A stretch of DNA of 64,000 bases from Macrostomum lignano (GCA_002269645.1 NIVC01000525.1:518395-582394), one strand, 5' to 3'; numbered from the stretch's first letter, positions 1 to 64,000 are shown. Numbers and translations: made by a program. Notes: a model not told the origin generated them from the sequence alone.

Positions 1-1523
1 TGAGTATAGATTTTAATTGGCTAAAGATTTTGAGGAAAGCTGTAATGAAATTAGTTTATTTTGATCACCAGATTAAATGACAATAAATAATAATACACTT
101 TCTATTCTAAGTAGGCCTTTAATATATAATGTAGACTAGCTTTTTCTATTTTATAATTTTTAAATAAGCCTAAAACAAGTAATTTCAAGTATTTAGGTTT
201 AATCACCTAAGATATTTTATAAAAATATAGGCTTGTACATGTAGACCATATTGTAGATCATGTTACATGTATGCTGGAAAGTATTTGGCTATCTAGTAAA
301 GTGTATGCTAGTAAATTACACTAATTAAGCATTCTAGTAAATTGTATGCCACTAAAAATTGTGTGATTAAAGAGCACATAACCAATTCAACAAGTGATAG
401 ATGCACGCAGCAAAAATTGCTGCAAAAAAACAAAACCTATATTATTTAAAAAACAGAAATTATTAATAAAACAAAATTGTTCTATATACTATTGTTTTAG
501 GTATATTTTTTACTATTAACTATAGAAACTATAAGTATATTATTTAAGAAATTAATTTATTGCCAAAAAATTTAAAATTAATTTTACTACAGCAAAGCCA
601 AAGGATTCTTTAGTGTAATTTATGCAATTATAACACATACTTGAATGCTTTTGTACACTGCACCACAAGCTGGAACATGTATAGTTATAAATTATAAGCC
701 GATGATTGTGCCAGAAAGTTGCATTTCCTCCTTGTACACTACATATACACTAGCTAAAGCATTTGTACACCAGAATTTTCTGGCATATATTACACCTTCC
801 ACAGTATGGCATGTAGATGCAAGTCATTAAACTTTCATTGTATAATTAGCAAAAATTCAAAAGTTTATTTAGGCCTAATTCAAAAAATTAGATTTAGATT
901 ATCATTTTTTAAAAGCCAAAAATTTTTTATTTCATAACAAAAGTTTTGATCCATACTAATAGAAGCTAAAGAAGTAAATTTTATTCTAGCATACATTAAT
1001 TAGCACATGATCTTGACACTAGGTCCTTTAGTATATAACATAAGAATTGACAATAAAGGTCTATATATATACTTGTATTGTATAAATTCTATGCTACTGT
1101 TTATGGTCAAGAGTCAAGACCAGATCATTTTTACTCAATGGCAAACTTTAGCTAGAATTTAGTTCAAAGTTTTGAATTAGAAATAATTTTTAGCTAAAAT
1201 TTCTAGCTAAGGCCTACTTCTATAGCAAAAAATCCAAGCTTTCTGGTGAGGTGCATATAAACGGTGTAAGACCAAGATGGCCACACACCAAGATGGCCAC
1301 AGCTGGGGTGGGGGTCACGGAAAATGACAGCTGGTTTACTATTGGATAGCTTCGGGTGGGGAGATGTGGGGTTGCAATGGGGGGGTTTAGACAGGCAGTC
1401 AAAATTTTATTAGCATATTGCAGGGCTAAAGACAAAAATGGTTACGAGTCTTAATTTCCTACTTATAGTAGGGCCCTAAGAGGTATAAACGTATTTTGCA
1501 TTAAACAAATCTCTTCTTCATAT

Positions 1524-1820
1524 AAAATCTGGTGTAGCAAGCGTGGACAGAAACCGCTGAACTTCTACCTTCTGCTGGACCTGCTAGAGCGTGATGCTGA
1601 ACGGGTGCGACGGCTACAGCAGCAAGTTCACGGGGGCCAGGCTGTTACTCATCACCAGCAGGTGCATGCCAGGTACGCACAAGTGAATGCTGCCTTCGAG
1701 ACGCATTGCAGACATCTTAGAGAAAGTACACTTTCAATTGCGGCTTTTCTAAGGGCCTGCAGCCATCTGCACACTCAGCCTGTCTGGCAGGTACAGCAGC
1801 CTGCAGATGAGGAGGCTTAA
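1524..1820 (+). pseudogene. MULE-type transposase C-terminal remnant
   Basis: Frame reads KIWCSKRGQKPLNFYLLLDLLERDAERV...SIAAFLRACSHLH*, resembling the C-terminal helical region of invertebrate Mutator transposases (FYLL..LL..EA ... LRACSH). No catalytic DDE region present; lies 260 bp inside the left TIR. Confidence 0.55.
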
Positions 1821-1855
1821 AAACTCATCAACTACCCAAGCCGCCCGCCCAAATC

Positions 1856-2385
1856 TATTGCCATTTCAGATCATAACGAGTTAAAAAAGCCAAAAAATCC
1901 GCACTTACTTAGTTGCTGCACCCATTGCTATAATTTGCTTGAACTTTGTCATCTATCCATGCCACCCGTACCTTATTGCCATTTCAGATCATAACGAGTT
2001 AAAAAAGCCAAAAAATCCGCACTTACTTAGTTGCTGCACCCATTGCTATAATTTGCTTGAACTTTGTCATCTATCCATGCCACCCGTACCTTATTGCCAT
2101 TTCAGATCATAACGAGTTAAAAAAGCCAAAAAAATCCGCACTTACTTAGTTGCTGCACCCATTGCTATAATTTGCTTGAACTTTGTCATCTATCCATGCC
2201 ACCCGTACCTTATTGCCATTTCAGATCATAACGAGTTAAAAAAGCCAAAAAATCCGCACTTACTTAGTTGCTGCACCCATTGCTATAATTTGCTTGAACT
2301 TTGTCATCTATCCATGCCACCCGTACCTTATTGCCATTTCAGATCATAACGAGTTAAAAAAGCCAAAAAATCCGCACTTACTCAT
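1856..2385. repeat. 118-bp tandem repeat, about 4.5 copies
   Basis: Unit TATTGCCATTTCAGATCATAACGAGTT... restarts at 1856, 1974, 2092, 2211, 2329; near-identical copies, no spacers. Confidence 0.95.
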
Positions 2386-3079
2386 TTGTACTGCACCCAA
2401 TATAGCCCTGGAGCATATTTAAGAATCACCGTGCACATTTCTTGCCAGATATTACACTTTGTTTTACGCTCAAATTTGGGATAGGGGGTTCATTGCGTCG
2501 CACTTACAGAGCAAACAGCCTTTACTGGGCTAGTCACTGCATGTATGTGTGACTCAGTGCACTTCTGCCTCCGTAATTCATCATCATCCCCATCATTATG
2601 CATGATATTATATGAGCTACGTATACGAGCTATTAAAATGCAGATATGAGATACCTTTTGCACCCAAGTTTGCAGAACAGCTAGGCCTGATGAAAGATTT
2701 CATAGAAAAACAATTTATTCATTGCTACAAGCTGTTGTCAATCCGTTGGTATCTAGAAATAATATGAAATATCGTGAATGGGTGGCAACTGATGCAGTGT
2801 TTTTATTTTTGATTTCCACTTCTATTGAGTTCACATATGAGCCGTATTAATTTGTTTAAGTTGAATACAAAAGGTAGGTGGGGTTGCTTTCAATTCAAGC
2901 TTGAATGAGCAAAGACTTAATTTATGGTCACGGATTGTTACACTCAAGCCAACCCTAGAGCAACTTTTTTTCAATTGTGGCCTGTACTGATACGATACGA
3001 TTGGAAGTCATAAATAGTCTAAATAACTGACTGGCTTGCGTGGAGATAAAAGTCTATCTATATAAAACAGCTCACCTCA

Positions 3080-5420
3080 AATCAGCCATATCGTTATTTT
3101 AAAGGAGAATAAAGGGGGAGAATCGAGAGGACAGGAAGAGAGGGGAAGGGAGAGAAGAGAGATGAGAGGAAATAGAAGAAGGGAGAAGGGAGAGAGTAGA
3201 AAGGAGAAGAGAGATGGGAGAGCAGGAGAGATGAGAGGGAGGAGAGAGTAGAGAGGGGAGGTGAAAAAGTAAAGGGGAGAAAGTTGAGAGAAGAGTTGGG
3301 AGAGTTGGGAAAAAAGAGGAGAGATGTTAAAGGAGAGTACAGATGAGAGATGAGAGAGAGGAGATAAGACAGGAAATAAATAATAGGAGAGAGGGTCGAG
3401 ATGATAGAGGAGAGAGAATTGAGAATTTCGCACTGACCTACGAGGTGCGAACAAACACGAGAAATCAAACTGAAATTTGCTAATTTTAACAGTCCCAGAC
3501 TTCCATTGTTCCTACAAAATTTTAAACAGCGGGGCAGGACCTCCTGCGGGGCAGACCCATGGAAATTTTCCGGTTTCCAAGATAATATTGACTTATAGGG
3601 AATAAACACATACCGTACGAGCTCAAATTTGAGCTCAAAGTTCGAGCTCAAATCCTAGATATTTAAACATCGCCACATGAGCACGGAGTCACAACATAGT
3701 TTGAATATAATGGAAAGCGCACGTAAATAAGCGAAAAGCGGTATCCAACGGGGCAACACGAGCAAACTTTCAATACGCTAATTGGGAGGGGATTAAGCAA
3801 TCACGGGCTGACTACCATTTTGCCACTCAGCGGGGGGTCGAACGGGAGACTAACTCCTAATAAATAAATTTTCTCAGTTCTATAATCTTTAATGGCATGA
3901 CACGGCCTTCACACATGGGGGCTCCAAGGCCTCCACGCTCCTTCCAGTGATTTTTTAGAATAGTTTTTGGCTCTTAGCAAAGACAGTGCACTGCCCCCAT
4001 CCACCAGAAGGTGGGTGGGCACATTCCAATTCTACAACAATATCTCTCCCGCGTTGCCTTCTAGCTGGCCTCAGCTGGTACAAGTCGGGACTTTTTCAAA
4101 CATAGGCTTCTTTCCTATGTTTGCTATCTATCTTTCCTATCTTTCCTTCTTTCCTAAGGGGAGAGAGTGGAGACCAGAGATAAATGAGAAGAGAGAGCAA
4201 AGATGAAAGAGAAGAGAGGTGAGGGAAGATCGACGAGAGAAGATGGGAGAGAGGAGATGGGAAAGAAGAGAAGAGAAGAGAGAGAGAGAGAAGAGAGAGA
4301 GAGGAAACAAAAGAGAAGATAGAAGTTTCAAAGGATCCGAGGGACAGAGAGAGACAGGAGGCCAGAGATTTTGCCGATACATGTTTTCGAAAGACAAGTT
4401 TTTGTTTGAGTATGACTTCAGATTTTAGAACTAGATATAAGCTGAGCTGAGAGAGAAGATGAAAGTAGAGGCTGAGAGTAGAGAGAGGCTGAGAGCAGAG
4501 AGGGGCTGAGAGCAGAGAGGGGCTGAGAGTAGAGAGGGGCTGAGAGCAGAGAGGGGCTGAGAGCAGAGAGAGGCTGAGAGCAGAGAGGGGCTGAGAGCAG
4601 AGAGGGGCTGAGAGTAGAGAGGGGCTGGGGATAGAGGTTGAGAGTGGATAAAGGCTGAGAGTAGAGAGAGGCTGAGAGTGGAGAGGCTGAGAATAGAGAG
4701 GTTGAGAGTAGATAGAGGCTGAGAGTAGAGAGGTTGAGAGTAGAGAGGCTAGTTCACGTTGTTCTCAATCCCATTCCACTATACATGTAGTTTTTATCTA
4801 ATGTGACTAAGCCAGGTGCTTTTAGTGCAGGGGTTGGCAAACTTTTTACCTCGATTGAGAACCCAGCTCATGACTGCCCTTCTAGTCCGCTTCGTTGGCC
4901 CCCAAAGCGAAGCGAGGAGTCCTGATGACAGAGTGGGCCAGAGATGAGGAGAGAGGGTAAGGAATAGAGAAGAGAAATACAAGCATAGGATAAAGGAGAG
5001 GCGAAGGAATAAAGGAGAAGAGAGTTGATGAGAGGAGAGATTAAATACGAGCGGAGAGAGAGGAGAAGGGAGATTAATGGAGAGGAGAAAGGAGGAAAGG
5101 GAAAAGAGAATGAAGAGGAAAAGGAAGATGAGAGCAACGAAGTGAGGAGAGAGGAGAGGAGAGAGGAGAGGAGAGAGGTGGGGAGAGGAGAGAGGAGAGG
5201 TGGGGAGAGGAGAGAGGAGAGGGCAGACATGAGAGAGAAAAGATGAGAGAAGAGGGCAGACATGAGAGAGAGAATAGATGAGAGAGGAGAGGGCAAGAGA
5301 TGAGAGAGGAGAGGGCAGAGATGAGAGAGAGAGAGAAAAGATTAGAGACGAGAGGGCTGAGATGACAGAGAAAAGATAAGAGACGAGAGTGCAGAGATGA
5401 GAGAAAAGATGAGAGACAAG
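3080..5420. repeat. GA-rich low-complexity tracts, including a 17-bp GCTGAGAGCAGAGAGGG tandem array at about 4440-4750
   Basis: Purine-rich tracts at about 3080-3425, 4160-4330, 4440-4750 and 4930-5420; the overlapping Ser/Leu or Arg/Glu ORFs are compositional artefacts. Confidence 0.9.
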
Positions 5421-8400
5421 AGGGCACTCCAATTTTTGCTTACTTCTATCATAACTAATACCTTTACCCTCTACCTTTAACTTTTTTAACATATACAAAA
5501 AACATGTCAGTTTTAGTATATTGAGATAGGTTTGAAACTATTATCCATGAAACAAAAATCAAATGTCTTGTGCTAGTAGTGCTACTAGCTTTAGTAGGTA
5601 GTAATACCTGCTGTAAAGGGAAGTGTTTTTTGTTTTACTTAGTCTAATTTCACCAACGAAATCTGTTTTCTCCGAGACTTGAAGCTATGTCATACCCCAC
5701 CCCAATCACAGCCAATAGGAAATGAGGAAATATATAGACCTATTCATATCCAAGCAGCCATTCAGAGCTGTGGCCATCTTGGTGTATGGCCATCTTGGTC
5801 ATGCGCCATATAAACCTATGAATTACTAACAGTCATGACTGCCATTTCTCTATCCTTATTATCCCTATTAACAATGGTTATACTTAACATTTATTTTATT
5901 TTATTCTTAGTTGATCTAGAAAGCCTAGACCTTTATTGCTATATTTGTGCAGGGCCCTTCTCGATTCTTTTATAAAATTGATAATCATATAACTCATTTT
6001 GAATGCGTGCCAAATCTAGGAAAACACATTGTTATAATACACATATTTTTCATAATATTTTACACGAACTAATTTTTGTTTAAACTAGCAGTAAATTTTA
6101 GTATAAATAGAAGCATTTTTGACAGAGGAGAGAGCAACCTCGTGCACCGCGGTTTGATAATAAGACAGTTAATAGCAAATAGTAAGAGTTCCGAGTAAAT
6201 GTTATTGAAGATTGTTTTCCAAGTTATTCATTTGCAGAAGAGAAGTGAAGTAGCAGAGAACACATATAGTATATACTACTGAGAAGTAGAAATAGTAAGA
6301 GAATACAAAGTAGATCCTAAATCAATATATATAAAAATAACCAGAGGCTATGACCCTCTGATCTTGGTAACACCTAGGATTAGAAGTACATGCAATACAT
6401 ATACCAGTAAGCCAATATACCGCTCAGGCCAGAATAACAGTAAACGCTACTAGAAAAATAGCAAACGCAACGCTATGGGAATAACAAGATAATGATACTT
6501 GTAAGAGTTAAATAGTATTCTAAGAACAATATACTCAATAAAATTTCTACAAAAGAAAAACCTACTATTAACAGAAATAGGCAATGATGTAGTCCTATTA
6601 ATATTCTATTCTAGGCAATTCTAAGCAATAGAATAAAAGGTGGCTTTGGTTCTGAGAAAACTGTATGCTTGTATATACCATATCACTCAGTTCAAGCCGC
6701 TCAACTATATATATCCAAAATTAATTTATATATGCCGTCGGAGGATATGATGTTGAGGATCTGTTGTTCACATAACTGCCTATATGCCTATGCAAGAACG
6801 CATTCGAAGAAAGCGTAGGTTAATTAGGTATTAAACCTTTTTTAAATTTACAATTTAACTCTTATTTTGACCAATTAAACAAACGAACTTCTTTTAAATT
6901 ACAATTTAGTGTAGACACAACCCATGTAACCCTTTTTTATTGAAATTACTAACAAAATTGAGTCTAGATTACCAGATTAAATTACTAAATTGCCAAAATT
7001 ACCAGAAATGGGACTTTTTTCACAACAAATCCATCTGAAATTGAAACGAACAGAAATAATTGGCAAAACATCTTGATCGAATGCATCAGAGAATTCTGAA
7101 ATGTAAACAGCAGTAAAAACAACAAAAATGTGATAACTACACCATTCTGTGGCTCTGTGCACTCATGCATGATGCGCCGTCTAGATATATTGGATCGAGC
7201 TGTGCGCGATTGATCAGAGCTTATAAATTTGATCGGCCCTTGATGAAATCATAGCCATCGCATCTTGCGACGTGAAATATTCTTAACTACAACAACAAAA
7301 ACAAAATACTTTTACTGCCAGCCACTCAGTCGCCAGAAAGGGGGAGAAGTCAGAGAGCACGTTGTTGGGACATATAGAGCTCCTAAAATTAATTTATTTG
7401 CACCTTGGTGTAAGTAAATGCCACTACCTCCAAGTAGTCAGGGCATGAGCCGCGCTTAACTGCTGCGGCGGCCCAACAGCCGCAGGACCAAGCGGGGGCA
7501 GCGGAGCGAGCGTCGGCGTGTTGAGCGTCGGCGTGAGCAAAATCGGCGCGGTCGGCAACGTGGTGCTGCTCGTCGAGCTGCTGCCGCTCTTGCCCATAAG
7601 GATCCTCTGGGTGGCGCCAGGGATCGAGAGGCTCATTTACATCGAGCCCCAGCCGTACGACAGGGCACGCTTCGGGTCGGGACCCTGAACTGCCGCACTC
7701 TCAAGGCCGCCTGGCGGAGAGGGGCTCTGGCAAAGCTAGCGCTCGACCTAAGCAGTGACGTCATCACACTGCAGGAGGTGTCTATCAAGACTGACCAGGG
7801 CTTCACTTTGAGGATCTGGGCGCCGGATGGACCCTCTATTACACATCGGCGGACCAACGAGGCCGTGGAGGAGTTGGAGCGCTGGTTGGACCGAGGCTGC
7901 AGCAGAGCTGTCGCTGCGTCTCTCTGTCTCCTCGGCTGCTCCGGGTCGACGTTTGGCTTCGCGGCCGGAACGCTCGCCTGTTCTGCGCATACGCGCCTCC
8001 TGCCACCCGACCTGACGAGGCTCAAGAATTCTTTGAGCAGCTCTCGGTACAGCTGGAGGCAACGGCGCAGCGCGACACAGTGATAATCCTCGGAGACCTG
8101 AACGCGGTTTTGCGTAGGTCCGAGCGGTCACTTTTCATCACACCGCGTGAGAACGGAAACACCGGAGAGCTGGAGGACTTCCTAGAGAGGCAGGACATGG
8201 TGTCGGCCAACACCCGCTTCCGCAAGCCGCTGGGCAGGCTCGCAACTTTTGTGGGCTGCAAGCGCAGGCGGAGGAACGCGCGTGGCCGGAACGCAACACG
8301 GAGGCAGGCACAGATCGATCATGTGCTGGTGTGCTTCCGCGAGCGCCGCCGCGTCGTCAATTGCCACGCCATCACACCGCTGGCTCTGCGTTCCGATTGT

Positions 8401-8659
8401 CGTATCGCGTGACTCAGCGGGTGTACATTGAGTACAATCGCTGTTTTATTTTATTGATTGACTGACAATGCTTCATTGAGCGTGACTAGTGTGTGCGTTA
8501 TTTGAAAACCCCTTGTGCTTTTATGCATCAATTATTCTTACGTTCGCTTGTACCAAAAATATAAAAGTCGTCTAGTGAGCTTAGAGCTCAATACTTTTTG
8601 ATTTCTCGCACTAACCACTATAGAGCTGTTTTAGTGGCGACGAGGATTGTGGCTGAGCA

Positions 8660-9420
8660 ATGCCTAACCACGCAATCGGAGAATATGAGGACTCCGAGGA
8701 AACCTGGGATGAGTACCAGGAGCGTCTGGAGCAACATTTCCTGGTACAGGACATCACCGACGAAAGTAAAAAGAGGGCCACCCTGCTGAGCGTCTGCGGT
8801 AGGAAAACCTTCTAGTTGGCCAGAAGCCTCTGCTCTCCAGCCAAAGTCGCGGACAAATCCTATGCCGAAATATGCGAGCTGCTGAGCGCTCATTTCAACC
8901 CAAGGCCGAGTGAGATCATTCAGAGGTTCCACTTCAATAACCGAGTTCAGCGCCCTGGAGAGTCGGTGGCAGAGTTCCTTGCGGAGCTGCGGAAGCTGGC
9001 GGAGTTCTGCAATTACGGCGGCAGCCTGTCTGACATGCTGCGCGACAGGCTGGTGTGCGGCATTGCGGACCAGCAAATCCAGCGCCGGCTCCTGATGGAG
9101 GCCGAGCTGACCCTCGAAACTGCCAAACAGATCGCGCAAGCGGGCGAGTCAGCAGCAAAAAACTGTCAATCGCTGGGCTCAGCAGAACCTGCGACAGCGA
9201 CATCGGCATCGTCAGCGACAGAGAGCGACTCCGTGCTTCGAATGGAACGACAGCGAGCGCAAGACAACCGTCAGTCTGGAATAGAAGGCCGGCGGCTCTG
9301 TTTCCGCTGCTTGTAGACTCGCCATCCGGCAGCCATATGTCCCTTCGCGGACAAACGCTGTTTCAACTGCAGCAAAATTGGGCACACCGCGAAGGCATGC
9401 AAGGCGGGGACACAGCACCA
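8660..9420 (+). pseudogene. Gypsy gag with in-frame stops
   Basis: ATG 8660; WDEYQERLEQHF...QRFHFNNRVQRPGESVAEFLAELRKLAEFC...LRDRLVCG; two Cx2Cx4Hx4C motifs (CFRCL*TRHPAAIC, CFNCSKIGHTAKAC); TAG stops at 8813-8815 and 9314-9316. Confidence 0.88.
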
Positions 9421-9552
9421 GCCAATGCACCAGCTGGTTGACCAGCAGCCTTCAGACAGCAGCTCAGCTCAGGCCGCCGAGCCGCCCAGCCCAGCCGAGG
9501 TCGCTTATCCCTTCTGGGTGCTGACCGATCGCAGGCCAGGTTTCCTCCAATC

Positions 9553-10541
9553 GTGACCTCTGTCTTCATCGAGGAGAAGCGATTCGAGATGGAGGTAGAC
9601 ACGGGGGCATCCGTATCGCTGATGTCCGAACGTACATTCAAGGAAAACCTGGGAAGCCGATGTCTCTGTCTGCGTCAACGGTTCAGCTTAGTACGTACAC
9701 CGGTCAAACCGTCCGTGTTCTCGGTCAGCTCTTCGTACGCGTGCGAGCTTCGCAAGGTTCGGCCGAGGAACAGCTGCCGCTGCTTGGTTGTCGCCGGTTG
9801 TGGTCCGAGCCTCCTTGGTCGAGACTGGCTAGACCGCCTGCGGCTGGACTGGCAATCTATCAAGCGGATGGAAGAAGCTGATGCAGCCAAGGAGTTGCTA
9901 CAGGAGTTCTCAGAAGTCTTCCAAGGTCTGGGCGAGTTCAGCGGCAAGCCGGTGTCCATCAGTCTGAAGGAGAACGCCAGACCAAGGTTCTGAAGGGGGG
10001 GGGGCGGTACCGTTTGCGCTGCGCGAGAAGGTTGAGCAGCAGCTGCAGAAGGAAATCGACCAAGGAATCCTGGTGCCGGTCAAAAATTCCAACTGGGCGT
10101 CCCCGATCGTGCCGGTAATGAAGTCCGACGGCAGCGTGCGCATCTGCGCTGATTTCAAGCAGTCGGTCAACGCAGCTATCCGGCCTGAGGCTTACCCGCT
10201 GCCGAACATCGACGAGCTGTTTTCACGCTTGGCTGGCGGTAAGAAGTTCTCAAAACTGGATCTGAGCTAAGCATTTTCGCAGCTTCCCCTGGATGAGGAT
10301 GCTCAAGAGCTCTGTACCAACAACACCTCGCTGGGACTTCTTCGCTACACCCGTCTGCCTTTCGGCGTGTCGATCGCCCCCAGCGTGTTTCAGCGGGTGA
10401 TGGACAGCTTACTGCAAGGAATTCCGCACTCTGCATCCTTCATCGATGATGTCATCATCACAGGCGAAGACGACGCCAGTCACCTCCGCAACCTGAGAGC
10501 AGTTCTGAAGGTCTTCAAGGAGTCCGGGCTGACCTGCAAGC
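9553..10541 (+). pseudogene. Gypsy pol fragment (aspartic protease and RT N-terminal half)
   Basis: MEVDTGASVS protease motif; WASPIVPVMKSDGSVRICADF, YPLPNIDELF, LPFG, SFIDDVII RT motifs; frameshifts and stops. Confidence 0.9.
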
Positions 10542-11932
10542 TCGCTGTTTTATTTTATCGATTGACTGACAATGCTTCATTGAGCGTGATTAGTGTGTGC
10601 GTTCTTTTAAAACCCTCTTGCTTTTATGCATCAATTATTCTTACGTTCGCTTGTACCAAAAATATAAAAGTCGTCTAGTGAGCTTAGAGCTCAATACTTT
10701 TTGATTTCTCGCACTAACCACTATAGAGCTGTTTTACCGATCATCGACTCGTCGTCTGCGACCTTCGTCTTCGCGATCTGCTCTACCGTCCGCCGAAGCG
10801 GCCACCGCGGCGCTATTACCGGGCGCTCAAGGATGCCAACACGCACAGCCGCTTTGCTAGCGCTTTCATCACTGCGCTCGACGGTAAGCGTGGAGGTGCC
10901 GAGTACGCGGAGGTGTGCGCTGCAGTTCGAGCCGCCGCGGAACAAGCAGTCCCGCTGATGCGACCGGCCCAGCGGGAGCAGCCGGAATGGCAAGACGACC
11001 GACCCCGCGATTCGGCTAGCGAGGGAAGAGCTAGAGACACTCCGTTTGAGCAGGCGACCAACACGCGAGGCAGAGGAGGCCTTGGCGGCTGATGCCAGAG
11101 GCCGCGTGGCCTGGTCGGCTATCAATGCTCTGACGGGGCGAAAGCGGCGCATTCCGCTAAACCTGGCAGGCGACTCCGAGGACGAGCGCAGAAATGAGCT
11201 GCGTGAGTTCTTCGCCGCCATTGTCAACGCGCTGCCACCCCTCTGCCAGACAGTCTGACGCTGCCGCCGGAGATGCCGTTGCCGGCAGAGGAGAGCTTCA
11301 GCCTAGCACCAGTCAGCCCAGCCGACGTTGTGAGGCTCGCCAACAGTCACTGGGCGGGAAAGCGCTGGGTCCGGAAGAGGTGCCCATCGAGGCGCTGCGC
11401 ATCCACTGTGGGGCCAGTGAGGTCGCCAGAGTGATAAATCGCGTGCTCTTCGGTGAGGAGGCACGCAACGAATGGACCATGGCGCACATCGTCGCAGTTC
11501 CCAAGAAGCCGGGCACCACGAGGCTTGAGGAGAATCGAGGTATCTGCCTTTAGTCCTGCGATGCGAAGTTGTTCAACCGGATGCTCGGATACGCCAGTCG
11601 ATCCTGATTGTTACCTTCATAGATTTTAAGAAGGCATTCGACTCGGTCGTCAGGTCTGTGCTCCCAAACGTACAACGTGTCAGAGCAGCTAATTTCCGCC
11701 ATCATGGCGATGTACTGTGATAGGAAAGCTTCTGTTTCAACACCGGAGGGCCTATCGGACTTCTTTGAGACATCCTCCGGGGTGATTCAGGGAGATCCGC
11801 TTGCGCCGTTCCTGTTTGTTCTGGTGCTTGACTGGGTGCTGCGGACTGCTCTTCTTACCAACGACGACGGCTTTCTGTTGCGGCGACGCGTGGGTCGACG
11901 TCAGCCGGAGAGGCGGCTCAGCGTGCTTGGCT

Positions 11933-11985
11933 CAAGGACAACTTAAGTAGATATACGAGCGTATATGTTACTTGAGTAGTCCTTG
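11933..11985. mobile_element. 53-bp hairpin MITE with 8-bp TSD
   Basis: CAAGGACAACTTAAGTA...TACTTGAGTAGTCCTTG (15/17 inverted match) between perfect direct repeats GCTTGGCT (11925-11932, 11986-11993); removal restores the LINE RT motif SVLGYADD. Confidence 0.88.
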
Positions 11986-12178
11986 GCTTGGCTACGCCGA
12001 CGACCTCGCCCTGCTGTCCTCAACTGTCGAGGGCGCCCAGCGACAACTGGACAAGCTAGTTGCTGTTGCAGTGAGTGTCGGCCTTGTGGTCAACACACAG
12101 AAGACCGTCGTGCTCTGCGTGCCGGACAACATCGAGGCAGCAATTTTGTGCCGAGGCTCTGATGGACAGGCGACAGAG

Positions 12179-12405
12179 TGTTGTATATTGACAGAGAACA
12201 CACTTGGCGCAAAGACACAGTATGCCCCGAGTCGATTGTTTTATTGTCTAGGGCAAAATCTATTATTTTATAATAAAGTAGTTACGACACGCATCCCAAG
12301 AGGAGTTAATCAAGCGGAGCAATACGAAAGCTCGAACCGCTTAAGTGAACTTTTGTCTTCCTTACTTAAATGTAGTAGCTCCAGGTCGGAGTAGAAGACG
12401 TAACA
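12179..12405. mobile_element. Solo LTR, 227 bp
   Basis: TGTT...AACA termini, 5-bp TSD CAGAG (12174-12178, 12406-12410), internal AATAAA; removal restores LINE sequence GQATELPRCQQF. Confidence 0.88.
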
Positions 12406-13019
12406 CAGAGCTTCCGCGTTGTCAGCAGTTCGTCGACCTCTGCTGTCTGGTTCCCGGCGTCCGCGAGGATTTGCGGCGTCGCCGCAGGCTTGCCTGGGCT
12501 GCCTGTGAGGGCAGTCCTGCAGTCTTACCTGACCGCCAGAGGGCGGCGATGTTCCAGGCGGTGATCGAGACTGTCCTGCTGTACAACGCCGAGACCTGGA
12601 CGCTGACGGAGTCGCTCGAGCAACAAGTTGACGCGGCGCACGCTGGCCTGCTGCGTGCCGCCTTCAAGATCGGCTACGAGCGAGTGACCAACGCGGCTTT
12701 GTATCTCCGCGCCGGCCTGGTCCGTCCAAGCGACCTGCTGCGCCGTCGGCGACTCCAGCTGGCCGGCCACATCATCCGCGCAAAGTCGTACTGCCCAGAG
12801 CCGGTGCAGGAGGTGCTGCTGCTAACCCTGCAGGCACCCTACCGGCGGGGGCAGGCGCGCACTCGGCGTTTCGTCGACTGCCTACTGGCTGACGCCGGCG
12901 CCTCGGATTCGGGCGGCGGCTTGGCGTTCATTGGCGACCTGGCCTTGAAGCGCGCCCTGTGACGCTAACCTGCGTATTCTGTTGTAGAGCCCTAAAAAAG
13001 TCCGTACCCCCCCCCCCCC

Positions 13020-13780
13020 AGCTTGGTCCGGGGCGCCCGCCAGCATCAGTCAAAAGCCGGTCAGGAAGTCTCGCCGTTCGCCCGTGGCCTCGCCTGCGCG
13101 GTCCCTGCAGCTTGAGCAGCAGCCTTCGTGTAGCGGCTCGGGGCCGGCCTCCGACCAGATGACGTGGCCAGCCAGTCGAAGTCGTCGACCGCGCAGCCCA
13201 GCCAGAACGCCGCATCAGGTGGGCCCTTGCGTAGAGCGCTGCATTTTATTAGTCTCGCTGCCTGGACCGCTGCGCACTCCGAACACCGCACGCAGCATGG
13301 CCGGATGCGCAGCATTCAAGCTGCTTCTCCAAGGCGTCCATGTCAGGGTCCAGGTCTCGATCGTTGTACAACAAGATAGTCTCAACGTCTACCTGAAACC
13401 CCTGAGCCCATCACCTGCCTCAGAATGGAGCACGGAGCGCACAGAACGAAACGCGGTCCAGGCCAGTCCTCGTCGTCTCACTAAGGTCGTCGGCAACGTC
13501 TGGCACGAGGCCGCCAAGGTACAGGAACCGCTGGCTAAGCATGATTGCATCCCCGGCGGCGTAATTGATCCCGGCAGGCAGGTCGGAGAGTGAAGACTAC
13601 CGTCTTCTGCGCGTTCTGGGAGGAGGAGCTAGGTGGCCCACTTCGATCGAAGAGGAGCGTGTACCACCAGCACTGGCAGAGAGGAAGAGCACTGGAGGCG
13701 ATCGAGGAGAAGGGGCAGCTTGAGGCCGACTCGCGATGCTCGCGATGTCAGGCCATCCAGCAGCCGCTAAGCGCCTTCAG
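13020..13780 (-). mobile_element. Divergent RTE-like LINE fragment (RT C-terminal region), different subfamily
   Basis: Minus strand gives QNAQKTVVF, VETILLYN, ETWTLT, AMLRAVFG and LLLKLQGPRRRGHGRTARLPDRLLTDAG, homologous to the C-terminus of the 872-aa ORF but much more diverged and frameshifted. Confidence 0.75.
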
Positions 13781-14430
13781 ACTTCAAATCAGAAATCAGA
13801 CTTCAGTATACTTCTATTTTACCAGTGGCTTTCGCGATGCTTTTAGTGGGCATGCTTTTTACAAGTCTCATCATTATTTATAAACAATACGCACGAATTT
13901 TCTGCACCTTAAGCCCTCGATAGTATATATATTGGCCAACTTCGAAGATGCACTGTGATTCAGTCTGTATATTTAATTATAAATCAAAACATGCCCTGCA
14001 CACATAAAACAATTGCCCTTCTGTACACATACACGCAGATTAAGACTCGACTGGATTATAGCATGCACACATGCAGATGACAAAAGATTCCTGAACGAGT
14101 ACAAGTACGAGTACTATAAGTAGTATATTTTATGCTGGACACGTATTAAATATCAATATATAATACCGATTAATAACTCAAAGTATTTTTGTTAGTGCTT
14201 TTGCAAAAAGTAAACTATAACTTCATTTTAACAAAAAAATTTACCGAATATAAATGGGCAAATAAATATTCCAGTTTGTAATCCAAATACGGGAAAAAAA
14301 TTTGATAGAAATTAAACGACTCATAAAAATATAAAAATCAGGAATAAAAGATTAAAATAGTTACTCCAGGGTGTAGTACTGTATATATAGGTGTACAAAG
14401 TCCCAGCCAACATTTATGAAATTGCGTCAC

Positions 14431-15092
14431 TCAAATATGCCGCACAAAATCGCAGCTATAATGATGCAGCACAAAGTCCAGCTGGTAGCGCACAGGCTCC
14501 AGCCCGGCTGCTGCATCGCACAGACCTTCGTCCAGCGACGACTGTCCGCCGTCCTCCGACATCCGCCGCAGCACCGGCCGCAGTCTGGTTCGCTGAATGC
14601 ACCGGCCAGACCGGGCCAAGTTGATCAGTTCCGGGTCGTATCCGTATTTCCAATAAGATTCGTTTAGCGCCACGGGATCTGTGCACAGGCAGCGCTTGTG
14701 CACAATAAACGGTGGCTCCATTGTCACGCTGTCGTCGATCTCCGGCTCGCTAACAGTGGGACAGAGGCTGGTGCCCTCAATCTGATGATTGTCAAGCATC
14801 TGGCTAAACGAATGCGTGCCATCCAGGCTGCTGCACTTTATTGGCAAATCTGGCCAGTCCAGCGTGTTCAGGTTGGTTTTCCATGTCTTGCTGACGTTCA
14901 AGTAGGTTCGAATCCTATCAGCCAATTGGCTGGCGTTGGCTTTGCTGAAGCAGAGAACGATGCTGCTGTCCTGCGGCAGCTGCAGGCCTGACAGAGCCAA
15001 TGGCAGGGCCATGGCGGCAGACCAGCAGCAGCAGGAGAAGAAGACAGCAAGCAGGACAGTTGGGGCAAGCTGGCTGAGTTTAGTAGTGCCTC
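14431..15092 (-). CDS. IL-17-like secreted cystine-knot protein, exon 2
   Basis: Acceptor TTCCTCCCACACACCACAG|GA at 15092, in phase with exon 1; hydrophobic signal peptide LAPTVLLAVFFSCCCWSAAMA; C-terminal SLCP...EPPFIVHKRCLC...C...PVLRR...C...YQLDFVLHHYSCDFV resembles the IL-17 family pattern; stop 14431-14433. Confidence 0.72.
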
Positions 15093-15132
15093 CTGTGGTG
15101 TGTGGGAGGAAAGTGCGTTCCGTCAGCAAACC

Positions 15133-15530
15133 AGGGGCGTCCCAAATCTGCAGTTGCTACGGACGCCAAAACCTATAGTTACTATAGGGATGCACAAATC
15201 TGCAGTTGCTAGGGACGCCAAAATATACAGTTACTATAGGGGCGCCCAAATCTGCAGTTGCTATAGGGTCGCCATAGTTACTATAGGGGTGCCCAAATCT
15301 GCAGTTGATTGGGCCCAAATCTGCCGTTTCTAGGGGTGCCCAAATCTGCAGTTGCTAGGGACGCCATAGTTACTATAGGGGTGCCCAAATCTGCAGTTGA
15401 TTGGGCCCAAATCTGCCGTTTCTAGGGGTGCCCAAATCTGCAGTTGCTAGGGACGCCCAAATCTGCAGTTGCTAGGGACGCCCAAATCTGCAGTTGCTAG
15501 GGGCGCCTAAATCTGCAGTTGCTAGGAGCG
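15133..15530. repeat. Compound tandem repeat (CCCAAATCTGCAGTTGCTAGGGACG core) filling the IL-17-like intron
   Basis: More than ten imperfect copies of the CCCAAATCTGCAGTTG core with interspersed ATAGTTACTATAGG blocks. Confidence 0.9.
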
Positions 15531-15585
15531 GCAAAATTTATTTTTAAAAAATTAACAAAACTCAACCGATATGCTCTTTGCTCAC

Positions 15586-15595
15586 CTGTTTTCAT
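15586..15595 (-). CDS. IL-17-like gene, coding exon 1 (ATG AAA ACA G)
   Basis: ATGAAAACAG|GTGAG donor; phase 1 joins exon 2 to give a continuous 223-aa ORF (672 nt including stop). Confidence 0.62.
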
Positions 15596-16581
15596 ATTGA
15601 CCGATTCGTGCAGTTCGAATAGGGAGTTATTCCAAGAAGTAATTATCCGTTAGTGTAGACGACCGGACTAATTAGTGAAGGATATTGAGTTTCACTAAGC
15701 CAGCACCTGCCCTCAATATATAGTCATTTTCAAGAGTAATTAACCACGCGTTATAATTCCATTCGTGAGTCAACTTTCGTTTTTTTCATTGGACTTTGCA
15801 ACGAGAATTAGTTAGAGCTAATTTTAAAGCAAAGTAAGACAGCTTCTAAATTTAGTTGCTGGGTTTGGAAATGCCCAAGGTATCAGTGGACTCTGGACAA
15901 TGAGCAACCCTATATAACCCTTTATCATCTGATACGCTTGGATCAGTTCGGTTGGATGATGAAATAAAAGGCTGGTGATAAATTGCTAACGAGAGAGTCT
16001 TGCCTTAAAACAGTGACTAATTCCGACTTTTTTGCAAAGAAAGATAAACAAATAAAAAAATGATACGAACTGACTATTTAAGCTACCTGGTTTTTTAGAT
16101 GCAATCTGTGAGCCTAAAATTTATATTATTAGATAAAGACTGCACGTGCTGCTTCACGGTGCAGGTCAGAATGATGCTACGCGTGTGGTCCCCCCCCCGG
16201 CCCCTAGCCGATATTCCATTTGCTGTGTCCAGATGCCATGATGTTGTACGCCCACACGGGTTTAAAAAGTCGCTATACGGGTGGTCCTCTTAACATGCGT
16301 GCGTAGCGCCTTTAACATAGCGACAAAAAATACTTGAAAACATTGCATAGCTGCACATGTGTTGAGCTGTATGTTGCTAATCTAAATTTATCAATTAATT
16401 TAGCTCGAACAAAAGTATAGAGGCTCCGGGCGGATGTGCTGTTCAGCTCCAGAGCCTGAGTCGGTGCGCACTAGATGCACGACCGGGTTACATCATTGCC
16501 ACTTTGAGGCTATTATATGTCATGTATAGTAAAATCGCCTAGGCGAATCTAATAACCCCCCCCATTATCGACGTAGTACAA

Positions 16582-16772
16582 ACGGGGTCGTTTTACAAAC
16601 CCGGAATTTCGGGTTTGTGAGATTTCGGGTTTGTGTATTTTTCGGCATTGTGAAAGAAACGGCATTTTGAGTTTTCGGTGTTATGAAATTTCGGTTTGGT
16701 GAAATTTCGGGTCTATAAAGTTCCCTGTTTTGTTGAAATTGTGAAATTTCGGGTTTTATGAAAGCGCCCCGT
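16582..16772. mobile_element. Possible MITE with internal AAATTTCGGGTTT repeats
   Basis: Imperfect inverted ends ACGGGGTCGTTTTACAAACCC / GGGTTTTATGAAAGCGCCCCGT; no convincing TSD. Confidence 0.4.
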
Positions 16773-18493
16773 AGAAAACAAAAGACAATTGAAGTTTTAT
16801 GATGGGTTTCGGCCTTTTCGGCTCCTTTGGGGAAGCCTTCGGGCCTCAGATCTGTTTTGTCTGTTTGGCAAAGCCACTCTCTCGTTCCCTGAAGTTCCGC
16901 TTTTGTCTATGTCCTATCTCTCTGCAGGCATTCTAGAGCATAGAATACCGCTCCCTTTTTTTGTTTCCCCCAAACATCGAGGGGACGTTCGCTAAACTAA
17001 AGAACGCCAAGCAGTTCGCCAGCATTGACCTGCGATCAGCTTATTGGCAGATTGAGTTAGATGAGGCGGCTCGTGATCTGTCCGTGATAAATACCTCACG
17101 TGGTCTGTACAGGGTGAATCGATTGCAAATGGGTATGAAGAACGCCTCTTTCATTTTTCAGCCCAAAATGGAGGCCATTCTATCCGACTTGAAAGGGCTG
17201 CTGATTTACCAAGATGACATTCTTGTATTCGCTGATAACCATGACTCCTTGCAGAAGCGTCTAATGGCAGTCAAGAAACGTCTGGAGGAGAAGCTCGTTA
17301 CCATCAACGAGGCTAAGTGCATTGACTACTGTGACGAGATTTCTTTCCTTGGCTTCAAGATCTCCGCTGCTGGCATTCAACCTGATAATCGCCTCGTTGA
17401 AAAGGTTCGCCAAATCGCTACGCCCGTAAACAAGCAAGAGGTATCGCAGTTTCTGGGTGTCGTCAACTTTTTCGGCCGACTAATCCCAGATTGCACCGCT
17501 AAAACACGCGCGTTAAACAACCTTCGTAAGGCTAGCACGGCGTTTGTCTGGGATTCCAGTTGCTCTGAGAAATTTGAAAATCTGAAGCCTGAGATAAGCT
17601 CCGCTCCTGTTATAAGGCCGTACAGTTTAGAGAAACCTGTCACCTTGACTACCGATGCCTCCAAAGGTGCCGTGGCTGGCGTACTCACGCAGGAAGGAGA
17701 AACCTGTCACCTTAACTACGCTCTCTCTCTCTGTCTGTCTCTCTCTCTCTCTCGACAGCCAGCACGATCGCAGCATCTAGCAATGAGCCCACGGCAAGCA
17801 CGAGCACGGAGACCAACGCCGACTCGGTAGTGGACGGCGGCGCGACGACCATCGGGGACGTGGCAGCGAGCGCCGATGCGACGATCAGCAACGACCCCTC
17901 AGCGGCTGCGGTTGCGGCTTCGGACGGCAATCCGGCGGCAGGCGGGACCACCGAAGTCGCCTCACCTGAGAACGGCTGCACGTCGGCAGCTGACGACCTC
18001 TTTGTGACCCCGCCTCTTCCACGGGTGGGACTGCCTGCTTCACCTGCCAAACGCCGCTTACCATCGCCGGACTCTGAAGACTCCCCTGGTGGTCCGGAAC
18101 GCCACAGGCCGCATCTGAATGACTCACCCAGCACCTTTGAGCAACCTGTTTCGCTCATCATCAGCAGGGACTGCCGGAACCTGGTACTCTGCCCAAAGAC
18201 TTTCGAGGGCCTCAAACTGCCGGCAATCACAGAGGTACATGAGTACTCACTGTCAGCCTTACCATCTCTACTGTGGTCGGCTGCCCTGCGGAACCGGCAA
18301 TGCGCTCGGTCAACGGTGCTGGTCCTGCCGGACGAGCTGTTTAGCACAGACCACTGGCGAGAGTCGCTCTCTGAGGCTATCGATCTACTGAGAGCGGACA
18401 GTCTGGCACGTAAGATTCTTCTGGTTCCGCCCTTTGCCAGCGGTGAAGAATTGACTCAAATTCTGAGTAAGAAACTCTCACCTGTTACTCTTA

Positions 18494-20813
18494 TTGCCTC
18501 TCCTCCTCTTAAACCAATTGTATCCTTCTCAGCGCCTGACTTTATTCTGGCGCTGCAGCTTCCTGGCTGAGAACTTTAAACTAGCTGACTACTGTAGGCC
18601 TCCCAAACTGGAAGGCAACATTTTAAATCTACACCCCACCTTCAAACTCTCCGAGTCTGAGACGAGGCTGCTAGATAGGGGACTCAATTTTATCCCAACC
18701 CAAGCCCTTGATTTCGATGATCTGAGGAACTGCATGACGGAATTTCATCGTAAACTTTTCTGGAAAGACTTTTTCAAAAAGAGGGGTCTCGCCAATAGCA
18801 GCCCGCCCCCCTTCACCGGGAAATCAGGGAAGGAGGTTCCCCTCAGACTTAGAAGGGATGAGTGCAACCTATTGGTACTTGAGAACCAAAAACTGGTAGA
18901 GAATTTGACAACGGTACAGATCAAAGGCAACCTAGAGGCACCAGAGACCAGGGCGATTCAGAGGCTCAAGCGAAACAGCTCCGTCCTTATAAAAAAGGCG
19001 GACAAAGGCAACGCAGTGGTCATCATGCACCCTAAGGACTACGAATTTGCAGCCTACAACCAACTGTTTGACACTGATGTCTATCAACAGCTGGACCAGC
19101 CATTGCAACCCGAGACTGCGGAACTTATTAGGGGGATCTTCCTAAATTTATGTAACAGAAAGTTCATATCTAAGAAAAAGTGTGCATTTCTTTGTCCCGG
19201 AGAGAACTTCCGTCCCCGGCATTTCTACCTGCTCCCAAAAATTCACAAGGACCCGGCCACCTGGCTGATCCCCTTTCGGGTCCCAGCAGGCAGACCTATT
19301 GTTAGCGGATGCAGTTCTGAAGCAATTGGGGCAGAAAAGTACATAGACTTCTTTCTAAAACCGATTGCCCAAGCGCAACCCACTTTCATTAAGGACTCCT
19401 ATGACTTCAAGGCACACCTTATGGATAAAAGCTGCACGGAAGGTTCGACTCTGGCAACTTGTGATGTCCAGAGTCTGTACTCCATGATCCCAATAGATCA
19501 GGGCATTGCAGCGATCCAGGAATTCTTTAACCGATACCCAGATCCCGTTAGACCGGATGCTGAGTTAATAAAGCTACTGGAATTGTGTTTTGTACAGGAA
19601 TGACTTTGAATTTGACAAAATGATTTTCCTACAACTTAGAGGCACAGCCATGGGGCGCATATTTGCGCCCAGCTATGCCTGTCTCTTCATGAGCCTCTGG
19701 GAGGAAACTGCCCTGAGAACTGCTCTTTATAAGCCGAACATCTATTTTAGGTACATAGATGATATCTTCATTCACTGGGATCACCCGGCTGAAGCTCTGA
19801 CAGAATTTGTTGTACACCTAAATTCAATCAACCCCAACATCAAACTCACCGTCAGCTCCTCATCAACTGAGGTCAGTTTCCTTGACATGACCATCAGGAA
19901 AGCTGAAAACCGCTTCACAACACAACTGTTTTCAAAAGAAACAGACACCCATAGATTGTTGCACCGACAGTCCTTCCATCCGTCACACACCTTCAAGGGG
20001 GTAGTAAAATCCCAAATCCTTCGGTACGCTCGTATCTGTGATGACTACAAGTCTTTCAACGATGCTTTCAATTCTTTAAAATCGGAACTTAAGCAATTAG
20101 GCTACTCGAAGATTTTTCTTAAAAACTGCAAAAAGGATGTCCTCATACTTATGAACTGGACTGCGGGACCAACGACCAATCTGGGTCTGCTTCCCAAAGG
20201 GTTCCATCCCTGTGGGTCATCCCGCTGCAAATGCTGCACCCACTCACCGCCTGCTCTCTCCGCCCAGGGACTGAAACCGGCTTCTGGTTTTTTAATCTCT
20301 CAGAGCCTGTCCTGTGGCTCCAAGAGCATCATCTATGGCATCTCCTGCAACCAGTGCCACCCTGGGAAAATCTTCTATGTAGGGATGACTAGAAGAACAA
20401 TGAGAGATAGAATGAACCAGCACAGGTCAAATATTAACAGGAAAGTCGTTACTTCGGGGTCAGAGCACTTTCTCACCCCCAATCACTCGATTGCAAACTT
20501 TGTCTCCATTGCTATCGAACAAGTTCTTAATAACAACAAAATCGAACTAAGGGAAGAAATCTGGATTAAAAAACTAGGGACTGACAAACCGCCAGGTACG
20601 AACATCAGGGTCGACAATCATCTTCTCCGACCCATCCCAATGGTCCTTCCTTTTCACCCATCTACGGTCTGGCTTGCCAACGAGATTGCTAAAAACTTTG
20701 ATAAGCTACAAAATAAACCAGGCTCCCGCATAATGCCCGCATTTCCACGGCAACGTAACTTACAGAGCCTCCTGGCTCCCAATAAGTTCAAGTCTCAGCC
20801 AGGAAACATTTAA
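18494..20813 (+). CDS. Penelope-like RT plus GIY-YIG endonuclease, one frameshift at about 19590
   Basis: Two overlapping ORFs join into a continuous RT-EN if one T is removed from the run in TGTTTTGTAC. Confidence 0.88.
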
Positions 20814-21200
20814 TCATTTTAACCAATGCGCTATTTTTACCCTATTGAAGTACAATATTTATTCACTTTGTCATTTATTTTATTTTATTCAAACTGCTTA
20901 ATTGTACACTCAATATTGATTTTTATGCTCCTACCCCCAATAACGGCATTTCATCTAATCGTATAGTATCGCATATCGTATAGCACTTAGCATATAGCAT
21001 AAAGCACTTCGAAATAACAATTTTTTTATAACAAATATACTGTCGTTTAAAGTTAATGGTGGAAAGCCTCTGGGGCAAGTTAGAGCTAGGCAAAACAGGG
21101 TTTTAAATGTACATCCCTCATATGTACAACTACTCATCAATTCTATCAGACTAAGAAAAATAATACTTTAAAGACCAACTTGAATTGCATGACACACAGA

Positions 21201-21250
21201 TTTTTTGGCCTGACGAAGAGCCCATGGGCTCGAAACCGGTAGCCCAGATT
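21201..21250 (+). ncRNA. Minimal type I hammerhead ribozyme of the Penelope-like terminal repeat
   Basis: TTTGGC-CTGACGA-A-GAGCC(CATG)GGCTC-GAAA-CCGG-TA-GCCCAGA: CUGANGA and GAAA cores, 5-bp stem II, palindromic CCGG stem III, GUA triplet, short stem I. Confidence 0.8.
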
Positions 21251-21298
21251 TAATTAATTATTTTTTAAAAACGCCGTGACCTCTCTTCTCTCTCTCTC

Positions 21299-21375
<77 letters not shown>

Positions 21376-22466
21376 ACTCCGACCTCCGGCCGCCCACAGG
21401 TGGCCGGGTCGGGGCCGCTCTGCCGCCTGGATCGTCGATAGGCGGTTCCTGGCGGCCATCATCAGCCGCTACTTCGCCTCCTTGGTGGCAAGGTGCCCAT
21501 GCACACCTCGGCTAGAATTGGTCGCTGGGCGCTTGCACTTATGCAGTTTGACTTCGAAATTCAATATGTTATTGGTCCTCAAATTCCCCATACCGACGCA
21601 CTATCCCGCCTGCGTTTCACTAAAGCGTCGCCCGATCTCAAAGGAAATTTCTGATACGATCCACTGTGTGGTATTCGAAACATCAACCATTGACTCTACG
21701 CGTATACTGGCAGAGATGGATTTTGACCCTCTTGTTCACAAGATAATTCAGCGCGGTGCGCTCTGGAGACTGGTCGAAGTGCTCTCAGGCGGAATCCCCA
21801 TTAAAAAAAGTCGCTGATCGCCTTACCATGGAAACCGTCCTGCTATTCAAGCAGAGACACATCTTTATTCCGCCTCGCCTACGTTTCAAGGCCTAACAAC
21901 ATTATACACGACACTCACTTGGGCGCGCAGGTCTCTTACAATCTACTAGCCTCATCGTGTTGGATTGGTGGCCTGGGATGCGGCTTGATTCCTTTCCAGC
22001 GGATCCACATATAGATCGGGTGTATGTAAAGGACATTGGAAATATCCTAATTGTAGTCTATACGTTTTCAGGATGGATAGATCGAGCGTTTCCGTCGCGT
22101 GACAGATCAGGAGATAGTGTTGTTCGGTCTCTGATTACCGTATTTTCTCGATTTGGTGTACCTTAACTACTCTTGTCGGACAACGCACTGGGTTTACTGG
22201 TGATCCCTTATCCTCATTCCTACGCTCCAAAGGCGTTCGGAAATTGGAGTCTCCTACTTACTACCCTCAGGCGAATGGATCGGCGGAGCGAGCAGTTCGT
22301 ACTGTCAGGACAGCGTTGAGGGCATGGACCGAGCGCGTCACCCACTTGGAGTTTCTCCGCTTTTTTCAGGAAATACTTTTCCACCATCGCAATTTGTCAA
22401 TGTCGCGAGGTAAATGCCCGGCGGAATTGGTCTTTGGCAGACGATTGCGCGTGCCCGTGGTCTCAA

Positions 22467-22982
22467 CTACATATCGTGCAGTTGGAGCTGGGTTTTCAGA
22501 TGTTTTGACGCAAAAAACGCAAATTATACTACTATCTGAAAATGAAGTAAGTAGTATATAAAAACGCTATCCTAAGTGTGATATGTTTAAATATTCATAT
22601 GTACATTAATCCATATACATTAATCCATGTACTCACAATGCACATTAATCCCCAAATTGTATCTGTACATGTATATCCCAATTCTATATGTACACAGTAC
22701 ATACTTCTGCATTAATTAATCTACATGTACAGCGTCATCCCCAGACGGTCCGCGCGCACCAAGATTACATGTACAACTCGAAACCCTACTACATGTACAG
22801 TTGCACGCAGAGGTGAGAATTACTGTACTATCTCATCTACAAATAGTTTCGTCAGGACGCGCTGAAACGTCTTGTCTATATTGATCGTGTGTATGGTACA
22901 AGACGCCTTGTCGCGCCTGAACTGAAACGCGTGTACGGGGCCTGCAGCAGGCCTTATGGCTATAAGCCTTATGGATATGTAG
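22467..22982. mobile_element. 516-bp insertion with 9-bp TIR and degenerate 8-bp TSD inside Gypsy integrase
   Basis: CTACATATC...GATATGTAG; flanks GGTCTCAA / TGTCTCAC (6/8); removal restores VPVVSTFVQGE. Confidence 0.6.
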
Positions 22983-24142
22983 TGTCTCACCTTTCGTTCA
23001 GGGGGAGACGCGGTCCACTACAAGCCGCATGAACACATGAATCGTCGTCTGGCACCCCCGCGACCTTTGTGATGACTGCGGGCAGGAACACGGTGTGGGT
23101 TCTCGCCGACAATCGGTTGCAGTTAGCTAGCACTAATCAGCTGGCGCCTCAAAACCAGCCTTCAGACGCCAATGATGGGAAGATGCTGTTCCAACATCCA
23201 ATGCAGACGAGCCGCCCGAAGACCAACAGGCCCATGCAGCTGCGACGAAGTTTGCGAGACCGTCGACCGCCCGAGAGATTTACCCCGCGCGTAGAGCATT
23301 CTCATGAGTTGCAGTGAACAATAACTACCTTGCCCGTTAACAATGAACTGAATAAAATATGTATTCCTGCTCTAATAGTTACCCCAATGCAATTCAATAC
23401 TTTATTCATATGACCCATACATAGGTCCATGTTTGTGGGCAGCTTGTGAAGAAGGTGCATGTTGTGCATTGAGAGAATGCACACACAAATCACCTCTTTA
23501 CAAATTAACGCATTGATGTACTGCTATCAATTCTCTTATTGTCTGTTTCTTTATGGTCTCGTTCCCTTAAAGTTTCACTTTTGTCTATGTCCTATATCTT
23601 CCTGCAGGCATTCGTATATTCCAGAGCACCGCTCCCTTGTTTTGTTTCCCCTAAAAAATTGCTTGAGCCCTCAAGGCAAATCGACGTCAACAAAAGTGCT
23701 CAGCGTTCGCGCTGCTCTGATTCCTAGCAGAGAATCCACATTCTCCTGACGACTGTGCCCACATCAACGTATATACTTGAACCATCTGAAAAGAGTTCCA
23801 AACCGAAAAAGTAACGGTATAGGAGCTTCGTGCCTATTTTAGCTCAAAAAAGTTAGAGCAGCTTATTTTTCTTAGTTTCTGATTAATTACAAGATTTCTG
23901 ATTAATTTGAAAGGATGAGAGGAAACAAGAGCATCATCCGCTATTCATAGCTCATAATTAATTTCTTTTTGTATATTTATACTGACTGACGCTGGTGCAA
24001 CAAAACTCGGGGGAATTTTTAGCTTTTGGAAATATTTGCAGAATATATATATATTTTTCATATAATCTCTCAAATTTTTATAAATCTCTTTATTTACAGC
24101 AAAAAATCAATAAAGCAATACAACAGCTATCTTCTTCTTCTT

Positions 24143-27100
24143 TCTTAATACTAAAACTGGTGCGATGATTGTGTGTGTGTTGCGATTTTTCTCCTAGTCT
24201 CTTAATACTAAAAGTGGTGCGTTGTTTGTCTGTTTGTGTGATACACATCTCCTCCTAGACGACTTGCAAGTCAGCGTTGAAACTTATATGGGAAAACTGC
24301 AAATTTTCCGAGGATGGCAGTGGGCTATTTCAATTTTTTATTTTCACGTCTTAAGATCCCTGAAAAAGCAGAAATAGTAAAACAATAGGGGAATGTGAAC
24401 ATCTTGCGTAATTTACAATTATTGCGCCACAACAGCCGGCCTATCTGTGCAGTGTATTCTTTCAACTGAAGGGGTGTAAGCTGGGCCGGTTGACATCAAT
24501 TTTAGCGATTGCGCCACAACTGTGTGCACTGAGAACTTAACCAAACCCCCCTAAGTTGAGGGTGCTGGGGCGGCAGTGGAATTCAATGAATAAACTTGCA
24601 AGCCTTTTTAGCAGGCAGTGCACGTATGCGTACACTCGATAGTTCAATGCTTTAAATTGGGATATTTCAAACGCCAACTGTTCCTCGAGTTTTGAACACT
24701 GAGAGAAGAGACTTATATTGCTGGAAAGATCTTTCAATGCTGACTTCGAGGATATAAGTTGTTTGCTTTAAATATGAAAGCAAAAAGCACTCCATTCAAG
24801 AAGATATTTCAATACTTTTAACTCTCTGCAAAGATTGTACTCATTTTACGGGTTCAATGGGTGTTCGACCGACCCCCCAACAGTTGGGGGGGGGGGGGGG
24901 TTGAATTTCTAACCTTCACTGCGTATTGGAAGGGGTCGGTCGCTGTGTATTGGAGGGTTGATTTAGATTGCGCAATTTTTTTCCTAATTTTACCGAGACT
25001 GATACTGAATGACTATGAAATTGGTTGCGCATTTAATTGATTCAATTGGTTCAATTTTTTTTATCGGCGCCTTTCAACACGCTGCTGTGTGTAGCTCTAA
25101 CCCTAACCCTAACCCTAACCCTAACCATTGAATCCTGAGTTTATTCCCTTTGACGGAGAAAATTTCGATTGAGTCCAGTTTCACGGAGAGAATTTCAAGG
25201 GTTTTCAGTTTCTTGGAGAGGATTTCTGTCTTGCGGAGAGGATTTCGATGGTTTTCAGTTTCACGGAGAGGATTTCTGTTTCGTGGAGAGAATATTGATG
25301 TATTTCTGTTTTACGGAGACAATTTTGATGGATTTTAGTTTCACGCAGAGGATTTCCTTGGAGTTCAGTTTCCCGGAGAGGATTTCTGTTTCGCGGAGAG
25401 GATTTCGATGGTGTTCAGTTTTGCGGTGAGGAGTTGGATGATGGGATTCAGTTGTTGGATTTCAGGGAATGGAATTCCGGTGATGGGAGTTCTTCCCCTT
25501 TCTCCTCCAGCGGAGGAGTTGGCCTCGTTAATACTAAAACTGGTGCGATGTTTGTTTGTGTGTTGCAATTTTTCTCCTAAACTACTGGCAAGTCAGCGTT
25601 GAAACTTATATGGGAAAACTGCAAATTTTCCGGATTGGGTTTATAGCTATTTTAATCTTTCATTTTTACATTTTAAGATCCCTAAAAAAGCAGAAAACTG
25701 TTTTTTTAACCCTCAATAACCTTCTTTGGCCACTCTGCCTGGGGCTGCAGCCAGTTTGTAAAAATAGCCACCCCAACCTCCGCCCGCGGGCCGCCGTGTA
25801 TTGAGGGGTGGTGGGTGCGCGTGTTCCGCGTTCAATGCAAATAACCCCCCCCCCCCTCGCGTGTTGGGGGGTTCAATTAAATTTAACGATTCCCCCGGAA
25901 TGGGAGGGGGTTGGGCTTGGGCTGAGTGTACATAGCAGTTGTACAGTGTAAGGAGATAGCTAGGACTGTGTCGAGATTTAATTGGTTTTATTATCGGCGG
26001 CATTCAATAGGCAGCCATGTGTATTTGCTGGGCAGTAAAATTTAATGAATAAACTTGCGAGCCTCTTTAGCAGGCTGTGAACGTACACTCGATACTTTAA
26101 TGCTTTAAATCAGGAAATTTCAAGCGCTAACTGTTCCTCGAGTTTTAAACTTTCAGAGGAGAGACTTATATTACTGGAAAGATCTTGCAATACTGAGTTC
26201 GGGGATATAAGTTGTTTGCTTTAAATGTGAAAACAAAAAGCACAGCATTTAAAAAACGATTTCCATACTTTTAACTTTCGGCAGTGTACTCATTTTGGAG
26301 TTCAATGGGGGTTCGACCAACCCCCCAACAGTTGGTGGGAGGGGGGGTTCAACTTTTAATTGCCACTGCGTATTGGAAGGGGTCAGTCGCTGTGTATTGG
26401 AGGGTTGATTTAGTTTGCGCAATCTTTTTGTTAACTTTTAACGAGACTGATACTGACTGACTGTGAAATCGGTTGCGCATTCAATTAATTCAATTGGTTC
26501 AACACGCTGCTGCGTTGTAGCTCTAACCCTAACCCTAACCCTAACCACTAAATCCTGAGAGTTTATTCTTTTTTACTGAGAAAATTTCGATTCAGTCCAG
26601 TTTAATGGAAAGAATTTCTGTTTCGCGGAGACGATTTTGATGGATGTCAGTTTCACGGAGAGGTGTTTGATGGAGTTCTCTTTTACGGAGAAGATTTCGA
26701 TGATGTTCAGTTTCGTGGAGAGGAGTTGGATGATGGGATTCAAGGAATGGCATTTCAGGGAATGGAGTTCCGGTGATGGGAATTCTTCCCCTTTCTCCTC
26801 CAGAGGAGGAGTTGGCCTCGTTTAATACTAAAAGTGGTGCGTTGTTTGTTTGTCTGTATGTGTGTTGCAATTTTTCTCCTAAACTACTGGCAAGTCAGCG
26901 TTGAAACTTATATGGGTAAACTGCAAATTTTCCGGACTGGGTTTATAGCAATTTTAATCTTTCATTTTTACATTTTAAGATCCCTAAAAAAGCAGAAAAC
27001 TGATTTCCTAACCTTCTTTGGCCCTTCTGTGGCCACTCTGCCTCTCCAGTGGAGGGTTGCAGTCTGTTTGTAAAAATAGCCACCCCAACCTCCGCCCGCG

Positions 27101-28370
27101 GGTCGCTGTGTTTTGGGGGGGTGGGTGCGCGTGTTCCGCGTTAAATGCAAAACCCCGCGTGTTGGGGTTCAATTAAATTTAACGATTCCCCCGGAATGGG
27201 TGGGGTTGGGCTTGGGCTGAGTGTACATAGCAGTTGTACAGTGTAAGGAGATAGCTAGGACTGTGTCGAGATTTAATTGGTTTTATTATCGGCGGCATTC
27301 AATAGGCAGCCATGTGTATTTGCTGGGCAGTAAAATTTAATGAATAAACTTGCGAGCCTCTTTAGCAGGCTGTGAACGTACACTCGATACTTTAATGCTT
27401 TAAATCAGGAAATTTCAAGCGCTAACTGTTCCTCGAGTTTTAAACTTTCAGAGGAGAGACTTATATTACTGGAAAGATCTTGCAATACTGAGTTCGGGGA
27501 TATAATTTGTTTGCTTTAAATGTGAAAACAAAAAGCACAGCATTTAAAAAACGATTTCCATACTTTTAACTTTCGGCAGTGTACTCATTTTGGAGTTCAA
27601 TGGGGGTTCGACCAACCCCCCAACAGTTGGTGGGAGGGGGGGTTCAACTTTTAATTGCCACTGCGTATTGGAAGGGGGTCAGTCGCTGTGTATTGGAGGG
27701 TTGATTTAGTTTGCGCAATCTTTTTGTTAACTTTTAACGAGACTGATACTGACTGACTGTGAAATCGGTTGCGCATTCAATTAATTCAATTGGTTCAACA
27801 CGCTGCTGCGTTGTAGCTCTAACCCTAACCCTAACCCTAACCACTAAATCCTGAGAGTTGATTCTTTTTTACGGAGAAAATTTCGATTCAGTCCAGTTTA
27901 ATGGAGAGAATTTCTGTTTCGCGGAGACGATTTTGATGGATGTCAGTTTCACGGAGAGGATTTCCATGGAGTCCAGTTTCACGGAGAGGATTTCTGTTTC
28001 TCGGAGGGGATTTTGATGAATGTCAGTTTCACGGAGAGGATTTCCATGGAGTCCAGTTTCACGGAGAGGATTTCTGTTTCTCGGAGGGGATTTTGATGAA
28101 TGTCAGTTTCACGGAGAGGATTTCCATGGAGTCCAGTTTCACGGAGAGGATTTCTATTTCTCGGAGGGGACTTTGATGAATGTCAGTTTCACGGAGAGGT
28201 GTTTGATGGAGTTCTCTTTTACGGAGAAGATTTCGATGATGTTCAGTTTCGCGGAGAGGAGTTGTATGATGGGATTCAGGGAATGGCATTTCCGGGAATG
28301 GAGTTCCGGTGATGGGAATTCTTCCCCTTTCTCCTCCAGAGGAGGAGTTGGCCTCGTGTAATACTAAAAG
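24143..28370 (+). repeat. Three head-to-tail 1.3-1.5 kb units (Helitron-like non-autonomous array) with internal (TAACCC)n
   Basis: Units start TTAATACTAAAA at about 24143, 25528 and 26821; each ends with a CTCCTCC/GGAGGAG-type hairpin then GGCCTCGT; TAACCC arrays at about 25097, 26522, 27818; internal TTCACGGAGAGGATTT subrepeats expand in unit 3. Confidence 0.8.
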
Positions 28371-29313
28371 ACGATCAGTCAATCTGTTTCTGATGAAAAC
28401 TATCGCTATATTTTTGGATTTTTATTTTCATTTTTATATTTGATCAAAATTGTCCACACACAGACAGAGTTTTGACTTTTATAGGTAGAGATTAAAATAG
28501 GATTTTATCTTGATCAAAAGTTTGCATTTCCATAGTGTATTTTTCGCACAAATCCAGCCCAGTTTTTTTAAAGAAACAATGATAAATCCTACTCTTCTGC
28601 TCAAGTCGTTCTAGTATTTTTTTGAAAAAGATATGTAGTGGAAGTTCCACAAAAATATATAATTAATAGCTGAATATAATTTCTTTTAAAACAGGTGATA
28701 ACTCCGGACATTTTTAACCTATAAAACAAAACTTTACACTTTAACGAAAATTTATATCATAAAGCTGCAAGCAGTAAATAAGTAAGTTGCATTTAAAGCT
28801 TTAGATTTCGGATATTTGTTAAAAGTATATTTTAAGATGCTAACTCAAACTTGTTTTCAAATGTGCAATAACGCAACAAGCGCTACTAAGCTTGCAGCAG
28901 CAAGAACTAAGCCAGTAAGCAGCAGACCAATTTTTATCACACTCTAACTTCAGCTCTACTTATTTAAATTATTGAATCGCAGAAAACACTTACAATTTGC
29001 TTAGGGGCTAGTAACTCCAATTTATTGCTTGCGTATTGATAGGCCTAATCCATTTGCATTAACGTGATTTTTGCAATCTGTTAAGTTAGGTCATAATTAA
29101 ACACAACACAAATTTAAGCTTTAAAGGTTTAAATGTAAGGATTTCATCTGCTTGCTTGAGGCTGGTAAAGAAGAATATTTTGTAGTATTTTCCTTTAATT
29201 ACAATATTTTTCATATACTAAAACCTATTTAGAATCCTACAACATCTATTTAGCTCTTGATTGTTTCATTTTGGATGATTTAGGCCTATCATTAAATTTG
29301 ACTGAATTTTATA

Positions 29314-29382
29314 ATGCCACCCAAAGGAAAAAATGAACCATCAAAAAAGACAGTGGAAAAACAAAAGCAGAAAGTCATAGAG
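29314..29382 (+). CDS. ZC3H15: Zinc finger CCCH domain-containing protein 15 (DFRP1), exon 1
   Basis: MPPKGKNEPSKKTVEKQKQKVIE|GTAAAT; continues in phase 0 into [11 protein letters not shown]. Confidence 0.88.
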
Positions 29383-30016
29383 GTAAATAATTTATGTTCT
29401 ATTTTTATATTGCTAATGACAAATTTTATATCTACTTTATAGGCCTAGCTTGTAAATGGTAGCAAGTCAATTTGCCAAAAGTTGATTCACCAAAAGTCAA
29501 TTTGCCGAAAGCAGGTTGTTTTGCTAAAAGTTGTTCTACCAAACAAATAAACAACAAAAAATAAATTAAATGAATAAATGAACAAATGAAATATTAAATG
29601 CTAGATCTAAAACATTAAAATCAATCAATGACCCCATCTATAAATAAATAAAAAGGATTATGTAGAATGTAAAATATAGAATATAGAATTTGTAGAATGT
29701 TAAATGTTACAACCACCTATGTTTTACAAATAAAGTGATAAAACATATGCACATTATGGCTTACAAAACAGTAGCCTATAAATTATAAGAAGTTTGCCAC
29801 ATTGTAAGGCAATTCTTAATTCATTTTTGATTTATAGAGTAAAAGAGGAAGTAGTAATATTTTGCAATTAGTGTATAAGTATATTGTTTGTTTATCTGAA
29901 AAATGTCTTTCTCAAGAAGGAACATACATGCACAACCTCCCTGATTTACACTGGCTATGCGACTTACTTTTTGACCAAAAATGCTACTTACCTGTCAAAG
30001 ACCCTAATGCAATTTT

Positions 30017-30080
30017 GGGTAAATGGCAAGAGTAACTATGACTGTCTTATAAGGGCTAAATGTCTCATCATCTAATTAGT
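30017..30080 (+). other. 28S rRNA-derived fragment (R2 target region), copy A
   Basis: GGGTAAATGGCAAGAGTAACTATGACTGTCTTATAAGGGCTAAATGTCTCATCATCTAATTAGT aligns to the conserved 28S segment GGGTAAACGGCGGGAGTAACTATGACTCTCTTAAGGTAGCCAAATGCCTCGTCATCTAATTAGT (recalled consensus). Confidence 0.8.
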
Positions 30081-31606
30081 ACTACATCTATATTCTTTAG
30101 GCTGGTAATTTTTGCCACTTACCCCTAGTCTACCACAATTTACGGTGGCCAGATCGGCCAGGTTGGCCAGCAGTTGCGCATGTATGGGAAGGAATCTTGA
30201 AAGATCTCTTTTGATATATATCAGCTTAACCCAGGATAGAATTCTTGCTTGGGGATAGGAAAACATGCATGTTCATATTTGTGTACAAATGTGCATACTA
30301 GCTATAAAAATAAGTCATAATGTGGATCATTGCCCATGCACAAAAAATGAAATTTTTAGTTTTTTAATTCTATGCCAATGTAAATTAAAAGTTGTACTTC
30401 AAATGTAAAGTAGCTTAAATACTATATTTTTAGAGAAAATTTTCTTTAAAAATTATAGGAGTTTTACTCAACTTTAAAGTAACTATTTTTGTTAAAAACA
30501 ATTATTCTTTATTTTACTTTTGTTTTGAAGTTTTCTAGTGTAAAAACAACCTTCTGGTCTATGAAAAGTAAGAGAACTTGAGTGCATATATACCACATGG
30601 CACATAACCATGTTGAATACGTGTAAAAGTCAAATCCTATCTGTGATTCTGCAGCAAACAGCTTCTTGCGTAAGTGCATATGATGGAGTAAACATATACC
30701 TTTGAGAGTGTGCAAGTAGGCTCCTTTTTAGCACGCATAAATGTGTAACAACTTTTGTTCAAGAATTCCATCTTGAACTCAACTGCTATACAGTATATGT
30801 GTGGCAGTTGTTGCACAAAAAATATATTTCCCACATTTTTATAATAATTAAAAGAATTGTGCCAGCAGGATTAAGTGTTCTGTAGTTGATAATCAATAAA
30901 AAATTCTTGGCAATGACAACTAAAAAATCAAACTCACAACCTTACATGTGTGACTCCAAGTATCACATCATGATGGCAGAAAAAACTTGTTAGCACTATT
31001 GCTAATATTGCTATTTGAATTGGTAGATATCAGTTAATTCCCAACCTGGTTTTACAGCGAATTGACTGTAGTGTTGGCAAAAGGGTATTTGGCAAATCAT
31101 CTCATATTCTTATAAATTATATAATCTTGTGTTGTATTAGGCACTTGCAACTTAGCACCTTGGTTGATGGTCATTTTGTCTGCTGCCAGTTTGTCTGCTA
31201 CTCTTTCGTCTTCCAAAAATATGATGTAGTTATTTTGTCTGCCAACAAAATAAGCAATTGTTATTTGTCTGGTGACTGGACAAATATGTCTGGTTAAATT
31301 GCTAACACAAGTATCTATTTGTTTAGTGATATAGATTTTAAAGACCTTTTCTTGTATCCTGATTTGAATAATATATTGTTATATACTAATGTCTAAGCAA
31401 AGCATATATGTATGTGAGATTTGGCATAATTTGGTATATAAGACATATACTAGTATAACAACATAAAAAGATACAAGTGAGAATTCTTTGAAGTCCAGGA
31501 ATATTCACCCTTGTAGTTTCTGTAAAATAGATATTTTAGAATTATTAATTTTACCAGACAAATAACAAATGCACATTTGTCTAGTATTAACTGGATGAAT
31601 AGGGAA

Positions 31607-34600
31607 CAACAACAACAAAATACGCTGTCATGATGGTAAAAGTCAGCGTCACAGGGCGCGCTTCATGGCTTGGGCGCGAACAAAGGCCGCGCCACCGGCA
31701 GTGTCCGGGGCGCCGGCGTCAGCCAGCAGACAGTCGACATAACGCCGAGTTCGCGCTTGACCTCGCCGGTAGGGTGCCTGCAGCGTGAGCAGCAGCACCT
31801 CCTGCACCGGCTGTGGGCAGTACGACTCGGCGCGGATGAGATGGCCTGCGAGCTGGAGTCGCCGACGGCGCAGTAGATCACTTGGACGTGGCAGGCCAGC
31901 GCGGCGATAGAGTGCCGCGTTGGTGACTCGCTCGACGCCGATGTTGAAGGCGGCGCGCAGCAGACCAGCGTGCGCCGCATCGACTTGCTGTTCGAGTGAG
32001 TCCGTCAGCGTCCAGGTCTCGGCGTTGTACAGCAGGACGGTCTCGATTACCGCCTGGAACAGCGCCGCCCTCTGGCGGTCCGGTAGGGCCTCGGACTGCA
32101 GGACTGCCCTCACAGAACGAAAGGCAGCCCAGGCAAGCCCGCGGCGGCGTCGCAGGTCCTCGCGAGCGTCTGGAACCAGACCGCCGAGGTAGACGAACTG
32201 CTGACATCGCGGGAGTTCGGTCGCCTGCCCGTCAGCGCCTCGGCAAAATATTGCAGCCTCGATGTCGTCCGGCACGCAGAGCACAACGGTCTTCTGCGTG
32301 TTGACCACCAGGCCGACACTCGCCGCAACGGCAACCAGCCTGTCCAGCTGCCGTTGGGCGCCCTCGACGGTCGAGGACAGCAGGGCGAGGTCGTCGGCGT
32401 AGCCAAGCACGCTGAGCCGCTTCTCCGGTTGACGTCGACCCACGCGTCGCTGCAGCAGAAAACCGTCGTCGTCGGTAGGAAGAGCAGTCCGCAGCACCCA
32501 GTCAAGCACCAGGACGAACAGGAACGGCGCCAGCGTATCTCCCTGAAGCACTCCGGAGGATGTCTCAAAGGAGTCCGATAGGCCGTCCGGTGTTGTCACA
32601 GCAGCTGTCGTATCACGGTACATCGCCATGATGGCGGAGATCAGCTGCTCAGGCACGTTGTACGCGCGGAGCACCATTGGAAGCACGGCTCTGACAACCG
32701 AGTCGAATGCCTTCTTGAAATCAATAAAGATTAAAATCAGGATCGACTGACGAATCCGCGCCTCCTCGATGACTCGGCGAAGAGCCAGGATCTGCGCCAC
32801 TGTGCCGCGATGGGGCCGAAACCCGTTCTGCTCTGGGCGCAGGTACGGATCCAGCACGGGCTGCAACCGCGAAAGCAGCATCCGGTTGAACAGCTTCGCT
32901 GCACAGGACTGAAGGCAGATGCCTCGATGGTCTCTGGCGACCTCAGCTTCCACACAGGGGATGCGCAGCGCCTCGATGGACACCTCGTCCGGACCCAGCG
33001 CTTTCCCGCCCGGTGACTGCTGGGCGAGCTTGACAACGTCGGCTGCGTTGACTGGGGCTACGCTGAAACTCTCCTCTGCCGGCAGCGGCGTCTCCGGCGG
33101 CAGCGTCAGACTGTCTGGCAGCGGGGGTGGCGGCGCGTTGACGATGGCGGCGAAGAACTCGCGCAGCTCGTTCCTACGCTCGTCCGGCGTGTCACCAGCC
33201 AGGTTCAGCGGATTGCGCCGCTTTCGTCCCGTCAGAGCGTTGATGGCGGACCAGGCCACGCGCCCTCTGGCATCGGGCCCAGCGGCAGAGACAGCCTGAA
33301 TGGCGTCATCGACAGCCGCTTGTTGGCGCTGCAGGTAGACAGCTGCCAGAGCTGCCTCTGCCTCGCGGGTTGGTCGCCTGCTCAAGCGGAGCTTCTCCAG
33401 ATCTTCCCTCGCTGCCTGAATCGCAGGGTCGTCCTGCCAGACCGGCTGCCCACGTTGAGCCGGTTGCATCATCGGGACTGCTTGCTCCGCGGCGGTTCTG
33501 ACTGCAGCGCACACTATCGCATACTCGGCACTTCCACGCTTGTCGCCCAGCGCGGTGTTAAAGGCGCTAGCAAAGCGACGCTGCGTATCGGTGGCTCTGA
33601 GCGCGCGGTAGTAGCGCCGCGGTGGCCGCTTCGGCGGACGGTAGAGCGGATCGCGAAGGTTGAGGTCGCAGATGAGGAGCCGGTGATCGGACCGCAGAGC
33701 CAGCGGCGTGATGGTTCGGCAGTTGACGGCGCGACGACGCTCACGGAAACGCACGAGCACGTGGTCGAGCTGTGCTTGTCTCCGGGTTGCGTTCCTGCCA
33801 CGCGCGTTCCGTCGCCTCCGCTTGCAGCCCACGAAGGTTGCGAGACCGCTTAGTGGCTTGCGGAAGCGGGTGTTGGCCGACACCATGTCCTGCCTCTCCA
33901 GGAAGTCCTCCAGTGCCTCGGTGTTGTTGTTCCCGCGTGGCGTCACGAACAGCGACCTCTCGGACCTACGCAGGACTGCGTTCAGGTCTCCGAGGGCGAC
34001 CGCTGTGTCACGCTGCGCCGTCGCCTCTACCTGCACTGAGAGCTGCTCGAAAAACTCTTGAGCCTCGTCAGGGCGTGTGGCAGGGGGCGCGTACGCGCAG
34101 AACAGGCGAGCATTCCGACCGCGTAGCCGGACGTCGATCCGAAGCAACCGAGGGGACAGGGAGACGCAGCGACAGCTCTGCTGCAGCCTCGGCCCGATCA
34201 GCGCTCCAACTCCTCCACGGCCTCGCTGGTCCGCAGAAGTATAGTAGAGGGTCCACCCGGCGCCCAAGTCCTCACAGTCCCGGGTCGGCCTTGATAGACA
34301 CCTCCTGCAGCGAGATGATGTCGCAGCTCAGGTCGTACGCCAGCTTCGCCAGCACCCCTCTACGCCAAGCAGCCTTGAGAGTGCGGCAGTTCAGCGTCCC
34401 GACCCGAAGCATGCCCTGTGGTACGGCTGGGGCTCGATGCAGTTGAGCCTCACGGTCCCCGGCGCCACCCGGAGGATCCGAGTGGACCCGCGCGGCAGCT
34501 CGACGGGCGGCGCCACGCAGCCGGCCTCGTCGGTTCCGCTCACGCCGGCGCTCAACACGCCGACGGGCGCTCCGCTGCCCTCGCTTGGTCCTGCCGCATT

Positions 34601-34698
34601 TGGCCGCCGCAGCAGTTAAGCGCGGCTCTCCGCTCTGACCACGAGGAGGTAGCGGCATTTATCTGCACCGTGGTGCAAATAAATTAAGACGAAATTAA
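31607..34698 (-). mobile_element. Full-length RTE-like LINE inserted in a Gypsy 3' LTR
   Basis: 13-bp TSD GATGAATAGGGAA (31594-31606, 34699-34711), (TTG)n 3' tail, single APE-RT coding region, about 3.1 kb. Confidence 0.95.
31649..34658 (-). CDS. APE endonuclease-RT polyprotein of the RTE-like LINE, frameshifted at about 34270
   Basis: ORF 34272-34658 (Arg-rich leader then MLRVGTLNCRTL...LQEV) and ORF 31649-34267 (LGDLNA, LDHVLV, SDH, QNGFR, IDFKKAFDSV, GVLQGD, YADDL). Confidence 0.92.
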
Positions 34699-35715
34699 GA
34701 TGAATAGGGAAACATTTTAGAAGAGCAAGGTGAGCAGAACTGTGACAACTTTTTATTTTCACAAAGGTCTTTTATACAGAGCGTGAGAAGGTGCACGAGA
34801 GTGGCATGAGTCAATCCCCAGCTTAGCAAGCTGGCGAGCGGTGCACCCACCCCCCAGGCTAGGCAGCTGAGGGTTTGGAGTGCAAATGTTCTGCAACTGC
34901 ACTGCATGCAGGCCTGGCCGCCACATGGCTCCCCCCAGCACCGAGTTAGGCTCTGAACTTTGTTGGGCGACACTGTTGAGGTGGCTGCCAGTGGATGGGA
35001 TGAGCAGTGTCGCGTTGAGGGACTAGCAGTGGGCGGGTGGTTTTGTCAGTTGTGGCCCGTGTCAGTGGGGCCGCAGGCTGTCGAGGTGGGCGGCCTCTTG
35101 GTCGCACAACTGGCGCCAGAACTTGCTTGCGCAGATAGAGGATCGCCGGCTTGAGTCTGTCAATGGACACCTGGTCGCGTCGCGTGCCTAGGTCCAACAG
35201 GAAGGTCTTTTTGTCGCGTTCTATGACCTTGAATGGGCCGTTGTAGGGCTTCTGCAGCGGTGCTCAATGGCCATCCCACGAGGTCGACATGCACGTGGGC
35301 GAAGCGCTGGCCCGGCATGCGGATGCTGTCCACTGGAGCGGCGACGTGGCGCTGAACCTTGGTGGTCTGGCAGGCGACGCAGGTCTTGGCCCACTGGCTG
35401 ACGTCCTTGTTCATACCGGCCCACACGAACTTGGCGGCGATGAGTCGCCGTGTGCTGCGAACCGACGGGTGGGCGAGGCTGTGGATGGCGTCGAACACAG
35501 CGCGGCGAAAGTCCGGCGGCACCAGCGGGCGCGGCCGGCCAGTCGAGATGTCGCAGAGCAGAGCGACGCCGGGGCTGATCTGCAGCGGCTCAAGCTGAAG
35601 ACTGGCGCCTGCCTGGGCGGCTGGGTCCGCTGCCTGCACCGCGGCCATCGCCGCGTAGTCCACGCCGGGGAGCAGCCCGGGCTGCACCGACGCGACCGTG
35701 CAACTGGACAGCGCG

Positions 35716-35992
35716 CCTGATTGCAGCGCATGGGCATTTTGGCGGACGGCGTCCGGCGCGGATCTAATATGGCGCGGCGCGGCGCGTACGGCGCGCGGCG
35801 ATTAGTACGGCGCGGCGCGGTACTAATTAGATGCCGAGGCATTTAGGCTTGATAAGACAGTCAAGTTACTCCTGCCGTTTACCCAAAACTGCGTTAATTT
35901 TGGTTTAGGGTTTCTTTCACAGGTAAGTCATTTCACAGCGTGGCGCAGGTTGCGTAGGCGTCTGGCGTACTTAAGCCATGCGCTGCAATAGG
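35716..35992. mobile_element. 277-bp MITE with 9-bp TSD carrying a 28S-rRNA-like segment
   Basis: TIR CCT(G)ATTGCAGCGCATGG at both ends; TSD GACAGCGCG (35707-35715, 35993-36001); removal restores Gypsy pol VADALSSCTVASVQP. Confidence 0.85.
35822..35884 (-). other. 28S rRNA-derived fragment, copy B (inside MITE)
   Basis: Minus strand GGGTAAACGGCAGGAGTAACTTGACTGTCTTATCAAGCCTAAATGCCTCGGCATCTAATTAGT. Confidence 0.8.
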
Positions 35993-36703
35993 GACAGCGC
36001 GTCCGCCACCGGGTTGTCCTTGCCCGCCACCGGGTTGTCCTTGCCCGCCACGTGCTGGATGTCCGCGGTGAACTCGGACACGTGGGCCAGATGCCGCTGT
36101 TGCCGGGCCGACCACGGGTCTGACATCTTGGACATGGCGGCAGCCAGCGGCTTGTGATCTGTGAATGCGGTGAAGTTGCGGCCTTCTAAAAAGTAGCGGA
36201 AGTGGCTCACGGCCAGGTACACGACGATCGAACGCGCTGTACTTCCGCTCGGGCGGGCGAAGTTGCCGGCTGAAGAAGGCGAGCGGCTGCCAGGCGTCAT
36301 CCATCCGCTGCTCAAGTGCCGCTCCGACGGCAACGTCTGAGGCGTCGACGATGAGGGCGATGGATGCATCCGGCCGCGGGTGCGCCAGCATAGCGGCGGA
36401 GGCCAACTTGCCAAGGCCTGCTACGCCCCGTCGAAAGCGGCTGTCAGCTCGGGCGTCCACCGGACGAGCTTCTCCTTGCCGGCCATGGCAGGTGCTCCAG
36501 GTGCTGCTGTGGGCTGCAGCTGGCGACCAGGAAATCGTCGATGTAGGCGAAGACGATATCTAAGTCCTGGCAAACAGAGTCGACAAGGCTGCGTGCAGGC
36601 CTGGCCGCCACAACTTAGTTTTAACAAAAAATCCAATGTAGTTTTTGGCCAAAAACGCAACTTACATGTAAAAGAAACCCTAAAGCAAAATTAATGCAAT
36701 TTT

Positions 36704-36760
36704 GGGTAAATGGCAGGAGTAACTATGACTGTCTTATTAAGGTAAAATGCCTCGTTATCT
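36704..36760 (+). other. 28S rRNA-derived fragment, copy C
   Basis: GGGTAAATGGCAGGAGTAACTATGACTGTCTTATTAAGGTAAAATGCCTCGTTATCT; shares about 45 bp of upstream non-rRNA context with copy B. Confidence 0.8.
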
Positions 36761-37315
36761 ACAAGATAAAAAACTGATTTTTTAGTGTGAGTGTATCTAA
36801 AAATATTATTTTAAGACCCATCAAAGGTTGACTCAACTTATATATAAGTATATAATTTGAAGTTAACTTTATATAAACTTTTCAACAGGATAGCAAATGC
36901 ATTATCATCATTGGATCAAGATGGGGCCAGGGATCATAACAATGCTCAGAATCATATTCAACTGTGAACTACTCTACCTTCTAACTGACTATTACAAAAT
37001 TGTTTTTCAATGGATGTTTAAATTGAATATAATATTTATTTGTAATATTGCATTAAACAATATTACACATTCAAAAAAGACATCCCATAACAACTATTTG
37101 TATGACTTGCAATATTTTATAATAAAAAATAGCTGTACAATTTTCATAGCTAAATTTTACTTTTTCTTTTTAAAAAGTTGTTTTGTCTGCCAGCAGACAA
37201 AGTATGCCTGGTTAAATTTGACAAAAATAGACAAAAGTCTCTGGAAATACATAGCTCTAAATAAACATTCAATCAAATTTTACTTTGCTTTTTAAACTTT
37301 TATTTAAACACGCAG

Positions 37316-37860
37316 GACAAGACATTTGGCTTGAAGAACAAGAAGGGTGCCAAACAGCAAAAGTTTGTACAACAGGTGTCTAAGCAGGTAACTTTGGGCA
37401 ACAAAAGCGCAAGAGAAGTTGAAATAGCCAAGCAGGAGAAGGAAGCCAAGAAGGAAGAGAAGAAAAAGCAGGCAGCCGAGCTGAACGCCCTGTTCAAGCC
37501 AGTGGCCGAGCTGCAGAAAGTCGCTCACGGAGTCGATCCCAAATCCGTGCTGTGCCAATTCTTCAAGCAGGGCAAATGCACCAAGGGAGACAAATGCAAA
37601 TTCTCTCACGACTTGTCCATCGCTCGAAAAACAGAGAAACGATCCATCTACGATGGCGAAGGCGCGGACAAAGGCGCTCAGGACTCGATGGAGAACTGGA
37701 GCCAGCAGCAGCTAGAAGAGGTTGTTAATAAAAAGCACGGCGAATCAGAGCGCAGTCTGCCGCCTACGACAATTATCTGCAAGTACTTTCTAGACGCTGT
37801 TGAGGACAATAAATATGGCTGGTTTTGGAGCTGTCCAAATGGCGAGAAGTGCCACTACAG
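37316..37860 (+). CDS. ZC3H15: ZC3H15 exon 2 (two CCCH fingers)
   Basis: [17 protein letters not shown]...[26 protein letters not shown]...[28 protein letters not shown]; CAG| and |GTGATT splice sites. Confidence 0.95.
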
Positions 37861-37974
37861 GTGATTGCTTTTAAAATGGCTTAACAATTTTGGATTATAC
37901 ATTTGTTACTAATATCTAATAAAAAATACTAAAACTCTCTCTAAAGTAACACCTAATTCCTATTTAAATCGAAA

Positions 37975-38440
37975 ACATTCTATTCCCATAATAGATCTCA
38001 AAATATCCCCAACAGAAATCTCTATTCCCATAATAGATCCCCAATAGAAATCTCTATTCCCATAATAGATCCCAAAATATCCCCAACAGAAATCTTTATT
38101 CCCATAATAGATCCCCAATAGATATCACTATTCCCATAATAGATCCCAAATGTCCTCAACAGAAATCTCTATTCTCACGATAGTTTCCAAGATATCCTTA
38201 GCAGAGATTTCTATTCCCACAATGGTTTCCAAAATATCCCCACCAGAGATATCTATTCCCAAAATAGTTTCCAAAATATCCCCACCAGATATCTATTCCC
38301 ACAATGGTTTCCAAAATATCCCCACCAGAGATATCTACGAGTATTCCCAAAATAGTTTCCAAAATATCCCCACCAGATATCTATTCCCACAATGGTTTCC
38401 AAAATATCCCCACCAGAGATATCTATTTCCACAATAGTTC
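37975..38440. repeat. About 42-bp minisatellite in ZC3H15 intron 2
   Basis: ATCCCCACCAGAGATATCTATTCCCAAAATAGTTTCCAAAAT variants. Confidence 0.88.
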
Positions 38441-38473
38441 CAAAATATCCGCATCATAAATCCCATTCCGCAG

Positions 38474-38864
38474 ACACGCCCTGCCGCCCGGTTTCGTGCT
38501 GAAGCGGGACAAGAAGAAAATGGAGGAGCAGCGCGAGCAGATCAGCCTGGAGGAGCTCATCGAATCGGAGCGGGCCGCCCTGGCCAGCCGGGCGGGCCAG
38601 ACGCCGGTGACCCTGGCCAGTTTCCTAGCCTGGAAGCGGCGCAAGCGGGCGGAACGCCAGGCCAAAGCCAGCGCCGACAAGGCCAAACGCCAGGCCGAAG
38701 CCGCCGCCGGCCGTGTTGTCGGCATTAGCGGCCGCGAGATGTTCGAATTCCGGCCGGAAATGGGCCTGGACGCCGACGATCAAGACGATGACGGAGGTGT
38801 CGCTTGGGACTTCCGGCAGCGCGAGAGCGAGGAAGATCCGGAAGGCGCGGGTGGCGGCATGCAG
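38474..38864 (+). CDS. ZC3H15: ZC3H15 exon 3 (DFRP region)
   Basis: RHALPPGFVLKRDKKK...ISLEELIESERAAL...TPVTLASFLAWKRRK...ISGREMFEF; phase 2 in, phase 0 out. Confidence 0.93.
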
Positions 38865-38924
38865 GTTAGTGGGACGGCAGTCGCTTTTCTAGCTAGGGGA
38901 CCGCCTTAAAAATTGTCTCTGTGA

Positions 38925-39722
38925 GAATCTCCCTATAGCCACTGTGAGAATCGCCCCATGAGCCACTGTGAGAATCGCCCTTTAACCACTGTGAGAATCG
39001 CCCCATGAGCCACAGTGAGAATGGCCCCATGAGCCACAGAGAGAATGGCCCCATGAGCCACAGTGAGAATCGCCCCATGAGCCACGGTGAGAATCGCCCC
39101 ATGAGCCACGGTGAGAATCGCCCTATGAGCCACAGTGAGAATCGCCCCATGAGCCACTGTGAGAATCGCCCCATGAGCCACTGTGAGAATCGCCCTTTAA
39201 CCACAGTGAGAATCGCCCCATGAGCCACTGTGAGAATGGCCCCATGAACCACTGTGAGAATGGCCCCATGAGCCACTGTGAGAATGGCCCCATGAACCAC
39301 TGTGAGAATGGCCCCATGAACCACTGTGAGAATGGCCCCATGAGCCACTGTGAGAATGGCCCCATGAGCCACTGTGAGAATGGCCCCATGAACCACTGTG
39401 AGAATGGCCCCATGAACCACTGTGAGAATGGCCCCATGAACCACTGTGAGAATGGCCCCATGAGCCACTGTGAGAATGGCCCCATGAGCCACTGTGAGAA
39501 TGGCCCCATGAACCACTGTGAGAATGGCCCCATGAACCACTGTGAGAATGGCCCCATGAGCCACTGTGAGAATGGCCCCATGAGCCACTGTGAGAATGGC
39601 CCCATGAACCACTGTGAGAATGGCCCCATGAACCACTGTGAGAATGGCCCCATGAACCACTGTGAGAATGGCCCCATGAGCCACTGTGAGAATCGCCCTT
39701 TAACCACAGTGAGAATCGCCCC
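38925..39722. repeat. 24-bp minisatellite in ZC3H15 intron 3
   Basis: GAGCCACTGTGAGAATGGCCCCAT, more than 30 copies. Confidence 0.95.
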
Positions 39723-39811
39723 TAATACGCACAATTTCGCATGTAAACTACTGTCAGTAGTTTACTAGTTAGCACGCAGATAATTAGCAAGAAATTCCAA
39801 CCCTTCCACAG

Positions 39812-40045
39812 GTTCGCGAAATCCGCCTGGAAGACCTATACGAACAGGACGAAGAAGCTAGCGAGTGCGGCGCCGCCGCGTCCGCCTCGGCGGCCTCCGA
39901 AGCCTCGGCGGCTGGCGCTGTGGGCGGCGGCGACAGCAACGGCGCCGCCGGGGTGGTCATCGATGAAAATCTGTTCGCCGACGAAGACCTGGACGAGTTG
40001 GATAACATTGACAAAGAGTTGGACACGTTGGAATTGCAGGAATGA
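39812..40045 (+). CDS. ZC3H15: ZC3H15 exon 4 (acidic C-terminus)
   Basis: VREIRLEDLY...VIDENLFADEDLDELDNIDKELDTLELQE*; AATAAA about 80 nt downstream. The four exons total 1239 nt (412 aa plus stop). Confidence 0.88.
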   Translation, partial: VREIRLEDLYEQDEEASECGAAASASAASEASAAGAVGGGDSNGAAGVVIDENLFADEDLDELDNIDKELDTLELQE

Positions 40046-40804
40046 CGTGTCAGTTTAGCCAGCTGATGCTGATGATGGCGCTGATGTTTGGCTGTTTGCT
40101 GGCTAATATTATTATGAATGATTGAAATAAATGATTGATATCTGATAGAGTCTGCTTCCTTCTCTTCCCGATTCAGCTCCATGCTTTTGCGCCCTCATGT
40201 GTGTTCCTCTGCTCTTCTGCTTTTCAGGGTTCTCCCTCTCTCTCGTGTTTATTTAGTGCACAAAATTGTTTTACTGGCATCATATTACTGTAAGTAGGAT
40301 TGGGGAGTTTTTTTCAATCAAATTAGAAAAGACATGGGCTTTATTACAATTCCTAAAGCCAGGCTTTCATCATATAGTATATCTGAAATCCCAGTAACTT
40401 ACGTATGTAATCCTGACGTGAGTTGCTGTCCTATCTTTGATGAAGCTCGGTTAACACGTGTTCGTCGCTGTTTTGGTTTATTCCCTTTAAAATTCTACTC
40501 ACTTCTCTGCTGCGTCGCCTGAATTGCTCACCGAGTCTTTACTGAAATTACTGCTATTAAATTAATGTGTTGCACCTGTCCATGAACTATTTTCGATTGC
40601 GTGTAATATGCTACTTACTCATATCCTCTCGCTTTGACGCCATAGTGCATGGCTGCCAATATTTTGAGAGAAGAGAATCAATAACATGCCGGCAAAACTA
40701 ACTGACCAGCAGAGGACTGAATTTTTATTGAGACAATTCTTGTGTCTTGCTTATTTGTGGCGCACTGTAAGACCAGACACACACTGAGGTATTGGAGGAC
40801 AGCC

Positions 40805-41585
40805 ACACACTGAAGTACCGGACGGTAACCAGCCTGAAGTATCGGACGGTAACCAGCCTGAAGTATCGGATGGCAAGCACACTGAAGTATCAGAAGGCAA
40901 GCACACTGAAGTATCGGATGGTCACCAGCCTGAAATATCGGACGGTAACTAGCCTGAAGTATCGGACGGTAACTAGCCTGAAGTATCGGACAGTAACCAG
41001 CCTGAAGCATCGGACGGTAACCAGCCTGAAGTATCGGATCGTAACCAGCCTGAAGTATCTGACGGTAACCAGCCAGAAGTATCGGATGGTAACCAGCCTG
41101 AAGTATCGGACGGTAACCAGCCTGAAGTATCGGATGGTCACCAGCCTGAAGTATCGGACGGTAACCAGCCTGAAATATCGGACGGTAACTAGCCTGAAAT
41201 ATCGGACGGTAACCAGCCTGAAGTATCGGATGGTAACCAGCCTGAAGCATCGGACGGTAACCAGCCTGAAGTATCGGATCGTAACCAGCCTGAAGTATCT
41301 GACGGTAACCAGCCTGAAGTATCGGATGGTAACCAGCCTGAAGCATCGGACGGTAACCAGCCTGAAGTATCGAACGGTAACCAGCCTGAAGTATCGGATG
41401 GAAAGCACATTGAAGTATCAGAAGGCAAGCACACTGAAGTATCAGAAGGCAAGCACACTGAAGTTTCAGAATGCAAGCACACTGAAGTATCGGAGGGGAG
41501 CCACCCTGAAGTATCGGAGGGGAGCCACCCTGAAGTATCAGAAGGCAAACACACTGAAGTATCGGAGGGGAGCCACCCTGAATAC
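40805..41585. repeat. 24-bp minisatellite, intergenic
   Basis: CCTGAAGTATCGGACGGTAACCAG, about 32 copies with variant blocks. Confidence 0.95.
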
Positions 41586-42255
41586 AATATTAGAACTAAG
41601 TTTCAATGCTGGATGCAATCTTGGCTATGAAAGTGCGGCTATAACGGCCTGTCAATCATAAAGCACAGAAGCGCACTAAAATTGATCGATTTGCGCAGGA
41701 AGCTGGAAGAAAGGATTTGCCATACTTGTGATGAAAACAGCTGGCATAATTATCGACTTAGCTATATGGCTGCAGATGAGTCATCAGTTGCAGCAACATG
41801 GCACTACTTGAACAGCAGCAGGACCAGAGCTTAAAAACGCACACAGGCTGGTCTGTAGCTCCCCCCGCGCCCGTCCAGGTTCCTCCGCGGACGTCGTCAG
41901 CCTGCAGGCACTGGGCCGCGGTATCCTGCTGTTACCTCTATAGACCGGCCTCTGTTGACGCCCCTAAATTGTGCCCACTCTGCCCATTTGTACACTTCAG
42001 CGCAACAACCCCTTTTCGGTCACGCTATACGCCTCTCTCTCTGCCAGCCATCCCCGATACCCCAGTTACTTCCATCATCGTCGGCTTGCCCCAACACAGT
42101 CAAATCCCCCGGTGAAGGCTGAACAAGACTGGGAGCGAGTCATCCTCTAACCTCCGCTAGTTTTTTCCCTTGTAGTTCCTGTCCCGGTAGACCAATTCAC
42201 CAGCTAATCCTTCATTCTTTCTATTGGAAATTTTTGCCAATATTGACTGCGCAAC

Positions 42256-42387
42256 ATGTCGGTACCGGAGTTCGGCCAGCAGCAGCAGACGACACGGGTT
42301 CGCCTGGTCCGGCCGGCCAAAGAGGCCGCCTGGGGCTTCCGGTTGGACCGAGGCTCCAGACACGCAGGCGGGTTCGCTGTGTCTCGG
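42256..42387 (+). CDS. PDZ-domain protein, exon 1
   Basis: CAACATG start; TTRVRLVRPAKEAAWGFRLDRG...FAVSR (PDZ carboxylate-binding loop WGF); donor |GTGAGG phase 0. Confidence 0.82.
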
Positions 42388-42479
42388 GTGAGGAAGCGAA
42401 ATTTATTTGCTTCTCTGAGGGTTTGGCTTGCTTCCAGATGAAATAGTTCTGATTGACGCTGTTCGATCTAGAGCTGATA

Positions 42480-43165
42480 TGGTGGAGCTTACTTCCGGAG
42501 CTGAGATAGTGGAGCTTACTTCCGGAGCTGAGATAGTGGAGATTACTTCCGGAGCTGAGATAGTGGAGCTTGCTTCCGGAGATGAAATGGTGGAGCTTAC
42601 TTCTAGAGCTGAGATAGTGGAGCTTACTTCCGGAGCTGAGATAGTGGAGCTTACTTCTAGAGCTGAGATAGTGGAGCTTACTTCCGGAGCTGAGATAGTA
42701 GAGCTTGCTTCCGGAGATGAAATGGTGGAGCTTACTTCCGGAGCTGCGACTTTGGGAGCTGACTTCTGAGCTGAGACTGTGGGAGCTTACTTCCAGAGCT
42801 GAGACTGTGGGAGCTTACTTCTGAGCTGAGACTGTGGGAGCTTACTTCCGGAGCTGAGACTGTGGGAGCTTACTTCTGAGCTGAGACTGTGGGAGCTTAC
42901 TTCCGGAGCTGCGACTTTGGGAGCTTACTTCTGAGCTGAGACTGTGGGAGCTTACTTCCGGAGCTGAGACTGTGGGAGCTTACTTCTGAGCTGAGACTGT
43001 GGGAGCTTACTTCCGGAGCTGAGACTTTGGGAGCTTACTTCTGAGCTGAGACTGTGGGAGCTTACTTCCGGAGCTGAGACTTTGGGAGCTTACTTCTGAG
43101 CTGAGACTGTGGGAGCTTACTTCCGGAGCTGAGACTGTGGGAGCTTACTTCCGGAGCTGCGATGG
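42480..43165. repeat. 27/28-bp minisatellite in PDZ gene intron 1
   Basis: GAGCTTACTTCCGGAGCTGAGATAGTG (27 bp), then alternating 28/27-bp variants. Confidence 0.93.
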
Positions 43166-43243
43166 CGGAGTTGAGATGCTGGGACCATTTGATAATGCAC
43201 GCTATCACTTGTCCTCACTTGATTTCCCCAATCACTTGTCCAG

Positions 43244-43395
43244 GTGACCCCCGGCAGTCCCGCATCCAGCGTGCTGTTCAAAGGCGACTTGCTGGTGGAA
43301 GTGGACGGCACGAGCTGCGCCAAGCTGGCCTATGATCAGGCCGTCCAGATGATGCAACGGGCCGGTCAAATTGTTGACCTCGCCGTAGTGTCCGG
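43244..43395 (+). CDS. PDZ-domain protein, exon 2
   Basis: VTPGSPASSVLFKGDLLVEVDGTSCAKLAYDQAVQMMQRAGQIVDLAVVS completes a PDZ domain; CAG| and |GTGAG. Confidence 0.85.
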
Positions 43396-43490
43396 GTGAG
43401 GCTGTGTGGAGTTCGAACCATGGACCTATTAACTATAGCAAAGAATTAGTAAATAACAAAAATGAATAAAACGATTCGAAATATTTGCAG

Positions 43491-43539
43491 ATCGACTCCG
43501 CTGGAACTGGTGACTTCTCCGCAGCATTTTCGAAACACG
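43491..43539 (+). CDS. PDZ-domain protein, exon 3
   Basis: 49-nt exon, TTTGCAG| and |GTGAG, phases compatible with its neighbours. Confidence 0.65.
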
Positions 43540-43619
43540 GTGAGAAGGCCTTAATTTGCTGATTTTTATTAGGCTGCGTCAGCGCCTCCCGACAGAGTGG
43601 GAGTGGTGACCCTCCACTA

Positions 43620-44150
43620 CCACTGCCATCTGACTGCCACTATCTGACTGCCACTATCTGACTGCCACTATCTGACTGCCACTATCTGACTGCCATTTGA
43701 CTGCCACCATCTGACTGCCACTATCTGACTGCCACTATCTGACTGCCACTATCTGACTGCCACTATCTGACTGCCATCTGACTGCCACCATCTGACTGCC
43801 ACCATCTGACTGCCACTATCTGACTGCCACCATCTGACTGCCACTATCTGACTGCCACTATCTGACTGCCACTATCTGACTGCCACTATCTGACTGCCAT
43901 TTGACTGCCACCATCTGACTGCCACTATCTGACTGCCACTATCTGACTGCCACTATCTGACTGCCATCTGACTGCCACCATCTGACTGCCACTATCTGAC
44001 TGCCACCATCTGACTGCCACTATCTGACTGCCACTATCTGACTGCCACTATCTGACTGCCATCTGACTGCCACTATCTGACTGCCACTATCTGACTGCCA
44101 CTATCTGACTGCCATCTGACTGCCACCATCTGACTGACACTATCGGACTG
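43620..44150. repeat. 14-bp ATCTGACTGCCACT tandem array
   Basis: About 38 copies with 11-bp variants. Confidence 0.95.
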
Positions 44151-45217
44151 CCAAGCCAAACCCTAACCCTAATCTCAACCTTTAGCCTAAGGCAGTCAAA
44201 TTGTGGACCCTGGGCTGCGCTGCTGGCTGTCACACCCTAGGCACCAAGTCAGTTATGATAATTTGCTAATGACAATCATGACACTGGATTTTCTTAGAAA
44301 TGAGCTTGAGGCCGGTAAGGAACGCGTATAGAATATTTAGTTTCTTAGCAATTTTTTGAAAGCTGGATTTACAGCGGAAAGACACAATCAATTTTTTTTT
44401 CACTTTTTCAATCAACCAATGCTAGTGTTGGTCTTTAAATAATTGGTATTATATTAGATATTTGTAATGCTTCTTAATGAAATCCGTCGGTACAGAATGT
44501 GCACATTTCATTTTGGTGTTTGCACAATGTACAATAATTAGAGACAGACATAAAATACTGTAATAGATTAGGATGAGCAAGGCTTAAATATACACTGGCG
44601 TAGCATGTGGGGGAAGGGCGACGGCCCTGGCGCTCCTGGTGCTGAAGCCCCTGGTGCTGAAGCCCCTGCTGGTGCTAAAGCCCCTGGCACCCCCTCCCCC
44701 AATAAAACTCCTGGCCGCCACGCTCCCGCGCTTATTCACGTAGAAGCCACCAATATAAAAATAATGCTGCATCATTGATTTCTTAGAAATTCCCGGCGTA
44801 GGATATGCACACAAAATATCTAACTTTATAACACCCTTTATGAGCAGGCCGTTCATCGGGAGTCTGCTACGCCAACCGTGCTAGACTACTAAAAGTAGCA
44901 TGAAGGAATGTGAACTCTAAGGTTTCCAGATGCTCAGAAAAAATGATAATATTGCATTGAGACTAGCAGAGATCTGAGAGAAACAGCAGATTCACACTGT
45001 GGAATTAAGAGGGAATTACACTGGAAGTAGGATTTACATCAAGTACTACTTAGATTACAATTACAATATTACAATATTACAAGATTACTTAAATTACACT
45101 ACAATAAGAAGTAGGACTTACATTAAGACAAGTCCTACTTGTATCCCAGGTTTCCATGCACCGAAAGACTCCGTCCTTCAAATTAAGTAGTCCTCCATGA
45201 AACCCCCCCCCCTGCAG

Positions 45218-45445
45218 AGCTTCGGTGCCGAGAGCAACGCTTCGTCCACCACCTTCAGCGAGTGCTACGGCAGCCCGCACTCCAGCGCCATCAACCTGTT
45301 GCACACCAGCAACCCGCACCAGATGCGCGCCCAGTCAACTGCCCAGCCGGCATTCCGCCGAGTCTGCAGCTCCGAGGCCGGCAGTCCGACGCCCAGCTTT
45401 CAACGGCAGCAGCAGCTCCAGCAGCATCACACCATCGACCCGCAT

Positions 45446-45477
<32 letters not shown>

Positions 45478-45641
45478 GCAGTATTTCACTTTCAATGCTC
45501 GTCCCAGACGGATGTCAATCGGCTATCACAACTACGTGAAGCAGTTCCAGCAGCCGCAGCAGCAGTCGCTGGCCCATCAGCCTCGAGTTCATCAGCTTCA
45601 ACAACTTGGCAACCGGCCACTGATTGCGTCTTGCAGTTTGA
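45218..45641 (+). CDS. PDZ-domain protein, Q/H-rich exon 4 (3' end uncertain)
   Basis: Acceptor CCCCCTGCAG| in phase 0; SFGAESNAS...HHHHQQQQ; the only phase-2 donor I found is a weak AG|GTTCTG. Confidence 0.55.
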
Positions 45642-45719
45642 GGTTCTGTGGTTTGGATTTCAGGACATTTTCATTTGAGTTTTATTCAAGCTTTAAATGA
45701 TGACTTCCTCTGAAAAATG

Positions 45720-46565
45720 TCCGCTCTCTGAAGACTTTCATCTCCGCTCTCTGAAGACTTTCATCTCCGCTCTCTGCAGACTTTCATCTCCGCTCTCTGC
45801 AGACTTTCATCTCCGCTCTCTGAAGACTTTCATCTCTACTCTCTGAAGACTTTCATTTCTACTCTCTGAAGACTTTCATTTCTACTCTCTGAAGACTTTC
45901 ATTTCTACTCACTGAAGACTTTCATCTCTACTCTCTACAGACTCATCTCCGCTCTCTGAAGACTTTCATCTCCGCTCTCTGAAGACTTTCATCTCCGCTC
46001 TCTGCAGACTTTCATCTCTACTCTCTACAGACTCATCTTCGCTCTCTGAAGACTTTCATCTCCGCTCTCTGAAGACTTTCATCTCCGCTCTCTGCAGACT
46101 TTCATCTCTACTCTCTGAAGACTTTCATCTCCGCTCTCTGAAGACTTTCATCTCCGCTCTCTGAAGACTTTCATCTCCGCTCTCTGAAGACTTTCATCTC
46201 TACTCTCTGAAGACTTTCATCTCCGCTCTCTGAAGACTTTCATCTCCGCTCTCTGAAGACTTTCATCTCTACTCTCTGAAGACTTTCATCTCCGCTCTCT
46301 GAAGACTTTCATCTCCGCTCTCTGAAGACTTTCATCTCCGCTCTCTGAAGACTTTCATCTCCGCTCTCTGAAGACTTTCATCTCCGCTCTCTGAAGACTT
46401 TCATCTCCGCTCTCTGAAGACTTTCATCTCTACTCTCTGAAGACTTTCATCTCTACTCTCTGAAGACTTTCATCTCCGCTCTCTGAAGACTTTCATCTCC
46501 GCTCTCTGAAGACTTTCATCTCTACTCTCTGAAGACTTTCATCTCTACTCTCTGCAGACTTTGAT
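45720..46565. repeat. 23-bp TGAAGACTTTCATCTCCGCTCTC tandem array
   Basis: About 36 copies. Confidence 0.95.
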
Positions 46566-47175
46566 CTCATGTCAAAAACCAAGAAAGCGATTTATGTTTG
46601 AGACACTGTCCAGAAATTCCAGCCACTCAACCATCGGTCCCTCCTTCCCTAAAAGTCGGTAGTGTTGCTGTTAGCGGCAGCCAATCAGGTTAACTATCGA
46701 AGGGGCATTCTTGGGCGAATAGTTCGAGGCTGTATATACCGGTACCTCTGGTCAAAAAGCTGCACTGGCATTCGAAATACCGGGCCTAAAACAGAAAAAG
46801 AGAGAGAGAGAGAGTTATGGTTGCTAGGAAGAAATCAATTTTTCTGCGACTGGCCAACGGGATGGAAGGAGAAGGGAAGACAGAGAAGGATGCGAATATG
46901 TGCGCGCAGCCCATGTTCGACTAGACTTCACTTTCTGTTGCATCCCGTGCTTCTTCGGTCTTCCTTGCCTTTCTCTCCTTTCTCTGTCTGTCTGCCACTT
47001 CCCAGTCCTCTCACACTAACGGGAATAACGCAAACACCCGCCATCGGTTCTGCCTCTCCCCTTTTCTCTCCTCTCTCCTGTTCTCCCCCATTTCCGGATT
47101 TTATTTTGCAAAGTAAAAAGCGGACGTGGCGACAAAAATCTTCCATATTTCTGGCATCGCTACGCGTCTTGGCAG

Positions 47176-47768
47176 GTCTTTGACATCGACAGCGGAGGAC
47201 GAAGGAACAGTCATGGAATCCTTCATGGAAAGTATGCAGCAGTACCCGGGGTACAGTCAGCAGCAACAGCTACAGCAGCAGCAGCAGCAGCAACGGCAAC
47301 AGCAACAACAGCCTCCATCAGGCCTTGCTTTCCCGGCTAGACAGGAGCGTAAAGTGTCCACTTCGTCGATCACGTTGAACTTCACCGGTCAGAGACCGCC
47401 TGCTGGACCTGCTGTAAGACAGCCGCTGCAGCACCCGCTGCAGCACCCGCTGCAGCACCCGCTGCAGCACCCGCTGCAGCACCCGCAGCAGCACCCGCAG
47501 TCGCGCTCACTCGGCGGCAGTTTGCCGCGCCGATCCTCAAATCCGGCGCCGCCGCAGATGGCGCGACACCAGGGCCCATCTCCGTACGCGGCTCAGCCGC
47601 CGCAGCCGCCGCCGCCTCCGCCGCAGCCGCCGCAGCCACCGCAGCCACCGCAGGCCTATGGCGGCGGCGGCGCCAACTCGCTCCGCCTGCTGCAGTGGCT
47701 CAGCAGCAGCTCGGACAACATGATGGATCGAGACGTGCGAGACGAAGTTTGGCAAAAGCTGAGACAGC
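47176..47768 (+). CDS. Q/P-rich exon (probably same gene)
   Basis: GGCAG| acceptor, MESFMESMQQYPG...RDEVWQKLRQ, donor C|GTGAGT phase 1. Confidence 0.7.
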
Positions 47769-48004
47769 GTGAGTTGAGAAGATTATATCGAGTTACAGTA
47801 GTCATTTTCCACCCACCTTCATGCGTAAAATAATTTTTAAGAACTTCAGAAATGTAAAAGATATTGTGAAAAATCTCGATCGGGTATCCATAGTCGCCTG
47901 GTGTCACTCGTTGAAGGAGTCGACGGCGTCGGGGTGATGACAGAATTCTCAAGAGTCTAGCCTAGGATGTTCAGCAGTTGACGTTTGATCAGCGAAACTA
48001 AAGA

Positions 48005-48420
48005 AATTTGCTGAGGATAAAGTGGCACCCAGTCTTGAAATAAAGTGGCACAGTCTGAGGATAAAGTGGCACACAGTCTGAGGATAAAGTAGCACACAGG
48101 CTGAGGATAAAGTAGCACACAGGCTGAGGATAAAGTGGCACACAGGCTGAGGATAAAGTGGCCACACAGTCTAAGGATAAAGTAGCACACAGTTTGAGGA
48201 TAAAGTGGCACACAGTCTGAGGATAAAGTAGCACACAGGCTGAGGATAAAGTGGCACACAGGCTGAGGATAAAGTGGCCACACAGTCTAAGGATAAAGTG
48301 GCACACAGTCTTGGGATAAAGTGGCACACAGTCCGAGGATAAAGTTGCACCCAGTCTTGAAATAAAGTGGCACAGTCTGAGGATAAGGTGGCACACAGTC
48401 TGAGGATGAAGTGGCACACA
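48005..48420. repeat. 23-bp GAGGATAAAGTGGCACACAGTCT array
   Basis: About 18 copies; same family as 51735-52210. Confidence 0.92.
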
Positions 48421-48480
48421 GTGGCAATTAGAAGCTACAGAAAAGCTGAAACGCCATCCCGGATGTTCCTCATATTCCAG

Positions 48481-48945
48481 CAGCTTCTCCGCAGCGCCAG
48501 CTCAGCCACTCAGCCAGCAGCAGCACTCATCAGGGCCTGGTGGTTCCCCAGCCGCAGCCGATGTACCAGCGCTTCAGCAGCGGTGGCGGCAGCGGAGGCG
48601 CCGGACAGCCTCTGCGCGCCTCGGCCAGCACAAGCGACATCGCCGCCGGAGTTGGCGGAGCCGGCGGCGACACCCAGTCGGAGGCCGGGGACGATTATTT
48701 CCGCAGGCGGCTGCAGCAGAACCTGCAGCAGCAACAGCAGCAGCCGGGGGGCCTCGGCAGGCCGGCCCCCGTTCGAGCTGCCTTCAATCCGGCCCTGCGG
48801 GTGCCCCGATCGAGAGCCAGACGGGAGCAGCTGCTGCAGCAGCGGCCGCCCGACCAGATGGAGGCCATCCGGGCCACCATTCGGGCCAACCAGCAGCAGC
48901 TGCAACAGCAGCAACAGGCGGCTGCGATGGAGAAGGCCGAACCCA
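48481..48945 (+). CDS. Q/G-rich exon (probably same gene)
   Basis: TTCCAG| acceptor phase 1, PASPQRQL...DDYFRRRLQQNL...MEKAEP, donor A|GTGAG phase 1. Confidence 0.7.
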
Positions 48946-49024
48946 GTGAGCACTATTCTTATCCCTGCTTCATCTGCCTGCTCCTCTTTCATCTCTCTAT
49001 CCTTTTTTTCCCTGTCGCTTTCCT

Positions 49025-50560
49025 CCTCTACCTGTCTCCCTCTACCTGTCTCCCTCTACCTGTCTCCCTCTACCTGTCTCCCTCTACCTGTCTCCCTCTA
49101 CCTGTCTCCCTCTACCTGTCTCCCTCTACCTGTCTCCCTCTACCTGTCTCCCTCTACCTGTCTCCCTCTACCTGTCTCCCTTTACCTGTCTCCCTCTACC
49201 TGTCTCCCTCTACCTGTCTCCCTCTACCTGTCTCCCTCTACCTGTCTCCCTTTCTCCACTTGTCTCTTTTCTTTCTCTACCTGTCTCTCTTCTCCCTCCA
49301 CCTGTCTCTCTCTCCTCTCTCTACCTGTCTCTCTCCTCTCTCCACCTGTATCTCTCTCTCCTCTCTCTACCTGTCTCTCTCCTCTCTCCACCTGTCTCTC
49401 TCTCCTCTCTCTACTTGTCTCTCTCCTCTCTCCACCTGTATCTCTCTCTCCTCTCTCTACCTGTCTCTCTCCTCTCTCTACCTGTCTCTCTCCTCTCTCT
49501 ACTTGTCTCTCTCCTCTCTCCACCTGTATCTCTCTCTCCTCTCTCTACCTGTCTCTCTCCTCTCTCCACCTGTCTCTCTCTCCTCTCTCTACTTGTCTCT
49601 CTCCTCTCTCCACCTGTATCTCTCTCTCCTCTCTCTACCTGTCCCTCTCCTCTCTCCACCTGTCTCTCTCTCCTCTCTCTACTTGTCTCTCTCCTCTCTC
49701 CACCTGTATCTCTCTCTCCTCTCTCTACGTGTCTCTCCTCTCTCTCTACCTGTCTCTCCTCTCTCTCTACCTGTCTCTCCTCTCTCTACGTGTCTCTCCT
49801 CTCTCTACCTGTCTCTCCTCTCTCTACGTGTCTCTCCTTTCTCTACCTGTCTCTCCTCTCTCTACGTGTCTCTCCTCTCTCTACCTGTCTCTCCTCTCTC
49901 TACCTGTCTCTCCTCTCTCTACTTGTTTCTCTCCTCTCTCCACATGTATCTCTCTCTCCTCTCTCTACCTGTCTCTCTCCTCTCTCTACCTGTCTCTCTC
50001 CTCTCTCTACTTGTCTCTCTCTTCTCTCCACCTGTATCTCTCTCTCCTCTCTCTACGTGTCTCTCCTCTCTCTACCTGTCTCTCCTCTCTCTACGTGTCT
50101 CTCCTCTCTCTACCTGTCTCTCCTCTCTCTACGTGTCTCTCCTCTCTCTACCTGTCTCTCCTCTCTCTACCTGTCTCTCCTCTCTCTACCTGTCTCTCCT
50201 CTCTCTACCTGTCTCTCCTCTCTCTACGTGTCTCTCCTCTCTCTACCTGTCTCTCCTCTCTCTACCTGTATCTCCTCTCTCTACCTGTCTCTCCTCTCTC
50301 TACCTGTCTCTCCTCTCTCTACCTGTCTCTCCTCTCTCCTCTCTCTACCTTTCTCTCCTCTCTCTACCTGTCTCTCCTCTCTCTACGTGTCTCTCCTCTC
50401 TCCACCTGTATCTCTCTCTCCTCTCTCTACCTGTCTCTCTCCTCTCTCTACCTGTCTCTCTCCTCTCTCTACTTGTCTCTCTCCTCTCTCCACCTGTATC
50501 TCTCTCTCCTCTCTCTACCTGTCTCTCTCCTCTCTCTACCTGTCTCTCCTCTCTCTGACA
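49025..50560. repeat. CT-rich compound repeat (CTCTACCTGTCTCC variants), 1.5 kb, intronic
   Basis: 14-bp units followed by expanded CT-rich variants; source of the spurious 519-741 aa ORFs. Confidence 0.95.
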
Positions 50561-50689
50561 TGTCTCTTTCCTCTGCGAGTGTTTTCTATTAAATCAATCC
50601 TCTTTGTCTCACCTACCCGCTCGATCGCTTCTCTTCCCCTCCAAACGCCAGCTGCTGCCTGCAATGCCACGCACCCCCGGCAATTCCAG

Positions 50690-50910
50690 ACGAGCTGTCG
50701 CACAACCCGCGCTTCCAGCAGCTCCGCGAGCAGCTCCAGTCGCAGCCGTCAGTTGAAGACAACGGCGGCGGCGACGGCCTGGCGGTGGCCCGCGAGGACA
50801 ACACGGACTCCGCCAAGCGCATTGACGAACTTCGCCGAATCCAACTGGGAGCGCCCGCGGGTGTCGGCGACAGTCAGCAGCGCCAGCAGCGGGCAGCCAG
50901 CGAGTTCTGA
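50690..50910 (+). CDS. Terminal exon ending ...AASEF*
   Basis: TTCCAG|AC GAG CTG in phase 1 gives NELSHNPRFQQLREQL...SAKRIDELRRIQL...SEF-stop. Confidence 0.65.
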
Positions 50911-51734
50911 TCAGCCAAGGACACCTGGAAATAGCGAGGCCGATTGGTTTTACTCTGCAAAATGCATTGGATAGATAACATTTTTCCTGCCTTTTTTAGG
51001 CAAGGCAAGCTTCCAACAATTCATTTATTACGTTAGATATAATATTAATAACAGTAAATAGATGCCCTGGCGCAACGCCTTCAGCGACGCTCACACAGGT
51101 GTACAACGGCGCCTTCGTGTGTGTGAGTAGCACGACAACGCCCATTCGAAATTGGGGAGAGAGGTCAACATGTACTCTACTCAATAAATCAAAAACACTT
51201 TGAGAATGCGATGAATTTGCCCCATCCTTGTTAATGCGTTAATCGCGGCCTTCAAAGTATCGTGTTTTTTATCGCTTCTCATTTTGTAGAATATAGTACA
51301 GCGCTACTATTTAACTACTCGAGTACTTCAATAGTAGTATGATGCAAATCCATCGCTGAATTTTTAACAGTATTCATAATGCATCTGCTTCATTGCCTTA
51401 AAATTAATTGCTGTGTTAGTTAGTTCACAGCTTCTGTAGTTGACTAAAGTTAGCAAAATTTAGAATTTACTTACTGCATGTTAGTTTGCGAATAATGCTT
51501 TTGTTTGACGAGCTATTGAAATCTGCGAATTATGAAAAGAAAAAAATTGAAAATTACTTGTCTAACATTTTGTGGGTAACACACTGATTTGGCTTGTGCT
51601 AAGCTTTTCTGCCTTAAATATATTATATATTCAGCATTCGCACATCATTCTTCTGGAATAATGTTACCGTTTTGTTCATCACTAGTATAATACGACAGTA
51701 TTGTCCCTGTCCTGTTATAAGTTTATATAACACC

Positions 51735-52210
51735 CTAATCTGAGGACAAAGTGGCATAGTCTCGGGATAAATCGGCATAGTTTTGGGATAAAGTGGCGAA
51801 TTCATTGGAAAATGGGAGTCTTGGGATAAAGTGGCTCACAGTCTTGGGATAAAGTGTCACACAGTCTTGGGATAAAGTGGCAAACAGTCTTGGGATAAAG
51901 TGGCTCACAATCTTGGGATAAAGTGGCTCACAATCTTGGGATAAAGTGGCTCACAATCTTGGGATAAAGTGGCTCACAGTCTTGGGATAAAGTGGCTCAC
52001 AGTCTTGGGATAAAGTGGCTCACAGTCTTGGGATAAAGTGGCTCACAGTCTTGGGATGAAGTGGCACACAGTCTTGGGATAAAGTGGCTCACAGTCTTGG
52101 GATCAAGTGGCTCACAGTCTTGGGATAAAGTGGCTCACAGTCTTGGGATAAAGTGGCTCACAGTCTGAGGATAAAGTGGCACACAGTCTTGGGATAAAGT
52201 GGCACACAAT
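51735..52210. repeat. 23-bp CTTGGGATAAAGTGGCTCACAGT array
   Basis: About 18 copies. Confidence 0.92.
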
Positions 52211-52887
52211 TTGATAATTAAGGTGGCGCGATATTAAATTAAAAACGGACACATTTAGGTAATCGAATACTACAAGAACAACTTTGTAATTTCTACAAGA
52301 ACTGAGTATGCAGTTCATTTGATCAGCAAAAGATGTAAAATTAATATCCACGGGCAAGGGCTCGCCCGAGTGCTCAACCCTAATTCAACAGGGCTACACT
52401 GTGTCAGCCAGCCAGACAAAGATAATTGATTAGCTGCAGCATGACTGTCAGACGGAAGGTGGAGGGGGGAGAGAAGGAATTTTAAGAGCCATTAAAATTC
52501 GCAACGGGCTTTGCAACCCCGTTTTTAACCATCATATTCAACTGAGGTGCTCAATTACTGGCTGATAACAATCGTGTTTTATAAATGACTGTTTCAACTG
52601 GATTAAGAGTGGGTGGTCCAACACGGCGCCTCTCATGTGCCAGCGGCCCAGGCTCGATTCCAAGTGCAGCCACATTAATTTATGTTTAAATCGGAATCTG
52701 GGCTTGACTCTGCTCGTGCAATTAGCGGCCTTGAGGGCCAACCCCCAAGGCGCAGTGAAGTGTACATGCCTAACGATAATAAAAGTTATGGCCGCTGTAC
52801 ACTCCTGTGTGAGTGTGTGCCTGTGCGTATGGCTGCGTACGTATCTGCCGCTTGTGTGCCTGTGTCCGCGCTTGTGTGTACAGAGAT

Positions 52888-53203
52888 ATGCAGCATCGGA
52901 GCCTGCAAATTAGCGGCATTTTGGCGAGTTTTGCCGAGGGCACCACTGTCCATGGCATCGGCAGGCTGAGCCAGGGCCCCTCGGTCAAGAGGCTGCTGTG
53001 GTGCTGCATCGTGACCGCGGCCTGTGTGGGATTCAGTTTGCACCTGTCCGAGGTTGTGCAGCACTACCTGTCTTATCCCGTTGGCACCGAGTTTCTTGCC
53101 GACGAAGAGAATTTCCAGTTTCCCGACGTCACTTTCTGTCCGACTAATCTGATCTCGGATGACTACGGGCACGACCCGGTGCCCAGCAACTACAGCCTGC
53201 CAG
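52888..53203 (+). CDS. DEG/ENaC (amiloride-sensitive sodium channel family) gene, first recognisable coding exon
   Basis: FAEGTTVHG (pre-TM1 HG motif), TM1 RLLWCCIVTAACVGFSLHL, YLSYPV, FPDVTFCPTN; donor G|GTGAGT. Confidence 0.88.
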
Positions 53204-53364
53204 GTGAGTTGGGGAATGGCTTTGATGATATTTTGGTAAACCTATGGGAATGAGCGGAATCCCTTTAGGAACTTTTTGAAACCTTTGGGAGTCTTAGGGA
53301 AGCCTTAACAACCATCGGGACCTTAAGCCTGAAGGCTTAAGAACCTTCAGAATCTCAGGAAAAT

Positions 53365-53885
53365 GTCCAGGGAGTGGCTTCAGGATCTCAGGACAGGTCA
53401 GGGAGTGGCTTCATGATCTCAGGACAGGTCAGGGAGTGGCTTCAGGATCTCAGGACAGGTCAGGGAGAGAGTAGCTTCAGGATCTCAGGGACAGGTCAGG
53501 GAGTGGCTTCAGGACCTCAGGGACAGGTCAGGGAGTGGCTTCAGGATCTCAGGGACAGGTCAGGGAGTGGCTTCAGAACCTCAGGGACAGGTCAGGGAGT
53601 GGCTTCAGAACCTCAGGGACAGGTTAGGGAGTGGCTTCAGGATCTCAGGGACAGGTCAGGGAGAGAGTGGCTTCAGGATCTCAGGACAGGTCAGGGAGTG
53701 GCTTCAGGATTATAGGGACAAGTCAGGGAGAGAGTGGCTTCAGGATCTCAGGACAGGTCAGGGAGTGGCTTCAGGATCTCAGGGACAGGTTAGGGAGTGG
53801 CTTCAAGATCTCAGGGACAGGTCTGGGAGTGCCTTCAAGATCTCAGGGACAGGTCAGGGAGTGGCTTCAGAACCTCAGGGACAGG
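53365..53885. repeat. 31-32-bp minisatellite in ENaC intron 1
   Basis: GTCAGGGAGTGGCTTCAGGATCTCAGG(G)ACAG, about 16 copies. Confidence 0.93.
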
Positions 53886-53974
53886 CTATGGTAAGAATTA
53901 ACCGTGAACTATTAAATAAACCTATGCATCGAACCATGCAAGCCACGACAGGTTTCTCTTCAGCATGATTTAAG

Positions 53975-54190
53975 ACTTGGCCCGTTTCTACTTGCAACTC
54001 TCGGTGCCGATCGAGAACGCGTCGGTGCCCCGCATCGGCTTCAGCGCCTACGCTGACGTTAGTCTGGCGTTGAAGAACTTCTCCTACAGGGGCAAGTACT
54101 TCCAGAAGCCGTACGAGACTTTCATTTACTGTCGGTTCAACTCCGCCCGTGCGACTTCCGGAAATTCACAGTATACAAGGATGAGCAGAG
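53975..54190 (+). CDS. DEG/ENaC exon 2 with a 1-nt frameshift at about 54147
   Basis: DLARFYL...PYETFIYCRFNSA then, shifted, CDFRKFTVYKDEQ matches the C.F....C...F pattern of the family; donor AG|GTGACT. Confidence 0.6.
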
Positions 54191-55016
54191 GTGACTGGCT
54201 GACTCAATGGGTGCCAAGAGTGACAGAGGGGCTGCAAGGAACCACAGGGAATCCCATCCCAATAAAAATGAAACCTATTCGTAAAGCCAAGAAGCGTTCC
54301 ACAGTCAATTGCGTCGCCCCAGAGTCGGTTCAGAGGTAAAATTGGAAAGAAGTGACTTTGAAACGACTCTAACATGACGAGCATGCCACGGTACAAGTCG
54401 TCAAAGAGTCGCCCAAGAATCTATTTGAAGCGTTTTTTATCGTCTGCGACCTTGAAGCGACTCTGGGTCGATGGTATAACGTCTCAAACTCTGGGCAGTA
54501 GAGTCGATCTGAGGCGTGCCGCGGAGTCGCTGTAGAGTCACTGATTTGTGTTTGAAGCGCGTTTGCGTCGCTTGATAAATCAGATTCATCTCTAGCGAAA
54601 GTTCAGCGTTCAACACAACGATTCTTGGACGACTCTTTCACGATTCTACAGCTCACAACTCACGTGACGCGCTTGTGACGCAACAGTCGGTCGCCTCTCC
54701 GTCGCATTAGACGCGTTTGAGTCGTTAAAAAGTCGCAAGAGCCGCCCCAGAGTCACTACAGAGTTGTTTTCAATTACTCTATAGCGATTCTGGTCATGGT
54801 AACGCTTTTAACGGGCAGGAGTGACCGGTCATTCCAGAAGAAGTCATTCCAGGAGTACACTCTTGGATCTCGTAGATTACTATTTTTATCATTGTATTTT
54901 CGATATAAGCTCGCATTTCAATTTAGATTTGGACATCAGATATTCGAAGTTTTCATTCCAAATTACGAGCAAAAATTCGAATTCAGCGTGCCAGCAACCC
55001 ATCTAAAACCTCCCAG

Positions 55017-55176
55017 GTTTCTCTGCATGACTATCAAGACAAGAAATCGAACAGTTGTTCGTGCAGGCAGCGGAAACGGGTTGTACGCCTTGCTGATGAG
55101 CAAGTCGCGATCGTTCCTGACCGAAAAGAGCAGATTGACTATGTGCCCGGCTTTTCCATGGCGCTGCACAAAACAG
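55017..55176 (+). CDS. DEG/ENaC exon 3 with a 1-nt frameshift at about 55088
   Basis: RFLCMTIK...AGSGNGLY then, shifted, LADEQ...DYVPGFSMALHKT; CCTCCCAG| and G|GTAATC. Confidence 0.6.
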
Positions 55177-55182
55177 GTAATC

Positions 55183-55830
<648 letters not shown>

Positions 55831-58254
55831 ACAATGCCCAAGCTGCACTATCCCTTAATCCCGTGAGAAAAGAGCAAACCAGCATCGGGCAAAGCACACA
55901 AAGTTTACTTGCTCTGATTTCCAATTCAGAACTCCAGGTGAGAGATTAGGGATTCTGTGCTAAAAAACTGAAAACCTGTCTCACTCATCCAGCGATAATT
56001 GCAAGACCTACCATTGTAGCGTCCTTCTGCGTGTGCTTTAGCTGTCCATGCCTAAACCTGTCTCTTATTATAGCTATTATATTTGTTTAAAAAATCCTTA
56101 AAATGTTTATCCACGCTACTTAAAGTACGAGAACCAGCATATAGCAAGCTCTTTTTGCGGCCGATTTGTTTTAGCAGCACTGAATCTGTTTCGCGAGTCG
56201 CTGAGTTGCGGACTTTTATATATTATTTTCTATTTTCTTTGCCAAACTATGGAACCAAAATTTATTTTGCCTAGTTATAAATAAAAATCATTCATTCTGA
56301 ACTAAAAAACTCTCTCTTCTGGAAGACAAACCAGTCTGGTATTTAGCCAAAAGAAAACATGTTCGACTTCTGTTCTCCCGGTTCCGCCGGGTGGAGAGTG
56401 TGCGAGGGGAATCTCTCTCTAGTTTCTCCCATGCAGTCCCCAGTTCTCTTCGTCTAGCTTCCCAAGCCTCTAAAGCTCGTTTCCCCGCGGACGAAGGCAA
56501 TGGGATTAAAAAAATGGGGTAGCCAAGTCCAAGCAACGGGAGCACGAAGGAGGGATTTCGGCTCACCCGCTTGAGCTGGAGGGGTGGAGAATATTCGGAG
56601 GCTAGCCATGCAGAAGGAAGACCCTGACTCAGGCCTGAGCACCGCCTCTCCAGCCAGCCCTACCTTTTCTCGGGAGGAGGGGGTGGAGGGAAGGGGCAGA
56701 GGCTTCGTGAGCGCCATCCCAGCTCCTGCTCACAGTAAGAAGGGGATCCAGTAGCCATAGGTATACAGACAGAGAGCGCCATATCAGCTGCGAGGGTTGG
56801 GGTGTGGGAGGTGCCGGGAAGACGCTCGGCGAGGAGAAGGAGAAGAAAAAATCTGGCGGGTGGGGCCGAGCCTTTTAGACCGGCAGCCAGGAACCGCCGC
56901 CCTCTACCCCCGGTCTCTCTCTCCCGTCCTTGCTCATTCCAGACCAGTCACCGCCAGTCTCAGCATCCGCCATCAACCCCCCCCTCTCTATGCTCTCCAG
57001 CTGCAGTGAGAGCAGTTTGGCACCCGCTGGCTGTCTGGCTCCTCCCGCAGCTCCCCTCCCCTAGGGAAGTCAGCAGAAGTACAGAAGAGCAGGGAGCAGA
57101 GATAAGCTTTGAGTGAGACAGAGGAGAGCGGCGAGGCGACTGTACACCGCTGCAGAGGCCTGATAGCAGTGCAAAAATAGTACACGCCAAGCAAGGCTAG
57201 GACTGGGGGATTATTGCACGGGAGAAAACGAAGGGGAAAGCTAGGCCTGAGCTGCCTGACCCTGCGGCACCTGGAGCCTAATTCCCTTGCAAACTGCTGC
57301 TAGCTATAAGGCCTGTTGCTTGACCAGCTCTGCTGATAAAGACATGCATAGAGAGGATCTTTGCCCCACGGCATCCGGGTGACGCGAGAGATCGATTCAG
57401 AAGGCGGCCGGCTGGGGGCGAACTAAGCGAATTACAGCAGCTGGCGGCTCAGTACTAACCGGATGAGCATGAGAAGGTTATGGATAATTCAGAGACAGGC
57501 TGGATAGATAGACTTGCTGCAGAGGGCCGAGAGCAGATTAGCGGGGACCAGTATAGCTAGCTAAAAATAGCGCATAGACTAGCAAAGCCTACTAGAAAAA
57601 GGCAAACAAAAGACATCCAGCACCATGACAGATTTTCATGTGGCTTCAATCAAGCACAACTTTAATATTTTAGTTAAATAATTATCGTATACATATATAT
57701 ATATGTAAATATTAACTTTTACATAATATCATATATAAATAGACGCACAAAAACACTCACGTGAAAACTTGAAGGTCTGTGCGCAGCAGAGCAGAGTTCG
57801 CAGATAAAAACTTCAGAGAGAACGGATCGTTGCACTTTATTGTAAAAAAGTACATCGAATAGTGCAAGCATTGATTTGCTTATGCGTTTTTTGAAGTACT
57901 ATTTTACCGCGGCACTGAACTTGTGGGGAGTCAAATGACAGGCAAATTATAATTCACTTTCAACACAGGAGATAAGCGGGCCTACAAGCGGCTAGATGTA
58001 TAAATAGCTCACAACTATGTAGATAGATATATGCGATTCAGACTAGTGCAAGCACAAAGCGTACTATTAAGCTTGCGAGAACACAGAAAACCTTATTAAA
58101 TTTGCACATTAATTGACACAAAGCACACACTAACTCATTATTATGATTATCTGTAAGACATGGAACCTCTGCACTGTGCAGACTGCCAGCGGGAGTGCAA
58201 CAATAAAATGCTGCTGCAACTGTGCCAGCGAGATTGCAATCAGGAGAGGACACC

Positions 58255-58450
58255 GTCAGAATTCCGAGGACAGGAGACAGACATCTGAGGACAAGATGGC
58301 AGAATTCCGAGGACAGGAGACGGCAATCTAAGGACAGGAGACGGCAATCTAAGGACAGGAGACGGCAATCTAAGGACAGGAGATGGCAATCTAAGGACAG
58401 GAGACAGCAATCTAAGGACAGGAGACAGCAATCTAAGGACAGGAGACATG
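58255..58450. repeat. 21-bp AATCTAAGGACAGGAGACGGC array
   Basis: About 8 copies. Confidence 0.9.
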
Positions 58451-59081
58451 CATCTTTCAGGTCATAAAACAATATTACCAATGACAGAGCAGATCTGGCG
58501 GTTCAGAAGTTGCTCAAACAAAAAAGAAGACAATAAAGCATAAATACACCAGTGTAAAAAGCAGTTACGCCAGCAGAAGCAAGAGCGAATTCGAAAGAGA
58601 GACGCATCGCCAAGCAGCAGGGCGAATACTGCATAGCAACTAGCTTGATAACTGCTATAGTGACTAGATATAAGTTAAAAAAATTGAGGAACTCAAGGTT
58701 AAGGGTAGGTGAGAGAAGGGTAACCGCTATTCAAAATCTATTGTAAAATTGTATTGTAAAACTCTCATTGCAATCAGCAACAACAGAAATAAAAGCAACA
58801 AGTACGCGCACTGTCGGGGCACAGGGAAAAACAAAGCGACTAGAAATTAGCTCTTATTCGCGAACTGGGACAACCGCAGCTGGCTAGGCTATATCATTGA
58901 TAAATAAGTAATTAGCAAACACACAGAAACCGAGGGACGCACTCAGATAGACAGCTAATATTACAGTTTTAAAACAGATGTTTAAACAGTACAGTGCACA
59001 CACAAGAGCAGAGACAACACGGAGAGAAAAAACGAAAAAACGGCGATTGGCTTTTTACTATTTTTATAGTTATTAGCCATT

Positions 59082-59142
59082 GGGTAAACGGCGGGAGTAA
59101 CTATAACTGTCTTAATAAACCGAATTGCCTCGTCATTTAATT
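59082..59142 (+). other. 28S rRNA-derived fragment, copy D
   Basis: 52/61 ungapped matches by eye to the recalled 28S segment, first 23 nt identical. Confidence 0.82.
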
Positions 59143-59296
59143 TCCATGATAATTAGTCATTAAACCCAACTCCAGATAATGATAGGACAGGCTGACTACT
59201 GAAAAATACTTTGTATGTATCCAGAAAAAAACAACAATCGTCTTGTGATAATTGAATTTAAGTCTGCCGTTGCTACGCCGTTGCTAATTGGGTCGT

Positions 59297-59482
59297 TTAG
59301 TCGACAACGGCCTGGTCTGACCCGCCAGTGGCGCCCTCCTCAATCTCGGGACTGTAAAACGACGGCTCAGCGTTCCGGCCGGACTTCAGCTTGGCTTTGC
59401 TTTTCTTCAGCATTGAGGCGCGCAGGGCGCTGCGCAGGATTACAACCTGGCCGCTGGACTGCACCCACGGCTCGCCATCGAT
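59297..59482 (-). CDS. DGKQ: Diacylglycerol kinase (theta-like), terminal exon
   Basis: CAG|IDGEPWVQSSGQVVILRSALRASMLKKSK...VD*; 186 nt, phase 0. Subtype assignment from recalled similarity. Confidence 0.85.
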   Translation of the reverse strand: MDGEPWVQSSGQVVILRSALRASMLKKSKAKLKSGRNAEPSFYSPEIEEGATGGSDQAVVD

Positions 59483-59514
59483 CTGCGGTGCGGGAGGGAA
59501 GGCTGGCTGCTTAG

Positions 59515-59850
59515 CCTGAGGATCTGGGAGGCTGGCTGCTCAGCCTGAGGATCTGGGAGGCTGGCTGCTCAGCCTGAGGATCTGGGAGGCTGGCTGCTCA
59601 GTCTGATGATCTGGGAGGCTGGCTGCTCAGCCTGAGGATCTGGGAGGCTGGCTGCTCAGCCTGAGGTTCTGGGAGGCTGGCTGCTCAGCCTGAGGTTCTG
59701 GGAGGCTGGCTGCTCAGTCTGAGGATCTGGGAGGCTGGCTGCTCAGCCTGAGGATCTGGGAGGCTGGCTGCTCAGTCTGATGATCTGGGAGGCTGGCTGC
59801 TCAGTCTGATGATCTGGGAGGCTGGCTGCTCAGCCTGAGGATCTGGGAGG
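59515..59850. repeat. 29-bp minisatellite in DGK last intron
   Basis: GGAGGCTGGCTGCTCAGCCTGAGGATCTG, about 11 copies. Confidence 0.95.
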
Positions 59851-60524
59851 GTGCTAGCTCAAGGACTTTACAGAACTGAAGTACAGTAGATCTGTCCAAT
59901 GACGTATTTAGCTACAGTCTCACTTAAGCAGCTCAATGCACAAATTAGGTTGGCAATGATTGCTGGCACTGGAGTCTGCTACCCAGATTAGGGATAAAAT
60001 ATAGCCAAATGGTCTCTGAACCGGACCAAATGATTAGTGGAACGTGTGGCCAGCTCAAAAAGCCGCTGCTCAAGGGCGGGGCCGCTAAACTGTGAGTACC
60101 AGGGGGGGGAGGGCAAGTGGCGAAAGAGAAGAGATATGAGCAACAATAAAAACACGGCAAAAAACAGACAGACCCTCCCGCCAGTCGGTCTCCCCAGGAA
60201 ATGGGATAAAAAGAAGACAAGCAAAAATTAACCCAGAGGAAGAGAGAGAGATTTTGCTTTTTCTGCCTGCTAAGAGGAGTCTAAATTTAGCAGCCAAGCC
60301 TTACAAACTGCCGGAAAGAGGGACCCGCACACACACACAAGTGCCTCAATTTCGTTGCGTACGCATGAGAGATTAAAGCAGCATTAGTAGCTAAGCATTT
60401 GGCACAATTCGGTGAAATTGTACAGAATAAAAATATATAAGGAGCATTAACTACCAAAGCAAAAAACTGTAAAATTTAGCTTAGATACTCGTATATATAG
60501 AGACTGTCTGTCTTTGTCAGGAAG

Positions 60525-61270
60525 ACAGTGTGAGCAGACAGTGAGCAGTGTGTGAGCAGACAGTGAGCAGTGTGTGAGCAGACATTGTGAGCAGTGTGTG
60601 AGCAGACATTGTGAGCAGTGTGTGAGCAGACATTGTGAGCAGTGTGTGAGCAGACATTGTGAGCAGTGTGTGAGCAGACAGTGAGCAGTGTGTGAGCAGA
60701 CAGTGAGCAGTGTGTGAGCAGACATTGTGAGCAGTGTGTGAGCAGACATTGTGAGCAGTGTGTGAGCAGACAGTGAGCAGTGTGTGAGCAGACAGTGAGC
60801 AGTGTGTGAGCAGACAGTGAGCAGTGTGTGAGCAGACATTGTGAGCAGTGTGTGAGCAGACATTGTGAGCAGTGTGTGAGCAGACATTGTGAGCAGTGTG
60901 TAAGCAGACATTGTGAGCAGTGTGTGAGCAGACATTGTGAGCAGTGTGTGAGCAGACATTGCGAGCAGTGTGTGAGCAGACATTGTGAGCAGTGTGTGAG
61001 CAGACATTGCGAGCAGTGTGTGAGCAGACATTGTGAGCAGTGTGTGAGCAGACATTGTGAGCAGTGTATGCAGACATTGTGAGCAGTGTGTAAGCAGACA
61101 TTGTGAGCAGTGTGTGAGCAGACATTGTGAGCAGTGTGTGAGCAGACATTGCGAGCAGTGTGTGAGCAGACATTGTGAGCAGTGTGTGAGCAGACATTGC
61201 GAGCAGTGTGTGAGCAGACATTGTGAGCAGTGTGTGAGCAGACATTGTGAGCAGTGTATGCAGACAGTGT
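60525..61270. repeat. 24/22-bp minisatellite in DGK last intron
   Basis: GAGCAGACATTGTGAGCAGTGTGT, about 31 copies. Confidence 0.95.
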
Positions 61271-61699
61271 GAGCAGCAGCAGCAGGAGCAGTGAGAGCAG
61301 CACTGAGCACACCCAACAGCCAGAGCTGAGTGTTAATCAAAACTTGATCGAAATTAGCCGGCACGCGATGAAACTCGGGCAGACACGAGCGAGCACAAAA
61401 AAAATTGCACGACTCTGGCCGGCTGGAGATGCGAGTCGCGAGTATCCCAAAAATCCGCATCATCTCCTTGCTTGTCCTTTTCTATCTGCCCGACCCGCCT
61501 TTTTATAGTGCCAGTTTCTCAGTCCAAAGCAGACTGGCAGGGCTATCGCTTCACCGTGCCTCAGTAGGAAAAAGGAGATTAAATAATTTTTTGTCTTGCA
61601 CATCCTATCGGTCTTTTACTCTAGTAGAAGGGCGTGAGTAATTGATAATAATTCCTGAATCAACTTTTCAAATTAAGCGAAGGCGATGGAAGCGCTCAC

Positions 61700-61783
61700 C
61701 TGCACGGGAATGTCGGCCTTCAGCGTGATTTTTATGTGACCGCCCTGGGCCAGTCGGCTGCCCGAGCGGAGGCCGCTGAATAT
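61700..61783 (-). CDS. DGKQ: Diacylglycerol kinase accessory domain exon
   Basis: IFSGLRSGSRLAQGGHIKITLKADIPVQ; CAG| and |GTGAG; 84 nt. Confidence 0.9.
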
Positions 61784-61844
61784 CTGCGGGTGGGCGATAA
61801 GCGTGCAGGCAGTAGAGGGTCTGCTCATTGGGCTGTGGGGCGCA

Positions 61845-62140
61845 CAGTGGGCAGAGGAACAGACAGACAGCCACCCCACTCCACACGCACAGTGGGGCAG
61901 AGGAACAGACAGCCCCCCCACTCCACACGCAGTGGGGCAGAGGGACAGACAGCCACCCCACTCCGCAAGCACAGTGGGGCAGAGGGACAGACAGCCACCC
62001 CACTCCCGCACGTACAGTGGGGCAGAGGGACAGACAGCCACCCCACTCTGCACGCAAAGTGGGCCAGAGGGACAGACAGCCACCCCACTCCCGCACGTAC
62101 AGTGGGGCAGAGAGACAGACAGCCACCCCACTCACACACA
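61845..62140. repeat. About 42-bp minisatellite filling a DGK intron
   Basis: CAGTGGGGCAGAGGGACAGACAGCCACCCCACTC... about 7 copies. Confidence 0.9.
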
Positions 62141-62152
62141 GCTGCAACCAAC

Positions 62153-62496
62153 CTGTCCCATGTGCACCATGCCGGTGACGCCGACCACTTCAAGCTGGCC
62201 GTCCCAGTGGTTCGGCCGGTTGAAATTGTCGTCCTTCTCGGTGCCCCACGGATTCGCCCCGCTGGCCCAGGACAGAATGTTGAGGATAATAATCCCTTCT
62301 AGCGGCGGCAAGTCGATGACTTTGCCATCAACCTCAACGATAATCTGCCTGTGCAAATCCTTGCAGCTGCCTTTGTTAATCATTTTTCTAACGCTCATCT
62401 TAAAGTACACGCCCTTGTTATGGAAACGGGAGTTGAACTTTGAAGGATTCTCGTTGCGGGCCAGGTGGAAGTCCAGGGAGACGTCGGCGTCCAGAC
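62153..62496 (-). CDS. DGKQ: Diacylglycerol kinase accessory domain exon
   Basis: GLDADVSLDFHLARNENPSKFNSRFHNKGVY...LEGIIILNILSWASGANPWG...DGQLEVVGVTGMVHMGQ. Confidence 0.93.
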
Positions 62497-62879
62497 CTGC
62501 GGCAGAAAGGATTAGCGAAAATTCTCTCAATTCGTGGTTGAAAAACACAAACCAAATTCGCCTGACTGTTTCATTTCCCTAAGCAAATGGGAACACGAAG
62601 TTCCCTGTGGAGCCGTCCACTCTTTCTCCAACCCAAGGCAGCCAGAACTAAGAAAGAAAGAGCAAGAGAAGCGGGAAGGAGCGGGTACATCCAATCAACA
62701 GGCCGATTCCCTCGCACCAGCCAGTATTCCCAATTTCCCGGATGAATTTGCCACGGCCAATCAATCAATTAATCGATAAATAAATAAAATTTGCCAGGTC
62801 ACAAACCGGCCCCGACTCATAAGATTAAATATAAATGGCCAATCTAACCTGGTTACGGTCTGCCAGTTTCTATGGCACC

Positions 62880-63090
62880 TCCTGTCACCCATACTTAGCA
62901 CTCTCGTTCACCCATACTTAGCACCCCTGTTACCCATACTTAGCACTCCCGTTCACCCATACTTATTAACCCTGTCGCCCATACTTATTAACCCTGTCGC
63001 CCATACTTGGTACTCCCTGTCACCCATATTTAGTACCCCTGTCACCTATATTTAATAACCCCTGTCACCCATACTTGGTACTCAGTATAA
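62880..63090. repeat. About 24-bp ACCCATACTTAG-core repeat in DGK intron
   Basis: About 9 degenerate copies. Confidence 0.8.
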
Positions 63091-63347
63091 CCCATATTAG
63101 TACCTCCTGTCACCCATGCTTCACTGCACCTGCAGACAACAGGCCTAGAAGGATAACAAATCTCCAGCCTTTGCGTGCTAATCGGTCCGAAAGTCAGTCA
63201 AGCTTCTCCAGTTCCGGATAACATCCGGACCAACCCCCTGCAGTCTGTCGGCAACACCTTGATGACACAACCCTGCACTGGCATAATTTATGTGCCATAT
63301 ACAAGAAAGTCGCGGCAGTGACGCCCTCGAACGCCCCCGCAGCTCAC

Positions 63348-63481
63348 CGATGCCGAAGTAATTATTCATAACGAATATGCTAGCATTGTCCTCGTTTGTG
63401 TTGGCGGCGTTGCTTTCGTATTGCAGCTGCACTTTGGTCTCGTCCTTCTCCTTCTCCTCCGGGTGGAAGATCACCGTCCAT
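63348..63481 (-). CDS. DGKQ: Diacylglycerol kinase exon (catalytic/accessory junction); upstream exons lie beyond the window
   Basis: RWTVIF...FVMNNYFGIG; CAG| and |GTGAG; phase 1 joins the next exon. Confidence 0.88.
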
Positions 63482-63579
63482 CTGCCCGTGAGGGGGTTAG
63501 AGGTGTCAATCAGCATGCCAATGATTGTAGTCTACTGGAGCTTTGTTTTATTCGACACATTAATTATCTTATGAGTAAG

Positions 63580-63925
63580 AGCTGAGTATCTCATGACTGA
63601 CTAACAGGTGAGTATCTCATGACTGACTAACAGGTGATATCTCATGACTGACTAACAGGTGAATATCTCATGACTGACTAACAGGTGAATATCTCATGAC
63701 TGACTAACAGGTGAATATCTCATGACTGACTAACAGGTGAATATCTCATGACTGACTAACAGGTGAATATCTCATGACTGACTAACAGGTGAATATCTCA
63801 TGACTGACTAACAGGTGAATATCTCATGACTGACAACAGGTGAATATCTCATGACTGACTAACAGGTGAATATCTCATGACTGACCAACAGGTGAATATC
63901 TCATGACTGACTAACAGGTGAATAT
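63580..63925. repeat. 26-bp GAATATCTCATGACTGACTAACAGGT array in DGK intron
   Basis: About 13 copies. Confidence 0.95.
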
Positions 63926-64000
63926 CAGGGCTAAATACGCTCGTAAGAGCCAAATTTTAGCCATAAATCAATCAACGCCTGTCAGTACACGATTTATCTC

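What the first reader, a model, noticed from the sequence alone, without database searches (positions are those of the whole stretch)
14431..15595. Divergent IL-17-like cytokine gene with apparent coordinated loss of one disulfide pair
Seen: a 10-nt first coding exon splices in phase to give a 223-aa precursor with a signal peptide and the motifs SLCP, PPFI...RCLC, PVLRR and Y.L..V....SC. Known: IL-17 family proteins have a C...CxxC-type pair near AxC and a terminal CxC. Here both the Cys expected three residues after CLC and the second Cys of CxC (YSCDFV) are absent, leaving six domain cysteines that can pair completely, plus two insertions (about 20 aa and 12 aa). Inference: a lineage-specific IL-17/Trunk/PTTH-superfamily ligand hidden among transposons; such ligands are poorly characterised in flatworm-like animals.
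Basis: partly seen in the sequence, partly recalled or inferred. Interest (0 to 1): 0.7.

Follow-up and report, generated by a model that had tools for sequence, protein, structure and literature searches.

The report
Possible divergent IL-17-like gene in flatworm
A well-formed, unannotated two-exon gene in a Macrostomum-type flatworm genome encodes a secreted-looking, cysteine-rich protein that weakly resembles invertebrate IL-17 cytokines. The resemblance is too faint to prove, and its "missing disulfide" is a variant already described.

Summary
The gene model is really there on the minus strand. It has a 10-nt coding exon (15595-15586), a 493-nt intron with a GTGAG donor and a CAG acceptor, and a 662-nt second exon. 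The product is 223 aa, with a hydrophobic N-terminus and all the quoted motifs.

Transposon proteins place the window in Macrostomum, a free-living flatworm.

No homologue was found in any database searched. Pfam IL17 does not hit, and single-sequence AlphaFold models are unusable.

A profile built here from 42 published invertebrate IL-17 domains gives a weak co-linear match of 10-14 bits. About 1 in 4000-5000 shuffles reaches it, and the gene is the top ORF in the window. The match covers C-P, P..I...CLC, the fourth knot Cys and PVLRR. All six domain cysteines fall in family cysteine columns.

Accepted IL-17s left out of the profile score 41-84 bits, and the C-terminal third shows no similarity.

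The "coordinated loss" of Cys3/Cys6 is the published T1C knot type, also seen in C. elegans F25D1.3.

Verdict: probably a real secreted-protein gene, and plausibly (about 45%) an extremely divergent IL-17-family ligand. It would be a new member of a known kind, not a new disulfide architecture.

The parts
15714..15723 (-). TATA-like element (CTATATATTG), about 120 nt upstream of the ATG; putative core promoter
   Evidence: Read directly from the sequence. No ATG lies between it and 15595. Function not tested.
15586..15595 (-). Coding part of exon 1: ATGAAAACAG (M K T plus the first base of G4), followed by donor GTGAGC
   Evidence: Best donor (8/9 consensus) of 22 in-phase ATG..GT candidates within 2.4 kb. 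GTGAG matches the M. lignano cis-donor motif GT[G/A]AG (PMC8629364).
15093..15585 (-). Intron (493 nt), ending in a polypyrimidine tract and CAG
   Evidence: The junction is inferred; no RNA evidence was available.
15133..15526 (.). 25-nt tandem repeat array (about 16 copies, 92-nt higher-order unit) filling most of the intron
   Evidence: Not found elsewhere in the window.
14431..15092 (-). Exon 2: rest of the CDS (residues 4-223) including the TGA stop at 14433-14431
   Evidence: GC3 is 0.68; flanks are 0.31 and 0.37 GC.
15013..15092 (-). Signal-peptide-like segment (residues 4-30 here, 1-30 with exon 1): hydrophobic core LAPTVLLAVFFSCCCWSAA. Possible cleavage after A30 or S38.
   Evidence: Kyte-Doolittle 11-residue window peaks at 2.7. 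No SignalP was available.
14788..15012 (-). Pro-region or N-terminal region (residues 31-105) with C51, C90 and the sequons N56 and N69
   Evidence: No similarity to anything.
14434..14787 (-). IL-17-like cysteine domain (residues 106-223)
   Evidence: Invertebrate IL-17 HMM: 10-11.6 bits, 1/5000 shuffles. Model-global score +10.9 bits against -19.7+/-5.2 for shuffles. hhalign P=0.0014.
14761..14763 (-). C114 (S-L-C-P): knot Cys1, in the column of the invertebrate C-P-W motif (Ser in chordate S-P-W)
   Evidence: Family Cys in 42/42 sequences at this column. CPW/SPW motif described in PMC8353272.
14683..14691 (-). C138-L-C140: knot Cys2 plus the accessory Cys of the CLC motif
   Evidence: Family Cys in 35/42 and 34/42 sequences.
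14674..14676 (-). P143 at the Cys3 position (Cys3 absent)
   Evidence: 11 of 42 family members also lack Cys here.
14599..14601 (-). C168: knot Cys4, 11 residues before R179, the same spacing as Ser140 to Arg151 in human IL-17D and as Cys to Arg in C. elegans F25D1.3
   Evidence: Family Cys in 41/42 sequences. Spacing read.
14563..14574 (-). V177-L-R-R180, equivalent to the IL-17 motif 3 core (VLR[RK])
   Evidence: Motif defined in PMC4517768.
14518..14520 (-). C195: accessory Cys after VLRR, the likely partner of C140
   Evidence: Family Cys in 29/42 sequences in the MAFFT alignment. Pairing is inferred.
14452..14454 (-). C217: the only C-terminal Cys, taken as knot Cys5 (partner of C138). 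F219 would then sit at the Cys6 position.
   Evidence: MAFFT places it in the Cys6 column with Y215 in the Cys5 column, so the register is ambiguous by 2. There is no profile support for this segment.

Best explanation
This is a real, unannotated, lineage-restricted gene of a Macrostomum-type flatworm.

The precursor would be made from two cis-spliced exons and enter the secretory pathway through an N-terminal signal peptide. It would carry a C-terminal, extremely divergent IL-17-family cystine-knot-like domain of the published T1C type.

In that domain the Cys1-Cys4 bond (C114-C168) and the Cys2-Cys5 bond (C138-C217) would tie the two beta-hairpins together. An accessory C140-C195 bond would replace the lost Cys3-Cys6 bond. 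Two loops are lengthened by about 14 and about 12 residues.

By analogy with other IL-17 ligands it would act as a secreted, probably dimeric, ligand for a receptor with FN3 ectodomains.

Shown: the ORF, the splice signals, the coding-type composition, the cysteine layout, and the weak profile similarity of residues 106-183.

Inferred: splicing, secretion, disulfide pairing, fold, dimerisation, receptor and biological role.
For: Gene:
- In-phase junction with strong donor and acceptor giving 223 aa.
- GC3 of 0.68 and a sharp drop in GC at both CDS ends.
- A hydrophobic N-terminal core and three N-glycosylation sequons.
- Single copy in the window, and no match among M. lignano transposon-derived proteins.

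Family:
- An HMM from 42 published invertebrate IL-17 domains (PMC4517768 S1 Dataset) aligns residues 109-183 to model positions 4-64, at 10.0 bits for the mature protein and 11.6 for the domain. 1/5000 composition shuffles and 2/5000 cysteine-fixed shuffles reach this.
- The model-global score is +10.9 bits. 1/4000 composition shuffles and 0/2000 cysteine-fixed shuffles reach it, and the next best of 239 window ORFs scores -1.4.
- It is the top hit of 846 ORFs in a blind six-frame scan.
- hhalign local gives P=0.0014 over 60 columns.
- MAFFT --add places all six domain cysteines in family cysteine columns, with no hand-tuning.
- The layout is the same as C. elegans F25D1.3 (ALCPW..SVCLCRKS..AFCMPIVRKVPILRRVSCD..VGCHS), which is also the closest sequence at 28% identity.
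- The T1C type, defined by loss of Cys3/6, is published (PMC11087794).
Against: - Pfam IL17 (PF06083) gives no hit at E<=10 for the whole protein or for the domain.
- The vertebrate profile gives only 3.6 bits, and hhalign probability is 1.2%.
- In the blind scan the local score barely beats noise: 9.3 against 9.1 and 8.2 bits, E=0.066.
- Accepted IL-17s from phyla left out of the profile score 41-84 bits; the candidate scores 10-14.
- The C-terminal third, which holds the best-conserved IL-17 block, is no better than shuffles: 1338/5000 reach its score. The model-global traceback does not align its cysteines.
- W of CPW, R of the R-x-P motif and EA before Cys2 are all missing.
- No homologue was found in 5.8 billion clustered proteins, 1.84 billion representatives, PDB or metagenome contigs.
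- There is no usable structure model: pLDDT 37.5 and 41.6.
- There is no transcript evidence.
Confidence: 0.45

Rival explanations
1. It is a real secreted, cysteine-rich orphan protein of Macrostomum that is not related to IL-17. It might be a fast-evolving reproductive, adhesive or gland secretion protein. The CP / CLC / VLRR matches are coincidence in a Cys-, Leu- and Arg-rich sequence.
For: - There is no database homologue of any kind and no Pfam family at E<=10.
- The score is four- to eight-fold lower than any accepted IL-17 in leave-out tests.
- Noise ORFs in the same window reach 8-9 bits locally.
- The C-terminal third shows no similarity.
- The reversed sequence still scores +3.7 bits model-global, above nearly all shuffles, which shows that cysteine spacing alone buys part of the score.
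- The hypothesis was formed after looking at the sequence.
Against: - With cysteines held fixed, only 2/5000 (local) and 0/2000 (model-global) shuffles reach the score, so non-Cys residues contribute.
- The match is co-linear over 60 model columns with four family landmarks in the right order. The Cys4-to-RR spacing is exactly that of the family.
- All six cysteines align to family cysteine columns.
- The domain sits at the C-terminus of a signal-peptide precursor of about 220 aa, as in invertebrate IL-17s, which span 126-221 aa in mussels (PMC8353272).
Confidence: 0.33
2. It is not a functional gene. It is a chance or decaying open reading frame, or a fragment of an uncharacterised mobile element, lying between retrotransposons. 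The splice sites and 'signal peptide' are fortuitous.
For: - It is embedded among LINE, LTR and Penelope-like fragments.
- The intron is filled with a minisatellite.
- The exact product is not on record in the gene-position index of public assemblies, and nothing similar was found among proteins predicted from genomes, metagenomes and Logan assemblies.
- The M. lignano UniProt proteome, which does contain the neighbouring LINE family, has no counterpart.
- Only one weak polyA-like signal (ATTAAA at 13977) was found.
Against: - A 241-codon open frame lies in unique sequence, with 2-9 stops in the other frames.
- GC differs by codon position, and composition changes sharply at both CDS boundaries.
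- It is not repeated in the window and is not similar to any transposon protein.
- The donor is the best available, in phase, and follows the first ATG after a TATA-like element.
Confidence: 0.2
3. The ORF is real but the 5' end is different. The acceptor at 15092 receives the Macrostomum spliced leader (SL trans-splicing), and translation starts at M31 (ATG 15012-15010). That gives a 193-aa protein with only a weak N-terminal hydrophobic stretch.
For: - About 30% of M. lignano genes are SL trans-spliced at [T/C]TNCAG acceptors (PMC8629364).
- The acceptor here is CCACAG.
- A 10-nt coding first exon is unusual.
Against: - The SL ends in ATG. Joined to 15092, it reads a different frame that stops after about 66 codons (own translation; the same frame as ORF 14898-15068).
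- The frame stays open through a strongly hydrophobic segment upstream of M31.
- A consensus cis donor in the correct phase lies 493 nt upstream, and trans-splicing is favoured when no upstream cis donor exists (PMC8629364).
Confidence: 0.15

Closest known systems
Invertebrate IL-17 ligands of knot type T1C (Cys3/Cys6 lost), e.g. C. elegans F25D1.3 (NP_505700.2) and T22H6.1, Lottia gigantea 169526 and 159302, Branchiostoma floridae 117645
   Same: A signal-peptide precursor with a C-terminal Cys domain. Cys at the 'CPW' position and Cys 11 residues before the RR of VLRR (Cys1/Cys4). A CLC motif with no Cys three residues later. An accessory Cys after VLRR. A single C-terminal Cys instead of CxC. 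28% identity to F25D1.3 over 85 aligned positions (PMC11087794).
   Different: T instead of W after C-P. No R-x-P or E-A landmarks. Loops about 14 and about 12 residues longer. The C-terminal beta-strand block is not recognisable. The profile score is 10-14 bits against 41-84 for accepted members. It fails Pfam IL17.
Vertebrate IL-17B/C/D/E (knot type T2, 'CLCxGC ... VLRR ... GCTC')
   Same: CLC and VLRR motifs in the same order. The Cys2 column is shared.
   Different: Vertebrates have Ser, not Cys, at the Cys1/Cys4 positions and keep Cys3/Cys6; the candidate is the reverse. Profile similarity is essentially nil: 3.6 bits, hhalign probability 1.2%.
Trunk / PTTH / crustacean CFSH (cystine-knot neurotrophin-like relatives of IL-17; PMC11087794)
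   Same: Secreted precursors of about 220 aa with a C-terminal knot domain and eight mature cysteines (from the paper and general knowledge).
   Different: There is no dibasic processing site before the domain. No Pfam hit to any cystine-knot family at E<=10. No sequence hit to any such protein in the exhaustive search. Not tested with dedicated profiles.

Membership tests
IL-17 (Pfam PF06083) | Scores above the curated Pfam IL17 gathering threshold (24 bits) | tested here: not met
   No hit at E<=10 for the whole protein or for the domain alone. The positive control, human IL-17D, scores 98.9 bits.
IL-17 (invertebrate type T1) | Cys1 in the C-P-W motif and Cys4 shortly before VLR[RK] (the third knot disulfide, Ser/Ser in chordates) | tested here: met
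   C114 (S-L-C-P-T) and C168 fall in columns with 42/42 and 41/42 family Cys. The Cys4-to-Arg spacing of +11 is identical to C. elegans F25D1.3 and human IL-17D. W is replaced by T.
IL-17 | Cys2-Cys5 pair (Cys2 after [IL]xEA[RK]; Cys5 in V-G-C) | tested here: inconclusive
   C138 aligns to Cys2 (35/42). The only C-terminal Cys, C217, is placed by MAFFT in the Cys6 column, two residues from Cys5. The HMM does not align this segment.
IL-17 type T1C (PMC11087794) | Joint absence of Cys3 and Cys6 with Cys1/4 and Cys2/5 retained | tested here: met
   P143 sits at the Cys3 column, and there is one C-terminal Cys only. 11 of 42 published invertebrate IL-17s likewise lack Cys3. The type is defined. 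This depends on reading C217 as Cys5.
IL-17 | [quoted passage not shown] | tested here: inconclusive
   Only P-x-x-I-x-x-x-R-C is kept (PPFIVHKRC). DPNR and EA are absent.
IL-17 | Motif 3 (..[SC]VP[IV]YQxILVLR[RK]) | tested here: met
   C168-IQRTRLRPVLRR180 aligns without gaps to the C..vkVlrr block.
IL-17 | Motif 2 (YExxxEx[VI][APT]V[GA]CTC[VA]), the best-conserved block | tested here: not met
   Residues 181-223 against the C-terminal sub-profile score -0.7 bits, and 1338/5000 shuffles do as well.
IL-17 | Overall profile similarity in the range of accepted members | tested here: not met
   10-14 bits against 41-84 bits for nematode, echinoderm, annelid, mollusc, amphioxus, Daphnia and human sequences left out of, or foreign to, the profile. 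Still above nearly all null sequences.
IL-17 | Cystine-knot beta fold (two beta-hairpins), homodimer | not testable with these tools
   Single-sequence AlphaFold2 gave pLDDT 37.5 (full length) and 41.6 (domain). There are no homologues for an alignment.
IL-17 | Secreted: cleavable signal peptide | tested here: inconclusive
   A hydrophobic core spans residues 12-30 and A-x-A-like cleavage sites are present. No SignalP was available. This depends on the inferred exon 1.
IL-17 pathway | A cognate receptor (FN3 ectodomains plus SEFIR) encoded in the same genome | not testable with these tools
   Only a 64-kb window is held and it contains no such gene.
Trunk / PTTH / Spaetzle / NGF / other cystine-knot families | A match to the family profile | tested here: not met
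   Pfam-A returned no family at all at E<=10. No dedicated sensitive test was made.

The most novel reading that the evidence does not exclude
This is the first IL-17-superfamily ligand recognised in Platyhelminthes. It is a T1C-type knot with two enlarged loops and an unrecognisable C-terminal strand, so divergent that standard domain models miss it. That would imply that flatworms keep an IL-17/Trunk-like signalling axis, one that could be studied by RNAi in a regenerating model animal.
Probability: 0.4. Interest if true: 0.55.

Novelty: new member of a known kind. Interest (0 to 1): 0.4.

Why it matters
My searches of the held literature found no IL-17 ligand described from a flatworm. Surveys of IL-17 evolution either omit the phylum or rely on Pfam-detectable sequences. 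If this gene is a genuine IL-17 relative, it would fill that gap. It would also show how far the family can drift while keeping the Cys1/4 and Cys2/5 scaffold, and it would give Macrostomum researchers a candidate cytokine or neurotrophin-like signal to test in wounding, infection and regeneration.

If the similarity is coincidental, the locus is simply one more lineage-specific secreted protein.

Tried and rejected
1. Pfam hmmscan of the whole protein, the domain and the pro-region at E<=10: nothing.
2. Word-indexed phmmer against 5.8 billion clusters: nothing at E<=10.
3. Exhaustive phmmer against 1.84 billion representatives: one hit, P0001. It is a translated tandem repeat carrying PPFLVHRQCVC five times. 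I rejected it as spurious.
4. PDB phmmer: only DSL1 noise.
5. AlphaFold2 on single sequences, full-length and domain: pLDDT 37.5 and 41.6, so I ran no fold search on them. I did not feed an IL-17 alignment to AlphaFold, because that would impose the answer.
6. Vertebrate IL-17 profile (A1): hhalign probability 1.2%, HMM score 3.6 bits. Too distant to be useful.
7. Metagenome contig scan: no relatives. Exact-product look-up of the M31-start ORF: not on record.
8. Paralogues or repeats of the locus in the window: none.
9. Rfam and tRNA scans for taxonomic clues: nothing. The M. lignano SL sequence is not in the window.
10. Model-global alignment as proof of full-length homology: the score is high, but the traceback shows the C-terminal cysteines are not aligned, so it adds little beyond the local match.
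11. C-terminal fragment test: negative.
12. Crustacean CFSH: considered because of the similar size and eight cysteines, and dropped once the host proved to be a flatworm and no sequence hit appeared.
13. Supplementary sequences of PMC11087794: not held.

Full report
**What is in the sequence.** The feature is on the minus strand. ATGAAAACAG (15595-15586) is followed by GTGAGC. The sequence TTTCCTCCCACACACCACAG ends at 15093, and the frame then runs from 15092 to a TGA at 14433-14431. Joining the two pieces gives a 672-nt CDS and a 223-aa protein. Its cysteines are at 24-26, 51, 90, 114, 138, 140, 168, 195 and 217.

**Support for the gene model.**
- The ATG is the first one downstream of a TATA-like CTATATATTG at 15723-15714.
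- Of 22 ATG..GT combinations in the right phase within 2.4 kb upstream, this one has the best donor, matching 8 of 9 consensus positions.
- GTGAG is the dominant cis-donor motif in Macrostomum lignano (PMC8629364).
- The 493-nt intron is largely a 25-nt minisatellite at 15133-15526.

**Is it more than a chance ORF?**
- The stop-to-stop frame is 241 codons. The other five frames over the same stretch carry 2-9 stops.
- GC is 0.55/0.46/0.68 at codon positions 1/2/3. It falls to 0.31 and 0.37 immediately outside the CDS.
- The locus is single-copy in the window. It resembles no transposon protein, although it sits between LTR, LINE and Penelope-like fragments.
- Residues 12-30 form a strongly hydrophobic core with plausible cleavage sites after A30 or S38. 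There are three N-x-S/T sequons.
- I rate a real, or recently real, protein-coding gene at about 0.8. There is no transcript evidence. A spliced-leader variant starting at M31 cannot be excluded, but the SL's terminal ATG would be out of frame (and my own translation).

**Host.** The intact LINE ORF at 31649-34267 (minus strand) has its named best hits exclusively in Macrostomum lignano, at 60-89% identity. The UniProt M. lignano proteome is in the searched collection but holds no counterpart of the candidate.

**Standard homology tests are all negative.**
- Pfam-A gives no family at E<=10 for the whole protein or either half. Human IL-17D, as a control, scores 98.9 bits on PF06083.
- There is no hit in 5.8 billion clustered proteins.
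- The exhaustive scan of 1.84 billion representatives gives one spurious repeat hit.
- PDB gives only noise, and metagenome contigs give nothing.
- A vertebrate IL-17 profile gives hhalign probability 1.2% and 3.6 bits.
- Single-sequence AlphaFold2 models are unusable at pLDDT 37.5 and 41.6, so the fold could not be tested.

**A directed test with invertebrate IL-17s.** The literature says invertebrate IL-17s carry cysteines where chordates have the two invariant serines, giving the CPW/SPW motif (PMC8353272; PMC4517768).
- The candidate aligns to model positions 4-64. The match covers S-L-C-P, P..IV..RCLC, the fourth knot Cys and PVLRR.
- The score is 10.0 bits for the mature protein and 11.6 bits for the domain. 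Only 1 of 5000 composition shuffles and 2 of 5000 cysteine-fixed shuffles reach it.
- hhalign local gives P=0.0014 over 60 columns, with probability 17.5%.
- In a blind scan of all 846 ORFs of at least 40 aa in the window, the candidate ranks first, but only just: 9.3 bits against 9.1 and 8.2 for short noise hits, E=0.066.
- With a model-global Viterbi score it stands alone at +10.9 bits. Shuffles give -19.7+/-5.2, with 1/4000 reaching the candidate, and the next window ORF scores -1.4.
- MAFFT --add, with no manual help, places all six domain cysteines in family cysteine columns and puts P143 in the Cys3 column.
- The C168-to-R179 spacing of +11 is exactly that of C. elegans F25D1.3 and of Ser140-to-Arg151 in human IL-17D.

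**Limits of that evidence.**
- Accepted IL-17s score 41-84 bits when their whole phylum is left out of the profile, or, like the human proteins, was never in it. The candidate gets 10-14 bits in the same runs. If it belongs, it is far outside the known range.
- The C-terminal third, which in IL-17s holds the best-conserved block (YExxxExVxVGCTC), is no better than shuffles, with 1338/5000 reaching its score.
- The model-global traceback does not put C195 or C217 on cysteine columns.
- MAFFT puts C217 in the Cys6 column, not the Cys5 column. Which C-terminal knot cysteine survives is therefore uncertain by one strand position.
- The reversed sequence still scores +3.7 bits, which shows that cysteine spacing alone contributes.
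- The hypothesis was also formed after inspecting the sequence.
- I put true IL-17-superfamily homology at roughly 0.45.

**The 'coordinated loss of one disulfide'.** Chen et al. 2024 (PMC11087794) classify IL-17 knots as follows:
- T1A: three disulfides.
- T1B: lost Cys2/5.
- T1C: lost Cys3/6.
- T2: the vertebrate type, lost Cys1/4.
- T3: lacks Cys5/6.

The candidate's layout is Cys1, Cys2 plus an accessory Cys, no Cys3, Cys4, an accessory Cys, and one C-terminal Cys. That is T1C. It is the layout of C. elegans F25D1.3 and T22H6.1, Lottia 169526 and 159302, and B. floridae 117645, among others; 11 of the 42 sequences lack Cys3. The feature is real but already catalogued.

**Most likely mechanism (inferred).** The precursor would be secreted after signal-peptide cleavage. 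The C-terminal domain would fold as two beta-hairpins tied by C114-C168 and C138-C217, with C140-C195 as an accessory bond. C51 and C90 in the N-terminal region could pair with each other or form interchain bonds. Two loops are enlarged, by about 14 aa between Cys2 and Cys4 and by about 12 aa after VLRR. By analogy, the protein would act as a dimeric ligand for an FN3-type receptor. None of these steps could be tested here.

**Rivals.**
- An unrelated orphan secreted Cys-rich protein: about 0.33.
- A non-functional ORF: about 0.2.
- A side issue is the alternative SL-trans-spliced 5' end, at about 0.15 conditional on the gene being real.

**Novelty and score.** If true, this is a new and very divergent member of a known kind. 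It is possibly the first flatworm IL-17-like ligand, since none turned up in the literature held here. The evidence is suggestive, not decisive, and the highlighted disulfide pattern is known. Interest: 0.4.

Noticed in passing
window 15133-15526: A 25-nt minisatellite (consensus AGGGACGCCCAAATCTGCAGTTGCT, about 16 copies, with 47- and 92-nt higher-order units at 91-99% identity) fills most of the candidate's intron. It occurs nowhere else in the window.
   Followed up: partly
window 31649-34267 (-), with related pieces at 7460-8409 (+) and about 10724-13590: An apparently intact LINE ORF of 872 aa (endonuclease plus reverse transcriptase), 60-89% identical to many Macrostomum lignano proteins. 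Some of those are annotated as fusions with host domains (7TM receptor, VHS, HSP70, MUS81), which suggests transposon contamination of that proteome. A second copy shares the peptide DLGAGWTLYYTSADQRGRGGVGAL.
   Followed up: partly
window 18467-20810 (+): Two adjoining long ORFs (378 and 413 codons). The second has a GIY-YIG nuclease domain and a weak RT match, which marks it as a Penelope-like retroelement.
   Followed up: partly
window 16937-17827 (+), 10271-10675 (+), 22118-22558 (+): LTR-retrotransposon fragments. The ORF at 16961-17830 matches RT plus RNase H in Pfam. The other two ORFs are read as an LTR-type RT piece and an integrase-like piece by eye only. The first lies directly upstream of the candidate gene on the opposite strand.
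   Followed up: partly
window 38896-39765, 40681-41658, 42224-42814, 48361-50971, 53341-53965, 54966-55946, 58041-58502, 60450-61481, 61652-62579: Many long minisatellite arrays stay open in several frames on both strands, giving pseudo-ORFs of up to 743 codons. They are a source of false gene calls, and of spurious hits such as P0001.
   Followed up: no
window 45187-47830 (+): ORFs in non-repeat sequence, including a Gln-rich stretch (MESFMESMQQYPGYSQQQQLQQQQQQQR), possibly exons of a host gene such as a transcription factor.
   Followed up: no
window 60447-61463 (-): A weak SAM_3 (sterile alpha motif) match (E=7.7e-4, below the Pfam cut-off) inside an otherwise repetitive ORF.
   Followed up: no
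window 14898-15092 (-): If the M. lignano spliced leader (which ends in ATG) were trans-spliced at the 15092 acceptor, it would open a different frame of about 66 codons that overlaps the start of the candidate CDS.
   Followed up: partly
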